Shown here: in pieces, positions 1 through 64,000 of the stretch | How the letters are laid out: each line of letters opens with the position of its first letter | How positions within the stretch are numbered: position 1 is the first letter of the stretch | NCBI GenBank assembly: GCA_964016885.1 | Contig: OZ024742.1 | Span: forward strand, 301,568,001-301,632,000 | DNA from: Eledone cirrhosa | Lineage: Eukaryota | DNA length: 64,000 bases | Direction of reading: 5' to 3' | The notes under the pieces: generated by a model | Told to the model about the DNA's origin: nothing | The model's database searches: none | The model's input: the letters and a program-made list of their open reading frames with translations, nothing else | Translations under genes and position numbers: made by a program

Positions 1-530
1 TTGGCACCATCTTCGCGCAGACTTTCCACATGTCCAAATCTTCAGTGAGAATCTTCCAGACGCTGTCCCGATTCATGCCCAGCTCATTTGCCATCAGTCG
101 AACAGTCAGCCGACGATCGTTACCCACCATCTGCCTGACGCGCTCAACGTTGACCTCAGTCTTGGTTGTTGAGGACCTTCCGCTCCTGGGGTCATCTTCC
201 ACGTCCTCGCGTCCTTCTTTAAACCTCTTGCACCACTCAAAAACACGGGAGCGTGACATCGTCTCATCTCCATACACTTGGAGCAATCCCAGTGCTTCTG
301 ACGGAGTTTTCAAGTTTGTTCGTTGCTCTGTGCTCATTGCTTGACGACCTGAAACAGAGGACATGTATATAAAATTATGAAGGAAAAAGTTTGATCGCTG
401 CAGAGAGCTAAGATTACAGTTACATACTCCAGGGGGATTACTTTGAAGGAGAAAACTCTTAGTGTGAAGTTTGGGTTTGAAATAAATTTTTTGTGACATC
501 AGTCCTGGAACTTTTCTGACTCACCTTGTA
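1..530 (-). mobile_element. mariner-type transposon, 5' part (TIR + N-terminal HTH of transposase, decayed)
   Basis: Minus strand translates to ...YGDETMSRSRVFEWCKRFKEGREDVEDDPRSGRSST...DRRLTVRLMANELG...ILTEDLDMWKVCAKMVP, the typical mariner HTH region. The terminus TACAAGGTGAGTCAGAAAAGTTCCAGG abuts a TA run at ~530. Confidence 0.85.
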
Positions 531-546
531 TATATATATATATATA

Positions 547-892
547 TCATTTCATCATCATCATTTCATTTTACGTCCGCTTTTCCCTGCTTGCAAGGGT
601 GGGACGGGAACTGATTCTGGCTTGATTTCTACAGCTGGATGCCCTTCCTAACACCAACCTCATTTACAGTGAGTGCTGGGTGCTTTTTGCCGTGACACCT
701 ACACGACCACTTTACAGTGGAATGATAGGGACCCCAGTCCCTATCATCTCATTTCTACAGCTGAGTAAACTGGAGCAATGTGAAATAAAGTGTCTTGCTC
801 AAGGAAACAACACATCACCCGGTCTGAGAATTGAACTCACAACCTTTCGATTGCAAGGCCAATGCTCTGACCATTAGGCCATGTGCCTCTGC
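547..892 (-). mobile_element. tRNA-derived CORE-type SINE with RTE-like 3' tail
   Basis: A box TGGCCTAATGG, B box GAGTTCAATTC, CORE-like CCTTGAGCAAGACACTTTA, (GAT)n tail. Near-identical copies occur elsewhere in the window. Confidence 0.85.
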
Positions 893-1190
<298 letters not shown>

Positions 1191-1198
1191 ATTAATAA

Positions 1199-1652
1199 CT
1201 AGCAGAATGGCCCGGTGTTGCTCAGGATTTGCTCTAGGGTTCTTATATATTTGATATATATTTATCCTAAAAAAAAGACATCTGTGAACGCAGAAGTAAA
1301 TATTTCGAAAAACGTTATAAACTATATATATATATATACACACACTATATATACATATATACACACACACACAGCGTCATAATGTCATAATGCAGACAGC
1401 CAGACATACAGACAGATATTATAAGGGCGCAACGTTTTATCTATGTATCTATCTAAAAAGAAAGACTAAGAATTATAGAGAGAGATCGTTAAGCGGTCCC
1501 TAGGGCATTGAAAATTTGAAAGTTTTTTCCCTCAAAACACTCATAGGACCATAAGTATTACATGTGTAAAGTTTGAAAAAAATCGACTGGGTGGTTCTCG
1601 AGTTTTAGGGAGCTGACAGACAGACAGACATTCTCTGTTTTAGATATATAGA
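1199..1652 (-). mobile_element. non-autonomous Helitron
   Basis: Minus strand starts a|TCTATATATC followed by (TGTC)n and ends with an imperfect subterminal hairpin (CCTG-AGCAACA-CCGG) then CTAG|t. Confidence 0.6.
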
Positions 1653-2117
1653 TAATAAATGTGAAGACTAAAATCCAAAGAGGGCTCGATAAGGATAAAT
1701 ATATATCAAATATATAAGAACCATAGAACATATATTCATGAAAATAACAGATTAAAGTTTAAGCAAAGAATTGCTGCTTTCACTCTTAACGGGATCTGAA
1801 ACTAAAAAAATCAATCTGTGAACGCAGAAGTAAATATTCCGAAAAAATTTGCAACTGAAGGAAAACAGGAGATGATACTTTGGTTTGTGAAGATGTTCCC
1901 TGGCAACGAACAGAAAAAAGCGAAGATAATATGTCGTTATATGGAGCGATGAGAACAATTACACGCAAAGACAAAACCACGTTCATGGCATAAATGGAGT
2001 CATTAGACTACTATTCTATTTAGGAAACCGAATGATTCTCGGCTTCAGAGTTAAGAATAATGTAAATAAATTAGTAGAATGAAAATGACAGAAGTTATTA
2101 AAATCATAAAAGTAATA

Positions 2118-2310
2118 ATTGTTTCTACTTTTTGGCACAAGGCCAGCAATAACCCAGTGCATTACTGGTACTTTATTTTATCGATCCCGTAAGGATGAAA
2201 GGCAAAGTTCACCTCAGCGGAATTTGAACTCAGAATGGCAAGGGCTGTAACTCTATACGTCAAAGCATGGCGTCCGACCCTCTACCGATACTGCCAATCC
2301 ACCGCCATAA
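2118..2310 (-). mobile_element. SINE with Nin/Deu-like domain
   Basis: GCCTTTCATCCTTACGGGATCGATAAAATAAAGTACCAG motif plus a B-box-like GAGTTCAAATTCC. Other copies at ~19415, 22524, 39605 and 59075. Confidence 0.7.
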
Positions 2311-2821
2311 AAGTAATAATAATTAAATATATACATACACACATCCATACACGTGCATGCGTGAAAACACACACCATACATACATATACATGCACATACA
2401 CATAGACACACGCACACATACCTAAACACGGCGCGACACATATATCCACACACATACGAACGTATACACCAAATACACATATATATATGTGTGTGTGTGT
2501 ATACATGTAATTATATATATATGTAATTATACATATATGAATATACATGCCTAAATGCGTATATAACGCACACACACACACACATACCTACACGTAAATA
2601 CACATATGTTCAACAAACGAACATATACCCAAACCCTATGTACACATATACACGACCGACATACATACATGCAAACACATATACACACTCATACGTACCC
2701 ACATATACACTTGTACATACATATACATATATACATATATATACATATACACTCATCCGCATATACAAACATACAGCAACTGATACACGTACACAACGAT
2801 AATTAATATATATATATAAAT

Positions 2822-3133
2822 ATCATCATCATCATCATTATTTTACGTCCGCTTTTCCCTGCTTGCAAGGGTGGGACAGGAACTGATTCTGGCTTGATTT
2901 CTACAGCTGGATGCCCTTCCTAACACCAACCTTATTTACAGTGAGTGCTGGGTACATTTTTGCTGTAGCACCTCCACGACCACTTTGCAGTCCTATCATT
3001 TCATTTCTGCAGCTGAGTAAACTGGAGCAATGTGAAATAAAGTGTCTTGCTCAAGGCAAGAACACATTACCTGGTCTGAGAATTGAACTCACAACCTTTC
3101 GATTGCAAGCCCAATGCTCTAACCACTAAGCCA
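2822..3133 (-). mobile_element. CORE-type SINE copy
   Basis: Same sequence as 547-892 with a small internal deletion. Confidence 0.85.
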
Positions 3134-3504
3134 TAAATATGCATACACATGTACACATACATACACACATATACACATACATACATATACATATTATTAT
3201 ATATATATAAAACATACATATATACATGTATACATACATATACATAAATGTCTTTGATTATTGGTCTGCTCCATCAAGGTATATAAAATAACAATAAAAA
3301 TTCAATTTCAATCTCCCATTTAAAATGCATATAGCTATCTCCCATGTTGTCAAAAATATGTAAATACAAGCCTTAAATTGTTCTAATATTTTGGTATGGG
3401 TATTTTTCTCAACATTTTGTATGAGAAAAATAGCTTTGGTTCACAAACATTTTGGGTGACGAACAGCCTTCAAGAATTAATTAAGTTTGTGAATCGAGGT
3501 TCCA

Positions 3505-6060
3505 CTCATCATCATCATCACTGTTTTACACCCATTCTTCCACGCTAGCATGGATTAGATGGGTTGTCCTATTGTAGGCAATGCCAGGTCAGGTGTCTTT
3601 GTCTTGCTCATACAGAACTGATTTGGGCTTGATTTCTACAGCTGGATGCCCTTCCTAACACCAACTTCATTTACAGTGTGGACTGGGTGGGTGCTTTTTT
3701 TGTCGTGGCACCTACACGACCACTTTACAGTGGGAAGCGATGGGAGCATACTGTCTATATGCTTCAGCTTCGGCTTGTACCCGTGGGAAGTCGGGTCTTC
3801 TGTATTACTGCATAACGCCAGAGGTCTCGGTCCTGTGTCATCACCTTTGAGAGGTGCAATTGGGCAAGGTCAACTTTTATGACTTCATCCCAGGTCTTCC
3901 TGGGTCTTCTCTCTCCAAGGCTTCCATCGACTTCTAGTGTTCTGCACCTTTTTATGCAGCTATCATCCTTCATATGCATCACATGTCCATACCAACGTAA
4001 TCTCCTCTCCTGCACACAACATTTGATTCCTCTTATGCTTAATCTCTCTCTCAGTTCGTTTATGCTTTGCAGTTCGCGAATATTACTATTACACATCCAT
4101 CGGAGCATGCAAGCTTCATTTCTTTCTAACCTATGCAAGTCTTTCTAACCTATGCACACAACGCCCAGGTCTCACTACCCTGTAACATTGCTTGCACGCA
4201 TCATACAGTCTGCCTTTCATTTTTATGGAAAAGCCTTTTGCAGCTAGCAGTGGTAGTAGCTCCCTGAACTTCTTCTATCCCATTCTTACCCTGGTTACTT
4301 TACTTTCAGAACCTCCGCTGCTAATTTGCTCACCTAGGTAGCAGAAGCTGTTTACTGTTTCTACAGAGCCCTCCCAGAATTTGGTAGTGCTTGTTCTGGT
4401 GCCCGTTTGCTGCTTACTCACCCAGTGCAACTGCTACATGTAAAGCCTACATTCTTAACTTAACTTCCTAGGATCTCACTACATCTATTGTGTACCCATA
4501 GTTTGCATTCGGGACAGAAGATGGAATTTCTACCTACACCTTTCCTTCATATTAAGCAAAGCCATTTCCCTGAGGGGACTTAGGTTTTGTTTTCTCGTCT
4601 ACTTACGAATACCTTAGTCTTTGTCAGGTTGACTTTGAGACCCCTTCTTTCTAGTCCCTGTTTCCATGTTTGGAATTTCTTCTCTAGTTCCACCTTGGAT
4701 TCACCTATAAGTGTAAGATCATCTATGTACAGAAGTTCCCATGGGCATCCAGTCTTAAACTGCTCTGTTATAGCCTGCAATACAATAATAAATAGGAGAG
4801 GGCTAAGAACAGAGCCATAGTGGACACCAACCTGTATGCTAAATTCCTCGCTATAGTCATTGTTAACCGTAACTTTTCTGACTGCTCCTCTATACATGGT
4901 TTGTACAGCTTTCACAATCCATTCATCTACTCCTAGTTTTCTAAGAGCCCACTAAATTATAGCACAGAGCATTCTGTGCTATAATTTCCAGATCGACAAA
5001 TTCCAGGTAGAGCAGTTTACCTTTAGCTAGGTACTTTTTCTGTAACTGCCTCACAAGGAAGAGAGCATCAATGTTGTTTTTACCTAGCACAAACCCAAAC
5101 TGCATCTCATCTAGATTAACCCAGTCCCTAATCAGCTGTGCTATAACTCTTTCCGCTACTTTCATGACCTGGTCCATCAGTTTTTTACCTCTATAGTTTC
5201 CTCTATCTAGTGCATCTCCTTTACCCCTGTAGCAGTTGACAATGATGCTGCTGCACCAATCGTTTGGTATGATGCCCTCTAGTATTACTTGGTTAATAAT
5301 ACGTGTGGTTATGGTGTAACCTACCAACCCAGATGCTTTCAGCATCTCAGCAGCTATACCCGATGGACCAGTTGCCTTCCCCGTCTTCATATCTTTAATT
5401 GCCTTACTTACTACACTGCTGCTGACTTGTATTGCTGGGCCCTCTATAGGGTCCACACTGGGTAGGGTCTCTTTCTCCCATGCATTCTCCTCATTCAGTA
5501 ATCTTTCATAATGGCTCTTCCACACAGCTTTCTAGTCAACACTTGTCAGGGCAAGCTCTCCTTTATCATTCTGGACACACTTCTCTCCAATGACATCACA
5601 ATTTTCTCTAACACACTGCCTCGCAATCCTTAAAACCTCCTGTTTCTGGTCCTCACACTGCAAAACATGCTTGAATTTTTTATTCTCCACTTCCCTTCTA
5701 CCTACGTATACTTGTCGCCTAGCTTCCCTCCTGGTCTCTATGTAATGTACCTTGTTTCCCCCATTCTTCCATTATTTCCATGCCTGTCTCTTAGCCTTAA
5801 TTGCCTTATCTACCATATTGTTCCACCACAAGTCACTCTCCTTCTCCCTGTGGTCTTGCTCCATCCACAAATCTCGTCTGTCACCCTTAGTAAGTTATTT
5901 TTTAAGAACTCCAAGTTCTGTTCTATATTGAATGTCTCTATCTATTCTTATTTACTGTCATAGGTGTTGAGTAAGATATCTTTAAATCCGTTACTGACTG
6001 AGAGGTCTTTCAGCTTCCAGATATTTTTTTCTCCAGGTTGCCTTCTGTTCTAAGTTCCAC
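3505..6060 (-). mobile_element. RTE-clade LINE, 5'-truncated, frameshifted
   Basis: ORF pieces 4941-5525, 4580-4915 (LLYIDD) and 3764-4138 encode RT and C-terminus. 3'UTR and (CAT)n tail at ~3505. Confidence 0.9.
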
Positions 6061-6120
6061 TGTGTATATAAATATTTATATATATATATAAATATGTATG
6101 TAAATATATGTGTATTTTTC

Positions 6121-6418
6121 ATTTCATCATCATCATTTTACGTCCGCTTTTCCCTGCTTGCAAGGGTGGGACGGGAACTGATTCTGGCTTGATTTCTACA
6201 GCTGGATGCCCTTCCTAACACCAACCTCATTTACAGTGAGTGCTGGGTGCTTTTTTGCTATGGCACCTCCATGACCACTTTGCATTTCTACAGCTGAGTA
6301 AACTGGAACAATGTGAAATAAAGTGTCTTGCTCAAGGAAACAACACATCACCCGGTCTGAGAATTGAACTCACAACCTTTCGATTGCAATGCTCTAAACA
6401 CTAAGCCATGTGCCTCCA
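6121..6418 (-). mobile_element. CORE-type SINE copy
   Basis: Matches 547-892. Confidence 0.85.
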
Positions 6419-6424
6419 TATATA

Positions 6425-6552
<128 letters not shown>

Positions 6553-6683
6553 CAAAATAAGGAGTGTATAGGACAAATACAATGGAAAAAAACAACAGAA
6601 AGATGGACAGGCAAATGTGCAGACAAAGAAGGCCACTGAGGCATAGTAGAAAAGGCTGGAAAGGGAGAACAGAGGAAAACAGG

Positions 6684-6733
<50 letters not shown>

Positions 6734-7084
6734 GCATATCATCATTGCCATTTTAGTTACATTTTTCATGCTTGCATGGGTTGCATGGGTCTTTTCCAGT
6801 ACAACATCCCTCCTCCAATTACGTCTTTTGTAAACTCAACTGTGAGATTCAGTGATTTGAGATCAGCTCTCACAACCTCTGCTTTTGTCTTCTTTGAACT
6901 CCCTCTACTGTACCTCCTAGAAGCCAAGGAAGTATGTATGTGTATTTATCATCATCATCAAAGTTTTATGTCCATTTCTCCACACATGGGTTAGAAGAGT
7001 TGTCCTGTTGTGGGCAACGTTAGATCAGGTGACCATGTCTTGCTCATACAGAACTGATATATATATATATATATATATATTCAA

Positions 7085-7215
7085 TGGTGAAGGCGTGTGG
7101 CTGAGTGGTTAGAGAATTAGATTCACAATCCTGAGGTTGTGAGTTCGATTCCTGGACCAGGCGATGCGTTATGTCCTTGAGCAGGACACTTTATTTCACG
7201 TTGCTCCTTCTACCT
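7085..7215 (+). mobile_element. SINE head (tRNA-like + CORE), truncated
   Basis: TGGCTGAGTGG ... GAGTTCGATTCC ... TGTCCTTGAGCAGGACACTTTA. Confidence 0.7.
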
Positions 7216-8173
7216 GGAGTTGCGACCGATAGATAGTATTAGCAATTGGAAAGACCAATGGAAACATTGTTTCCTCGGTCCGATTTGATGAAAGTCAATC
7301 GACTATCGATATATTCAATATGACAAAAGACAAAAGTTAACAACTTACATTCATTCTTTTATTTCTACGTCCATTTCAATACGGTAGCAATGGTACATAC
7401 ATATGCAAAACAACTGGAAATGATTAGTTATCAATTATCAACATCATAACACCATAGATAATACTTATAACTTGCATATTTTCAGGGAAATATGAGAAAG
7501 AATAAAGTTTACCAATCTCAAATGGTTTCAAGAATAAATACTATGTCAAAACAGTGAACATAGAGCAAGCAGTTAGATTTAAAAAACATATTTTGTACAT
7601 GGAGTTTTTTTAACTGTGCAAAACTATAAATTGAGTTACAATTCCTATGTCATTACTATTTCCAATCTTATTAGTTATTCTTTTTTTGTAGTTAGAGTGA
7701 TATCTGTTGTGTGACATAGCAGGAGTGGTCAATTATATAATAGGTGGTAGTAAGTAGGTTTATGTACCAGGCATTACTTATCTATTATTTATTTATTTAG
7801 AATGTTGTTATTGTTTTTCTTTATATAGATGGAATAAAATTTGTATTATATTTGCAGGAGTGGAAATATTTTTTAAGAAACAGTATATATATATATATAT
7901 ATACGTAAAATGATGATAATGATATATATATATGTATATATATATCATCATCATCATTTTACGTCTGCTTTTCCCTGCTTTATATGTCTTTCACTCTGGT
8001 GGTAAAAATACCTTGTAATGAAAAAGCATGTTCTTTTCCTGTATTCTCTCCTATATATTTTGAAGAGCCCGGAAAATTTTCCTTGAGCTCAATATATTAC
8101 AGGGAATAACGTGAGTCCTTTACTCCGTTGCTTCATTTGATATATATATATATATCATCATCATCATCATCAT

Positions 8174-8238
<65 letters not shown>

Positions 8239-8480
8239 CATCATCATCATCATATATATATATGAGAGAGAGAGAGAGATGTGTAAAATCCCGACCCACA
8301 GTGCCACGGTTGGGATTTTCTACATCGCTATACCCACTCTACATCTCCCCATGCATCAAGTATTCACATGATTAGTAGTCTCCTCGGTCTCAGCACCACA
8401 GACATCATCATCATCATCATCTTTGTTTAACGTCCATCTTCCATGCTACACAAGTATGTGTGTGTGTATATGTATGTGTA

Positions 8481-8552
<72 letters not shown>

Positions 8553-8689
8553 TATATATACAAATTTATATATGTCCTGATATTTCAAGATTAATATCTC
8601 TTCTTCCGAGGAAAATAAAGGAACTATTCCTGTGTCCGATATACATCTATATATACATATATATATATATATACATATAACTTTCCAGT

Positions 8690-9130
8690 CGAGAGATATC
8701 CACACTGTTGTCCTGCTCTTCTCCACTTTTGCCTGACCCCACCTTGAATACTGTTGTCCACTGTGGTCTCCTCACATGAAACAAAGTATCATGAAAGTTG
8801 AAGCACCCCAAAGGTCAATTACAAAAAAGATAGATGGCATGATAGGCCTTGACTATTGGAGTAGATTAGAAAAGCTCAACCTTTATTCTCTCCAACGTTG
8901 CCATGAGCGCTACATTATCTGCATGATGTGGAAAACATTCCATCAGCTTTGCCCAAATGATGTTGGCATCACCTTTAATGTGCAGCCAAGGCTTCAGCCA
9001 CATGCTATCCGCCCATGACAAAAATCTCACTCGCATCTCATAGCAACAATACAGCACAATTATTTCACCTCAATTGGCCCTGCTCTCTTTAACATTACAT
9101 CAAAGCAGAAACAAACCCTATCAAAGTTAT
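8690..9130 (+). mobile_element. CR1/L2-group LINE 3' fragment
   Basis: PHLEYCCPLWSPH...QRSITKKIDGM..LDYWSRLEKLNLYSLQR, the conserved post-RT motif. Confidence 0.75.
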
Positions 9131-9152
9131 CAAAGTATATATATATATACTT

Positions 9153-9543
9153 TGGAGGCACATGGCTTAGTGGTTAGAGCATTGGCCTTGCAATCGAAAG
9201 GTTGTGAGTTCAATTCTCGGGCCGGGTGATGTGTTGTTTCCTTGAGCAAGACACTTTATTTCACATTGCTCCAGTTTACTCAGCTGTAGAAATGAGATGA
9301 TAGGGACTGGGGTCCCTATCATTCCACTGCAAAGTGGTCGTGGAGGTGCCACGGCAAAAAAGCACCCAGCACTCACTGTAAAGTGGACGTGTAGGTGCCA
9401 CGGAAAAAAAAGCACCCACCACTCACTGTAAATGAGGTTCGTGTTAGGAAGGGCATCCAGCTGTAGAAATCAGGCCAGAATCAGTTCCCGTCCCACACTT
9501 GCAAGCAGGGAAAAGCGGACATAAAAATGATGATGATGATGAT
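9153..9543 (+). mobile_element. CORE-type SINE, full length
   Basis: A box TGGCTTAGTGG, B box, CORE, internal ~40-bp repeats, RTE-like tail and (GAT)n. Confidence 0.9.
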
Positions 9544-9559
9544 ACATATATATATATAC

Positions 9560-10330
9560 ATAGTGGCTGCCAACTCGTTTTCGAGTACGGCCACCACTTT
9601 ATATCCATGTAGGAGAACCCCTACCGATGCACTCTGGTACAATCACTACATTTATGACAATTATTGACACAGTGCTGGGCCCATAGTACCATGTGACAAC
9701 AAGTGCAGAGAGATCCCCAGATATAAAGCAATGCCTGTGCCGTGAAGCTTTTATAGTGAGCAAAGGCACTGCACAAAATCAGTCCCACTCTCTTAACCAA
9801 GATGATATTTACCAAAAAGAAGAACAAGTCAACATCATTGAATACCATCAGGGTTGCAGGTGTTATATCAGAGTTTTCCTTCTCCTAGAATTCTGCCCTG
9901 ACAAAGGCTAAGGGGTCATCTCTCCCGGTGATTTTGGATGGCCATTGGCTCTTAAGAGCTCCTTTGACAGGTTGGTGCTACTGGTAACATGTATCCCAGT
10001 ACAACCTGCCTCATGGTCGGGTCGTTGGCGACTAAACTGGCAGCCCCACCAAGGTTTCTTGGTGAGGAGGGTGATTTTGGACATCCAGCAGGACTAAAAA
10101 CAAAACCTGTCATATATATACATACATATATATATACATATATATATATATATACATATATGGTGGCTGCCAACTTGTTTTCGAGTACGGCCACTACTTT
10201 ATATTCATGTAGGAGAACCCCTACCGATGCGCTGAACGAGTGTGACTTTTTAGTCCAGCCAGCGACTTGAAAACTCTGGTACAAAGACTACACTTGTGAC
10301 AATTACTGACACATAGTGCTGGGCCCATGG
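9560..10330 (-). mobile_element. LINE remnants: two copies of a 3' end encoding a C2H2-like finger
   Basis: 10221-10330 (-) reads CHKCSLCTRVFKSLAGLKSHTRSAHR*. 9560-9690 is a deleted duplicate of 10160-10330. Confidence 0.5.
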
Positions 10331-10397
10331 TACATACATATATACATACATACATATATATATACATACATACATACATACATATATATATATATAT

Positions 10398-10744
10398 GGA
10401 GGCACATGGCTTAGTGGTTAGAGCATTGGTCTTGCAATCGAAAGGTTGTGAGTTCAATTCTCAGACTGGGTGATGTGTTGTTTCCTTGAGCAAGACACTT
10501 TATTTCACATTGCTCCAGTTTACTCAGCTGTAGAAATGAGATGATAGGGACTAGGGTCCATATCATTCCACTGCAAAGTGGTCGTGGAGGTGCCACGGCA
10601 AAAAAGCACCCAGCACTGACTGTAAAAATGAGGTTGGTGTTAGGAAGGGCATCCAGCTGTAGAAATCAAGCCAGAATCAGTTCCCGTCCCACCCTTGCAA
10701 GCAGGGAAAAGCGGACGTAAAATGAAATGATGATGAATGATGAT
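10398..10744 (+). mobile_element. CORE-type SINE copy
   Basis: Matches 9153-9543. Confidence 0.88.
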
Positions 10745-10817
10745 ACATACATATATATATATATACATATATATATACATACATATATATACATATATAT
10801 ATACATATATATACACA

Positions 10818-11243
10818 CAGTAATAGAGAAGACCCGCCTTACCTAAGTACAAAGTGAAACCTACTACAGTCAGTAGGCACCTCTAACAAAATACACCCCG
10901 TCCCACTACACCCACCCCATCCACACCACCCCTTCAATGTAAAGTTATGTTGGTGTCACAACATCCAGCCCGAAACAAATGAGGTCGTGTAGGTGTCACG
11001 ACAAAAAAACACACAGTCCACGCTGTAATGTGGCCGTGTAGGCAACACGGTAAAAACCTCCCAGTTCCACACTGTAAATGTGGTTGGTGTTAGGAAGGGC
11101 ATCCAGCCGTAGAAAACCCGCCAGACAGTCCTATGCGAGCAAGACAACCACTCTTGCCTCAAGTGGGAAAACCCCTGTCCAAACCCATGCAAGCGTGGAA
11201 TATGGACGTTAAACGATGATGATGATGATGATGATGGTGATGA
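10818..11243 (+). mobile_element. RTE LINE 3' end/3'UTR
   Basis: Nearly identical to 18688-19110. Ends in (GAT)n. Confidence 0.85.
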
Positions 11244-11299
11244 TATATATATATATATATACATACATATATATACATATATATATATATACATACATA

Positions 11300-13342
11300 T
11301 ATCATCATCATCATCACCGTTTTACGTCCGTTCTTCCACGCTAGCATGGGTTAGACGGGTTGTCCTGTTGTGGGCAGTGTCTGGTCGGCTGACCATGCCT
11401 TGCTCATACAGGAACTGATTTGGCTTGATTTCTACAGCTGGATGCCCTTCCTAACACCAACCTCATTTACAGTGAGTGCTGGGTGCTTTTTCGTGGCGCC
11501 TACACGTCCACTTTACAGTGTGGGCTGGGTGCTTTTTTGCCGTGGCACCTCCATGACCACCTTACGGTGGGGGGTGTGGGGGCATATTGTCTATATGCTT
11601 CAGCTTGTACCCATGGGAGGTCGGGTACTCTGTATTACTGCGTGACGCCAGAAGTCACGGTCGTGTGTCATTGCCTTGGAGAGGTGTAATTGGGTAAGGT
11701 CGGCTTTTATCACCTCATCCCAGGTCATCTTGGGTCTCCCCACTCCGCGGTTTCCCTCAACTTCTAGTGCTCTGCACCTTTTTATGCAGCTGTCATCCTT
11801 CATACGCATCACATGTCCATACCAGCGCAACCGCCTCTCCTGCACACAGCATTTGATTCCTCTTATGCTCAGTCTCTCTCTCAATTCATTTATGCTTTGT
11901 CGTTCACGTATATTATTGTTACACATCCATCGGAGCATGCAGGCTTCGTTTCTCTCTAATCTACGTAAGTCTTCCACCTTCAGCGCCCAGGTCTCACTAC
12001 CATGCAACATCGCTGTTCGGATACACGCATCATACAGTCTGCCTTTCATTCTGAGGGAGAAGCCTTTTGCAGCTAGCAGTGGTAGTAGTTCCCTAAACTT
12101 CTTCCATCCCGTTCTTACCCTAGTTATTGTACTTTCTGAACACCCACCTCCGTTGCTAATTCGGTCACCTAGGTAGCAGAAGCTGTCTACTGTTTCTACA
12201 GGGCCCTCCCAGAGATTGGTGGTACTTGTTTCCTGTGGCTGTTTGCTGTTTGCTGTCTCAGCACAGCTGCTGCATGTGAATCCTACATTCTTAATTAAGC
12301 TTCCTGAGATCCCGCTACATCTCTTGTGTACCCATTGTTTGCATTTGGGGCAGAGAATGGAGTTCCTACCTACACCTTTCCTACATACTGAGCAAGGCCA
12401 TTTCCCTGAGGGGATCTGGGTTCTGTTTTCTCGTCTACTTACAAGGACCTTAGTTTTTGTCATGTTGACTTTGAGACCCTTTCTTTCTAGTCCCTGCTTC
12501 CAGGTTTGGAATTTATTCTCTAGTTCTACCATAGATTCAGCTATGAGTGCGAGGTCATCAGCATACAGGAGTTCCCATGGGCATCCGGTCTTAAACTCCT
12601 CTGTTATTGCCTGCAGGACTATGATGAACAGGAGAGGGCTAAGAACAGAGCCCTGGTGGACCCCAACCTGTACGCTAAATTCCTCGCTATACTCATTGCT
12701 AATCCTAACTTTGCTGACTGCTCCCCTATACATGGCTTGTACCGCTTTCACAAGCCATTCATCTACTCCTAGTTTTCTAAGAGCTCACCAGATTACAGCA
12801 CGTGGAACTCTGTCAAAGGCTTTCTCAAGGCCGACAAATGCCAAGTAGAGTGGCTTACTTTTAGCTAGGTACTTTTCCTGTAATTGCCTCACAAGGAAGA
12901 GGGCATCAGTGGTGCCTTTCCCTGGTACAAACCCAAATTGCATCTCGTCTATTTTCACCCGGTCCCTAATCAGCTGTGCTATAACTCTTTCTGTTACTTT
13001 CATGACCTGGTCCATCAACTTTATACCTCTATAGTTTCCTCTATCTAGTGCATCGCCTTTACCTTTGTAGCAGTTGACAATGATGCTACTGCACCAATCT
13101 TTTGGTATGACACCTTCTAGTATTACCTGGTTAACGATACGTGTGGTTATAGTGTGACCTACAGATCCAGATGCCTTCAGCATCTCGGCAGCTATACCCG
13201 ATGGACCGGTTGCCTTCCCCATCTTCATATCTTTGATTGCCTTACTTACTACGCTGCCGCTGACTTGTACTGCTGGTCCCTCTATAGGGTCTACTTGGGG
13301 TAGGGTCTCTTCTTCCCATGCATTCTCCTCATTTAGTAATCT
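11300..13342 (-). mobile_element. RTE-clade LINE, 5'-truncated, young (RT + PHD-like finger)
   Basis: ORFs 12785-13342 and 11600-12751 contain QGSVLSP and YADD and are split by one in-frame stop. 3'UTR and (CAT)n tail. Confidence 0.95.
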
Positions 13343-13424
13343 GTATATATACATACATATATACATACATACATATATATATACATACATATATATATAC
13401 ATATATATACATACATATATATAC

Positions 13425-13456
<32 letters not shown>

Positions 13457-13469
13457 ATATATACATACA

Positions 13470-14118
13470 TAGAGCAAACTATAGAGGTATAAAGCTGATG
13501 AACCAGGTCATGAAAGTAACAGAAAGAGTTATAGCACAGTTGATTAGGGCCCGGGTGAAACTAGATGAGATGCAATTTGGGTTTGTGCCAGGAAGAGGCA
13601 CCACTGATGCCCTCTTCCTTGTGAGACAGTTACAGGAAAAGTACCTAGCTAAAAGTAAGCCACTCTACCTGGCATTCATCGATCTCGAGAAAGCCTTTAA
13701 CAGAGTTCCCCGTGCTATAATCTGGTGGACTCTTAGAAAACTAGGAGTAGATGAATGGCTTGTGAAAGCTGTACAAGCCATGTATAGGGGAGCAGTCAGC
13801 AAAGTTAGGGTTAACAATGACTATAACGAGGAATTTAGCGTACAGGTTGGTGTCCACCAGGGCTCTGTTCTTAGCCCTCTCCTGTTCATCATAGTTCTGC
13901 AGGCAATAACGGAGAAGTTTAAGACCGGATGCCCATGGGAACTCCTGTATGCAGATGACCTCGCACTTATAGCTGAATCTATGGTAGAACTAGAGAAGAA
14001 ATTCCAAACTTGGAAGCAGGGACTAGAAAGAAAGGGTCTCAAAGTCAACCTGACAAAGACTAAGGTCCTTGTAACTAGACGAGAAAACAGAACCCAGATC
14101 CCCTCAGGGAAATAGCCT
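13470..14118 (+). mobile_element. RTE RT fragment, inverted relative to 12400-13035
   Basis: NYRGIKL...QGSVLSP...YADD...PSGK*. Confidence 0.9.
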
Positions 14119-15375
14119 ACTACACACAGACGATGGAATAGGACAAGGTCTAGGACAATTAAGTGGTTTAACGTGCCGTATTCGAAACATGTATGCACTA
14201 ATATACCAGGCCTTTTCTTCAAAGCATTGGACAAGTGCTTCCTGGTGTCAAACAGGTACCACAGGATATTCAACCACCATACAATGAAGTTCTCCTTCTC
14301 CACCACACCTAACATTGCAGATTATATGGCCAAAACCAATGCGGGGAAATTCGACTGCCAACTACTGCAAGCAACCGATGCTCCTGGGTGGCCAGGAGGA
14401 CCACATGGAGGCAGGGTCACCAACTGCGACCCGGACCCTACGGTAGCTGATCTACCCACGGAAGACACAGTACTCAACAACCAGGTGACACTGAACAAAA
14501 GGAGCCCACCGCACCGGCAGAACAATACACAGCGAATCGGGACGACGCCGCAAAAAGACCAGGACCCTACATAAGGAATGAGCAACATACAGCCCGAACA
14601 TGCAACTGCCCTCTGAAGGGAAGTTGCCTAACGAAGGGCGTTGTCTATAAATGTGTGGTTAGAATACATAACACCAAGTGCACCTACATCGCCGCAGCAT
14701 CCATGACCTTTAAATCGAGGATGTACAATCACACAAACTCTTTCAAAGACCGGAGCAAGAGACACTCCACTAGACTGGCGGACCTGATATGGGACTTGAA
14801 GGACAGCTGCACCACGTACGATCTCAACTGGAGTATCGTTCAACGTGCTAATGCATATTCGGCCAGCGAGGGGAAGTGCAGGCTGTGCCATTCCAAGGCC
14901 ATGGAGATAGTGAGATTAAAAGATGACGCAGTCAACCTGAAATCGGAGATCATCATGGCATGTAGAGACCAACGAAAGTGCACACTCTTCGCATGGGAAC
15001 TCCCTGATAGCTCCAACTAGAGCCATACGGGGGTGCGGACATCAGTCGGGGTGGCGGTGTGGGTCCATGGGATCCGACAGCATACCTTGATGACTATGTA
15101 TGTCGTGTGGGGCATGTCAACATACCCAATGCTGCACATTTGGTTCTGTACTTTATCTTAAATACCGCTGTCGCAATAGCCAGGACACGGCGGATTAATT
15201 TCAATGAGTATACTCAATCCCGTCTCACCCATCACTAATGCACTCTGTTTCAGCCACAGTACCATACTCCGTTACAAACTGTTTTTGTGTATTCCCTGCA
15301 TATATTTTTTTATGTAGTGTATGTGTTTTCTCTACGTATTCCATTATGTAATGTTTTACGTATTTTTTCATATAC
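14119..15375 (+). mobile_element. Penelope-like element 3' fragment (linker + GIY-YIG endonuclease)
   Basis: IKWFNVPYSKHV.TNI...F...IFN..T.K.S.S.TPN linker, then CNCPL.G.CLTKGVVYKC...YIA...FKSRMYNH..SF...ST.L...IW.LK...W.I...C.LC...N.KSEI...CR. Confidence 0.85.
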
Positions 15376-15379
15376 ATCC

Positions 15380-16197
15380 TCATATGTAGAAAAGGAACTG
15401 GCATAAATTCCATAAAATGTATGCAATGCAGATCTTGGGTACGCAAGAGATGTAGTGGGATAGCAGGCAGACTAACAGGTAGGGAAAACTACGTATGCAG
15501 TAGATGTACAGGGAAAGTTGGCAGTAGTAATCGCAGTGATAGACACATTTTTCCAATGCAGGTGGGTTCTATAGAAGTGGTTGATAGCTTCCGGTACCTA
15601 GGTGATCAGATTAGCATGGCAGGGGATGTTCCAAGGCCATAGTATCTAGAATAAGGACGGGTTGGAAGAAGTTTAGGGAGCTGCTTCCTCTGTTGACAAA
15701 GAACGGTTTCTCCCTGCGTACGAAAAGACAGTTATATGATGCCTGTGTGAGATGCGCGATGCTGCATGTTAGTGAGACAGGGGCAGCAACTGCAGAGTAT
15801 ATGCGACGGCTGGAGAGAAATGAAGCAAGCATGCTCCGTTGGATGTGCAATGTCAATGTGCGTGAACGACCAAGCATAGACGAGTTGAGAAAGAAACTGG
15901 GTATAAGAGGGATAAGTTGTGGTGTGCAGGAGAGAAGACTGAAATGGTATGGACATGTGATGCGCATGGAGGATGACCACTGCGTAAAGAAGTGCTAAGA
16001 AATCCCAGTAGAAGGGAGACGCAGTAGAGGAAGACCATGAAAAACATGGGCGGAGGTGGTGAGAGCAGACTTCAGATCACTGAAACTCATGGAGGAGATG
16101 ATGAAGGACCGTGACAAGTGGAGAGATGCTGTGCTGAATAGGACCCGTCCCACCCTTGCAAGCAGGGAAAAGGGGACGTAAAATGATGAGGATGATG
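15380..16197 (+). mobile_element. RTE LINE 3' part (short-tail subfamily)
   Basis: CRKG...RYLGD...RRLERNEASMLRWMC...; ends CCCACCCTTGCAAGCAGGGAAAAGGGGACGTAAAATGATG. Confidence 0.88.
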
Positions 16198-16199
16198 AT

Positions 16200-17160
16200 A
16201 GACAAGCCGAATTACCCACGCCTTGCTGCGTTCCACACATTTTTTTTGTAAGAAAATGATGATATAATTTAATATAATCAGTGATATAATTTATGGAGAA
16301 AAACTCTGCATTACAATATTACTCAATGTAAAATGTAATGCATGAAAAATTGGAAAACATTATTTTTTGTACTATATCAAATCAAAATTACATTATTAAA
16401 TCTTATCTTATTTTGTTTCTTGTAAATAATTTTTTTTTAAATATCAATTCAAAACTTGATCATTTCATTTTTGTGTAAAGCATTATTTTCAAATTAGAAA
16501 TTCAAAGTTTATTTATTTATTTTTTAACATAATAAATACATGAAAATATATTTCATACTTTGTCCTAATGAAGAACTTCAGGGTAAACAATATTTCTTGT
16601 CTTTCTTTGATTGGCTAAAATGTAGAGATTTTTTGAAGTTCCAGTCCTTGAAACAGCCACATAAAACATGCCATGACTGAAACATGGGTTTGTCAGATCT
16701 ATACCAATAGTTTTGAAAGTTTGACCTTGACTCTTATTGATGCTCATGGCAAAGCATGACCTCACTGGGAACTGCAGCCTCTTAAATATAAAAGACAACT
16801 CGCTATCACTTGGTATAAGTGGAATCCTTGGAATGAGAAGAGCTTGACCTTTGTAAGCCCCGAATATAATGGTTGCTTCAATCAAGTTCTCATGCAATCT
16901 TGTTACAACACATCTTGTTCCATTTATTGGCCAAAATTTTCACTATGGGGGGAGGTTTAACCCCCATTAGGGTGTTTTAATATTATTGAAATTTGCTGAA
17001 ATTTTGTGAATAGGAATCATATCTTGTCATTTACCTATGGTTTAAATTTCATATAAATCGAAGGGAAAACATTTTCAGCGCGGGTTTGTGACTCCAGGGA
17101 ATCCTTTAATTAAAATGAAATATACTTATCAAAGTACCCTCGGCAATGTAGTTTCAGAAT
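16200..17160 (-). mobile_element. Helitron 3' fragment (PIF1-type helicase C-terminus)
   Basis: ORF 16565-16897 IPRIPLIP...FKRLQFPVRSCFAMSINKSQGQT...CFSHGMFYVAVSR...TRNIVYPEVL. Hairpin plus CTTGT (CTAG-like) terminus near 16202. Confidence 0.88.
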
Positions 17161-19110
17161 ATGGAAATAGTTGCTGAGATGCTGAAGGCATCTGGTATGG
17201 TGGGACACACCATGGTCACCCAGATAGTTAACCAAGTCGTACAGAATGGGGTTGTTCCGAAGGACTGGCGTAGCAGCATCATCATTAACTGTTATAAGGG
17301 TAAAGGAGCTGCCCTAGATAGGAGTAACTATAGAGGCATTAAATTAATCGACCAGGTCATGAAGGTCACGGAAAAAGTAATAGCGCAACTAATCAGAGAG
17401 AGAATTGATCTAGATGAAATGCAGTTCGGGTTTGTGTCGGGCAAAAGTACCACAGACGCTTTTTTCATTGTACGACAACTACAGGAGAAGTACCTAGCTA
17501 AAAGTAAACCCCTATACTTAGCTTTTGTCGACTTGGAGAAAGCCTTCGACAGAGTCCCCCGTTCCATTATCTGGTGGGCTCTTAGAAAACTAGGTGTTGA
17601 CGAATGGCTTGTGAGAGCTATACAAGCCATGTATAAAGAAACAGTCAGCAAGGTTAGAATTAACAACGAATATAGTGAAGAGTTTAGCGTAAAAGTTGGC
17701 ATCCATCAGGGCTCTGTTCTCAGCCCCCTACTATTTATTATTGCCCTTCAGGCTATAACAGAGGAGTTCAAGACCGGCTGCCCATGGGAACTCCTATACG
17801 CAGATGACCTAACACTCATAGCTGAATCAATGGCCGAGCTAGAGAAGAAATTCCAAACATGGAAGCACGGCCTAGAATCAAAAGGCCTTAAAATTAACCT
17901 GGCTAAGACTAAAGTTCTAGTTTGTAAGAAAGAAAATAAGGCGGCGGTCCCTTCCGGGAAGTGGCCATGCTCAGTGTGTAGGAAAGGCGTAGGTAGAAAC
18001 TCCATTTTGTGTCCCAAATGTAAAGTATGGGTGCATAAAAGATGTAGTGGGATCACAGGTAAGCTAACTAAGAACATAGATTTTACATGTGGCCGGTGCT
18101 CTGGTGCAATAAGTAGCAGCAAGTGCCCACAAAATACTAGCTTTTTCAACTGCGCAGAGGGTTCTATAGAAATAGTGGGGGAGGGTGCTCTTAAAGTACA
18201 GTAGCTAGAGTCAGAACTGGATGGAAAAAGTTCAGAGAGCTTATACCACTATTAGCCGCTAAAGGGTTCTCCCTAAAAATGAAAGGCAGGTTGTATGATG
18301 CCTGCATACGAACAGCAATGTTGCATGGCAGTGAGACCTGGGCACTGTGTGCAGAGGATATACGCAGACTAGAGAGGAACGAAGCTTGCATGCTCCGCTG
18401 GATGTGTAATAGTAATATACGTGAACGGCAAAGCATAAACGAACTAAGGAAAAAATTAGAAATAAGAGGGATCAGATGTTGTTTACTCGAGAGAAGGCTA
18501 CGTTGGTATGGTCACGTGATGCGCATGAAAGACGATAGCTGTATAACAAAGTGCAGGGCAATAAAGATAGATGGTAGCCACGGAGTAGGCAGACCCAGAA
18601 AAACCTGGGACGAGCTGATAAATTCCGACTTCACACACTTACAACACTCCAAGACAATGTCACTGGACCGAGACCTTTGGCGGTACTCAGTAATAGAGAA
18701 GACCCGCCTTACCTAAATACAAAGTAAAACCTACTACAGTCAGTCGGCATCTCTAACAAAATACACCCCCGTCCCACCACCCCCACCCCATCCACACCGC
18801 CCCTTTCAATGTAAAGTTATGTTGGTACCACAACATCCAGGCCGAAACAAATGAGATTGTGTAGGTGTCACGACAAAAAAACACACAGTCCACGCTGTAA
18901 TGTGGCCGTGTAGGCAACACGGTAAAAACCTCCCAGACCCACACTGTAAATGTGGTTGGTGTTAGGAAGGGCATCCAACTGTAGAAAACCTGCCAGACAG
19001 TCCTATGCGAGCAAGACAACCACTCTTGCCTCAAGTGGGAATACCCCCGTCCAAACCCATGCAAGTGTGGAACACGGACGTTAAACGTTGATGATGATGA
19101 TGATGATGAT
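17161..19110 (+). mobile_element. RTE-clade LINE, 5'-truncated
   Basis: ORFs 17161-18204 (YADD) and 18279-18716, with an internal deletion at ~18180. 3'UTR and (GAT)n tail. Confidence 0.95.
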
Positions 19111-19171
19111 GGGGGTCTATCTCCAAAACCATAGGAGGAGTTCGTGAACAAACAAATAGACAAGAACTACA

Positions 19172-19209
<38 letters not shown>

Positions 19210-20273
19210 TATATACATACAAACATACATATATATATATATATGCATATATATATATATATATACATGCATACATATATATACATGCATACATATATAT
19301 ATATATATATCTATATATATATTTGAAAAAAAGGAAAAGAATTACTTCACTTGTAGTGTTAAATAATTTGATTTAATTTTATAATATTATAATATTATTA
19401 AATTAAATAAATTGCCATTCTGAGTTCAAATCCCGCCGAGGTTAACTTTGCCTTTCATCCTTACGGGGTCGATAAAATAAAGTACCAGTAATACACTGGG
19501 TAATTGCTGGCCTTGTGCCTAACGTAGAAACAATTATTAAATTAAATTAAATTATTTAACACTACAAGTGAAGTCATTCTTTTTTTTTTTCAAATATACC
19601 TAACTGTACCAAGGATCTCACACATGTTCCAATATATATATATATACATGCATATGTGAGTGTGTGTGTATGTATGTGTGTTTAAAATGAAAAATAAAAG
19701 GTTAACAACTTAAATCCATTCTTTAATTTCTACATACGTTCAATACAAGTGACAAAGGTACATGCATATATAAACAATACATTAATTGAAACAGTTAATT
19801 AGCAATTATTTACACAAGACATAATACATATAACATCTCCATTTCTTCATATATACATGTGTGTGTGTGTGTGTGTGTGTATACTGTATATATATATACT
19901 GTGTAACCAGTTGGTGAATTAAGCAATTTAATTGTCAGTTTTTAAATGAGATATTTGATGAATTGATCACTGTTAATCACATGTATGAATTGAATTAATT
20001 AACCAACTAATCAAATAGCTGTGAAATATTAAGAATGAATTAACCCTTTAGCTTAAATTACTCTATATTAGCTATTATGTTTTCATGGTAAAGGCTTTAC
20101 TTCACATAATTATCTCACATAATATTGAATCTATGAGAATTTGATATTATTTATGTTGAGAAAAATACATTAACATCAGTATGAGCAGCCGGTTACAACC
20201 GGTTTAAACAGAAAGACGTGAGAGAATTCTGCTCAGATACAGCTGGTTTAAATGCTAATTTGATAATTTGCTG

Positions 20274-20919
20274 TCAAACGAAAATTTCCCTATTTGTTGA
20301 ATGTTGTGAAAATGTTTCTTTTGCTAAATCAATCTGATAGATATTGTCTTCATTGTTCTGTGTTGTGTTTTCTTCACCAAAGAACTCACTGTCAGATATA
20401 TCAGAATAGAAGCCAATAGAATCAGTTCTAACGATGCTGGCGTCTTCTTGAAACTCTCTATTTTCTTCATTTGAAGTTGAAACATCAGGATAAACACAAA
20501 ATGCAACTTTCATATTCTGAAGGTAGCTTTCTCCTTCACTGTGGCAAACATGAAGTGCTTCTAAATAATCTTCACGCTGTTGTAGATCAAAGTCATTCAA
20601 AGCTATAGAAAACTGTACAGGGGAATCCAGTTTTAGTTCCATCAGTAGGGGGTCGGTGTCATTCAGTGTAGAAGCTAATACTGTGCTCTCTTTGATAATT
20701 CTTTTAGCCATAACAACTCCAACAAAAGAATCAAGTATTGGGGGTAGTTTTCCACATACCAAGTTCAATTGGAATGGAAAGTCTTCACGTTCAATTATGT
20801 TCTTCATTGTAATATATTTTTTACTGTCTGGGCCATCAAGTGGAAGGTCACAAAAGCCAGTGTTAGATGTAAATGGAATCAGGAGAATATCTTTACTTTC
20901 ACTGTAACACTTTAAAAAC
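20274..20919 (-). CDS. CABIT-domain protein, last coding exon
   Basis: Acceptor attatttctag|G at 20919. Phase 2 matches the previous exon (AG|G = Arg), then FLKCYSESKDILLIPF...FPFQLNLVCGKLP...TVLASTL...LMELKLDS, ending TGA at 20274. Confidence 0.85.
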
Positions 20920-21089
20920 CTAGAAATAATAAAACAAAAATATCAAATACATTCAGAAAAATAAACAGTGAGTATGTTTTATTATATATTTCTGAAAATA
21001 TTTTAACAATATGACCCTCCCCAAATATAATAAAATTAATTATTTTTAGATATGTTGGAATTCAATTTATCAGGGTTTCTATCTATAAT

Positions 21090-21410
21090 ATTGTAGTAAC
21101 CATCCTGACTTTGGTTTTCTTTTATATGACACTAGTTATAGTTTCTCTCTCAGTTTATTTATGCTTTGCCATTCATGTATATTATTATTATGCATCCATT
21201 GGAGCATGCAAGCTTCATTTCTTTCCAATCTTTGCAAGTCTTCTGCACAGTGCCCAGGTCTCACTACCATGCAACATTGTTGTTCATATGCATGCATCAT
21301 ACAGTCTACCTTTCATTTTTATGGAAAAGCCTTTTGCAGCTAGCAGTGGTAGTAGCTCCCTGAACTTCTTCCATCCCATTCTCACTCTGGCTACTGTACT
21401 TTCGGAATGG
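21090..21410 (-). mobile_element. RTE fragment in intron
   Basis: ESTVARVRMGWKKFRELLPLLAAKGFS.KMKGRLYDAC. Confidence 0.85.
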
Positions 21411-21799
21411 TATACTGACATCAAATATGCCTCACAACATCCTGCCTCACAATATCTTGCCAACACAAGTGCTTATTGATCGGTGTTTGTGACTACGAAA
21501 CTAATCACTTATTAATTAACATGAAATACGAAAAATTCACTGCTAGTGTACTTCTTAATACATATCTTAATTAATTACCAACATGAGTGCTAATTATATG
21601 CAAATTAGTATGTTCACTTCAGAATAATACTAAGAACAAATGGGTATATAAGTCCGTCAAATACATTTTTCTAGTGGTTGTTTGGATGATATACATGTCT
21701 TCTGATGAGGACCCAATTAGGTTTGAAAATTGATTAAAGGTGTTTATAATTTTTTTTCCATTTAGTGGTGGTGTGGAGAAGGGGGGGAATCATATTTAC

Positions 21800-22064
21800 C
21801 TTGTTTTACTTTGATATTGTTTCAACTGCTTCAAGTGTTTCCCTTTCACAACACTGGAATTCATCACTTTCAACACTCTACCTGGTTCTACTGGCCGTTC
21901 TTCATAATTGTCTTCTCCACTGAGAATTGAACTCTCCGGCTGGTGTAGAGCCAATGTTTCTTGCATGGTGATCACAGCTCTGGCCCTCGCATCTGACACT
22001 GCCTGAGCATCTTGATAGTATGCTGGTGGGTAGTCTTCTTCTGATTCTGGGCAGTAGAACCATC
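21800..22064 (-). CDS. CABIT-domain protein, middle coding exon
   Basis: Acceptor tttcattcctag|GA, donor AG|gtaaat. 265 nt, phases 1/2 compatible with both neighbours. Reads GWFYCP...VEPGRVLKV. Confidence 0.85.
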
Positions 22065-23084
22065 CTAGGAATGAAATAAATGTGAAGCCTTTAATGGAAA
22101 GCATGTGGCTGTATATACACAATCTTGCCCATGAGCATGTGAGTGTCTGTATGTGTGTGGGGGAATAACTTTTTGAAGTATGAACTAGCTGATGGCCCAC
22201 ACAACAGTCCAGACACATGTGGACTTGCAACACTGCATATTTAATATTCATTTGCTGATGAAGTTGCACACCATACAGCTAAACTTAAAACTAGTCTCAA
22301 CTGTCTCGACTCACTGGGACACAGCTATCAAAACTACGTAGAGCAAATACTATGTTCTGTATAAAGAATTTGAAGTTTGATAGCCATGACAATGTGAAAT
22401 AGATGGATAAACTAGTTGGATGAAACAAGATGTTATGTGATTTTTACCTTAATTTGTTTATATGTCCTTTCATTAAGGTAAAAAACACATCTTGTTTCAT
22501 CCAACTTGTTATTTCGCATACTATTCTGAGTTCAAATCCCGCTGAGGTTAACTTTGCCTTTCATCCTTATGGGGTCGATAAAATAAAGTACCAGTAATGC
22601 ACTGGGTAATTGCTGGCCTTGTGCCAAAAGTAGGAACAATTATCGTGGCTTTCAAACTTCAAATTCTTTATACTATATACATTGCTTCAAGTAAACTACA
22701 AAATGTTCTGTATGTTTTCAGCCAGCAAAAATCTTGATCCCACATATTCAAGCCATACGCTAGCAGCTTTAAGTTCTTTCGTTTTTGCTGCCTCTTGTTT
22801 CAATTGCTTGTTTTCTCAGCAATTGTATGATACTCCACCAACACACACTACCAACTGCTGAAAGTATATAATTCAATAATTGGCAATTATTTGAATGTTA
22901 TGAATCCACAATTACTTTTCAAGCTCAATATAAATACAAACGCATGCTGACATCAAAACAAGTTGCAATGGATGCTTCAAACTACATGAACTAAAGTATC
23001 ATAAAGGCAGAATAATTTCAGTCCTTTCGTTCAATATCATTACAAAGTGAGGAATATGTCTGTGCATGTGTGTGTGTGTGTGTG

Positions 23085-23124
<40 letters not shown>

Positions 23125-23239
23125 GTTGTGTGTCTTTGTCTCTTTTGGTTAAATTAATCTTTGGAGATAAATATGATTTTGTAAGTGTATAAAATAGTGA
23201 ACAAGTGTGAGTATACATATACACAGACCCATATATGTG

Positions 23240-24710
23240 TGACTCAAAAGAAACTGGCTCTGCACACGTTTTGTATCATTGTATATTAATTTTTTAACCG
23301 ATCAACCTTAAATTTCTGAGAAGACAACAAAACCCTTAATGAGAGCTCCAGCATCAGATTTTCTCTGTGAAACACTACTATAAGTGTGGCTCATTCAAGC
23401 AAGTCCTGGAACAATTTCATGCTTTTTTGGAATCTTCAAAACTAATATACAAAATTGGGTGAAGAAGTTTGAAACCTATGGGATAGTAAAGAACCTTAAT
23501 ATAATGTCTACTGGACCATCCTATCAATTCTGGATGACCCAGGAAGCATACACAAGAAGTTATTGACATGGTCTGAGAATTTGTTGAACAGAGCCCAAAA
23601 CGATCACTGCGAAGGACATCCTTGTAGAAGGATTGTCAAAGAGGATCTTAAGAAGTACCCCTACAGAATATAGACTAAACAAAAGCTGACTGTAGTTGAT
23701 AAGACCAAGAAAATGGCTATGGCTGAGAAAATGCTACAGAAAATGGAAAACAAATTTTCTGAATCTGCTGTGGACTTTAATGGAAAAGATCAACTTTGAC
23801 ACCAAGAACAATGTGTTCTTGGTGTCAAACAAACCCACTGAAGTGGATATGAAACCTCTCTACTTGGCTAAATGTACCATATAGGCTGCTATTTCTGAGA
23901 GAATGTTGTTGACTCATTCTTCTTTAAAAAAATATAGTGTTATTACTTGTCACAAAGGAACACTATGTGGCAGTCCTGGAGGACTTCAAAAAGGATCTAC
24001 AGACCATGTACCCATCTCTAATGAATAAGTTCTGGTTCCAGCAACATGGAGCAAGCTTTGACACTTCGAATGAGTCACAAGAAAGGCTAAAAAATAACTT
24101 TGCAAATCGTGTGGTCAGTTTGAAGATTGATTTTGTAAATGTTTTAAGATTATTTGTAAATGTTTCCTATGATGAACTAGAATACATGTTTTCCTCCCTC
24201 TCTCTTACACATAGATAATTGTGTGTGTATACGAATACTCACATATATATGGGTGTGTGGTATGTACTGGGTGACTTTAAAAAAACTGGCTCCATTTTTA
24301 TTTTTGTCTACATTATTCATTTTTTGACAAAAACTGATGAAACTCAGAATATATTTAGTTCAAACCCTTAAACACAATATATAAAAACAGCCATGATTTA
24401 AGCCTCAGATTTCTTGTTTTAGAGCTATTTCAGGACCATCACTGAACTAAAGGAAAACATCAGGGAGATCAGAGTCATCCCTATGTCCGTTTGTAAAGAT
24501 GTTATGCTAAACTTCACCATGTGTCTTAAAAAATGCAAAGATTCAAATGGAGATCATTTGGAACATGTTCTGTAACTCTGGTCAGAAAAATCAAGAGACA
24601 GGGAATTTTTTATACATTGTGTTTAAGGGTTTCATTAGTTTTCGTAAAAAAATTAATAATGTAGACAAAAATAAAAATGGAGCCAGTTTTTTTTTTAGTT
24701 ACCCAGTACA
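23240..24710 (+). mobile_element. decayed Tc1/mariner-superfamily transposon
   Basis: Remnant peptides IQNWVKKFETYG.V, YPYRI.TKQKLT and FWFQQHGA. Right end ...TTTTTTAGTTACCCAG|TA at ~24709. Confidence 0.7.
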
Positions 24711-25859
24711 TACCACACACCCATATATGTGTGAGTATTCGTATACACACATAGCTATCTACATGTAGGAGAGAGAGAGAGAGAGAGGAAAACATGTATT
24801 CTAGTTCATCATAGGAAACATTTACAAATAATACAATGATTTAGCAATTTTACGCATGTCACAAATTCTTATTTTAAACATGAAAACTCTTTTATTTTAA
24901 AGAAGAACCCTGTCACGAACGTCCATGTCATTTACATAAAATCCTTTCATTATAGATGTGTTGTCCATCCTACTGGTTATTTAACTGCAGCAGGATTAGC
25001 AGATGACAACAATAACAACATTACGTTTACATGGATTTAAAATTGACACCATATCTATTTCCAATGCTGTACAAACTTAATGAAGTCGTGTTGATAAAAC
25101 ATGATAAAGTCGTCAGCCAGTTGATGGTGGTTGGATTTTGTTTGGTTTTGTTGTGTGTGTGTATTTGTATATTTATATGTGCATATGTATGTGTGTCAAT
25201 GTGTGTATATATATATATATATATGTGTATGTGTATGTTTGAGTATATATATATATATGTGTGTGTATGTGTGTTTGCTAGTCTTTAAACTGCTGGTGAT
25301 GTTTAACTAAGATATATAAAGACATTTCGTGACAGAAATAGATTCCTAAGATGAACAGATAGAGGTGCAGTCACGATTGTGTGATTAAGGAGTTCACTTC
25401 ACAACCAGTTGGTTCTGGGTTCAGTCCCACTTTATAGCACCTTAAGTAAGTGTTTTCTACTATAGCCTCAGGTTGACCAGTGCCTTATCAATGGAATTTG
25501 CTAGACAGAAACTACAGAAGTCCGCCATATATTTGTGTGTGTGTTGGCTAAAAGGTTCATAGGCTGACTATGAAGGAGTGATGCTAGAGTTATGAAATAT
25601 TTCATTCATTGATTTCAACTCTTATTAATAACTGCATTGTTTCTTTCCAGGGACTATGTTGAAAAATAAACCCCATTTAATCATTCCATGAGAGTATCTA
25701 GGTCTGCCTATAAACTTTTCAGCTGACCCTTGTAGCTACTGCTGCACATAAGATGCCATGGACCCACAAGACTAAATCCTCTTTAAACAGGGGGGTGGCC
25801 TTAAAACACTTATAGTGGTTGTGAAATACATAGCATCCGACTAGAGTCCTCTGTCGCCT

Positions 25860-26150
25860 TGGTGAGTCATGCAATAGCTATGTTCTAGATTTAATGATGT
25901 GCTATGTTGGACAGTCATACAGTAATAGCTGTGATCTATATTTAATAATGGATTATGTTGGATAGCTGGAGGGCCATATTATATTAGCTGTGTCCTAGAT
26001 TTAGTGATGGGTCATATTGGAGAGTTAGAAGGTCATATAATCTGTGTTGTAAATTTAATGATGGGTTATGTTGGACAGTTGCAGGGTTATATTATAATGG
26101 ATTGTGTTCTAGATTTAATAATGGGTCGTGTTGGACAGTAGGTATATAAC
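25860..26150. repeat. degenerate ~55-60 bp tandem repeat (~5 copies)
   Basis: Recurrent AGCTGTGTTCTAGATTTAATGATGGGTTATGTTGGACAG. Confidence 0.7.
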
Positions 26151-26319
26151 AGTTTATTTAACAGTCTGTACAACAGTTGGAACAACATAGCCATGGCTGA
26201 ATAGTTAAGAAGCTTGTTAAGCAGTCATAAGGTCTCTGGTTGGATTCCACTACATTACACATTGGACAAACTTACTTAGCATAACTGTGAGATGGCCTAG
26301 GAATTGTGTGTGAAATTTA

Positions 26320-26372
<53 letters not shown>

Positions 26373-26395
26373 TTCTAGTAAATAATAGTTCTTAC

Positions 26396-26708
26396 CATCA
26401 TAATCCTCTGGGATTATTACGTCAGGTCCATTCTCTTTGTAGGTTTCCTCGGATTCATCAAACTCCATACATTTTGTCTCAAGTTTCTGGATATCACGAA
26501 AGTTATAGATCAATAGAGGTTGCTTTAGATCAAACTCAAAGTCCAGTTGATTGAGATAACATGATTGGGCAGCACACAACACTACCCTGGGTAAAGTAAA
26601 CTTAGAAACCAGGTCTTGTAAGGTATATGTCTGGGTACTCCAGCGGAATTCTTCCGACGAAGACAATATCGAGTTTGCTGTTTTTAAAACTTTCCTCAGA
26701 CGGTTCAT
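26396..26708 (-). CDS. CABIT-domain protein (GAREM/THEMIS-like), first coding exon
   Basis: MNRLRK...RWSTQTYTLQDLVSKFTLPRVV...QPLLIY...VIIPEDYD|G resembles the CABIT N-terminal W-S..Y.L..LV....LP.VV and IP..Y.G.F motifs. Donor G|gtaag at 26395. The spliced CDS is 1224 nt (407 aa) with no stops. Confidence 0.85.
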
Positions 26709-28988
26709 TGTAGTGGATATCTTCCTTGTCTATATATTGTAGTAGATATCTTCCTTGTCTATATCATTGTAGTGGATATCTCTATTATTTATATCATTGT
26801 AGTGAATTTTATTTTTATCTATATCATTGTAGTGGATATCTTCCTAGTTTATATCATTGTAGTGGATATCTTCCTAGTTTATATCATTGTAGTGGATATA
26901 TTCCTAGTTTATATCATTGTAGTGGATATCTTCCTTGTATATATCACTGTAGTAGATATCTTCTTTGTTTATATCACTGTAATGGATATCTTCCTTGTCT
27001 ATATCATTGTAGTGGATATCTTCCTAGTTTATATCATTGTAGTGGATATCTTCCTAGTTTATATCATTGTAGTGGATATATTCCTTGTATATATCACTGT
27101 AGTGGATATCTTCTTTGTTTATATCACTGTAGTGGATATCTTCCTTGTCTATATCATTGTAGTAGATACCTTCCTTGTCTATATCACTGTAGTGGATATC
27201 TTCCTAGTTTATATCACTGTAGTGAATATCTTCTTTGTTTATATCACTGTAGTGGATATCTTCCTTGTCTATATCATTGTAGTAGATACCTTCCTTGTCT
27301 ATATCATTGTAGTGGATATCTTCCTTGTCTATATCATTGTAGTGGATATATTCCTTGTATATATCACTGCAGTGGATATCTTCCTAGCCTATATCATTGT
27401 AGTAGATACCTTCCTTGTTTATATCATTGTAGTGGATACCTTCCTTGTCTATATCATTGTAGTGGATATCTTCCTTGTATATATCACTGTAGTAGATATC
27501 TTCCTTGTCTATATCATTGTAGTGGATATCTTCCTAGCCTATATCATTGTAGTGGATATCTTCCTAGTTTATATCATTGTAGTGGATATATTCCTAGTTT
27601 ATATCATTGTAGTGGATATCTTCCTTGTATATATCACTGTAGTAGATATCTTCTTTGTTTATATCACTGTAATGGATATCTTCCTTGTCTATATCATTGT
27701 AGTGGATATCTTCCTAGTTTATATCATTGTAGTGGATATCTTCCTAGTTTATATCATTGTAGTGGATATATTCCTTGTATATATCACTGTAGTGGATATC
27801 TTCTTTGTTTATATCACTGTAGTGGATATCTTCCTTGTCTATATCATTGTAGTAGATACCTTCCTTGTCTATATCACTGTAGTGGATATCTTCCTAGTTT
27901 ATATCACTGTAGTGAATATCTTCTTTGTTTATATCACTGTAGTGGATATCTTCCTTGTCTATATCATTGTAGTAGATACCTTCCTTGTCTATATCACTGT
28001 AGTGGATATCTTCCTAGTTTATATCACTGTAGTGAATATCTTCCTTGTCTATATCATTGTAGTAGATATCTTCCTTGTCTATATCATTGTAGTAGATACC
28101 TTCCTTGTCTATATCATTGTAGTGGATATCTTCCTTGTCTATATCATTGTAGTGGATATATTCCTTGTATATATCACTGTAGTGGATATCTTCCTAGCCT
28201 ATATCATTGTAGTAGATACCTTCCTTGTTTATATCATTGTAGTGGATACCTTCCTTGTCTATATCATTGTAGTGGATATCTTCCTTGTATATATCACTGT
28301 AGTAGATATCTTCCTTGTCTATATCATTGTAGTGGATATCTTCCTAGCCTATATCATTGTAGTAGATACCTTCCTTGTTTATATCATTGTAGTAGATACC
28401 TTCCTTGTTTATATCACTGTAATGAATACCTTCCTTGTCTATATCATTGTAGTGGATATCTTCCTAGTCTATATCATTGTAGTGGATATATTCCTTGTAT
28501 ATATCACTGTAGTGGATATATTCCTTGTATATATCACTGTAGTGGATATATTCCTTGTATTTATCACTGTAGTGGATATCTTCCTAGCCTATATCATTGT
28601 AGTAGATACCTTCCTTGTCTATATCGTTGTAGTAGATACCTTCCTTGTTTATATCATTGTAGTAGATACCTTCCTTGTTTATATCACTGTAATGGATATC
28701 TTCCTAGTCTATATCATTGTAGTGGATATCTTCCTAGTCTATATCATTGTAGTGGATATCTTCCTTGTATATATCACTGTAGTAGATATCTTCTTTGTCT
28801 ATATCATTGTAGTGGATATCTTCCTAGTCTATATCATTGTAGTGGATATCTTCCTAGTTTATATCATTGTAGTGGATATCTTCCTTGTATATATCATTGT
28901 AGTGGATATCTTCCTTGTATATATCACTGCAGTAGATATCTTCTTTGTCTATATCATTGTAGTGGATATCTTCCTAGTCTATATCATT
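26704..28988. repeat. 30-bp minisatellite, ~76 copies (ATATCATTGTAGTGGATATCTTCCTTGTCT)
   Basis: Seen directly. The variant pattern recurs at a 690-bp (23-unit) offset, e.g. 26881 vs 27571. Confidence 0.98.
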
Positions 28989-29065
28989 CATTCCATTGTC
29001 TACAATGAACATCAGTATATAAATAAATATTTCATGGAGGCTGTGTGTGGTACACCATCTGTTGT

Positions 29066-29090
29066 CTGATAAAATAAAATGAGAAACTTA
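29066..29090 (-). promoter_or_regulatory. probable splice acceptor for the exon holding the array and the CABIT start codon
   Basis: Minus strand tttctcattttattttatcag|acaac: a polypyrimidine tract plus CAG just upstream of the array. Confidence 0.55.
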
Positions 29091-29999
29091 GATTTGAATA
29101 AACGCCATAAAAATTATGATTTGAAAATAAAACATTGATCTCTATCTAAAAATTAATATTGGATTTTATATATCATTTAACATTCATACTCCATACTCCC
29201 TGCTAGCATGGGTGGGATGGGTTGGTACTTAATCAAAGCTACTGATGTCTCAGATAGGCAAGGAGGTGGGAGAGGCTGCATCACATTTCCATACATTACC
29301 TCTCTCTCTCTCTCTCTCTCTCTCCCTACATATATTTGAACTGCTTAGAGAATACATGAAAAACGTTTTTTTTAATATTTAATATGAAATATTTGATTAG
29401 ATTGATATACCAATCAAGACCGGTTATGTTTAATGTAACAATTATAAAATTATTCATTCTGTTGGAATAAAGAAAACTAATCTTCTGTGCAGTTTAACCT
29501 TCACTTTTTAACTATAACCTCTGTTTTCTATAGAACTTTCCCCCCTTTTCAACTCTCTCTCTCTCTGCAAGCAGGGAAAAGTTGACATAAAATGATGATG
29601 ATGATGATGATGATGATGATATGCAAAAGGCAAATAGAAATAACAAACCAAACAACACATACAATGAAGAAATATATTATTAATTTTACGCTTGATATAG
29701 TAGGAAAAGAGTGTGTATATATATAAGTCTGCCATCTTGTGATAGCGACTTAAAAGTTGAGAGGAGGGACACATAATTAGAAGCAAAATTATGGACCAAC
29801 AAAACGTAATTACAAACACAACTTGCAACAACGAATTTAGCAACACCACCAACAACAACAATGAAACGAATGAGGAAAATGGCAGCAACAACAACTCCAA
29901 GAGCAACAACGTAATTAAAAACAATAACTGCACCAAGAACAACAATGACGACAAACCAACAACTCTAGACTGATGTTAAATGGTTGACGTGAAGGTTCT

Positions 30000-32900
30000 A
30001 TACAAGACGTATAAACTGCACACCAATTTTGGTGCTTAACGGTTCAAGTTGATTCAACTACTCATCCAAAGAGGTTTATTGCTGCTGTTTTTCCCCCTGA
30101 TTTTGGATTGTTCTACGCATTTGTGGATTATACTCTCTTTTTCTTCAACTCCAACCGTCAACGTGTGTACATTTTCTAAGCACAATAATGCCTGCAACTA
30201 CAAGAGCTCGCTCGGCTGTCCAAACTTCTCATAATGTTATGCCACCGACCTATAATTGTAATTGCAAGCGGTTGAAACTGAACCTTACCCAAATCGAACT
30301 GAAAAACGCACACTTTCAAACTCAACTTGATGCCCTCATGTCACAGATGTTGATAATGGAAGAAACGATATTATCACTTCAACCTCCTAATGATGCGACT
30401 TCCAGACCGTCTAAATCTACATCTTCCCAGACAAAGACGATCAAAGCAAAACCGAAGCACCAAAAGAAGCAAAGCAAGAAGATAGCAGATGCTGCACAAA
30501 ACAACACCAAGCAAAACACATTGGTCTCGTCTACTCATCAAATTCCTGCAGGTGCATCTACCACGATGAATGATGCAGGTTTAATCTCTGATGAAGGCAC
30601 TGTAAATTCCTCTGCCGGGGTTTGGCGGTCATCCAAAAGACGACACCGCCGCTCCGGCATGGTTGATGATCGAAACAAACCTTATCTCCCTATCAGCCCA
30701 GCAGACAATTTTGTTACGGCAAATACAAGTCTGCTTGATGATGAAGCGGATCGGGTCAACTCAGTAAACGGTTTGCCATTATGTTACAGGTAAATGTGGT
30801 ACCCCCAAGACAGCTGCCAGCGCTGAAGAACAACAGTGTAATAAATCTGTCTATGTCTACGGAGTTTCCGAAAGCTGTGCAAACACTGAAAAGGAGAGGT
30901 ACCACCAAGACTTTGAGTTTATCTCAAACATTATCAAAGTCACTATTGGCGATTCAGATGGCAAGACGTAAGTCTGAGCCGTGAGAATTGGCCGGAAATC
31001 TGAAGAACGAAATCCTAATTCAAGACCCCGACCCATCAAAGTCAAATTCTCTACTTCTCAGCAAGCAGAGGACTTCCTTGCCAAAGCCAGAAAGTGTTAC
31101 CGGGGTAGTAAATTGGATTTTCGGAAGGAGTTCTCCTTAAAAGAAAGAATCCGCTGGAGAACTTTGAAGACAGAACTCATAGTCACGCATAGCTGCCGGA
31201 GAGACTGGTCTGCGGATAAGAAATGGAAAGATAGTACACTCTTACCTTTGGGCGGCCCCAATAACGATATCCAAAGACTCCAAACTTCCCTGGCAGAACA
31301 AACAGCCATCTCAGATGAGAAGGTGTGCAAGAAGCCCTCCAACTTCCTCCCGAAGATCCCCAAAAAGCGATTAAAGCCCAAATCGCCGTCCCTTGATTAC
31401 TCATTCAAAGTTATTTTAACCAACGCTTGCTCTCTTCTGTCCAAACTTGATGATCTCCATTCCGTTATTGCAGACGAGAAGGCAGACCTCATAGTCATAA
31501 CCTAAACCTGGTTAAATTCAAAAGTCAAGGATGCAGAGATTCACATTCCTGACTTTACTACATTCCGATGTGATAGATCTCAAAGAAAAGGTGGAGGAGT
31601 TATCGTTTATGTAAGATCATCACTCAAACCATCCCGTCAGCCTCTACCACCGAACACCGTACTTTCGGAGAACTTTGATGCTGTTCTTTGCAATCTTAAT
31701 GTGGGTGGAGAAACTATTCCCGTTCTTTCCATCTATCGCAATCCTGGTTCTACAACAGATGAAGATCAGAGTCTCATTAATGCAATGAAAGCTGTCTCAA
31801 GATGTCCAAATGACTGTCTTATACTCGGGGATTTTAATGCCCCGACTATAGACTGTAACTCAAATGTGTGCACGTCCAATAATAACTTTGACCAATTATT
31901 GCTCGATAGGACGGAAGAATGTTTCATCTGCCAGCATGTTACAAAACCGACAAGAGCTCGAAGTGGTCAACGACCATCGTTACTAGACCTTATCTTCTCC
32001 TGCTATCCTAGATCCGTATCGTCTCTGCAAGTTCTGTCTCCACTTGGGAAAAATGATCATGCAGTACTGAGCTTTAGCATGCATACTTCGCTTGCACTGC
32101 CTCCTGTTTCGAATCAGCTGAGAAGAATATTTGCTGCTATCAATCATGATCTTATCAAAATGGCCTCCAACGAGATAAATTGGCGCAGCCTAACTGAAAA
32201 TCAGTCTGTTGAAACTTTGTGGTGAGAAATAAAGGAAATTCTACTTGGGCTAACAGAAATGGCAGTGTTGCTGAGAACGCCAAAACGCAAGAAACACAAA
32301 CCCTGGATAACAAAGACAATTATCCGCGAACGGAAGTTAAGAAACGCTGCTTGGGAGCACTATCAAGAGACCATGTCTGTGACGCCATTTGAAGTCTACA
32401 GAAAGCAGCGAAATCATGTCGAGCATATTTCCAGAATTGGAAGGCAAAATTTTGAAAGGGAACTTGCAAATGATGCCGGTCGTAATCCAAAGCGCTTTTA
32501 TGCTCACGTGCAAAGAAATCAAAAACTGAATAACCAAATTGTCACTCTCCGAAACCCCGAAGGTGCAGTTATTGAACACGCTGACAAACAAGCTTCTCTT
32601 TTTGCCGATGTTTTCGCAAATATCTTCAAGGAGGACGATGGCAGAGAACCTCCAAATCTAAATCTAAACATGATCTCCCCACCAAAGCAGCCAACCACAG
32701 TCAGACCGGACGAGGTAGAAAAGTTGCTTTTGTCCTTAGATGTGAATAAGGAGCATGGTCCAGACGGTCTATATCCAGCGATTTTGGGTGCAGTTGCACC
32801 CAACCTTGCTAAACCTCTAGCCACACTATTCAACCTGTCATTGGCTACCGGAGTTGTTCCTGCCGACTGGAAAGTAGCTATAATTTGCCCTATCTTTAAA

Positions 32901-34260
32901 AAAGGCGACAAAGAAGATCCGGGGAACTACAGACCCGTGAGCCTCACCTCAATCACCTGTAAAGCCTTGGAATCTCTAATCAAGCCGGCAATTATGGCTC
33001 ATCTTGCGTCTTTCACTGCAATTTCTCCATCTCAACACAGTTTCATCCCGAAACATTCCTGTCTCACAAACCTACTCGTGATGGAAGAATGGGTGACGAG
33101 GATAGTGTACGATGGAGATGCGGCTGATATTATCTTTCTCGACTTCGCAAAAGCCTTTGACTCCGTCAACCACCGCCTGCTCCTGTATAAGCTCAGCAAC
33201 TACGGTCTCCATCACTCGATTATAAAGTGGATTGGGTCATTTCTGGAGAGTCGTACTTGCAGAGTTAGGATCAATGGCAGTCTGTCATCGGGGGTAGGTG
33301 TAGGCAGCAGCGTTCCCCAGGGCTCTGTGTTAGGCCCAATTCCCTTCCTTCTATACATCAACGACATGCCGGACGTGATTGGTGGAAATGTGCTTCTATT
33401 TTCAGATGATGTGAAAATGGTAGCCTGTAGGAGCGAGATCGACAATCTCAAGTCCTGCCTCCAGCGCGCCTGGAGTTGGTCCATTGACTGGGATTTATAC
33501 CTCAATGTCGAAAAGTGTTGCCATATGGCAGTGGGTACACCTTATAACTCAGCTCTTACCTTCAATGGTGGCATTGCTCCTTTGAAGGAGGTTGAGGAGA
33601 CTAAAGATCTTGGTCTGATGGTTGACTCGTCCTTCAAACCATCAAAACATTGCATTCAAGCCGCAAACAAGGCAAGGAGCTCTCTTTTTCTTATTTGACG
33701 CTCCTTTGCCAAACTTACTCCAGAAATTTTCAGGCCTCTCTATGTCGCCTTCGTGAGACCGCACCTAGAATATGGCATCCAAGCATCAAACCCATATCTC
33801 ATCCGGGATATCCATCACTTGGAGAGAGTTCAACGATTAGCGACTCGAATGGTACAGGGTCTTCATGAGCTGCCCTACGAAAGCTGGCTGCAGAAGCTGA
33901 ACCTCTTCTCCTTGGAGCGTCGACGGCTACGAAGCGATCTCATTTTGGCTTACAATCTCTTCAATTCACTCCGGCACTTGAAAGGGGTCTACGTGGACAT
34001 GACAAAAAGCTGTTTCACCGCCACTTTCGCCTAAATAGACGGAAAGCTGCTTTCTCGATCTGCATCTCTGGACCCTGGAATCGGCTTCCAGAAGAAGTAG
34101 TCAATGCGTCAACCACGCAACAATTCAAGGCGAAATTGGACCTGTGTTGGACCACTGTGTTTCAGACTGTGTAAATGTTGCCCCCTGCCCTCCTTACATG
34201 GCATCTGAAGCATCTATGTTTTAATTTCTGCCAATTATATTGAATTGAATTGAATTGAAT
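30000..34260 (+). mobile_element. near full-length CR1/L2-group LINE (ORF1 + APE + RT), inactivated
   Basis: ORF1-like RIG...RPRPIKVKF; APE TNACSL..K...LIVIT*TWL...ILGDFN...LDL; RT NYRPVSLTS, LDFAKAFD, VPQGSVLGP, LFSDD; (ATTGA)n tail at 34238-34260. Several stops. Confidence 0.92.
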
Positions 34261-34330
34261 ATACAGGATATCTATAGATAAAAAGCAAAGGAAAAGAATG
34301 CTCAATCTAGTACAAGAGAGCTTATTTAGT

Positions 34331-34513
34331 TTATATTAAAGTTCATACACCTAACATGTATGCACAACCTAAGGTTTCAGGGTCCAGTTTTGGCTACCAC
34401 TGTATAGTAGAGTAGCAGATCTAAAACTAGTCTCTTTTGCCAGGCACAAGGACAAATTGGACCTCAAAACCTAAGGTCATGCATACATGTTAGGTGTATG
34501 AACTTTAACATAA
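34331..34513. mobile_element. MITE-like element with ~60-bp terminal inverted repeats
   Basis: TTAAAGTTCATACACCTAACATGTATGCA... and ...TGCATACATGTTAGGTGTATGAACTTTAA. Confidence 0.65.
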
Positions 34514-34532
34514 ATTATATATATATAGATAG

Positions 34533-34869
34533 TAGGCACATGGCTTAGTGGTTAGAGTATTGGCCTTGCAATCGAAAGGTTGTGAGTTCAATTCTCAGAC
34601 CGGATGATGTGTTGTTTCCTTGAGCAAGACACTTTATTTCACATTGCTCCAGTTTACTCAACTGTAGAAATGAGATGATAGGGATTGGGTTCCCTATCAT
34701 TCCACTGCAAAGTGGACGTGTAGGTGCCACGGCAAAAAAGCACCCAGCACTCACTATAAATGAGTTTGGTGTTAGGAATGGCATCCAGCTGTAGAAATCA
34801 AGCCAAAATCAGTTCCCATCCTACCCTTGCAAGCAGGGAAAAGCGGACGTAAAATGAAATGATGAATGA

Positions 34870-34872
<3 letters not shown>
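34533..34872 (+). mobile_element. CORE-type SINE copy
   Basis: Matches 9153-9543. Confidence 0.88.
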
Positions 34873-34919
<47 letters not shown>

Positions 34920-35194
34920 TGTAAAGTAGTTGTGTAGATGTCACAACAAAAAGTACCCAGCCCACACAGTAAGTGGTCATGTAGGAGTCACGACAAAAAG
35001 CACCCAGTACACACTGTAAATGTGGTTAGCATTAGGAAGGACATCCAATCATAGAAACCTAACCAGAAACAGTTCTATATGAGCAAGATACGATCACCTG
35101 ACCCAACCTGCCTCTAATGGGACAGTCCATTTAACCCATGCTAGTGTGGAAAGTGGACGTTAAACGATGATGACGATGATGATATATATATATC

Positions 35195-36010
35195 ATCATT
35201 ATCATGATCATCATTTTACGTCCGCTTTTCCCTGCTTGCAAGGGTTGGATGGGTCCTATTCAGCACAGCATCTCTCCATTTGTCACGGTCCTTCGTCATC
35301 TCCTCGGTGAGTTTCAGCGATCTGAGGTCTGCTCTCACCACCTCTGCCCATGTTTTTCGTGGTCTACCTTTACTGCGTCTTCCCTCCACTGGGACTTCCT
35401 GGCACTTCACATGTCCATACCATCTCAGCCTTCTCTCCTGCACACCACAACTTATCCCTCTTACACCCAGTTTCTTTCTCAACTCGTCTATGCTTGGTCG
35501 TTCACGCACATTGACATTGCACATCCAACGGAGCATACTTGCTTCATTTCTCTCCAGCCGTCGCATATATATATATGAATGAACTTCTGGCTGATTTAAG
35601 AAACATTTGGGAAATTTAAAATGTAATTGTCCCAACATGGATGACAATAATAATAGTCAATCACTATAAATAGTAGTTGAAAAAATCAGATCAATTACCT
35701 CTGGAGATAGAAAAAAGTGAACTGTGTCAATGAGCTGAGAAAGAATGAGCATAAGAGGTATAAGGGGCATCAGGTGCAGTGTGCAGGAGAGTGTGATGGT
35801 ATGGACATGTGATGTAAATGGAAGATGGCAGCTGCATAAATAACTGCAGGGCACTTGAAGTTGAAGAAACCTGTGGAAGAGGGGTAACCTAGGAAAAATT
35901 GCGATGATGTGTTAATGGCTGACCTCATGCAGTTGAACCTCAAAAAGGAGATGACACAGAATAGAGTTGACAGGTAACATGCTATACTGCAGGAGACCCA
36001 CCTTCCCACA
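35195..36010. mobile_element. two RTE 3' fragments in opposite orientation
   Basis: 35216-35565 (-) reads RRLERNEASMLRWMC...TLASREKRT. 35720-36005 (+) is a degenerate equivalent. Confidence 0.8.
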
Positions 36011-37629
36011 GGGGCTGTATGAAACAAGCATAGGGAGGATAGTAAATGAAGAGGCAGAGATGTTTCTATCTACCCTGTCACTTCCTCCACCCTGTTTGTT
36101 TTCCTCTATCTTAATCCCCTCCTCACTATCTCATTCACCTACACCTTAACCTCGCCCACATTATTCCTCCACCACTCGCATCTTTCATTCCCTCTTCCTC
36201 ATCCAGCTCATGCCAACATAGTCCCCCATAGCTTAGACTTTCCCCACAATAGCCCCCTCCCACTCACATTATCGTCTATCCACCCTCAGCCCCTTATCCC
36301 CAATTCCCCCTCACCCAGGCCAGCATGGAAAGCTGGACATGCCCCATGATATAATGTCAGGTGTCCCTCACTCTTTTCAAAACCAGCCCCATGACCTGGT
36401 GCTAGCAGTTCCACTGTGGGATGACCCAAACCCACCCCTCAGCAAAGAATATGTAGCTATTCTGCCACCCAAATCTCATTTTATACCCTTTCACTCGCAT
36501 CCCTGCCTTCCCAGCCTGGTCGAGGACACAACTAGCACCCTAATGTTGTAATAGGGTAATGCAGGAGCCACAATAAAATGCACCCAGCTTACACTATAAA
36601 GTGGTAGTGCTGGTATCATCATAAAAAGCCCCTAGTCCACTCTGTAAGGTGGTAGGGCTGATACCATCATAAAATGTTCCCAGTACATGCTATAAAGGGG
36701 TTGACATTAGAAAGGGCATCCAACCATAGAAACCAAGCTAAAAATAGAATATATGAGGAAGATATAGTCACCTGACTGGTTTAGCCTCAGAACTCATGGA
36801 AGCATGGAAAATACACATTAAACAGTAATGATGATGATGATGATGATATAAATATATATATGCACATATATAATAGGTTCTTCATTGTAATACGCCTTCT
36901 GATTTGTTGGCAGTTGTTGGATTAATCGAATGATTGTGAAACCAGGTCATATGACAAAGTGTGTGACATGAATGACAGATTAACAATTGCATTAGTAAAT
37001 GTTGTTCTTACATAAGTATAAAAACCTTACTACATTGATAGACTAACTGAAACAACATTTTCTGACATATTTCTTTTCCAATAGTTAGTTACATTGATGT
37101 AAATATCTAGCAACTCATTAAACTAACTAAAAATAGTAGCCAAATTTACCTCAAATCACACACCATCTTAACCCTATTTATTTTAAACTACCTGGAACTA
37201 TTTTTCATTCTATGATGCAAAAATGCTTCAAAATGTTTCTGTTTATTTAAAAACCACTAATCTTAATTTTATGTAAGAACCTTTGTTAGGTTTAGCAGTT
37301 TTAAATATGTACACTGTATCTGAATGTGTCATAAGAGACAACTAAAAGAGTTGCCACCAAGAAGGGTAAAGGAGCTCATGATCTCATGACCTCATAAGAG
37401 TACGCTTGCATGGGTTAGATGGGTTGTCACATTCTGAGATTGAAAAGGCAGGTCAGATGACCAAGTCTTACTACTGTGTTCCATTTTGACATGGTTTCTA
37501 TGGTTGGATACCCTTCCTAATACCAACCACTTCACAGCATACACTGGGTACATTTTATCATAACACCACCACTTTGGTGTTAATCGTCAGCCTACCACTA
37601 TGGTGCTTCATAATTATTCTCTTAACCAC

Positions 37630-37752
37630 TTCAGTGCCATAGATAAGATAACTCATCCTAACATGTATGCATTTCAGTGCCATGGATAAGATAACTCATC
37701 CTAACATGTATGCATTCCAGTGCCACAGACAAGATAACTCGTCCTAACATGT
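37630..37752. repeat. ~43-bp tandem repeat x3
   Basis: CAGTGCCATAGATAAGATAACTCATCCTAACATGTATGCAT. Confidence 0.85.
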
Positions 37753-37999
37753 TTGAACGCTTTTCCAACATTTCATAATTTCAAAGTTATGAAATCATTT
37801 CCAACAGTTCATAACTTCAAAGCTAGATGGGGTTACTAGTTTATTGATGTGACGTTTGTCAATCATTCAGATATGTGTTGTTAATAAATGCTTGTTTAAA
37901 AAAATAGTTATTTTACTGAAAATAAAACCCTGCACAGCAACTGTAGCTATGTAAAATATATGCAGCAGTTAACAGGTTAAAACAGACCTGTAGCTGGGA

Positions 38000-39190
38000 A
38001 AGTGACATAGACTGCCTCTACCTAAAATATCAGCAAAGATGCTGAGACTTAACATCAATCCAAACATTGTTAGAATGTTGCATCATATTCTTTCAGCAAT
38101 AGCTACTAACCTCCAAGTGTAGAAGGTTATCCATGGAACAAGTCTGAATACATGGGACAGATAACATCATGAGCTTCTTGAGAAATACTCATTGAATGAT
38201 GACCTCAAACTCACAGCACTACTACATCAAATCAGTGGATGAAATAATGTGTGCTTATCAACAAAAATCATGCATGGCTATATTGCCAAAAATCTTCAAA
38301 ATGAGAGTAATATAGATATCCAAAGTAGTCTATGTTGGACCAACAACTGGTATATTTAACTCTCACTTTGAAGGATATGCTTTTGCAATCCAGGAACAGG
38401 AAATAACAAGGAAATACCTGATGCACAAAAGAGATATGGATGCAGGCAAAACACCTAGATGCAACAACAGATACAGACGCTGTGGGATATTACCCATATT
38501 GTAAGCAGATATTAACTATCTATAAGGAAGGATATAGTGGCCAAAACACTATACAATGCAATCTGTAGAAGGGATAGCCTTCAGAATAAAACTATTTAAA
38601 GTTACAGTGATGTGGAGGACATGTGCTCTCGTAATATGAGAGTGTATTGGTGAAATGTTCCCCAACAAAGTGTAAACATAACAGACCAAATATAATTTAT
38701 GGGACAGAAAAAAGAAGCTATGCACAGCTGTGGAAGTCAGCAGCCCAACAGATGTTAATATAGTGTTAAAGATTAGTGAATAGGAGAATATTTATGCCAA
38801 ACTAATGAGAAACCTGCAAATACTCCACCCTGACTATACCTTTAGATTGGTACCTGTTATCATTAGGACACTTGAGTATGTTACCAACTGCCTCAAAACA
38901 AATCTTGAGAAGCAGGGCCTCACAGAACTGGAAAGAACATGGCTAGTTAGGAAGTTGCAAGTAGTCTGCCAATGGAACTGTACAAATATGTAAAACATTT
39001 CAACAATTCAACATGTAATAACTGCATATAGATATAGAAACATATGTATATATGCACATAAAACTAATAACATACAGATCCACTCATATAATAACACTCA
39101 TACATGTACACACACACAAACAACATATAGTGATACATACATTTTCCTAGTTGATATCTAAATTCCAATGAAAGAGTTTTGGGCACTACA
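38000..39190 (+). mobile_element. old R4/NeSL-like non-LTR element 3' part (restriction-like endonuclease type)
   Basis: Remnant peptides EGYAFAIQEQEITRKYL, THIVS, KHNRP.I...D.KKK....VEVS.P.D.NI and LVPVII..L. Heavily decayed. Confidence 0.6.
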
Positions 39191-39299
39191 ACGCTATAAG
39201 CTGTCAGTCGAAAGCAGCAGATGAAAGCAAAACATCGTTTATTTCCGTATTACTACCACGCGTAAGTGGAGTTACTTGGTGGTAGTAATACGGAAATAA

Positions 39300-39460
39300 A
39301 CGATGACGAATGACGTCACCTTCGGCTGCTTTCACGACTGACAGCTATATATCACGTGAACACAATCACATTATTCTTTCAAAAGGAAAAGTTTGGCGCC
39401 ATTTTTCTCGAGGGAATAGCAAATGCCAACAAGCGCAGGAGAAAAGAAAAAGCAGTAAGT
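39300..39460 (+). promoter_or_regulatory. possible promoter/first exon (CRE, E-box, YY1-like motif, ATG, donor)
   Basis: CpG-enriched unique DNA with TGACGTCA, TCACGTGA and TTTGGCGCCATTTT. ATG at 39423 reads MPTSAGEKKK, then CA|GTAAGT at 39455. No confident downstream exon. Confidence 0.35.
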
Positions 39461-39984
39461 AATATCAAATAATTATTAAAAACGTTACAGGAGTCGCATT
39501 ATAATTAAGTTTCATACATACATATATATATGTGTGTATGTATGTATATATGTTATTCTACTGTAAATTTATTTATATGCTTTGTATATATTATATATAC
39601 ACAAATAATTGTTTCTACTTTAGGCACAAGGCCAGCAAATTACCCAGTGCATTACTGGTACTTTATTTTATCGACCCCGTAAGGATGAAAGGCAAAGTCT
39701 ACCTCGGCGGGATTTGAACTCAGCCGAGGTAGACTTTGCCTTTCATCCTTACGGGGTCGATAAAATAAAGTACCAGTAATGCACTGGGTAATTTGCTGGC
39801 CTTGTGCCTAAAGTAGAAACAATTATTTGTGTATATATAATATATACAAAGCATATAAATAAATTTACAGTATATACACAAATATATATACACAAATAAT
39901 GAATCTGTATATTAAAACATCGTTTGTATTATTCAATCAGTTTATTGAACAACTAGAATGCTCATGGTCAAGTACTTTATACAC

Positions 39985-40035
<51 letters not shown>

Positions 40036-40377
40036 AATCTATATATATGTATATATATGTATGTATATCTATATATGTGTGTGTATGTATATATGTGTGT
40101 ATGTATATATATGTGTGTATGCATATGTGTGTGTGTATGTATATATATATATATGTGTGTGTGTATGCATATGTGTGTGTGTGTATGTATATATATGAAG
40201 ATAAATTAACGGAGCCATAGAGTCGCGTTATTCCCTGTAAATTATGTGCTCAAAGGGAAAGGAATCCTATACATATTGTATATGTATATATATATATGCA
40301 TGTATATATATGTATATGTGTATATATATGCATGTATATTTGTATTTGTATATATGTATATGTGTGTATGTATGTAT

Positions 40378-40618
40378 ATCATCATCATCATCGTTTAACA
40401 TCCATCTTCCACGCTTGCATGGGTTTGGACGGGAGTTTTCCCACTTGAGGCAAGAGTGGTTGTCTTGCTCGTATAGGACTGTCTGGCGGGTTTTCTACGG
40501 CTGGATGCCCTTCCTAACACCAACCACGTTTACAGTGTGGACTGGGAGGGTTTTACCGTGTTACCTACACGGCCACATTACAGCGTGGACTGTATGTTTT
40601 TTGTCGTGACACCTACAC
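40378..40618 (-). mobile_element. distal 3'UTR of the RTE at 47352-49900, split off by the hAT insertion
   Basis: Joins seamlessly with 47360 onward when compared with the intact UTR at 18716-19110. Confidence 0.9.
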
Positions 40619-41571
40619 CAGTGGTCGCCAACCTTTCTAAAACCGAGGAACCCTCTAAATATTTTGAATTCTTCACGGAACCTATACAATACAAAACTTT
40701 TCAAAAAAAAAAAAAGTATTTATTTATTTTAGTGTTTCATGCTTAGTATCAAGGTGTCTTTTAAGTTTTGCAGGATTTAAACAGCTATTTGATAGAACTT
40801 TTGAACATAGCAAACACATGGGCTGATCTGGTATATCTTTTTTAGTGTCAGCTTTTTAAAATCCATATCTAACATAATCATCAGACCACTGTCTAACCTT
40901 ACTGCTGGTATCTAACTTCAGCTTCTTTGCAGTAGACATCATATCAATGTTATTTATCTACAGTTAAACTTTTTAATATGACATTGGCGATATCCAATTT
41001 TAGCGGCATTTAGGCCGCTTACTTGCTGCATACTTCAATGTATGAGGCTATTCCAACAAATTTACATCCCCCCCCCCTTTTTTTTTTAGCCGTTAAAAGA
41101 AATATAGATTTTTTTTTTTTTTTCGGCGATCTATTAGAGAGGGGGTGCTCCCTTCTTCTCTTACCTGTACAAGCCGATATAAAGAGATGGCCCACGTACA
41201 CGGGAAGAAATATAGATTTTTTTGATTTTTTTATTTCAATTTATTAGAGAGGGGGGGTGCTCCCTTCTTCTCTTACCTGTACAAGCCGATATAGAGAGAT
41301 GGCCCACGTACACGGGCCATTATTGCTACTTTCACCCATCTTTCATGGAATTGGCTGGGACTGAGTGCCTTTTTCTCCAAGAGGACCATTTGTTGGTCGG
41401 CGACATCCCCACAATTTCCTCGTTGCAAACGCATCTGGGACATTTCTTTTCCAAGGGGTTTCCGTCCCGGAATCCGTGTCTGTAGAGCCTTTCCCGAACG
41501 GGCAGGGCCTCTCGGTATAATAGTAAGTATTAGCGGTTGTAATAAAAATGCAATCAAAATGTAATAAATAC

Positions 41572-41707
41572 CTTCACTGATTTCTTTCCTTATATTATCA
41601 ACAGAAGTTGGTATGTCACCCAAAGTTCGCTTTGTATGTTCCCGAATAGCAGTGAATTTTGATAAAATTGTTTCTAATTCCTTCTCCACAGTAAGACAAA
41701 TATCCAT
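41572..41707 (-). pseudogene. RMND5: captured RMND5-like exon 1, left-arm copy
   Basis: MDICLTVEKELETILSKFTAIREHTKRTLGDIPTSVDNIRKEISE followed by G|gtattt. Confidence 0.7.
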
Positions 41708-42323
41708 GGGTAGTTGAAGAGGATAAGTATGAAAGAACAGTCATTTAAATTTACAGATGGACAGATGTGGTGTTTGGCGGGGTTTGAGATATATAGAAAA
41801 ATAATTATTTACAGAAAAAGAAAATAATAAAGAATTATTATAATTTTTTTAAAGATTTATATCTTTTTGGACTTTTGGAAGCAAATTTTAAACTGTATAT
41901 CGCAACAATAAAAAAGAAAAAAAATATTTCTTTAAACAATATATTGTTCCGATATACAGTTTAAAATCTTTGGGAAACATCTACCGTCTCCACTCATAAA
42001 GCTGTCATTTCGCCACCGCCACATGAATTCATTCAAATATGACAAACATGGATCGGCTAGTGCCGTTTATTTTTTTTATTTTTTTTTTGGCATGAGACCA
42101 GAGTCCTTCAATATGTTGGGTATGCGTTCTGATACCGGATCGACAAAATTTAGTGAATGATTCACTGTAGAGTGTTGATAATTAACAGGCATATGTCGTA
42201 TGTATCATGGATCCACTCAGCACATGGTTTTGTATAATGGGTAGCAGGGTCTCAGCAGTGCGATCTGGGATTTCTTTAAGAAAAATTTTTCTGGGATTAT
42301 TGGTATCGATCCCACCAATGACC

Positions 42324-42664
42324 TGTAGCGGTTGTCTCCCTTGTTTTGATTAGGATCTAGACGGGAAGTGGAACCCTTTCTGCAACTTCCGGTCAGAGCC
42401 CTATAAAACTAACAACTTTAAGCTTCCTTTCTCTCATTGCCTTTTCGGCACCAGGTCAAGAGCCTCTCATTGGGCTCCGCCATTCATTTGGCCAACAGGC
42501 GCCTGGCTAAGGCCAGGCGGCCTCTGTCAGCCGCGTTTGCCTGGCAATCAAAACGGTAACTACTAACTTTGCTTCATTCTAACAACATCTATCTTTGACA
42601 TGTCTCGTTTTGTTACATTCATACAACCTCAGTAATCTCGCTATATTGGTGACCCTGACGTGAT
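42324..42664 (+). mobile_element. LTR (322 bp) plus tRNA-Trp primer-binding site
   Basis: TGTAGCG...CGCTA(T)A terminal inverted motif and internal CTATAAAA, followed by TGGTGACCCTGACGTGAT, complementary to the tRNA-Trp 3' end with one wobble. Confidence 0.8.
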
Positions 42665-42700
42665 ACGAACACGCAGCCGTTCATCGCTATAAGTGGTCAC

Positions 42701-42731
<31 letters not shown>

Positions 42732-44258
42732 AAAAAAAAATAGCACATCTGGTTTTGTGAGTAACATTACGAATACACAGCAAATTTAGCGACAAACTAT
42801 GAAAATACTCAAGGACACGCACACACGCACATGTGGAATTCGCACAGACATACTTTTTCTCTCACGCATCAATTAACTGTCGCATTTCACCAATATATAT
42901 ATATGTTTCTCGTTTCTTACAACGAACACTTTCAAAACAAAAAAAAAAAAAAAAAAACATTTCACGATATATATATATGTTTCTCGTTTCTTACAACGAA
43001 CTCTTTCAAAACACACAAAAAAAAAAAAGAAATTTGATATTCTTTAAAAAAACATTTCAACAGGAACATTTATTTTCGATGAACCATTGCCTTTTTGTTC
43101 ATCGTTTTCTTCATCGTTCAAGTTTTTTGTTTTTTTCCAAAGTTCACACCAATAATTATGCTGAGTGAAGCCTTTCTTTTTCATCATTGTCACTTTCAAA
43201 ATTGCACTATCATTTTCTCGCGCGTTAGAAATATTATTTTTTTCAACCTTGTATTGGCACGTGTAGGCAGCATAAATTCTCGATTCACAGAGATGTCTCT
43301 ACTCACAGACAGCCGCACGCCAGAGATAACATTTCTCACCAAGGATTCTTCAGCCTTAAGCTATATTCTTCTATTTGCCGGTTTATAAATTTACAATGTA
43401 AATTTACCGTTGATAACCGCGCATTTATTAAGAATGCTTATTTCTCTGGTCGCTGGCCTCTTGACCCTTCCAGGTCAACGCATTCTCAACATCGACCATC
43501 AACTTCGGCTGCTATTTCTAGCACTTTGCGCAACTCATTTTTTCTAAAAAAAAATTTTTTACTGTGAATTTAAACACCGAATACGCTCACTCAGCGAGAC
43601 AACAGCAGCAGCAACAACAATATAACAGCAACAGCAATACATCAATACAGCTTCACCAAAGCCAGAGAATTCATTTTTGCAGCACTCTTCCTGTGAGAAA
43701 ATCCATTCGGAGGTTGGAAATTTCACGATATACCACAGAACAGAAACCACCTGCATTCATTCTCTGGAACACACTTTCTTTCCTGCTGTCATGTGATTGC
43801 ACACCTGTGAACTATATTTTGAACTTTGAGCTCTTCTATTACTTTTACTTTATTACATTGTATCTTTGGGTGATGGATAGATGGATGTCCAGTCGTTCTC
43901 TGGCCAAGAGCGGTTGGCTACCTTGATATCTATCATTGATTTTTTCCAAACATCCTTTTGTCGTAATTTTATGCCAATTCGTGTAAAATACCCAAAGATT
44001 ATGTATATTAATATAAGTTTCACTTTATGAATTTCAGTTTAAAATCAATTATAAGATAATCACCGACAGAGGGCTAATATTTATAATTTTGGGTTATTTT
44101 CCACAATAAAGTGAAACTTATATTAATATACATAATCTTTGGGTATTTTACACGAATTGGCATAACTAGCTCCCTGCCGGTCATTTCAATGCAGATATTG
44201 TTAAAGGTGAAATAACATAGTTCTAATTGATTTTAAACCGAAATTCTGAATAAAGAAA

Positions 44259-45190
44259 ATGCCAGGACGTCCACCTGCACCAATTTTCATTGTTGAAAAT
44301 GTTAATTCATCACAGCAGACGTTAAATATGGATTTGAAAATGAGGGAACTGGCGATTTTAACTGCAAACAAACTCAGTATTATCGAATGTATGGCTCGGA
44401 ACCGATTACTTTCAAACACTATGAACTGTCCTTCATGTAATATTTCCTGTTCGTTTGTAAGTTACAAAGAAGTAATCGACCAATTTCGATGGAAATGTAA
44501 GGTATGCAGTTTAAGAAAATCTGTCCGTTCTGGGTCATTTTTTTTTCGAGGCCACTTAGATTTACATCAAATGATTTATATGATTTACTTCTGGTCAATT
44601 GGGTTCGAAAATATTATTATTGCTGACGAGATTCGGTGTAGTGAAAACACCATTATTGACTGGTGCAACTTTTTACGGGACGTGTGCAGTGAATGGGTGG
44701 ATCGAAACCCATCAAAACTAGGTGGAATGGATGATGACGGAGTCCCAATAGTTGTACAAATCGATGAAAGTAAATACTTTCATCGAAAGTACGCTCGTGA
44801 GACCTGGCATGAAGGCCATTGGGTCATTGGTGGGATCGATACCAATAATCCCAGAAAAATTTTTCTTAAAGAAATCCCAGATCGCACTGCTGAGACCCTG
44901 CTACCCATTATACAAAACCATGTGCTGAGTGGATCCATGATACATACGACATATGCCTGTTAATTATCAACACTCTACAGTGAATCATTCACTAAATTTT
45001 GTCGATCCGGTATCAGAACGCATACCCAACATATTGAAGGACTCTGGTCTCATGCCAAAAAAAAAATAAAAAAAATAAACGGCACTAGCCGATCCATGTT
45101 TGTCATATTTGAATGAATTCATGTGGCGGTGGCGAAATGACAGCTTTATGAGTGGAGACGGTAGATGTTTCCCAAAGATTTTAAACTGTA
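44259..45190 (+). pseudogene. Merlin/ISXO2-like DDE transposase, frameshifted
   Basis: CPSC...WKCKVC zinc ribbon, VQIDESKYFHRKY, WVIGG, DRTAETLLPII, GSMIHT. A deletion removes the second Asp region; out-of-frame H.TVNHS.NFVDP, HTQHIEGLWS and EFMWR follow. Confidence 0.92.
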
Positions 45191-45437
45191 TATCGGAACA
45201 ATATATTGTTTAAAGAAATATTTTCTTTCTTTTTTATTGTTGCGATATACAGTTTAAAATTTGCTTCCAAAAGTCCAAAAAGATATAAATCTTTAAAAAA
45301 ATTATAATAATTCTTTATTATTTTCTTTTTCTGTAAATAATTATTTTTCTATATATCTCAAACCCCGCCAAACACCACATCTGTCCATCTGTAAATTTAA
45401 ATGACTGTTCTTTCATACTTATCCTCTTCAACTACCC

Positions 45438-45573
45438 ATGGATATTTGTCTTACTGTGGAGAAGGAATTAGAAACAATTTTATCAAAATTCACTGCTATT
45501 CGGGAACATACAAAGCGAACTTTGGGTGACATACTAACTTCTGTTGATAATATAAGGAAAGAAATCAGTGAAG
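45438..45573 (+). pseudogene. RMND5: captured RMND5-like exon 1, right-arm copy
   Basis: MDICLTVEKELETILSKF...LGDILTSVDNIRKEISE resembles the RMND5A/GID2 N-terminus as I recall it (MDQCVTVERELEKVLHKF...). Ends at donor G|gtattt. Confidence 0.72.
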
Positions 45574-47351
45574 GTATTTATTACATTTTGATTGCATTTT
45601 TATTACAACCGCTAATACTTACTATTATACCGAGAGGCCCTGCCCGTTCGGGAAAGGCTCTACAGACACGGATTCCGGGACGGAAACCCCTTGGAAAAGA
45701 AATGTCCCAGATGCGTTTGCAACGAGGAAACTGTGGGGATATGTCGCCGGCCAACAAATGGTCCTCTTGGAGAAAAAGGCACTCAGTCCCAGCCAATTCC
45801 ATGAAAGATGGGTGAAAGTAGCAATAATGGCCCGTGTACGTGGGCCATCTCTCTATATCGGCTTGTACATGTAAGAGAAGGGAGCACCCCCCTCTCTAAT
45901 AAATCGCAAAAAAAATAAATAAATCTATATTTCTTTTAACGGCTAAAAAAAGGGGGGAATGTAAATTTGTTGGAATAGCCTCATACATTGAAGTAAGCAG
46001 CAAGCAAGCGGCCTAAATGCCGCTAAAATTGGATATTGCCATGACATTAATAAACAAGAGAAATTAACAGTTTTTTTAATTACAGAAAGTACTTAAATTA
46101 ACTTTAATTTTAGATATTTGGAAAAACTTAACTAGTTAAAAAAAAATTTTAATTTTTAAAAATTGAAATTTCTCCATTTTAGGATGGCAAACATATTATT
46201 TAAAGTCTTATAATAATATTAAAATATTAGAGGTTACTGAAAAAGGTGCAAATTTATAAACAACTAGAAGAAATTTTTTTCAGAGTCCAGCACTTCCTGC
46301 ATATACTACTTTAGGGTCGTATTAAATATTATTGGTAATGTAAATATATTTAAATATCCGCCATACTAAAAGGTGCAAAAAATGCAGATCAGCTGATAGT
46401 GTAGAAGATATGACGATGGTATTGGAAATTAATTCAGATATCTTCTATCTATTTTGACTCAAAGTTAGATATAATATAAGAAGGCTTTAGGCTGCGTTAA
46501 ACATATATTAGATTGGAACAAATAAAGTTTAGTCAAATGCTTGTGGACATATATATTTATTGTATGAAGTAATTTCTCAATTGTGAATGCAGATGTCATC
46601 AAATGAATACATGTGTGGCAAAGTTGATAGTGTATGCATGGAATGCAAAATTACCTTTGTTAGTAGTCGAAACTTTACAGGCGTTATATTTTCTGTACAA
46701 AGTACAACAGAATGTAACGTGTTCTTATTTAGAATTGTCTGTGGAACTGGATGCATGTTGAAAACGACTAGTAAGCGAGTTCACTCTGCGAGGAAACTTT
46801 AGGCGACTTTAAAGCTTTTGTGAGGACAGCAGATTAAAAGGTGTTCTCTATTGAAAACATTCTACTGAACTTACGTTGTGAGAACAGCGAACTGACCCTG
46901 TCTCTCGGCTGAGAGACCTCGCTGAACTGAAGTTTTCAGTTTAAAGTTATGCTGTCATCGACCAACATTTACTTGTTCGTGATTGGTCAATTTCTAAGTT
47001 CAATTAGTGTATTATCAGTAGTAGTCAAATCCTCGGAATTCAGAAAACTATGTCTTTCCAAGAATTGATGTGAAATTGAAAGTATTCAATTTCCACGAAT
47101 CTCAGAACAGTGTTTTTCTACTAATTCAAGTGAGAAACTAAAAGTAGTGTTTTCCACGAATTGGAGTGGAGAACCTGTGTACACTACAATAGTACTCGTT
47201 CATTTATACATTGCACCTTTGGCATTTTCTTTGCACCTTTTTCAGAAAACCCAAAATATTAATGGTAATGTAAATATTTATTTTTTTAAGGAACCCGGAG
47301 TTTGTTCTACGGAACCCCAAGGTTCCGCGGAACCCATGTTGGCGACCACTG

Positions 47352-49905
47352 ACCTACACGACCTCATTTGTTTCGGACTGGATGTTGTGGTACCAACATA
47401 ACTTTACATTGAAAGGGGTGGTGTGGATGGGGTGGGGGCAGTGGGAAGGGGGTGTATTTTTGTTAGAGGTGCCTACTGACTGTAGTAGGTTTCACTTTGT
47501 ACTTAGGTAAGGCGAGTCTTCTGTATTACTGTGTAGCGCCAACGATCTCGGTCCAGTGACATTGTCTTGGAGAGGTGTAAGTGTGTGAGGTCGGAATTTA
47601 TCAAGTCGTCCCAGGTTTTTTTCTGGGTCTGCCTACTCCGTGGCTACCGTCTATTTTTATCGCCCTGCACTTTTTTATACAGCTGTCGTCTTTCATGCGC
47701 ATCACGTGACCGTACCAACGTAGTCTTCTCTCGAGTAAACAACATCTGATCCCTCTTATTTCTAATTTTTCCCCTAGTTCGTTTATGCTTTGCCGTTCAC
47801 GTATATTACTATTACACATCCAGCGGAGCATGCAAGCTTCGTTCCTCTCTAGTCTGCGTATATCCTCTGCACACAATGCCCAGGTCTCACTGCCATGTAA
47901 CATTGCTGTTCGTATGCAGGCATCATACAGCCTGCCTTTCATTTTTAGAGAGAACACTTTAGCGTCTAATAGTGGTATAAGCTCTCTGAACTTTTTCCAT
48001 CCAGTTCTGACTCTAGCTACTGTACTTTCAGAGCACCCTCCACCACTGCTGATTTTGTCACCCAAGTAACGGAAGGTGTCCACTATTTCTAAAAGAACCA
48101 TCTGTGCAATGGAATGAGCTAGTATTGGTGGGCACTTGCTGCTACCAAAGCACCGGCCACATATAAAATCTATATTCTTAGTTAGCTTACCTGTGATCCA
48201 ACTACATCTTTTATGCACCCATACTTTGCATTTGGGACATAAAATGGAGTTTCTACCTACTCCTTTTCTACACACTGAGCATGGCCATTTCCCGGATGGG
48301 ACCGGTGCCCTATTTTCCTTCCTACAAACTAGAACTTTAGTCTTAGACAGGTTAATTTTAAGGCCTTTTGATTCTAGGCCATGCTTCCATGTTTGGAATT
48401 TCTTCTCTAGTTCAGCCATTGAATCAGCTATGAGCGTTAGATCATCTGCGTATAGGAGTTCCCATGGGCAGCCGGCCTTGAACTCCACTGTTATAGCCTG
48501 AAGGGCAATAATAAATAGTAGGGGGCTAAGAACGGAGCCCTGATGAACACCAACATTTATGCTAAACTCTTCACTATATTCATTGTTAATTCTAACCTTG
48601 CTGACTGTTTCTTTATACATGGCTTGTATAGCTCTCACAAGCCATTCATCAACACCTAGTTTTCTAAGAGCCCACCAGATAATGGAACGGGGGACTCTGT
48701 CAAAGGCTTTCTCCAAGTCGACAAAAGCTAAGTATAGGGGTTTACTTTTAGCTAGGTACTTCTCCTGTAGTTGTCGTACAATGAAAAGAGCGTCTGTGGT
48801 ACTTTTACCTGACACAAACCCGAACTGCATTTCATCTAGATCAATTCGCTCTCTGATTAGTTGCGCTATTACTTTTTCTGTGACCTTCATGACCTGGTCG
48901 ATTAATTTAATGCCTCTATAGTTACCCATATCTAGGGCATCTCCTTTACCCTTGTAGCAGTTAATGATCATGCTGCTACGCCAGTCCTTCGGAACAACTC
49001 CATTCTGTATGACTTGGTTTACTATCCGGGTGACCAGAGTGTGTCCCACCGTTCCAGATGCTTTCAGCATTTCAGCAACTATTTCCGAAGGCCCAGCCGC
49101 CTTACCCATCTTCATATCTTTGATTGCCTTACTTATTATACTACCTTCAACTAGCACTGCTGGTCCCTCTGTTGGATCGATGTGGGGGAGACTGTCTTTC
49201 TCCCATTTATTCTCCTCATTTAGTAGCCTTTCGTAGTGACACTTCCAAGCTACCTTCTTATCAGCGTCAGTGATGGCAAGTACGCCATCATCGTTAAGTA
49301 CACACTTCTCCCCGATAATATCACGGTTTTCCTTGACACATTGCCTAGCAATCCTGAACACCTCACGTTTTTGGTCCTCGCGTTGTAGAACATGCTTGAA
49401 CTTTCTTTCCTCTGCTTCTCTTCTTGCGAAGTACACTTGTCTCCTAGCTTCCCTCCTGGCCACTTAATAGTCTTCTCTACTTCCCCCATCCCGCCATACT
49501 TTCCAAGCCTGCTTTTTGGCCTTAATTGACTCCTCCACCTTACTGTTCCACCACCACGTTACTCTCCTCCTGCCTATAGGCCTGCTCCAGCCGCAGACTT
49601 CATCTGTCGCCATCAGCAAGTTTGCTTTCAGGAAATCCCACTGTTCCTCTATATTGTACGACTCTAATTGCTCTCCCTTACAGTCGAAAGCATCAAGTAA
49701 TATGCTTTTAAATTTATTACTGGCTGTGGGGTCCTTTTAGCTTCATATTTTTCTCCTGAGGATAGTCCTCTTCTGTTGTCGAGAACGTCTCGTCCTGACT
49801 ATGAGGTCGCTAATTATGAGTCTATGTTGAGAGGTGCATTATTCATGGGGGAGGGATTTAGTGTTTACAATAGACACTCTGTCACGTCTTCTGGTAAGGA
49901 TATAT
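47352..49905 (-). mobile_element. RTE-clade LINE, 5'-truncated
   Basis: 620-aa ORF 47601-49463 with RT (YADD) and PHD-like finger. End of the APE domain (QHRLIISD) near 49810-49830. Confidence 0.95.
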
Positions 49906-50374
49906 AAGGAAAAACCCTAGAAAATGCTATTTTCATCATTTCTAAAAATAGCAAAACAATTGATGCTTTGAATAGGGCCAAATAGAAGTCGTTAGACATG
50001 CCCAACCAACCGTGATGCCTAAACCAATCAGCTTCAGTAATCCAGTGAAACTACACATCGATTGGTCGAAATACAGTTTGCAAAATTTAGCATTCTGTAG
50101 CCGCTTTTCACTGTATATAAGGCACAAAATTTACCCATCTCATTACAGTTGAAAATTGTAAACTTGACTGTCACCACAGAATATGAACCTGAATATTGCG
50201 AAAGTATGAAATTACTTGTTCAATTAACACTTAATATTCTACCATACTATTTCATTCTAATACCATTATAATTTTAAAGGATTGTAAATAAAACGAGTAA
50301 ATCAGACAAAGTTGGAATTCCTTTTATTAATATAATCTTCTATACAAAATCATACACACCCGTGTATATTTATT

Positions 50375-50406
<32 letters not shown>

Positions 50407-51034
50407 GCTTTTAAGCTATTTTGTAGTATCTCTGTTCAGGAACACACCACTTATATTAAATTTATCTCCCTAGAGCTTCGTAAAAGTCTGAGAGATTGGC
50501 TACATAGATGTTTTGATGTTTTATATATATATTTTTTTTTGTTTAGATGGAAGACAAAACAAAGAAGATGAATACAAAGATGAAGAAGAGAAAGATAAAG
50601 ATGAAGAACCTCACTGCACCGCACTGCACAACACCGCACTGCACAACACCACACTGCACCGCACCACAGTACTCCACACCACATAACACCCAAAAAAATT
50701 TTCCTCAGCATTTTTTCATGTGTTATGAACTAATCCGAACTCAAAGATGTTTGTTATTGACTCTCTCTTCATGGAAAACTTAGGTGGATGCACTTCTCTC
50801 ATTTAACCCCAGAGTTTTCTCTAAGAGATTTTATATGTTATCAACGAATATGACCTCCAAACCAGTTGGAAATGATTAGTTGTTCTAGGAAAAAGGAGAG
50901 GTAAAGCAGGTGGAAAAACCATTGTTGTTTTGTAGATATATACCCTAATGATTTTTCTTCGGTCTCCTTTTGAGTGCTATCAACTAATCTGACCTTTTAG
51001 TTGTTCTGAATCAATTTTTTTTCTTCTGGGATTT

Positions 51035-51356
51035 GGAAACTAAAACTAAATTAAACATAAAATTAAATCTAGCCCCAACTCTAAACTCTAAATCTAAACC
51101 AAACAAAGCTAAATCTAAATATAAACATTACCCCAACCCTTAAACTAAACCCTAAAACTAGACCCTAAACATTACCCCAAACCTAAATCTAAACCCTAAA
51201 CTTTACCCCAAACCTAAAACTAAATCCTAAACTTTAACCTAAACTTTACTCCAACCCTAAAACTAGACCCTAAACATTACCTCAACCCTAAAACTAAACC
51301 CTAAACTTTACCCCAACCCTAAAACTAAACCCTAAAAATTACCCTAAACCTAACCC
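51035..51356. repeat. telomere-like (CCCTAA-related) degenerate tract
   Basis: AACCCTAAAACTAAACCCTAAACTTTACCCC units. Duplicated at ~59565-59836. Confidence 0.8.
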
Positions 51357-53429
51357 AGGGAAATAAGTTGATTGGAAGCATCTAGGTCAGATTAATTAAT
51401 AGCACAGGAAATAGCACAGGAAATAGCATAGGAAATAGCATAGGAAATTAATAGCACAGGAAATATACCGAAAATGATTAAGTCCCACAACATGTGAGTG
51501 GGGTGTAGATCTGCAAAACTCTTTCCCTCTCTTTCTCCAAAGCTAGTTGTTTTTGACTGGTTTGGAAGTCATATTCACTGATAACGCATGAAAATAGAAT
51601 CAAAGAGAAAATTCCGAGTAAGCAGGGGTTATCCGGGTGAAGGGGGAACCACCTCACCCCGCCGTTTTCCTGGAGGGGAAAAGTCAGTTTCAAGCATCTT
51701 GGAGATTGGATTAGTTGATAGCACATGAAAAATAGGATGAAAACATTTCACATCACATCACACCACACCACATCACATCACATCAGACCACACCACATCT
51801 CACCATATCACATCACATCACTCATCTCGTCTCAACTCGCCTCATTTCACCACACCACGCCACATTTCATCACATCACATCACATATCACCACGCCATGC
51901 CACATTTCATCACATCACATCCCATTTCACCACGCCTCGCCACATCACATCATATCACATGCCATCACATCACATGCTACCACACTACATCCCACAACAC
52001 TCCACTACACCATATCCCCCACCCTACATTGAACCACACCACACTCCACTACACCACACCACTGTCCACTACACTAAACCACACTCCACTACACTACACC
52101 ACACCACCGTCCACTACACTAAACCACACTCCACTACACTACACTAAACCACACTACACCACACCACACCACTGTCTATTCGACTGTTTTCTATTTCGTA
52201 GGTATGTCCAGTTACAGTAAGAGAAAGAAAGTTATTTCAAAGGATCTGAGTAAGTAAACACTGCATTGACCATCATTTTAAGCAGAATCTGTGTAGTTTT
52301 AAATTGACCTTTTCATATGATTACACCTCAGTCTTAACTTAACCACCTGTAGATGGATGCTACATGTAATGTTAAAATTAGTAAACACTGTTTCCCCCTT
52401 CTCATCACATGTGGATGCTACATGTGTATTGTTAACATTAATCTAACGTTGTGTGTGTCCCCCCCCCGCCTCACCATATCATACCACACCACATCACACC
52501 ATGTACTACACCAGACCACATAACACCATGCTATACCATATATATATATGAGCTCCCCACTCGTTATATTAACTGTATCTCCTCGGTGTTTCGTGAAAGT
52601 CTGAGAGATCAGCTATATATTTGTTTACAATTTTTTTTTATATTTAGATGGAAAAGAAGAAAAAGACGACGAAGCAGACGACTAAAATGAAAATGACAAC
52701 AAAGACAAAGAAGACACGGGGAAACGAAGATGACGAAAAGAAGAAGACGAAAAGAAGAAAGTATGATCTCAGTTCAGTCTAAACTTAATGATTTATAGAT
52801 ATTTAGGTTTAACTTAAACATTCAAAGATATTTGTATATACTTTTGTTGATGTTTGACATTGTTTTTTAGTTATGTAATAGCTTATAAGCTACATTATAG
52901 GATCACAGTGCATGAGTACACTGCTCTTTAAATTAACTTTATCTCCTCAGCACTTTGTAAAGTCTGAGAGATAGGCAACATATATGTTTTACATTCTTTG
53001 TTTTTGGTATTTAGATGGCAGAGGAGAAGTCAAAGGCACAGAAGAAGTCAAAGGCACAGAAGAAGTCAAAGGCACAGAAGCAGTCAAAAGCACAGAAGAA
53101 GACAAAGAAAATGAACAAGAACAATTATTATTACTATTACTATTATTATTGTTATTATTATTTGTATTATTATAATCAAACTAAGCCACACTACATCAAC
53201 CTATACCATACCACACCACACTGACAAACATTATACCATACCACATTATCCAACACCACACTACGAAACACTGTACGACCTCATATCAGACCATGCTGTG
53301 AAACAATATACCATACTACACTATACAACAATAGACAACACCACACAAGACTATGAAACACTATATTTTACCACACTATATCACACCACTCCAGTTAGAG
53401 GGGATCAACTTTTTTCCTGGAAAGTAGAA

Positions 53430-56400
53430 AACCTAACTTTAAGCTAAAACCGAACTTTAAAAATAACACTTACCCTAACACTTGCACTCACACATGCTCT
53501 AACAGTGAACTTAGCGCTAACATGAAAACTAACACAAACACAAAATCTGAAAACTAACATTAAATAGAAAACTAACCTGAACACTAACACTAAAACTGAC
53601 ACTAACACTAACCTGAACACCAGCAGTAAAACTAACACTACCGTAAACACTAATACAAACACTAACGCTGACCTGAGCACTAACACTAAAAGTAACACTA
53701 ACACAAACACTAATCTGAAAACTGATACTAACCAGAAAACTAAGCTAACATTAACTTCAACACTAAAACAAACACTAATGCGAACAGAGATACTAACACA
53801 AATATTAACACAAAAACAAACACTAACACAATCTCTAACTCTAACCTGAAAACTAAGCTAACATTAACCTGAACACTAACAGAAATACTAATGCTAACAT
53901 TAACGCTAACCTGAAAACAAAAACAAAGACTAACGCTAACACAATCACTAACACTAATGGAAACATCAAACACTAATGCTAACAGAGATACTAACACAAA
54001 TATTAACACAAAAACAAATACTAACACTAACACAATCTCTAACATTAACCTTAACACTAAAACTAACACTAACATTAACTTGAACACTAACACTAACCTG
54101 AACACTTACACTAAAACTAACACTAACAGAGATACTAACACAAAAACAAACACTAACACTAAAACTAACATTAACTTGAACACTAACACTAACCTGAAAA
54201 CTAAGCTAACATTAACCTGAACACTAACACAAACACTCATGCTCACAGTAACAGAAATACTTATGCTAACATTAACACAAAAACAAAGACTAACGCTAAC
54301 ACAATCACTAACACTAATGGAAACATCAATCACTAATGCTAACAGAGATACTAACACAAATATTAACACAAAAACAAACACTAACCTCAACACTAACACT
54401 AAAACTAACATTAACTCTAACCTGAAAACTAAGCTAACATTAACCTGAACACTAACACTAACCTGAAAACTAAGCTAACATTAACCTGAACACTAACACA
54501 AACACTCATGCTAACAGTAACAGAAATACTAATGCTAACAATAACAAAAAAACAAAGACTAACGCTAACACAATCACTAACACTAATGGAAACATCAAAC
54601 ACTAATGCTAACAGAGATACTAACACAAAAACAAATACTAACACTAACACAATCTCTAACATTAACCTTAACACTAAAACTAACACTAACCTGAACACTT
54701 ACACTAAAACTAACACTAACAGAGATACTAACACAAAACAAACACTAACACAATCTCTAACACTAAAACTAACATTAACTTGAACACTAACACTAACCTG
54801 AAAACTAAGCTAACATTAACCTGAACACTAACACAAACACTCATGCTCACAGTAACAGAAATACTAATGCTAACATTAACACAAAAACAAAGACTAACAC
54901 TAACACAATCACTAACACTAATGGAAACATCAATCACTAATGCTAACAGAGATACTAACACAAATATTAACACAAAAACAAACACTAACCTCAATACTAA
55001 AACTAACATTAACTCTAACCTGAAAACTAAGCTAACATTAACCTGAACACTAACACTAACCTGAAAACTAAGCTAACATTAACCTGAACACTAACACAAA
55101 CACTCATGCTAACAGTAACAGAAATACTAATGCTAACAATAACAAAAAAACAAAGACTAACGCTAACACAATCACTAACACTAATGGAAACATCAAACAC
55201 TAATGCTAACAGAGATACTAACACAAATATTAACACAAAAACAAATACTAACACTAACACAATCTCTAACATTAACCTTAACACTAAAACTAACACTAAC
55301 CTGAACACTTACACTAAAACTAACGTTAACCTAAACACTAGCACTAAAACTAACACTACCATAAAAACTAACACTAAAAACAACACTAACTAACCTGAAC
55401 ACTAACACGAAAACTGATACTAACCAGAAAACTAAGCTAACATTAACCTCAACACTAAAACAAACACTAACATTAACAGAAAAACAAAGACTAGCACTAA
55501 CACTAATGGAAACACTAACACAAAAGAAAACACTAACACTAATGGAAAAAATAACACTAACACTAAAACTAACACTACCGTAAACACTAACACTAAAACT
55601 GACATTAACCTGAACACTAACACTACCATAAACCACTAACCTGTGCACTAACACTAAAAGTAACACGAGCCCTAACCTGAAAACTAACACTAACCAGAAA
55701 ACTAAGTCAACATTAACCTGAACACTAACACAAACACTAACACTAACAAAAATGCTAACACTAATACAAAATCAAACACTAACACGAACACTAATGGAAA
55801 CACTAACACCAACGCTGACGAAGATGGCTATGCTAGCACAAACGCTAGCGCAAATGTTGACACAATCGCTTACGCTGACACAAACACTAATGTGAATACT
55901 GATGCAGGTGCAAAGGCGAATGCTGACTTAAGACTCTGACGCACACGCTGATGTAAATGCTACACAGACTCTAACGCTGATGTGGACACTGACACAAATA
56001 CTCACGCTGATGCAAACACTAAAGCAAATGCAGACACTAATGCAAATGCAGATGTTAAAGCAAACGCAAATGCTGACGCAAACAATGACAGCGATGCTAA
56101 TGTGAACCTTAACGCAGACGTAAACATTGACATAGAAGCTAAAGGAAACACTGATGCAAACACTAATGAAAATGCTGACGCAGACGCTGACACACGTTAA
56201 CACAGATGCTAACGTAAACACTGACGCAGATGCTAATATAAACACTGACGCAGACGCTGACACAGATGCTAACACACGTTGACACAGACGCTAACGTAAA
56301 TGTAAATGCTGACCCTGATGTAGATGTAAATACAGACGCTGACACAGACGCTAACGTAGAAGCTAACACAAACACTGACACAGACACTAATGTAGATGCT

Positions 56401-57480
56401 GACGTAGAAGCTAACGTAAACGATGACGTAGATGTTAACGTAGACGCTGACGTAGAAGCTAACTTAGTTGCTGACGTAGAAGCTAACAAAACGCTGACGT
56501 AGTTGTTAACGTAGAAGCAGGCGTAGAAGTTAGCGTTTACCCTTACTGCCGAAGCTGATCTCCAAAACGCAATTACTGATGCGGATTGCTGAAGCCAAAG
56601 CCAAGCTAACGCTGAGGCAAAGGTTGAGGCAGTTTTGCCGGCGCTGACGTGTATGCTGACGCTAACGCAAATGCTGATGCGGACGCTAGGGCTAAGGCTA
56701 ACGCTAACGCTGACGCAAATGTTGAAGTTAACGCTTACATGGGATATGCAGACGCTGCAATGATGCGGACGCCACAGGAAAGGTTAATGGAAACGCTAAT
56801 GCTAACGGAAAACGCTGACGTAGACATTACGGAAACACTGACGTAGAAGCTAACGTAAACGCTGACGTTAACTGAAACGCTGACGCTGATGTAGATGTAA
56901 ATACTGAGGCTGACACAGACGCGGTCGGAAATGCTGACGTAGAAGCTAACGGAAAGACTGACATAGAAGCTAACGTACACGCTGACACAGACGCTAACGG
57001 AAACACTGACACAGACGATAAAGGAAACGCTGTCGCAAACGCTAATGCTAATGTGAATGCTGATGCTGACGCAAATGCTAACCCCTACACAAATGCAAAC
57101 ACTGATCAAACACTAATGCAAAGGCTGACGTGCACGCTGACACTGACACGGACGCTAATGATAATGCTGACGTAGAGGCAGGCACTGAAACAAACAATAA
57201 TGTTGACTCACACGCTAAGGGAAATGCTGACACAATCACTATCACCAATGCAGACGCTGACGCAAATGCTGACACTTACGCAAACACTAACGCAGATGCT
57301 AACACCAGTCTACTTAGACACTAACACAAAAGCTTACATAGACGCTTATGCAAATACTAACGCTGATGCAGACAGTAACGCAAACAGTAACTGTAAGAGT
57401 AACAGTGACAGTAACACAGTCACTAACAATAAACTTACCATTAACAGTAAAACTTACCCTAACATTAATCCAGAGAAAAA
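53430..57480. repeat. hexamer-based low-complexity satellite (ACTAAC grading to GCTGAC/GCTAAC)
   Basis: Seen directly, with internal ~300-bp block duplications at 53700-55300. Confidence 0.9.
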
Positions 57481-58710
57481 AGTCATTTGCAATCACATTT
57501 AAGGTCACTCTTTAAGATATAGAAGATAGGCATTACATTTTAATGATTTTAATCTAAAGAGAACCACGCTATACGATGCAACACAATAACACACCACAGC
57601 ACACTAACCTACACTATACCAAACCAGATTATATCATACCTTGGTAAATTTATGATAGGTTTCCATGTTATAACTACACCAAACTAAACCATACCAAACT
57701 ACACCAAACCAAACCACACCATAACAAACTACACCATACTACATCACACCATGCTATTAATCTCAGTGAGAACATTTTTCTTCCTGTTTTTTTTTTTCTG
57801 TGTGTGTGTGTGTGCTTACCACCCAATCTGATATCAAAGGTGCTCAAAAATGACTATTTTTTTACACATTATCAATGTATATAACATGGAAACCTATCAT
57901 TTGCAATAGGTTCCCATGTCATAATTACAACAATCCAAACCACACCATAACAAACTACACCATTCTACATCACACCATGCTTTTGATCTCAGTGTGAAAA
58001 ATTTTCTTCCTGTTTTTTTGTTTTTTTTTGTATGTTCTTACCACCCAGTCTGACATCAAAGGTGCTTCGCACATATTATCAATAATTATGACATGGAAAA
58101 CTGTCGAAAATGACTAGCTTTGTAGAAAAAAGAGGGAGGATGTGGGTGGAAATACCATTTACAAAGCTAGTCATTTTTTATTGCAGCGGAAGTCATATTT
58201 TTTGTTAATATGCTAAAAGCATAGTCCACTGCGAGCTTCTTGGAAGTTAACACATGCAAAAATGAAGGAAAAATTTTTTTTCTAACATAAATCAAAGTGG
58301 AAATTTAAATTCTCACTTATAACAAAGCACACCACAGCACATTAATCTACCTCAATCCACACCATATACTTCACCATAACCATACTTCCCTATATGGTAA
58401 ATTTATTACAGACACCTACTCCTACCATTTACATCACACGGACATTAATGTAACAAATTTGCTACCTGCTTTCTTTTTTTTTTTTTTGTGGTTACCACCT
58501 CAAATTAACATCAAAGGTGCTTGCAAATGACTATTTTCCCACACATTATCAATGGATATGACATGGGAATCTATCGTTTACAATTGGTTTCCATTTCATA
58601 ACTTCACCAAACCGAACCAAACCACACCATACCAAGTTACACCATACTACATCGCACCAAGCTATTGATCTTGGTGTGAAAAATTTTCTTCCCATTTCCT
58701 TTTTTTTTTT

Positions 58711-61700
58711 AATATAATCTTCTATACACAATCATACACACCCATGTGTATTTATTTATATATATATATGTATATATATATATATAGCTTTTAAGCTATT
58801 TTGTAGTATCTCTGTTCAGGAACACACCACTTATATTAAATTTATCTCCTTGGAACTTTGTAAAAGTCTGAGAGATTGGCTACATATAGGTTTTATATAT
58901 ATATATTTTTTTTTTAGATGGAAGACAAAACAAAGAAGATGAATAGAAAGATGAAGAACCTCACTGCACCGCACTGCACAATACCGCACTGCACAACACC
59001 GCACTGCACAACACCACATTACTCCACACCACATAACACCCAAAATTTTTTCCTCATCATTTTTTCATGTGTTAGGATTGGCAGTATCGGTAGAGGGTCA
59101 GACACCATGCTTTCCAGCATAGTTACGTCCCTTTACGATCTGAGTTCAAATCCCGCCGAGGTTGACTTTGCCTTTCATCCTTACGGGGTCGATAAAATAA
59201 AGTACCAGTAATGCACTGGGTAATTGCTGGCCTTGTGCCTAAAGTAGAAACAGTTATGAACTAATCCGAACTCAAAGATGTTTGTTATTGACTCTCTCTT
59301 CATGGAAAACTTAGGTGGATGCACTTCTCTCATTTAACCCCAGAGTTTTCTCTAAGAGATTTTATATGTTATCAACGAATATGACCTCCAAACCAGTTGG
59401 AAATGATTAGTTGTTCTAGGAAAAAGGAGGGGTAAAGCAGGTGGAAAAACCATTGTCGTTTTGTAGATATATACCCTAATGATTTTTCTTCGGTCTCCTT
59501 TTGAGTGCTATCAACTAATCTGACCTTTTAGTTGCTCTGAATCAATTTTTTTTTCTGGGATTTGGAAACTAAAACTAAATTAAACATAAAATTAAATCTA
59601 GCCCCAACTCTAAACTCTAAATCTAAACCAAACAAAGCTAAATCTAAATATAAACATTACCCCCAACCCTTAAACTAAACCCTAATCTATACCCCAACCA
59701 TAAAACTAAACCCTAAACATTACCCCAAACCTAAAACTAAACCCTAAACTTTACTCCAAACCTAAAACTAAACCCTAAACTTTACTCCAAACCTAAAACT
59801 AGACCCTAAACATTACCCCAACCCTAAACCTAACCCAGGCAAATAAGTTGATTGGAAGCATCTAGGTCAGATTAATTAATAGCATAGGAAATAGCATAGG
59901 AAATTAATAGCACAGGAAATATACCGAAAATGATTAAGTCCCACAACATGTGAGTGGGGTGTAGATCTGCAAAACTCTTTCCCTCTCTTTCTCCAAAGCT
60001 AGTTGTTTTTGACTGGTTTGGAAGTCATATTCACTGATAACGCATGAAAATAGAATCAAAGAGAAAATTCCGAGTAAGCAGGGGTTATCCGGGTGAAGGG
60101 GGAACCACCTCACCCCACCGTTTTCCTGGGGGGAAAAGTCAGTTTCAAGCATCTTGGAGATTGGATTAGTTGATAGCACATGAAAAATAGGATGAAAAAA
60201 TTTCACATCACATCGCACCACATCAAATCACTCCGCACGCCATCACATCACACCACACCACACCAGACCACACCACATCTCACCATATCACATCACATCT
60301 CACCATATCACATCACATCACTCATCTCGTCTCGCCTTGCCTCGGCTCATTTCACCACGCCATGCCTCATTTCATCACATTACATCACATTTCACCATGC
60401 CGCGCCACATTTCATCACATCACATCACATTTCACCACGCCTTGCCACATCACATCACATGCTACCACACTACATCCCACCACACTCCACTACACCATAT
60501 CCCCCACCCTACATTGAACCACACTCCACTCCACCACACCACTGTCCACTACACTAAACCACACTACACCACACCACACCACTGTCTATTCGACTGTTTT
60601 CTATTTCGTAGGTATGTCCAGTTACAGTAAGAGAAAGAAAGTTATTTCAAAGGATCTGAGTAAGTAAACACTTCATTGACCATCATTTTAAGCAGAATTT
60701 CAGTGTAGTTTTAAATTGACCTTTTCATATGATTACACCTCAGTCTTAACTTAATCACCTGTAGATGGATGCTACATGTAATGTTAAAATTAGTAAAACA
60801 CTGTTTCCCCCTTCTCATCACATGTGGATGCTACATGTGTATTGTTAACATTAATCTAACGTTGTGCCCCCCCCCCTCCCGCCTCACCATATCATACCAC
60901 ACCACATCACACCATGTACTACACCAGACCACATAACACCATGCTATACCATATATATATATGAGCTCCCCACTCGTTATATTAACTGTATCTCCTCGGT
61001 GTTTCATGAAAGTCTGAGAGATCAGCTATATATTTGTTTACAATTTTTTTTTATATTTAGATGGAAAAGAAGAAAAAGACGACGAAGCAGACGACAAAAA
61101 TGAAAATGACAACAAAGACAAAGAAGACACGGAGAAACGAAGATGACGAAAAGAAGAAGACGAAAAGAGGAAGAAAGTATGATCTCAGTTCAGTCTAAAC
61201 CTAATGATTTATAGATATTTAGGTTTAACTTAAACATTCAAAGATATTTGTATATACTTTTGTTGATGTTTGACATTGTTTTTTAGTTATGAAATAGCTT
61301 ATAAGCTACATTATAGGATCACAGTGCATGAGTACACTGCTCTTTAAATTAACTTTATCTCCTCAGCACTTTGTAAAGTCTGAGAGATAGGCAACATATA
61401 TGTTTTACATTCTTTGTTTTTGGTATTTAGATGGCAGAGGAGAAGTCAAAGGCACAGAAGAAGTCAAAGGCACAGAAGAAGTCAAAGGCACAGAAGAAGT
61501 CAAAGGCACAGAAGAAGTCAAAGGCACAGAAGAAGTCAAAGGCACAGAAGCAGTCAAAGGCACAGAAGCAGTCAAAAGCACAGAAGAAGACAAAGAAAAT
61601 GAACAAGAACAATTATTATTACTATTACTATTATTATTGTTATTATTATTTGTATTATTATAATCAAACTAAGCCACACTACATCAACCTATACCATACC

Positions 61701-64000
61701 ACACCACACTGACAAACATTATACCATACCACATTATCCAACACCACACTACGAAACACTGTACGACCTCACATCAGACCATGCTATGAAACAATATACC
61801 ATACTACACTATACAACAATAGACAACACCACACAAGACTATGAAACACTATACGTTGCCACACTATATCACACCACTCAAGTTAGAGGGGGATCAACTT
61901 TTTTCCTGGAAAGTAGAAAACCTAACTTTAAGCTAAAACCGAACTTTAAAAATAACACTTACCCTAACACTTGCACTCACACATGCTCTAACACTTGCAC
62001 TCACACATGCTCTAACAGTGAACTTAGCGCTAACATGAAAACTAACACAAACACAAAATCTGAAAACTAACATTAAATAGAAAACTAACCTGAACACTAA
62101 CACTAAAACTAACACTAACCTGAACACCAGCAGTAAAACTAACACTACCGTAAACACTAATACAAACACTAACACTGACCTGAGCACTAACACTAAAAGT
62201 AACACTAACACTAACCTGAAAACTTACACTAAAACTAACATTAGCCTGAACACTAGCACTAAAACTAACACTACCATAAACAGTAACACAAACACTAACA
62301 CTGATCTGAGCACTAACACTAAAAGTAACACAAACACTAATCTGAAAACTGATACTAACCAGAAAACTAAGCTAACATTAACTTCAACACTAAAACAAAC
62401 ACTAACGTTAACAGAGATACTAACACAAATATTAACACAAAAACAAACACTAACACAATCTCTAACACTAACCTCAACAGTAACACTAAAACTAACATTA
62501 ACTTGAACACTAACTCTAACCTGAAAACTAAGCTAACATTAACCTGAACACTAACATAAACACTAATGCTAACATTAACAGAAATACTAATGCTAACGTT
62601 TACGCTAACCTTAACACAAAAACAAGGACTAACGCTAACACAATCACTAACACTAATGCTAACAGAGATATTAACACAAAAACAAATACTAACACTAACA
62701 CAATCTCTAACATTAACCTTAACACTAAAACGAACACTAACATTAACTTGAACACTAACACTAACCTGAACACTTACACTAAAACTAACACTAACAGAGA
62801 TACTAACACAAATATTAACACAAAAACAAACACTAACACAATCTCTAACACTAAAACTAACATTAACACTAACATAACTTGAACACTAACACTAACCTGA
62901 ACACTTACACTAAAACTAACATTAACCTAAACACTAGCACTAAAACTAACACTACCATAAAAACTAACACTAAAAACAACACTAACACTAACTAACCTGA
63001 ACACTAACACGAAAACTGATACTAACCAGAAAACTAAGCTAACATTAACCTCAACACTAAAACAAACACTAACATTAACAGAAAAACAAAGACTAGCACT
63101 AACACTAATGGAAACACTAACACAAACATTAACACACAATAAAACACTAACACTAACCTGAACACTAACACTAAAACTGACATTAACACGAACATTAACC
63201 TGAACACTAACACAAACACTAACACTAACAAAAATGCTAACACTAATACAAAATCAAACACTAACACGAACACTAATGGAAATACTAACACCAACGCTGA
63301 CGAAGATGGCTATGCTGGCACAAACGCTAGCGCAAATGTTGACACAATCGCTTACGCTGACATAAACACTAGCGTGAATACTGATGCAGGTGCAAAGACT
63401 GACGCATACGCTGATGTAAATGCTACACAGACTCTAACGTTGACGTGGACACTGACACAAATGCTCACGCTGATGCAAACACTAAAGCAAATGCAGACAC
63501 TAATGCAAATACAGACGCAAATGTTGATGCAGATGTTAAAGCAAACGCAAATGCTGACGCAAACGATGACAGCAATGCTAATGTGAACCTTAACGCAGAC
63601 CTAAACATTGACGTAGAAGCTAAAGGAAACACTGATGCAAACACTAATGAAAATGCTGACGCAGACGCTAACACACGTTAACACAGATGCTAACGTAAAG
63701 ACTGACGCAGATGCTAATATAAACACTGACGCAGACGCTAACATAAATGCTGACACAGATGCTAACACACATTGACACAGACGCTAACGTAAACGATGAC
63801 ATAGAAGCTAACGTAAACGCTGACACAGACGCAAATGTAAACGCTGACGCTGATGTAGATGTAAATACAGACGCTGACACAGACGCTGACGTAGAAGCTA
63901 ACACAAACGCTGACACAGACACTAATGTAGATGCTGACGTAGAAGCTAACGTAGATGCTGACGTAGAAGCTAATGTAAACACTGACGTCGAAGCTAACAA
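58711..64000. repeat. ~8.4-kb tandem duplication, copy 2 (runs off the window)
   Basis: High identity to 50330-56400, differing in repeat copy numbers and one SINE insertion. Confidence 0.92.
59075..59252 (+). mobile_element. Nin/Deu-like SINE inserted only in duplication copy 2
   Basis: The empty site ATGTGTTATGAAC is at ~50718. Here the SINE is flanked by GTTA on both sides. Confidence 0.85.

What the first reader, a model, noticed from the sequence alone, without database searches (positions are those of the whole stretch)
26704..29065. Start-codon context amplified ~76 times: a uORF minisatellite in the CABIT gene leader
Seen: on the gene strand the unit is ACAAGGAAGATATCCACTACA-ATG-ATA-TAG/TAA. 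The real ATG (26708) is the ATG of the final unit. Most upstream units are Met-Ile-stop mini-uORFs with the same upstream context, and a variant class has GTG instead. The unit next to the true start has lost its ATG by a 1-bp deletion. A good acceptor at 29066 would put the whole 2.3 kb inside the exon. AATGA microhomology at both ends explains its origin by slippage. Established: uORFs reduce downstream initiation. Inference: a copy-number-tunable translational rheostat, or a repeat-expansion silenced allele.
Basis: partly seen in the sequence, partly recalled or inferred. Interest (0 to 1): 0.75.

Follow-up and report, generated by a model that had tools for sequence, protein, structure and literature searches.

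The report
Satellite repeat array abutting a start codon
A 2.3-kb array of 76 thirty-base repeats lies directly against the conserved start codon of an expressed octopod CABIT-domain gene; it is likely an ordinary young satellite-family repeat whose 47 tiny decoy reading frames would at most dampen translation, not an evolved regulator.

Summary
Window 26705-28988 is a 30-bp x 76.2 minisatellite: 47 of the 75 full units begin with ATG, 27 with GTG and 1 with ACG, and 46 of the 47 ATGs read Met-Ile-stop. The 76th unit lacks the G of its ATG. The array ends on the ATG at 26708, which is the true start: 3 of 3 homologs begin MNRLRK.

New here: run X4 holds a spliced mRNA contig. It runs 26 nt into the last unit and stops where DNA contigs stop at a repeated 31-mer. 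Array contigs sum to about 12x exon depth in X4, against 26-30x single-copy depth in DNA runs. So the array-bearing allele is expressed and the array is transcribed. The transcript start and how much of the array the mRNA holds remain unknown.

The "amplified start-codon context" origin is not supported. The unit is a diverged dimer of a 16-bp satellite spanning about 186 kb on another contig, and related 28-31-bp arrays lie at four more loci. The rheostat idea is untested. I read this as a young gene-proximal VNTR with an unusual position. Two earlier notes of this scan describe repeats at start codons in other genomes.

The parts
26705..28988 (-). Minisatellite: 75 units of 30 bp plus a last unit of 29 bp, then ATGA shared with the gene. 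There are 29 unit types among the 75 full units, and a 23-unit block is duplicated with 1 mismatch.
   Evidence: 27000-27299 = 27690-27989 at 100%
26706..26708 (-). True start codon of the CABIT-family gene. It lies at the array/gene junction.
   Evidence: 3 of 3 homologs begin MNRLRK at this Met; in-frame TAG at 26732-26730
26709..26737 (-). Last unit, 29 bp, with its ATG lost by deletion of the G. Positions 26709-26734 are covered by the spliced RNA contig.
   Evidence: X4 record 26: 26734-26395
26396..26708 (-). Coding exon 1 (residues 1-104); GT donor at 26395-26394.
   Evidence: tblastn; RNA joint 22063|26395 (cut +1), ends GT..AG on the gene strand
21800..22064 (-). Coding exon 2 (bounds within 1-2 nt).
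   Evidence: tblastn; RNA joints
20171..20919 (-). Last exon: coding down to the stop at 20276-20274, then at least 103 nt of 3' UTR covered by the RNA contig (upper bound within 1-2 nt).
   Evidence: (ORF 20274..20942)
28988..28992 (-). Distal AATGA, a direct repeat of the AATGA at 26709-26705 that holds the start codon.
   Evidence: read
28989..29327 (-). Single-copy distal flank. It holds the acceptor-like tract ending in AG at 29067-29066 and a TATA-like word near 29170. No decayed repeat units were detected.
29328..29554 (.). Interspersed SINE-like repeat of about 230 bp. It is not joined to the array.
   Evidence: 2081 first-look candidates, 40 scored, 74-82% identity

Best explanation
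A 2.28-kb minisatellite of 76 thirty-base units, whose unit is a diverged dimer of a 16-base satellite found elsewhere in this octopod genome, lies flush against the conserved start codon of an expressed CABIT-domain gene. It likely arrived or grew at a 5-base AATGA match. Array RNA is present and is probably, at least in part, the mRNA leader. It would act, if at all, as a drag on translation and not as an evolved regulator. Shown: the array and its census; that the ATG is the real start; that the mRNA is colinear with the last unit; that array RNA is present well above intron level; that the unit belongs to a dispersed satellite family; and that a 23-unit block duplicated with 1 mismatch marks recent growth. 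Inferred: that the array RNA is the leader of this mRNA; that scanning ribosomes would meet up to 47 Met-Ile-stop frames in the same -3A/+4A context as the true AUG and would have to reinitiate or skip them; that this lowers protein output; and that array length varies among individuals.
For: Array and census. True start. Orthologs pass the Pfam CABIT threshold (46.2, 46.7 and 38.6 bits against a cutoff of 24). RNA: X4 record 26 (1353 nt, depth 47.7) joins 26734-26395, 22063-21800 and 20918-20171, and these joints are absent from X1-X3. It ends at 26734, exactly where the contigs of X1, X2 and X3 end. One search shows why: the 31-mer at 26705-26735 recurs at two inner array sites, so X4 must also hold inner-array sequence. 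In X4 several intron bins (22079-22309, 22772-23002, 23234-23926, 24851-25312) read 0, and three 151-letter intron contigs have depth 2. Array contigs sum to about 583, or 12.2x exon depth, against 26.1-30.5x single-copy depth in the three DNA runs. All 41 genome matches of a 25-nt unit word lie in this array, so the RNA comes from this locus. Family: the 30-mer consensus aligns with two 16-mers at 24 of 30 positions, and 0 of 1000 shuffles reach that score. The unit matches itself at 18 of 30 positions at shift 15 (17 of 2000 shuffles reach this). Related arrays of 28, 30, 31 and 31 bp lie on C2, C26, C8 and C1; 0 of 300 shuffles reach the observed score for each. Youth: the unit strings GHBLFGCDM..DNIJDOCAAPQBRA and GHBLFaCDMDNIJDOCAAPQBRA differ by a 4-unit gap and 1 base.
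Against: No run is on record as RNA. That X4 is RNA is my inference from the spliced contig. Contig depths are summed and flat, and the tool warns that they are a poor measure, so the figure of about 40-45% relative array cover is rough. Contigs carry no strand and no position within the array, so the array RNA could be antisense or a separate transcript. No X4 contig on the single-copy distal flank is listed, and no joint or loose end at 29066; the tables are cut, so this decides nothing. No orthologous DNA was available, so the origin is inferred from within one genome. Nothing tests translation. The only indel in the array removes the uATG nearest the start, which would fit selection against decoy starts and hence some functional weight. 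But the units at this array edge are decayed anyway.
Confidence: 0.5

Rival explanations
1. Promoter-side repeat: the array is upstream DNA, transcription starts in its last units, and the mature mRNA holds almost none of it. The array RNA seen comes from antisense, read-through or unprocessed transcripts.
For: The RNA contig proves only 26 nt of leader. The bin upstream of the array (29242-29613) has a low X4 figure of 8.43, and bins 29986-32217 read 0. GTG-type units carry TATATA-like words every 30 bp, so starts inside the array are conceivable.
Against: Array RNA per copy is about 40-45% of exon level, whereas several intron bins of the same gene read 0 and the intron contigs listed have depth 2. 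The contig breaks at the k-mer branch and not at a free end.
Confidence: 0.25
2. One reading: the gene's own start-codon context was amplified by slippage between AATGA repeats, and the uORF ladder serves as a copy-number-tunable translational rheostat.
For: 47 uATGs share the context of the real ATG. AATGA stands at both ends. The uATG nearest the start is deleted. The last unit is in the mRNA and the array is transcribed.
Against: The ATGATATAGACAA core and the 15-16-nt half-unit belong to a satellite family found on other contigs. GTG-type units score higher than the ATG consensus against 5 of 6 relatives. There is one genome only, with no data on conservation, polymorphism or translation.
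Confidence: 0.1
3. The array is a coding repeat on the plus strand (HCSGYLPCLY or IVVDIFLVYI, about 76 times each).
For: Two plus-strand frames stay open across the whole array, at 764 and 793 aa.
Against: Only 9 of 90 possible single changes to the consensus would close either frame, so 21 observed variant states missing them has a probability of about 0.1 (the probability is my estimate). Neither frame has a Pfam match. The frames begin inside exon 1 of the opposite-strand gene.
Confidence: 0.01
4. Assembly artefact: the array is much shorter in the real genome.
For: Long tandem arrays can be mis-sized, and only contigs, not raw long reads, could be laid.
Against: Three DNA runs give array contigs summing to 26-30x single-copy depth. 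The many variant units and the higher-order blocks are not what a collapse or stutter produces.
Confidence: 0.03

Closest known systems
Hypervariable minisatellites / VNTRs with interspersed variant repeats (recalled from general knowledge, not from a call)
   Same: The unit is 10-100 bp and repeated head to tail. There are many variant units in higher-order blocks, the edges are sharp, and there are signs of recent internal duplication.
   Different: Length polymorphism, the defining VNTR property, could not be tested. The array stands flush against a start codon, and most units hold a start codon and a stop.
Gene-proximal regulatory VNTRs such as the insulin 5' VNTR, the 30-bp MAOA upstream VNTR and the CSTB promoter dodecamer (recalled; an INS paper appeared only in the listing and was not read)
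   Same: A tandem array lies just upstream of a coding region, where copy number could change expression.
   Different: As I recall, those act on transcription from hundreds of bases upstream. This array touches the ATG, and at least its last unit is in the mRNA.
Multi-uORF leaders that work by reinitiation (yeast GCN4, mammalian ATF4) and minimal AUG-stop uORFs (recalled)
   Same: Very short upstream frames precede the main AUG, and the last uORF stop lies 50 nt before the main AUG.
   Different: Those have 2-4 conserved uORFs with tuned spacing. This array has 47 repeat-borne copies in a young array, with no evidence of conservation or of ribosome use.
The 16-bp satellite of this genome (contig C1, matches spread over about 186 kb) and its 28-31-bp relatives
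   Same: They share the ATGATATAGACAA core, and two 16-mers align with 24 of 30 positions of the unit. Both are AT-rich.
   Different: The period is different, and this exact 30-mer occurs nowhere else in the assembly. No flanks are shared.
Earlier notes of this scan on start-region repeats in other genomes (e1-552532, e1-2171631)
   Same: Those are tandem repeats that reiterate or abut a start-codon region. The follow-ups judged them young or ordinary.
   Different: They come from different organisms and have far fewer copies (about 6-7). I did not check them.

Membership tests
Minisatellite / VNTR | Head-to-tail array of units 10-100 bp long | tested here: met
   30 bp x 76.2 copies, 89% matches
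Minisatellite / VNTR | Variant repeats interspersed along the array | tested here: met
   29 unit types among 75 full units, arranged in higher-order blocks
Minisatellite / VNTR | Copy number varies among individuals | not testable with these tools
   Only short-word contigs of 4 runs from one study were available, and they collapse the array
uORF-controlled mRNA leader | The upstream AUGs lie in the mature mRNA | tested here: inconclusive
   The RNA contig covers 26 nt upstream of the ATG, and that stretch holds no AUG. Array RNA is present, but its strand and its link to this mRNA are unknown
uORF-controlled mRNA leader | The uORFs are conserved in orthologs | not testable with these tools
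   Only ortholog proteins were reachable, not their DNA
uORF-controlled mRNA leader | Ribosomes initiate at the uORFs and main-ORF output depends on them | not testable with these tools
   No ribosome profiling or reporter data
CABIT-domain protein (Pfam PF12736) | The protein matches the CABIT profile above the curated cutoff | tested here: met
   The orthologs score 46.2, 46.7 and 38.6 bits against a cutoff of 24. The window's three exons align with them end to end at 50-82% identity. The exon peptides scanned one by one give no CABIT match, so membership rests on orthology.
Dispersed 15-16-bp-core satellite family of this genome | The unit shares the family core beyond chance | tested here: met
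   0 of 1000 shuffles reach the observed score against the 16-mer. 0 of 300 shuffles do so for each of the 5 consensus units of the four 28-31-bp arrays, and 1 of 300 for the 16-mer against the GTG unit.
Transposon-borne internal tandem array (MITE or Helitron type) | Flanking element sequence is shared between copies | tested here: not met
   BLAST of 11 flanks found no similarity next to the arrays. The distal flank 28989-29327 is single copy.

The most novel reading that the evidence does not exclude
An expressed animal mRNA carries a natural ladder of up to 47 identical-context two-codon uORFs in a 2.3-kb leader. The gene is still translated only because ribosomes reinitiate or shunt through the ladder, so array length sets protein output. 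Loss of the uATG nearest the start would be a compensating change.
Probability: 0.1. Interest if true: 0.7.

Novelty: new member of a known kind. Interest (0 to 1): 0.35.

Why it matters
If the array sits in the mature leader, this gene would be a natural test of how a scanning ribosome copes with dozens of minimal uORFs in a row. It would also show whether minisatellite length can set protein output. As things stand it is a well-documented case of a satellite-family array standing flush against a conserved start codon of a gene that is still transcribed and correctly spliced. That is useful for annotation: the ATG at 26708 is right, and the two long plus-strand frames are not genes. It also bears on how satellites seed new arrays at microhomologies.

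Tried and rejected
- RNA holders: the look-up of sequencing runs listed no run on record as RNA.
- Distal flank and candidate acceptor at 29066: one search lists no X4 contig, joint or loose end there, but its tables are cut (71236 pieces, 233 joints and 1221 loose ends are not shown). The transcript start is therefore undecided. My back-calculation of distal-flank RNA depth from mixed bins was too loose to use.
Position-specific RNA cover inside the array is unknown.
- Transposon carrier: no shared flanks.
- Decayed units beyond the array edges: none. 202, 131 and 300 of 500 shuffles reach the observed scores for the three flanks tested.
- Paralog comparison of leaders: the genome has only one distant paralog of exon 1, at 38% identity, so it is of no use.
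- Plus-strand coding repeat: rejected.
- Earlier notes on this genome: none exist.
- Literature: the listing (15 of 167 papers shown; 3 of 3 shown) contained no title or abstract start describing a minisatellite made of uORFs. One search found 0 papers holding both CABIT and cephalopod. I read no paper in full.
- The search of protein representatives: the queue was full, so I dropped it.

Full report
**What is there.** TRF reports a single array at 26705-28988 with period 30, 76.2 copies, 89% matches and score 3371. On the minus strand the array cuts into 75 in-phase 30-nt units from 28987, followed by a last unit of 29 nt.
- Of the 75 full units, 47 begin with ATG, 27 with GTG and 1 with ACG.
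- Of the 47 ATGs, 46 read ATG-ATA-TAG or ATG-ATA-TAA. One runs into the next unit as a 12-codon frame.
- The last unit reads ATATATAG. This is the only indel in the array, and it removes the G of the ATG.
- There are 29 unit types. A 23-unit block occurs twice with one base difference and a 4-unit gap. Positions 27000-27299 equal 27690-27989 at 100% identity. The array has therefore grown recently.

**The gene.** The exon after the array has three homologs:
- Argonauta hians, 405 aa, 81% identity;
- Octopus sinensis LOC115214103, 404 aa, 79% identity;
- an unnamed protein of 421 aa, 67% identity.

All three begin MNRLRK, aligned with the ATG at 26708. An in-frame TAG lies 8 codons upstream. 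tblastn places three coding exons at 26708-26394, 22065-21799 and 20924-20277, covering the homologs end to end. The homologs pass Pfam's CABIT cutoff. The window's exon peptides scanned singly do not match CABIT, so "CABIT gene" rests on orthology. The best hits make the genome an octopod. It has 3.0 Gb, and the window lies on contig C3.

**RNA.** No run is on record as RNA. Run X4 nevertheless holds a 1353-nt contig of depth 47.7 that joins 26734-26395, 22063-21800 and 20918-20171. The first joint, across intron 1, has GT..AG ends on the gene strand. Runs X1-X3 lack both joints. I therefore take X4 to be RNA.
- The contig ends at 26734, the same base where the contigs of X1, X2 and X3 end.
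- explains this. The 31-mer at 26705-26735 occurs three times in the window: once at the gene junction and twice deep inside the array, by my placing after the units at 27337 and 28147.
- An mRNA holding only the last unit would have assembled further upstream. X4 therefore holds inner-array sequence too.
- A splice onto an acceptor at or below 26734 is excluded for the assembled form, because the record starts at 26734 with no loose letters.
- In X4, several intron bins read 0 and three 151-letter intron contigs have depth 2. Array contigs sum to about 583, or 12.2x exon depth. In the DNA runs the array sums to 26.1-30.5x single-copy depth.
- All 41 genome matches of a 25-nt unit word lie in this array, so this RNA comes from this locus.

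Per copy, the array is thus at roughly 40-45% of exon level, well above those intron bins. This figure is rough, because contig depths are flat and summed. The strand, the position within the array and the link to this mRNA are unknown.

The second lay, on 28870-40000, lists no X4 contig, joint or loose end on the single-copy distal flank or at 29066. Its tables are cut, so the transcript start stays open.

**Origin.** The unit is not peculiar to this gene.
- Genome search found related arrays on C8, C2, C26 and at two places on C1.
- Their units are 31, 28, 30, 31 and 16 bp long.
- The 16-bp satellite gives matches over about 186 kb of C1. The three stretches I sampled, 19 kb in all, are mostly made of it.
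- Two 16-mers align with 24 of 30 positions of the unit consensus, including an exact ATGATATAGACAA. None of 1000 shuffles reach that score.
- The unit matches itself at 18 of 30 positions at shift 15; 17 of 2000 shuffles reach this.
- Against 5 of the 6 related units, the GTG-type unit scores higher than the ATG consensus.

The Met-Ile-stop word is therefore a family feature, not a copy of this gene's start context.

No transposon carrier is visible. The flanks share nothing adjacent to the arrays, 28989-29327 is single copy, and the flanks hold no decayed units.

The 5-nt AATGA at both ends is real. By my estimate from base composition, it would arise by chance about once in 500. It fits insertion or seeding at a microhomology in an ancestral ...GGAATGAACCG..., and it fits slippage equally well. 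Only an ortholog's DNA can decide between them.

**How it likely works.** My best reading, at 0.5 confidence, is a young gene-proximal minisatellite of satellite-family origin. It is at least partly transcribed into the leader.
- If ribosomes scan through it, they would meet up to 47 two-codon frames in the same -3A/+4A context as the real AUG. Translation would then depend on repeated reinitiation or skipping.
- The last uORF stop lies 50 nt before the main AUG.
- All of this is inference from the textbook scanning model.
- The main rival, at 0.25, puts the transcript start in the last units.
- "Silenced allele" is contradicted at the RNA level.

**Other readings.** Two plus-strand frames stay open across the array. 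Only 9 of 90 possible changes to the consensus would close them, and neither has a Pfam match, so this is a chance effect.

**Comparison with what is known.** The array meets the structural tests of a minisatellite. Polymorphism is untested. It resembles gene-proximal VNTRs and multi-uORF leaders (both recalled from memory), but no defining feature of uORF control could be tested. Two notes of this scan describe start-region repeats in other genomes; I did not check them. The paper listings showed nothing on a uORF minisatellite, and I read no paper in full.

**Verdict.** This is a new member of a known kind, with interest 0.35.

Noticed in passing
window 26709-26737: The only indel in the whole array deletes the G of the uATG nearest the real start. 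As a result the last uORF stop lies 50 nt before the main AUG. This could reflect selection against the most harmful decoy start, or simply decay at the array edge (the neighbouring units at 26827 and 26797 are also degenerate).
   Followed up: partly
window 26688-29069 and 26714-29008, + strand: Two frames of 793 and 764 aa stay open across the array, giving decapeptide repeats IVVDIFLVYI and HCSGYLPCLY. The unit's composition explains this. Neither frame has a Pfam match.
   Followed up: yes
G000 C1:439373460-439559318 (sampled as L015, L016, L017): A 16-bp satellite (ATATAGACAACAGATG) gives matches over about 186 kb near the end of a 443-Mb contig. It shares its core with the 30-bp unit. 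Only 19 kb of it was read.
   Followed up: partly
window 26320-26372: A perfect (TAG)17.7 microsatellite (CTA on the gene strand) lies about 25 nt into intron 1. The DNA contigs break there.
   Followed up: no
window 30101-34034 (+), 47601-49463 (-), 11600-14115, 17152-18204: Retrotransposon reading frames. Pfam finds RVT_1, with a PHD finger in two cases, in the frames at 11600-14115 and 17152-18204. The frames at 30101-34034 and 47601-49463 look like LINE ORFs by eye only. One of them begins 1.1 kb upstream of the array.
   Followed up: partly
window 53517-55813 and 62030-63295: Large degenerate CTAACA-type arrays with strong strand skew. Composition skew rises from about 50 kb onward.
   Followed up: no
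window 29328-29554: A SINE-like repeat of about 230 bp, with 2081 first-look candidates in the genome at 74-82% identity (40 scored).
   Followed up: partly
L011 1-424 (G000 C8:20341500-20341923): A 47-bp unit repeated 9 times at 100% identity lies about 1.3 kb from the 31-bp relative of the array.
   Followed up: no

Follow-up and report, generated by a model that had tools for sequence, protein, structure and literature searches.

Bacterial composite transposons of the Tn5/Tn10 type carry inverted copies of one terminal sequence that bracket a stretch of DNA, and it is the outer ends that are used. Large palindromes are known to form from a short inverted repeat lying beside a break, e.g., in Tetrahymena rDNA, in yeast and in mammalian cells. 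The locus studied here concerns transposons of the Merlin superfamily, which create target-site duplications (TSDs) of 8 or 9 bp and whose original description gave terminal inverted repeats (TIRs) of 24–462 bp, as cited in the main text of PMC8101967. Merlins with kilobase-sized TIRs have already been catalogued: in supplementary file 5 of the same source, two zebrafish entries from Repbase (Merlin-1_DR and Merlin-N5_DR) are given a ‘TIR size’ of 1000 bp, and no other entry of the table for which a TIR size is listed exceeds 325 bp.

Here we describe a Merlin element of Eledone cirrhosa that terminates on both sides in the same right-hand end. An initial annotation had interpreted it as a dead element that duplicated its own 3′ end in inverted orientation, enclosed foreign DNA like a bacterial composite transposon and was then mobilised as a 5-kb unit. 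We found it to be another decayed fold-back Merlin and not a new, cargo-carrying composite.

Results

The window (i.e., the whole 64-kb stretch analysed, whose coordinates are used throughout) lies on the forward strand of contig OZ024742.1 in assembly GCA_964016885.1, at positions 301,568,001–301,632,000. Within it, the Merlin unit occupies 40986–46040 (5,055 bp) and is bounded by one 8-bp TSD, ATGACATT, found at 40978–40985 and 46041–46048. The two flanks (40740–40985 on the left and 46041–46400 on the right, the last and first 8 bp of which are the two TSD copies) are part of a high-copy host repeat with copies elsewhere that are 97–98% identical. Ten of the 11 other copies of this repeat that we fetched read ...TAATATGACATT|AATAAAC..., with a single ATGACATT and no insert, and the eleventh has another Merlin inserted 56 bp beyond this point. 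Because the paralogous copies carry ATGACATT once and uninterrupted, it is a true duplication, as had been proposed for the whole unit from the start. The same empty-site join (40977 to 46041) was also seen in the contigs, sharing 8 letters in run X6 and 6 in run X4; contig depth and variants at the locus mostly reflect other repeat copies, and the empty-site joint alone was usable. The ends of the unit (GGCGATATCCAATTTTAGCGGC... and GGCAATATCC...) both begin with GG and represent the same terminus in opposite orientation. The two outer ends thus arrived jointly in a copy of another repeat, as a single insertion, which bears out this part of the initial annotation.

Counted from the terminal GG, the inverted arms measure 1338 bp on the left (40986–42323, minus strand, starting GGCGATATCC...) and 1219 bp on the right (44822–46040, plus strand, ending ...GGATATTGCC), the same figures as originally given. 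By self-alignment and family comparison, the left arm is the inverted right part of the family (reference positions q2072 to q854) and includes the 3′ third of the transposase pseudogene, and the right arm is that segment of the right-hand copy which is mirrored on the left. Both ends of the unit are right ends, as claimed initially. The extra duplication noticed in the left arm and put at about 120 bp proved to be a 112-bp tandem unit (41125–41236, minus strand), which is missing from the right arm; it also occurs in the family copy C28:80.3M, the other copies checked having a single unit. Each arm additionally carries a putative host-gene fragment borne by the family, i.e., an RMND5-like first coding exon with a GT donor-like site after it (45435–45572, plus strand; weak match to residues 1–43 of human RMND5A, E 0.015), with its mirror copy, placed by symmetry, at 41573–41710 (minus strand).

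Arm-to-arm similarity was uneven. The inner left arm (41415–42323, minus strand) differs from 44822–45730 by 2 substitutions in 909 bp, whereas the outer ~300 aligned bp contain 11–13 substitutions plus indels (3.8%, 11/292) and differ more between the two arms than from other family elements, the change from diverged to near-identical sequence being a sharp switch at 41414/41415. The transposase is inactivated in both arms by the same lesion, in agreement with the initial annotation: a deletion of 29 bp between ATAC repeats at 44943/44944 (mirrored at 42201/42202), with loss of the codons ...DRWRAYNP..., together with a deletion of 1 bp at 45015/45016. These deletions are private to the element, being present in both window arms and in none of the 10 other arms aligned. 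Judging from this pattern, the inner arm is likely to be a tract of recent arm-to-arm conversion or resynthesis. More generally, the nearest relative of an arm tends to be its partner arm (10 of 22 family arms), which fits arm-to-arm homogenisation in the Merlin family.

We also considered whether two independent head-to-head Merlin insertions could mimic one unit. Such an origin would explain why the arms represent different family variants over their outer ~300 bp, but one 8-bp duplication bounds all 5,055 bp and the paralogous repeats are uninterrupted between these points; moreover, neither host-repeat sequence nor an inner terminus lies between the arms, and the inner arms have their private lesions in common. 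We therefore rejected it as having next to no probability.

To the right of the centre lies a Merlin transposase pseudogene (44259–45170, plus strand, 3′ limit approximate; delimited by open reading frames, profile search and family alignment), whose frame starts with the ATG at 44259, stays open until a stop at 44961–63 and is broken thereafter. Its score against the DDE_Tnp_IS1595 profile (19.8 bits) is below the 27-bit cut-off because the window frame is truncated; in the family copy C1:48.45M, an open frame of 286 aa scored 46.3 bits (E 5.8e-12). The profile of the N-terminal zinc ribbon, Zn_ribbon_IS1595, gave 17.3 bits (E 0.0047), below its cut-off of 25.4 bits; many Merlin members, though not all, have an IS1595-type zinc ribbon. 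Based on the domain, the GG ends and the 8-bp TSD, we assign the family to the Merlin superfamily (IS1595/IS1016-like DDE), the identity first suggested for it. An intact transposase of this family was absent from the arms inspected, 13 of 13 being interrupted, and the only stop-free family match was the 286-aa query frame from C1:48.45M itself. Other Merlin families in the genome have open frames of 320–341 aa (34–65% identical), longer than the 286-aa frame.

The sequence between the arms, initially read as a foreign core, is of two kinds. The stretch 42324–43975 (plus strand) is, as judged by family matches, a truncated, non-autonomous LTR retrotransposon with an exact TG terminus and a PBS-like TGGTGACCC. 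Its 5′ LTR covers approximately 42324–42649 and is followed by the PBS-like motif and internal sequence; the 3′ LTR and about 76 bp of internal sequence are missing. The insert (query q1–1645) had end-to-end matches at more than 30 loci with 89–94% identity. In all four full relatives checked, which are 2.14 kb long, the LTRs (371–375 bp) are 98.9–100% identical, TGGTAACCC follows the 5′ LTR (PBS-like), GGCGGGAGG precedes the 3′ LTR (PPT-like) and the element is flanked by a 4-bp duplication (ATAT, CACA, AACA or GAGT). A search of the LTR piece for open reading frames of at least 130 aa yielded a single 134-aa frame without a Pfam match, and the frames at 42354–42566, 43522–43926, 44964–45116 and 45405–45815 likewise matched no Pfam family. 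The 1.65-kb insert is thus the 5′ part, in one uninterrupted stretch, of a young non-autonomous LTR retrotransposon of ~2.1 kb and not captured cargo, which leaves the analogy with foreign DNA enclosed by a bacterial composite unsupported. LTR-family homology ends at 43975 and Merlin homology begins at 43969, leaving a 7-bp overlap (TTATGCC, 43969–43975) as a microhomology junction. From there, 43969–44821 is continuous with the right arm and comprises a hairpin, the 5′ UTR and the first two-thirds of the transposase. The supposed core (42324–44821) is partly native, only the LTR element being foreign and 43969–44821 being what remains of the right-hand Merlin copy.

Among the 40 top-ranking candidates scored in each search (of 902 and 984), where any match over the full length should come first, both Merlin/LTR junctions occurred at this locus only. 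With the junctions unique and no second copy of the 5-kb form among those candidates, mobilisation as a 5-kb unit did not gain support. Over 42230–42410, none of the contigs of runs X4–X7 (library type unknown) bridges 42323/42324, a neutral result given that these contigs are short and dominated by repeats; the arm contigs continue into uninterrupted Merlin sequence with 1 difference from the window and hence come from other copies. The missing bridge and the 2 differences in 909 bp of the inner arms would be in keeping with a mis-join or cross-polishing of inverted repeats during assembly that produced the left arm or its near-identity. We regard such an artefact as very improbable: the boundaries are coherent (a TSD with paralogous empty sites, an exact LTR terminus and a microhomology junction), the outer arm parts differ as real paralogous sequences do, the spacer of 2.5 kb lets long reads easily span the 5-kb unit, and many other loci have the same design.

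The hairpin at 43969–44165 (plus strand), identified by self-alignment and folding, has perfect 60-nt arms (43969–44028 and 44106–44165) around a 77-nt loop and a DNA folding energy of −63.7 kcal/mol (z −15.2), and it forms the symmetry centre of palindromic family copies elsewhere. Specifically, C11:53551045–53554872 is a palindrome of 3,828 bp which matches its own reverse complement over the full length (97.4%), with arms of up to 1.9 kb, two transposase pseudogenes and the duplication CGTACTGT. The same hairpin is the centre of four further palindromes (C28:100.17M, C1:48.45M, C1:57.99M and C3:228.2M), which have internal deletions in one arm or in both; the fold-backs C2:221.96M and C24:19.56M lack this centre. 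A 1.7-kb fold-back form, in which the reverse complement of q2072..1304 is joined to q1452..2072, occupies at least 24 loci, with a full opposite-strand partner at 16 of the 24 and a partial one at 4. Fourteen two-ended fold-backs were compared at their flanks: the 8-bp TSD is perfect in 9, matches at 7 of 8 positions in 3 and is mismatched in 2. All four arms of the C11 palindrome and C1:48.45M have a deletion of q1503–1591 at different loci with different duplications, meaning that the palindromic form itself moved. Four of about 13 hairpin-bearing family copies have one arm only, so the two-armed form is common without being universal. Shorter inverted ends also occur (63–64 nt at C10:5.28M and about 138 nt at C3:37.5M), and their left junctions are all different. 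Each own-genome search scored the best 40 of 900–2100 candidates, and these counts are lower bounds that may leave out rarer forms.

The two-right-end design is thus a family trait in this genome, and its invention by the dead element in the window is not supported. A parent family that normally has such long inverted ends, named beforehand as the observation that would speak against the initial reading, is close to what the genome contains. With large inverted arms (1338 + 1219 of 5055 bp), multiple family copies and TSDs of its own, the element has the features of a fold-back. As for its relatives, the genome-wide search of arms and core recovered family fold-backs with different TSDs but no further copies of the Merlin/LTR junctions among the candidates scored, and the closest arm match (93%, best 40 candidates) identified no sister copy. 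The autonomous parent and its true left end, which had been looked for, did not emerge either. C8:33.39M, where a 46-nt GG terminus directly adjoins the hairpin and looks like a canonical left end, was discarded as proof that a short-TIR form came first: its junction was seen at one locus only among the candidates scored, and the terminus is 90–94% identical to the end of another, MITE-like Merlin.

Left-side breakpoints of other copies concentrate near the hairpin loop, seven of eight falling within the 60 nt to its left and the eighth 2 nt beyond (positions q-2, q30, q31, q32, ~q38, q54 and q56). Such clustering suggests hairpin-associated stalling and invites an alternative in which one template-switching repair event built the structure, which then moved in trans as a 5-kb unit; this would give the initial annotation a mechanism. 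A dead Merlin would have been copied from its right end inward until synthesis stalled just past the hairpin and jumped, via the 7-bp microhomology, to an LTR template (a linear cDNA, perhaps, in which case the exact terminus would be accounted for); the product would then have become linked to a left arm still being synthesised, for which the right arm had in turn been taken as template. The microhomology at 43969–43975, the position of the junction at the foot of the 60-nt stem, the sharp switch at 41414/41415 and the private lesions in both arms agree with this scenario, and multicopy Pack-TIRs are explained by template switching in the published model (PMC8277862). Nonetheless, we hold it to be unlikely. 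It calls for several switches in one event, as against two common events (integration and deletion); integrase by itself yields an exact LTR terminus; both junctions are single-copy among the candidates scored, so that nothing shows the 5-kb form ever transposed; and a design that pre-exists in the family need not arise here.

Discussion

We consider it likely that the window element is a single insertion of a defective Merlin with two right ends, whose architecture was inherited and in which an LTR element became nested and was then trimmed. Its design would have come from the family, with an ancestor that, as extrapolated from more distant members, may have been a fuller palindrome. The transposase that cut at both outer ends presumably acted in trans, every family transposase copy examined being broken. 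An LTR element would have integrated into the left arm at q853/854, and a later deletion at the 7-bp microhomology would have removed its 3′ part together with about 656 bp of the left arm, reaching up to the hairpin foot. The inner arms were probably homogenised after the lesions arose, by gene conversion between them or by repair synthesis. The LTR insert may equally have arrived after the Merlin insertion at the window site, because both junctions are unique and there is no second 5-kb copy among the candidates scored.

Some observations sit less comfortably with this inherited, nested and trimmed element. Its ancestor’s state has to be derived from distant members, there being no sister copy, and the far end of the LTR insertion, at which a duplication of 4 bp would have been proof of integration, has been lost. 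Also, the left Merlin homology stops at q1, the very foot of the 60-nt stem, which is unexpected for a random deletion and for which template switching during repair stalled by the hairpin is at least as good an explanation. One may go further and suppose, albeit with considerable doubt, that the hairpin serves as a self-repair device. Where a copy has lost its left end, its repair or replication would stall there, the nascent strand would fold back and copy itself, and one-ended, immobile remnants would repeatedly become two-right-ended palindromes that a transposase could move again; the window element would be such a re-made copy with a retroelement picked up as filler. This would explain why, in three lineages, both arms have private lesions, why partner arms are often nearest relatives and why breakpoints fall within 60 nt of the loop.

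Under our preferred reading (i.e., inherited architecture, nesting and trimming), the window element represents ordinary transposon decay, instructive in that one locus records a fold-back transposon with a retroelement nested in it, a deletion at microhomology and the homogenisation of arms. The family is the more valuable subject, as it offers a graded series from a palindrome with two transposases to gene-less, 1.7-kb fold-backs; with one common hairpin centre, the series provides material on how fold-back and long-TIR, MITE-like elements originate from ordinary transposons. If transcribed, the long and nearly perfect inverted arms would give double-stranded RNA against the family.

How does the element compare with known systems? 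Like Tn5 and Tn10, it has inverted copies of the same terminus that bracket other DNA. Unlike in those transposons, its modules are not complete two-ended elements, given that the left one has the outer terminus only and stops at q854 at the LTR terminus, and the right one begins at the hairpin without a left terminus; in addition, what lies between them is not a captured host segment but part of a nested retroelement together with the element’s own 5′ part. The C11 copy resembles the products of large-palindrome formation in having a short hairpin-forming repeat exactly at the symmetry centre of a large palindrome. Among the papers listed in a literature search, as judged by titles and the beginnings of abstracts, none is about fold-back Merlin elements. 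Within the superfamily, Merlin-1_DR and Merlin-N5_DR have kilobase-scale inverted ends like those of the window family, as far as their table rows describe them (PMC8101967). FB4/Ssk-FB4 of Drosophila melanogaster is reported as a multicopy fold-back with inverted ends of ~700 bp and a host-gene fragment, moved by an unknown transposase and ascribed to template switching (PMC8277862). Its counterpart here would be the weakly matching RMND5-like first exon in the arms (E 0.015). By contrast, FB4 is described as MULE-like with 9–10-bp duplications, and its cargo as a near-complete, expressed gene (PMC8277862), compared with one putative exon in the Merlin family. Finally, the ‘Foldback-like’ Galileo of Drosophila differs in belonging to the P superfamily and in its 7–8-bp duplications, but according to PMC4168063 it likewise joins an ordinary DDE superfamily to very long, dynamic inverted ends, with tips better conserved than the rest and many defective copies beside no functional one.

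A single insertion delimited by two outer ends

The defective fold-back Merlin at 40986-46040 (5,055 bp), which carries two inverted right ends, is bordered by the 8-bp repeat ATGACATT at 40978-40985 and 46041-46048. On both sides (40740-40985, and 46041 onward) the element is embedded in one high-copy repeat, with 97-98% identity among copies. We found that 10 of the 11 other copies of this host repeat that were fetched are uninterrupted (...TAATATGACATT followed directly by AATAAACAAG...), with a single ATGACATT and without the insert, and that the eleventh is interrupted 56 bp beyond this point by a different member of this Merlin family. The unit is therefore a single entry defined by its two outer ends, which rules out two separate Merlin insertions; the uninterrupted paralogous copies also bear out the target-site duplication that the initial annotation had placed around the whole unit. 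The join 40977->46041 additionally occurs, with 8 and 6 shared letters, in contigs of two public runs (library type unknown), whose depth and mismatches to the window identify them as paralogous copies of the host repeat. This repeat was struck twice by the Merlin family, in different copies and at positions 56 bp apart: once in the window (40740-40985/46041-46400; ATGACATT) and once at C2:221965137-221965439 (fetched stretch L066; TTAACTTT). The double strike could be due to target preference or to chance.

Arms and transposase

The repeat finder placed the inverted arms at 40985-42323 (minus strand) and 44822-46041 (plus strand), that is, 1338 and 1219 bp counted from the terminal GG, and reported a tandem duplication of 112 bp (41125-41236; D3) in the left arm only; the arm lengths and the internal duplication of about 120 bp described initially were thus recovered. 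In a gapped alignment of the two arms, 41415-42323 and 44822-45730 (909 bp) differed by only 2 substitutions, at 41610/45535 and 41920/45225, and the outer part by 11-13 substitutions and several small indels. The proposed lesion common to the two arms is real: a 29-bp stretch between two ATAC repeats is deleted in each (site 44943/44944, mirror 42201/42202), with loss of codons reading ...HTDRWRAYNP... in other copies, and a single G is missing from each at 45015/45016. Neither deletion was present in any of the 10 other arms aligned.

The window's transposase frame is too short for the Pfam threshold; an open frame of 286 aa in another copy of the family matched DDE_Tnp_IS1595 (46.3 bits), and the GG termini and 8-bp duplications fit the summary of the Merlin superfamily in PMC8101967. 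We found no intact transposase in the 13 transposase-bearing family arms inspected, all of which were interrupted. Hence, of the earlier proposal that a dead element had moved in trans, the transposase damage stands for both arms, and movement in trans is what we infer from the interruption of all 13 arms.

An exon-like open reading frame (MDICLTVEKELETILSKF...) lies at 45435-45572 (+), with its mirror at 41573-41710 (-), and is followed by a GT donor-like site. It matches residues 1-43 of human RMND5A weakly (E 0.015). The arms of this Merlin family thus seem to contain a first exon of host origin (RMND5-like).

A family of fold-back elements

We fetched 42 loci from the 3.0-Gb genome to which the window belongs and mapped onto them a yardstick of 2,072 nt (window 43969-46040, q1-q2072; hairpin q1-197, ATG q291, arm boundary q854). 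Each genome search scored its best 40 candidates, so that the counts of copies are lower bounds. A complete palindrome of 3,828 bp lies at C11:53551045-53554872 (L069:146-3973); aligned with its reverse complement, it matched from end to end (97.4%). It comprises two head-to-head transposase pseudogenes around the same hairpin, with one TGA each in the match, arms about 0.9% apart in substitutions, and a perfect 8-bp duplication (CGTACTGT). Hairpin-centred palindromes with one or both arms internally deleted were found at C28:100.17M, C1:48.45M, C1:57.99M and C3:228.2M, and fold-backs without the centre at C2:221.96M and C24:19.56M. A 1.7-kb form, composed of the reverse complement of q2072..1304 joined to q1452..2072, was present at 24 loci among the matches listed, with an adjacent opposite-strand partner that was full in 16, partial in 4 and not listed in 4. 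The two-right-end design, whose origin had been placed in the window element itself, thus occurs at many other family loci.

Fold-backs elsewhere bear 8-bp duplications of their own: among 14 two-ended fold-backs with locatable termini, the duplication was perfect in 9, a 7/8 match in 3 and without match in 2. Furthermore, a deletion of q1503-1591 is common to all four arms of the C11 and C1:48.45M elements, which differ in their sites and duplications; the palindromic form itself has therefore transposed. Four copies (C1:177.67M, C18:4.87M, C28:80.3M and C1:107.47M) are one-armed; they lack a duplication and, over 1.5 kb, a left terminus. Short or medium inverted ends lie beside the hairpin in a few copies (C10:5.28M, C3:37.5M and C8:33.39M); the canonical-looking left end at C8:33.39M was considered as a sign of short-TIR ancestry and dropped, its junction being found at a single locus.

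Several further observations concern the family and its relatives. Transposase frames of 320-341 aa without interruption are found in many other Merlin lineages of the genome, at 34-65% identity to the transposase of this family. Immediately upstream of the C3:228.2M fold-back there is a Merlin-type MITE of 509 bp (L005:206-714), whose termini (GGCGATATCCAATTTTACCGCC...) are related and whose 8-bp duplication (AAATTCAG) is perfect. The Merlin termini (40986-41020, 46006-46040 and others) come in two variants, in which a 6-nt loop between the 6-nt stems AGCGGC and GCCGCT is inverted (ATTTAG or CTAAAT), and some elements, e.g., C2:221.96M, have one variant at each end. Likewise, at C1:107.47M the central hairpin has its 77-nt loop flipped relative to the transposase. 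Recombination or template switching inside small hairpins would be expected to leave such a flip/flop pattern of terminal and central loops.

A two-part interior

The DNA between the arms consists of Merlin sequence and a piece of another element. The Merlin part (43969-44821) runs on without a break into the right arm. It begins with a central hairpin (43969-44165; I5 of the repeat finder) whose 60-nt arms pair perfectly around a 77-nt loop (DNA folding energy -63.7 kcal/mol, z -15.2), followed 3' by a leader of about 90 nt and the first 234 transposase codons (ATG at 44259).

The other part, 42324-43968 (q1-1645 of that query), matched more than 30 loci over its whole length at 89-94%. Full copies among the scored matches, of which there were more than 30 (fetched examples L044-L048), continue for about 84 bases after the query end and then repeat the first ~375 bp. 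The 4 full copies examined were 2.14 kb long, with LTRs of 371-375 bp that were 98.9-100% identical and 4-bp target duplications (ATAT, CACA, AACA and GAGT); in all of them a TGGTAACCC motif follows the 5' LTR and a purine run precedes the 3' LTR. Given these features, the insert at 42324-43975 is a piece of a young, non-autonomous LTR retrotransposon, and the near-identity of the LTR pairs together with the 4-bp duplications shows that the 2.14-kb family was very recently active. The window's piece begins at the exact 5' terminus (TGTAGCGG at 42324); the 3' LTR and about 76 bp of the internal region are absent from it. Since homology to the LTR family ends at 43975 and homology to the Merlin copies starts at 43969, the junction is a 7-bp microhomology (TTATGCC, 43969-43975). 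From 902 and 984 candidates, respectively, the 40 best were scored, and neither Merlin/LTR junction had a second locus among them, although a full-length match would have come first. What had been read as captured foreign DNA, in the manner of a bacterial composite transposon, is therefore an LTR-retrotransposon piece plus the element's own Merlin 5' part.

Arm mosaicism and origin of the structure

Within the inner segment, each window arm has its partner as nearest relative, at a distance of 0.2% (vs. 1.3-1.8% for the other copies). The outer ~300 bp differ by 3.8% (11/292), and there both arms are more similar to arms from elsewhere in the family (1.3-2.5%); among the copies checked, only C28:80.3M also has the left arm's 112-bp duplication. 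Near-identical inner arms, diverged outer parts and private lesions in both arms indicate that inner arm sequence was probably copied from arm to arm after the transposase damage, and that the outer parts have separate histories. Private indels are found in both arms in three lineages (the window element, C11 with C1:48.45M, and C28:100.17M), and the own partner was closest for 10 of 22 arms in a rough nearest-neighbour count, whose alignment suffers where copies have large indels. Arm-to-arm copying thus seems common in the family.

The most likely history has four steps. The ancestor would have been a hairpin-centred Merlin with two right ends, into whose left arm an LTR retrotransposon integrated at q853/854. 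A microhomology-mediated deletion would next have removed the 3' part of the LTR element together with ~656 bp from the inner side of the left arm, stopping at the foot of the hairpin, and arm-to-arm conversion would have produced the near-identical inner arms. The LTR integration, the deletion and the conversion may equally have preceded or followed insertion at the window site; the family survey yielded no sister copy of the window element.

Alternatively, a single template-switching repair may have made the whole interior, which we regard as unlikely. It draws on the copies without symmetric continuation, whose breaks left of the loop lie at or near the 60-nt stem (7 of 8 inside, one 2 nt beyond): q1 in the window, and q-2, q30, q31, q32, ~q38, q54 and q56 elsewhere. 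The sequences joined there are arm interior, flanking DNA, a MITE-like end and, in the window, the LTR element. This clustering suggests synthesis from the right end, past the loop, that stalls once the new strand can fold back, after which the strand would either copy itself, giving perfect palindromes, or jump to another template. The q30-32 breakpoints occur at three unrelated loci (L033:1501, C1:177.67M; L035:1501, C28:80.3M; L034 ~2323, C28:100.17M), each with a possible microhomology of 4-5 nt; two of the three loci are one-armed, without left terminus or duplication. Within the family, what most deserves specialist attention is the complete palindrome with its two transposases, together with the clustering of breakpoints at the hairpin.

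Genomic surroundings and known systems

The window consists mostly of mobile or repeated DNA (11600-14115, 17152-18716, 26688-29069, 31506-33698 and 47601-49463), including several open reading frames resembling non-LTR-type reverse transcriptases (motif ...LLYADDL...; one of 620 aa) and a minisatellite of 2.4 kb readable as one long open frame. An inverted repeat at 39539-39892 (I2; 170-nt arms, 96% complementary, 14-nt spacing), in microsatellite-rich sequence, possibly represents a MITE or a small fold-back element. We recognised no host gene adjacent to the Merlin. Judged by its structure, a hairpin RNA from the Merlin element is plausible.

Merlin TIRs of 24-462 bp are given in the main text of PMC8101967, and its supplementary table of Repbase entries lists two zebrafish elements (Merlin-1_DR and Merlin-N5_DR) with a 'TIR size' of 1000 bp. 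Galileo, as described in PMC4168063, is, as here, a fold-back-like member of an ordinary superfamily, and FB4, according to PMC8277862, is fold-back-like and carries host-gene cargo; the window element thus belongs to an already known sort of fold-back transposon.

What the first reader, a model, noticed from the sequence alone, without database searches (positions are those of the whole stretch)
45330..45640. Pack-Merlin: captured first exon of an RMND5/GID2-like E3 ligase, present twice in inverted orientation
Seen: a UTR-like leader, ATG, 45 codons and a phase-1 GT donor with AT-rich intron-like sequence lie inside the arm, mirrored at 41500-41815. From memory, the peptide matches the N-terminus of RMND5A/B, a RING subunit of the CTLH/GID complex. 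The retained donor points to DNA-level capture. Gene capture is well known for MULEs, CACTAs and Helitrons; I do not know of it for animal Merlins. Inference: the element can donate an ATG+donor exon pointing outward from either end, and hairpin RNA from it could silence or edit host RMND5 in trans.
Basis: partly seen in the sequence, partly recalled or inferred. Interest (0 to 1): 0.8.

Follow-up and report, generated by a model that had tools for sequence, protein, structure and literature searches.

The report
Host exon passed between two transposons
A palindromic DNA transposon carries a copy of the first exon of the host gene RMND5 to dozens of sites, and that exon is spliced onto a second transposon's transposase message in one likely-RNA run, so a host exon likely now serves as that transposon's leader exon.

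Summary
Both arms hold RMND5 5'UTR, exon 1 and the start of intron 1. The piece is 87% identical to the host gene elsewhere in this genome, which splices at the same phase-1 donor. The carrier is a Merlin element (GG ends, 8-bp TSD, IS1595-type DDE). The family is one giant palindrome; a full copy has two divergent transposase genes. The exon occurs at ≥64 loci and decays as if neutral. The window copy is dead.

DNA-level capture is not established. The piece starts 28 nt after a host TATA box and is fused, in sense, to the 3' end of a Tx1 LINE, which slightly favours an RNA route.

New finding: a 1.3-kb derivative sits in the 5' end of a young hAT family (33 of 34 copies examined carry Merlin sequence). 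In one RNA-like run a contig joins the RMND5 donor to the hAT transposase acceptor (GT..AG); the three DNA-like runs lack this joint. The exon forms a 31-codon uORF ending 6 nt before the transposase ATG. This rests on one run and one contig, with 28–30 nt on the short side. No sign of host silencing or editing was seen.

The parts
40986..46040 (.). Merlin element, palindromic, GG..CC ends
   Evidence: TSD ATGACATT at 40978-40985 and 46041-46048; single (empty) site in paralogous hAT copies L003 and L050
45304..45628 (+). captured RMND5 piece, right arm: 5'UTR, exon-1 CDS 45438-45573, GT donor 45574, start of intron 1
   Evidence: 87% to host L043:6166-6519; exact match starts at host 6183
41517..41841 (-). 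mirror copy of the RMND5 piece, left arm (ATG 41707, donor after 41572)
45629..45897 (+). internally deleted 3' end of a Tx1-like LINE, co-oriented with the RMND5 piece; about 730 bp in fuller copies
   Evidence: zf-RVT E=2e-7 in L057; alignment to 10 genomic LINE copies; the label Tx1 is recalled
41136..41516 (-). mirror copy of the LINE piece, with a 112-bp tandem duplication
44259..45213 (+). Merlin (IS1595-type DDE) transposase gene, broken by 29-, 1- and 2-bp deletions
   Evidence: less damaged paralogues pass the DDE_Tnp_IS1595 cut-off
41932..42323 (-). 3' part of the mirror transposase gene, with the same three deletions; cut off by the LTR insertion
43969..44165 (.). centre of the palindrome (axis near 44067, spacer about 73 bp); inferred divergent promoter region
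   Evidence: full palindrome with two transposase ORFs around the same centre in L048
42324..43975 (+). LTR-retrotransposon piece (5' LTR, PBS-like site, no 3' LTR) that interrupts the left arm; observed only
   Evidence: 93% to a two-LTR copy with a 4-bp TSD in L047
40619..47351 (-). hAT element 'A' into which the Merlin inserted; TSD ACCTACAC; its transposase ATG at 40942 (minus strand); internally deleted

Best explanation
This is a dead copy of a palindromic Merlin DNA transposon that carries the first exon of the host RMND5 gene as an apparently neutral passenger, likely picked up through an RNA-LINE chimera, and a shortened derivative likely supplies that exon as the leader exon of a second transposon's transposase mRNA. 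(1) Shown: the 5' end of RMND5 (about 150 nt of UTR, exon 1, up to 85 nt of intron 1) sits 3' of the Merlin transposase, fused to a LINE 3' end. (2) Inferred, about 55%: it arrived as one reverse-transcribed RNA, either by LINE template switch onto unspliced RMND5 RNA or by read-through into a since-lost intronic LINE. (3) Shown: both arms of the element are the same sequence, and the family spread with 8-bp TSDs to at least 64 loci. Inferred: arm-to-arm conversion keeps the arms alike. (4) Shown: the exon's changes fit neutral decay. (5) Shown: a 1.3-kb derivative, in which the Merlin centre is fused to the last 38 nt of UTR plus exon 1, inserted about 90-105 bp inside a hAT element ('hAT-B'), and the copies examined descend from that composite. 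(6) Shown in one run: the RMND5 donor is spliced to the acceptor 11 nt before the hAT transposase ATG. (7) Inferred: the Merlin centre acts as promoter, and the transposase is made by leaky scanning or re-initiation past the 31-codon uORF.
For: Host match and donor use. Merlin features. Full palindrome L048, 3828 bp, two 242-aa divergent ORFs, TSD CGTACTGT. Both window arms share three deletions seen in none of the other 18 arms aligned; some of those arms do not cover every site. Arms differ 1.27% within a copy (14 pairs) versus 2.07% between copies (652 pairs). Neutrality: 6 fixed replacement and 0 silent changes against the host; among 39 indel-free arms of 48, 14 replacement, 3 stop and 7 silent variants, with about 22% of sites silent. 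RNA route: LINE piece in sense, starting right after host 6556 and running to the end shared with 2 of 10 genomic copies; host TATATAAA at 6155, exact match from 6183, 4.2% chance in 5000 shuffles. hAT-B: 13 of 13 long copies carry the Merlin right end; 10 keep ATG and donor, 9 of them also the acceptor; 2 have an intact 883-aa ORF. 20 of 21 further copies carry Merlin sequence, and one has no 5' end. Splice: X4 contig of 1939 nt skips 539 nt with GT..AG ends, 0 contigs in X1-X3, and X4 has no cover at L079:2810-2937. X4 alleles mix two copies: L083 (24 of 26 sites, intact ORF) and L082 (20 of 26).
Against: The splice rests on one contig of one run that is not on record as RNA. I infer RNA from the spliced host exon1-exon2 junction in it. 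The short side is 28 letters (30 with the ambiguous ones), below the tool's 31-letter bridging mark. The contig is too short to show which exon copy donates; the in-cis hAT-borne exon is inferred. No listed X4 contig spans the Merlin-centre/UTR junction, and the summed depth of that bin leaves no room for one, so the promoter and start site are not shown. Unspliced TE-type donor contigs are deeper than the spliced one (21.4 vs 11.2; contig depth is a poor measure). No TSD was found around the RMND5+LINE block, and no pre-insertion Merlin or hAT-B was found, so neither step has an empty site. TATA-like words are common in AT-rich DNA. The arms used for the neutrality count were the best-scoring hits, so they lean towards intact copies.
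Confidence: 0.68

Rival explanations
1. Route of capture: DNA-level template switching during gap repair (classic Pack-TIR, FoSTeST). The LINE arrived separately and later deletions removed the rest of the intron.
For: Intron sequence is retained. No TSD surrounds the block. A fold-back of the transposase 3' end lies just before the 5' junction. The family deletes internal sequence often. FoSTeST is proposed for multicopy animal Pack-TIRs (PMC8277862, passages).
Against: It needs the LINE to land at the 3' edge of the host piece, in sense, and the 5' edge to fall at TATA+28 by chance. Similar fold-backs occur in the sister Merlin family, which has no RMND5 piece.
Confidence: 0.4
2. Function in hAT-B: the splice is real but incidental. 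The hAT amplified from its own promoter or with transposase from another source, and the Merlin only hitch-hiked on the founder copy.
For: A native donor-like GTAAGT lies about 50 nt before the acceptor. A uORF with a stop 6 nt before the ATG may lower translation. One founder explains why all copies carry the Merlin. The data come from one sample.
Against: In X4 the only 5' partner seen for the transposase exon is the RMND5 exon, and the native leader has no cover. Alleles of two unlinked copies appear, with only TE ORFs or short unassigned frames within about 10 kb.
Confidence: 0.45
3. The main effect is in trans: hairpin RNA from the palindromic copies yields small RNAs or editing substrates that regulate host RMND5.
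For: The 1306-nt derivative folds into a near-perfect hairpin (-970 kcal/mol, no shuffle control). Perfect matches to the host of 44, 38 and 36 nt exist. TE-type exon contigs occur in X4.
Against: The host mRNA contig is present, deeper than the TE-type contig (99.5 vs about 31.5), and matches host genomic alleles. Contigs would hide minority editing.
Confidence: 0.1
4. Assembly artefact or segmental duplication of the host locus.
For: Long inverted repeats can be mis-assembled.
Against: Distinct TSDs at 22 of 26 end pairs, reciprocal empty sites, no Merlin at the host locus, and the same junctions in three DNA-like runs.
Confidence: 0.02

Closest known systems
Animal Pack-TIRs and Ssk-FB4 (Tan et al. 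2021, PMC8277862; passages and supplement search)
   Same: Short host gene piece inside a TIR transposon, parental copy free of the element, multicopy by transposition, often chimeric transcripts.
   Different: Their 370 cases are mostly hAT (208) and TcMariner (115), and only four families are multicopy. 'Merlin' occurs 0 times in the main text and once, as a column head, in 12 supplements. Here the carrier is Merlin, there are at least 64 loci, and the splice partner is another transposon's transposase.
Merlin superfamily (Feschotte 2004, not held, cited through Lopes et al. 2021, PMC8101967, passages)
   Same: GG termini, 8-bp TSD, DDE_Tnp_IS1595; Merlin is reported as abundant in Octopus bimaculoides.
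   Different: Described TIRs are 24-462 bp. Here the arms reach about 1.9 kb and include the whole transposase gene twice. The passages read mention no gene capture.
Galileo with extended TIRs (Marzo et al. 2013, PMC3573991, passages)
   Same: TIRs lengthen by recruiting internal sequence; conversion is invoked.
   Different: P superfamily; the passages read show no complete two-transposase palindrome and no host exon.
mRNA/LINE-1 chimeras and RAP1GDS1/L1PA2 (bioRxiv 10.1101/2025.02.02.635956, passages)
   Same: Host first exon in sense before a LINE (15 of 17 cases); a transposon using a host exon as its 5' end.
   Different: There the exon is mostly spliced to a near full-length L1 and the host promoter stays in place. 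Here intron is retained, the LINE is a 3' stub, and the exon travels inside a DNA transposon.

Membership tests
Merlin | TIRs begin with 5'-GG | tested here: met
   Window ends read GG..CC; the script selected ends on this motif, and TSDs then confirm the ends
Merlin | 8- or 9-bp TSD | tested here: met
   8 bp: 18 exact and 4 with one mismatch, of 26 end pairs; 4 without
Merlin | DDE_Tnp_IS1595 transposase | tested here: met
   L053 46.3 bits and L048 33.2 bits, cut-off 27; window copy below cut-off because it is broken; D, D and E blocks present in L053 (block patterns recalled)
Merlin | TIR length 24-462 bp (described range) | tested here: not met
   Arms of 1.3 kb in the window; whole-element palindrome of 3828 bp in L048. 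This is a described range rather than a defining limit
Merlin | No Zn_Tnp_IS1595 domain | tested here: inconclusive
   Weak hit, E=0.0048, 17.3 bits against a cut-off of 25.4; two CxxC motifs present
Merlin | Intact autonomous copy | tested here: not met
   Longest ORF 283 aa among 14 starts in 15 loci; a sister-family ORF is 321 aa stop to stop
Pack-TIR | Host sequence between TIRs with an identifiable parental copy lacking the element | tested here: met
   no Merlin match near host exon 1 in the 180 kb fetched
Pack-TIR | Amplified by transposition | tested here: met
   93 exact hits at 64 loci on 20 contigs; distinct TSDs
Pack-TIR | Capture at DNA level (gap filling or FoSTeST) | tested here: inconclusive
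   Intron retained, but see the RNA-route signs
mRNA/LINE chimera | Host 5' piece in sense before a LINE piece that keeps its 3' end | tested here: met
   the 3' end aligned in 2 of 10 genomic copies, and the other 8 were cut off by my slice
mRNA/LINE chimera | 5' end at the host transcription start | tested here: inconclusive
   TATA+28, 4.2% by chance; true start site not measured
mRNA/LINE chimera | TSD around the whole insertion | tested here: inconclusive
   None convincing by eye; the tail region is rearranged and no empty site exists
hAT (recipient hAT-B) | 8-bp TSD, short TIRs, hAT dimerisation domain | tested here: met
   TSD exact in 6 and one mismatch in 2 of 9 copies with both ends; Dimer_Tnp_hAT 31.8 bits, cut-off 21.4, and DUF4371

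The most novel reading that the evidence does not exclude
A three-step relay built a working transposon gene. A LINE copied the 5' end of a host housekeeping transcript into a Merlin. The Merlin became a two-headed palindrome and delivered its own promoter plus the host exon into a hAT element. That borrowed promoter and leader exon is what expresses the hAT transposase and drove the family's burst, while the mirror exon fires outward into flanking DNA at every new insertion.
Probability: 0.35. Interest if true: 0.8.

Novelty: new variant of a known kind. Interest (0 to 1): 0.64.

Why it matters
It adds Merlin to the animal DNA transposons that carry host exons, at a copy number far above the few multicopy Pack-TIRs in the survey I read. 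It gives a young, traceable case in which a captured exon was actually used, by another transposon rather than by the host. Two hAT-B copies keep an intact transposase frame, so the question of whether borrowed promoters and exons can drive a transposon burst can be tested directly. It also shows that a retained intron does not prove DNA-level capture. The whole-element palindrome with two divergent transposases and converting arms is a structure my searches did not find described.

Tried and rejected
Word-based homologue search with the 45-aa peptide: 23 candidates, none at E<=0.01; uninformative, and superseded. Pfam gave the peptide only a chance Laminin_II hit. The look-up of sequencing runs: no RNA holder listed; X4 was judged RNA-like only from its spliced contigs. 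Expression of the window copy itself: window-specific letters at 45436, 45477 and 45535 were not seen in X4 contigs, but contigs drop rare variants, so there is no conclusion. Positive selection on the exon: 6 of 6 fixed changes are replacements, about 0.2 by chance with 78% replacement sites; rejected. Capture of an A-to-I edited transcript: only 1 of 6 fixed changes is A-to-G; rejected. A pre-capture Merlin: 22 of 22 family hits upstream of the junction run into the RMND5 piece, and the other 3 of 25 hits are sister-family sequence. An empty hAT-B site: 12 of 12 pattern hits are filled copies. A tree of arms was mostly unresolved. A script search of the loci then held for other copies of the LINE piece printed nothing. 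Two look-ups of earlier scan findings returned nothing. Literature searches without a relevant hit: 0 papers; 0; 0; PMC13282606 passages list Merlin only in a table. Feschotte 2004 is not held, most subscription papers and Repbase/Dfam entries were not searchable, and bioRxiv supplements are closed, so absence from print is not established.

Full report
Observation. The peptide's best solved-structure hit is RMND5A 1-43 (E=0.013). A CTLH search of the own genome (3.0 Gb) found the host gene on C5. The gene's nine coding stretches line up with a cephalopod RMND5 protein, and its exon-1 peptide equals the N-terminus of annotated Octopus RMND5A, so I infer an octopod host. Window 45287-45621 matches host L043:6166-6519 at 87%; fuller copies (L057, L058, L060) extend to host 6556. 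No Merlin sequence matched near the host exon in the 180 kb fetched. The fixed amino-acid changes are on the transposon side, because Octopus and Argonauta proteins equal the host.

The carrier. The element runs 40986-46040 with TSD ATGACATT; paralogous hAT copies show the single empty site. Of 26 end pairs in the window and 33 loci, 18 have exact 8-bp TSDs, 4 have one mismatch and 4 have none. Transposase ORFs in L053 and L048 pass the DDE_Tnp_IS1595 cut-off. These meet the Merlin features quoted in PMC8101967 (passages). The arms are not ordinary TIRs. L048 is a 3828-bp palindrome with two divergent 242-aa ORFs about the same centre as window 44067, and shorter copies are deletion products, many of about 1.7 kb with two exons back to back. 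In the window an LTR element broke the left arm at 42324. Both window arms share three transposase deletions not seen in the other 18 arms aligned. Across 14 two-armed copies, 10 private variants are shared by both arms and 54 are in one arm only. I infer arm-to-arm conversion; unsampled parent copies could also contribute. No intact family transposase was found in 15 loci. An exact 23-mer of the exon occurs 93 times at 64 loci on 20 contigs; this misses copies with changes, including the hAT-borne ones.

Fate of the exon. Against the host there are 6 fixed replacement and 0 silent changes. Among 39 indel-free arms (9 of 48 dropped for indels) there are 14 replacement, 3 stop and 7 silent variants, with 22% of sites silent. 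This fits neutral decay. The sample leans towards intact copies.

Route of capture. Directly after the host piece comes the last ~730 bp of a LINE (zf-RVT; 2587 candidates in the genome; 'Tx1' is my recalled label). It lies in sense and runs to the terminus seen in genomic copies, with no further host intron behind it. The exact host match begins 28 nt after the only TATA-like word in the 440 nt scanned upstream of the host ATG (4.2% by chance). That is the anatomy of an RNA running from the cap site through an unspliced donor into a LINE end, as in sense mRNA/LINE-1 chimeras (bioRxiv 10.1101/2025.02.02.635956, passages). Against it, I found no TSD around the block and no empty site. I put RNA at about 55% and DNA capture at about 40%.

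Use of the exon. No run was on record as RNA. Laying the four listed runs on the window showed that X4 holds a 1435-nt contig with host alleles that leaves exactly at 45573, plus a second contig leaving at the same base. The mixed loose-end consensus, compared with host exon 2, gave a pattern that hit 7 places in the genome (control 1), all directly behind an AG in one hAT family. About 90-105 bp inside that hAT's 5' end lies a 1.3-kb palindromic Merlin derivative with TSD GTAATTTG. In it the Merlin centre is joined to the last 38 nt of RMND5 UTR and an exon with an in-frame 45-bp deletion. All 13 long copies carry it; 10 keep ATG and donor, 9 also the acceptor, and 2 have an intact 883-aa transposase. 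Of 21 further copies examined, 20 carry Merlin sequence and one lacks a 5' end; 1 of the 35 hits was not fetched, and 8 share one TSD and are probably segmental duplicates.

The splice itself. Laid on L079, an X4 contig of 1939 nt skips 539 nt with GT..AG ends from the RMND5 donor to the hAT acceptor. The three DNA-like runs show no such joint, and X4 also shows the host exon1-exon2 junction. The host contig runs unbroken through the donor, so I infer the chimeric contig carries the transposon allele. X4 letters are a mosaic of L083 (intact frame) and L082 (frameshifted). The spliced message reads a 31-codon uORF, then a stop, 6 nt, and the transposase ATG in the same frame. The uORF start has C at -3 where the host has A, and the transposase start has A, so leaky scanning is plausible but untested.

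Limits. The splice evidence is one study, one sample and one contig, with 28-30 letters on the short side. Neither the donor copy nor the promoter is seen directly. Nothing shows that the hAT needs this leader. In the window the left donor also points at a hAT transposase ATG (40942), but that hAT is deleted, the insertion appears to split its pyrimidine tract from the AG, and no reads support splicing there.

Trans effects. A near-perfect hairpin and 36-44 nt perfect matches to the host make small-RNA cross-talk possible. The host contig is present and matches genomic alleles, so majority editing or strong silencing is not seen in this sample.

Comparison and verdict. The closest kind is the animal Pack-TIR (PMC8277862, passages and supplements), where no Merlin case appears. 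TIR extension recalls Galileo (PMC3573991, passages). My searches found no Pack-Merlin, no two-transposase palindrome and no DNA transposon led by a captured host exon, but the founding Merlin paper was not available. Verdict: real, a new variant of a known kind. The window copy is inert; the interest lies in the family, above all the exon's re-use in hAT-B.

Noticed in passing
window 40619-47351; L068, L069, L050: Merlin copies cluster in one hAT family ('A', 142 candidates): five insertions in four hAT loci among the window and 33 loci; the three loci with both ends read have different hAT TSDs. Three insertions fall within about 60 bp just upstream of the hAT transposase ATG. With the hAT-B founder, this suggests target preference or local hopping.
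   Followed up: partly
L052:1563-2180: A small Merlin derivative inserted inside the RMND5 exon of another Merlin copy, with TSD CTGATTTC.
   Followed up: no
L063-L067: A sister Merlin family about 70% identical, with different TIRs and no RMND5 piece; in L063 and L064 the left arm repeats the transposase 3' end in reverse.
   Followed up: partly
window 44424-44510: The Merlin transposase has two N-terminal CxxC motifs with a weak Zn_ribbon_IS1595 hit, a domain said to be absent from Merlins.
   Followed up: partly
L057:4610-4651 versus L043:6515-6556: The transposon copy seems to keep a more complete SINE-like head at the start of RMND5 intron 1 than the host does, a possible record of the ancestral intron (SINE identity recalled).
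   Followed up: no
window 42324-43975; L047:5685-7830: LTR element with about 370-bp LTRs, a PBS-like site and a 4-bp TSD; a two-LTR copy lies about 40 kb downstream of host RMND5 exon 1. Observed only.
   Followed up: partly
window 26705-28988: 30-bp minisatellite of 76 copies.
   Followed up: no
window 50365-57750 and 58750-64000: Two similar blocks of C/A-rich tandem repeats in the same order, possibly a segmental or tandem duplication, with 12- to 72-bp codon-like repeats at 56100-57400.
   Followed up: no
window 39539-39892: 170-bp inverted pair, 96% complementary, 14 nt apart, made of a SINE-like repeat.
   Followed up: no
L130-L133, L141-L144: Eight short hAT-B copies share TSD TACTCCTC; those on C5 and C211 lie about 130-175 kb apart, suggesting a large tandem segmental array.
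   Followed up: no
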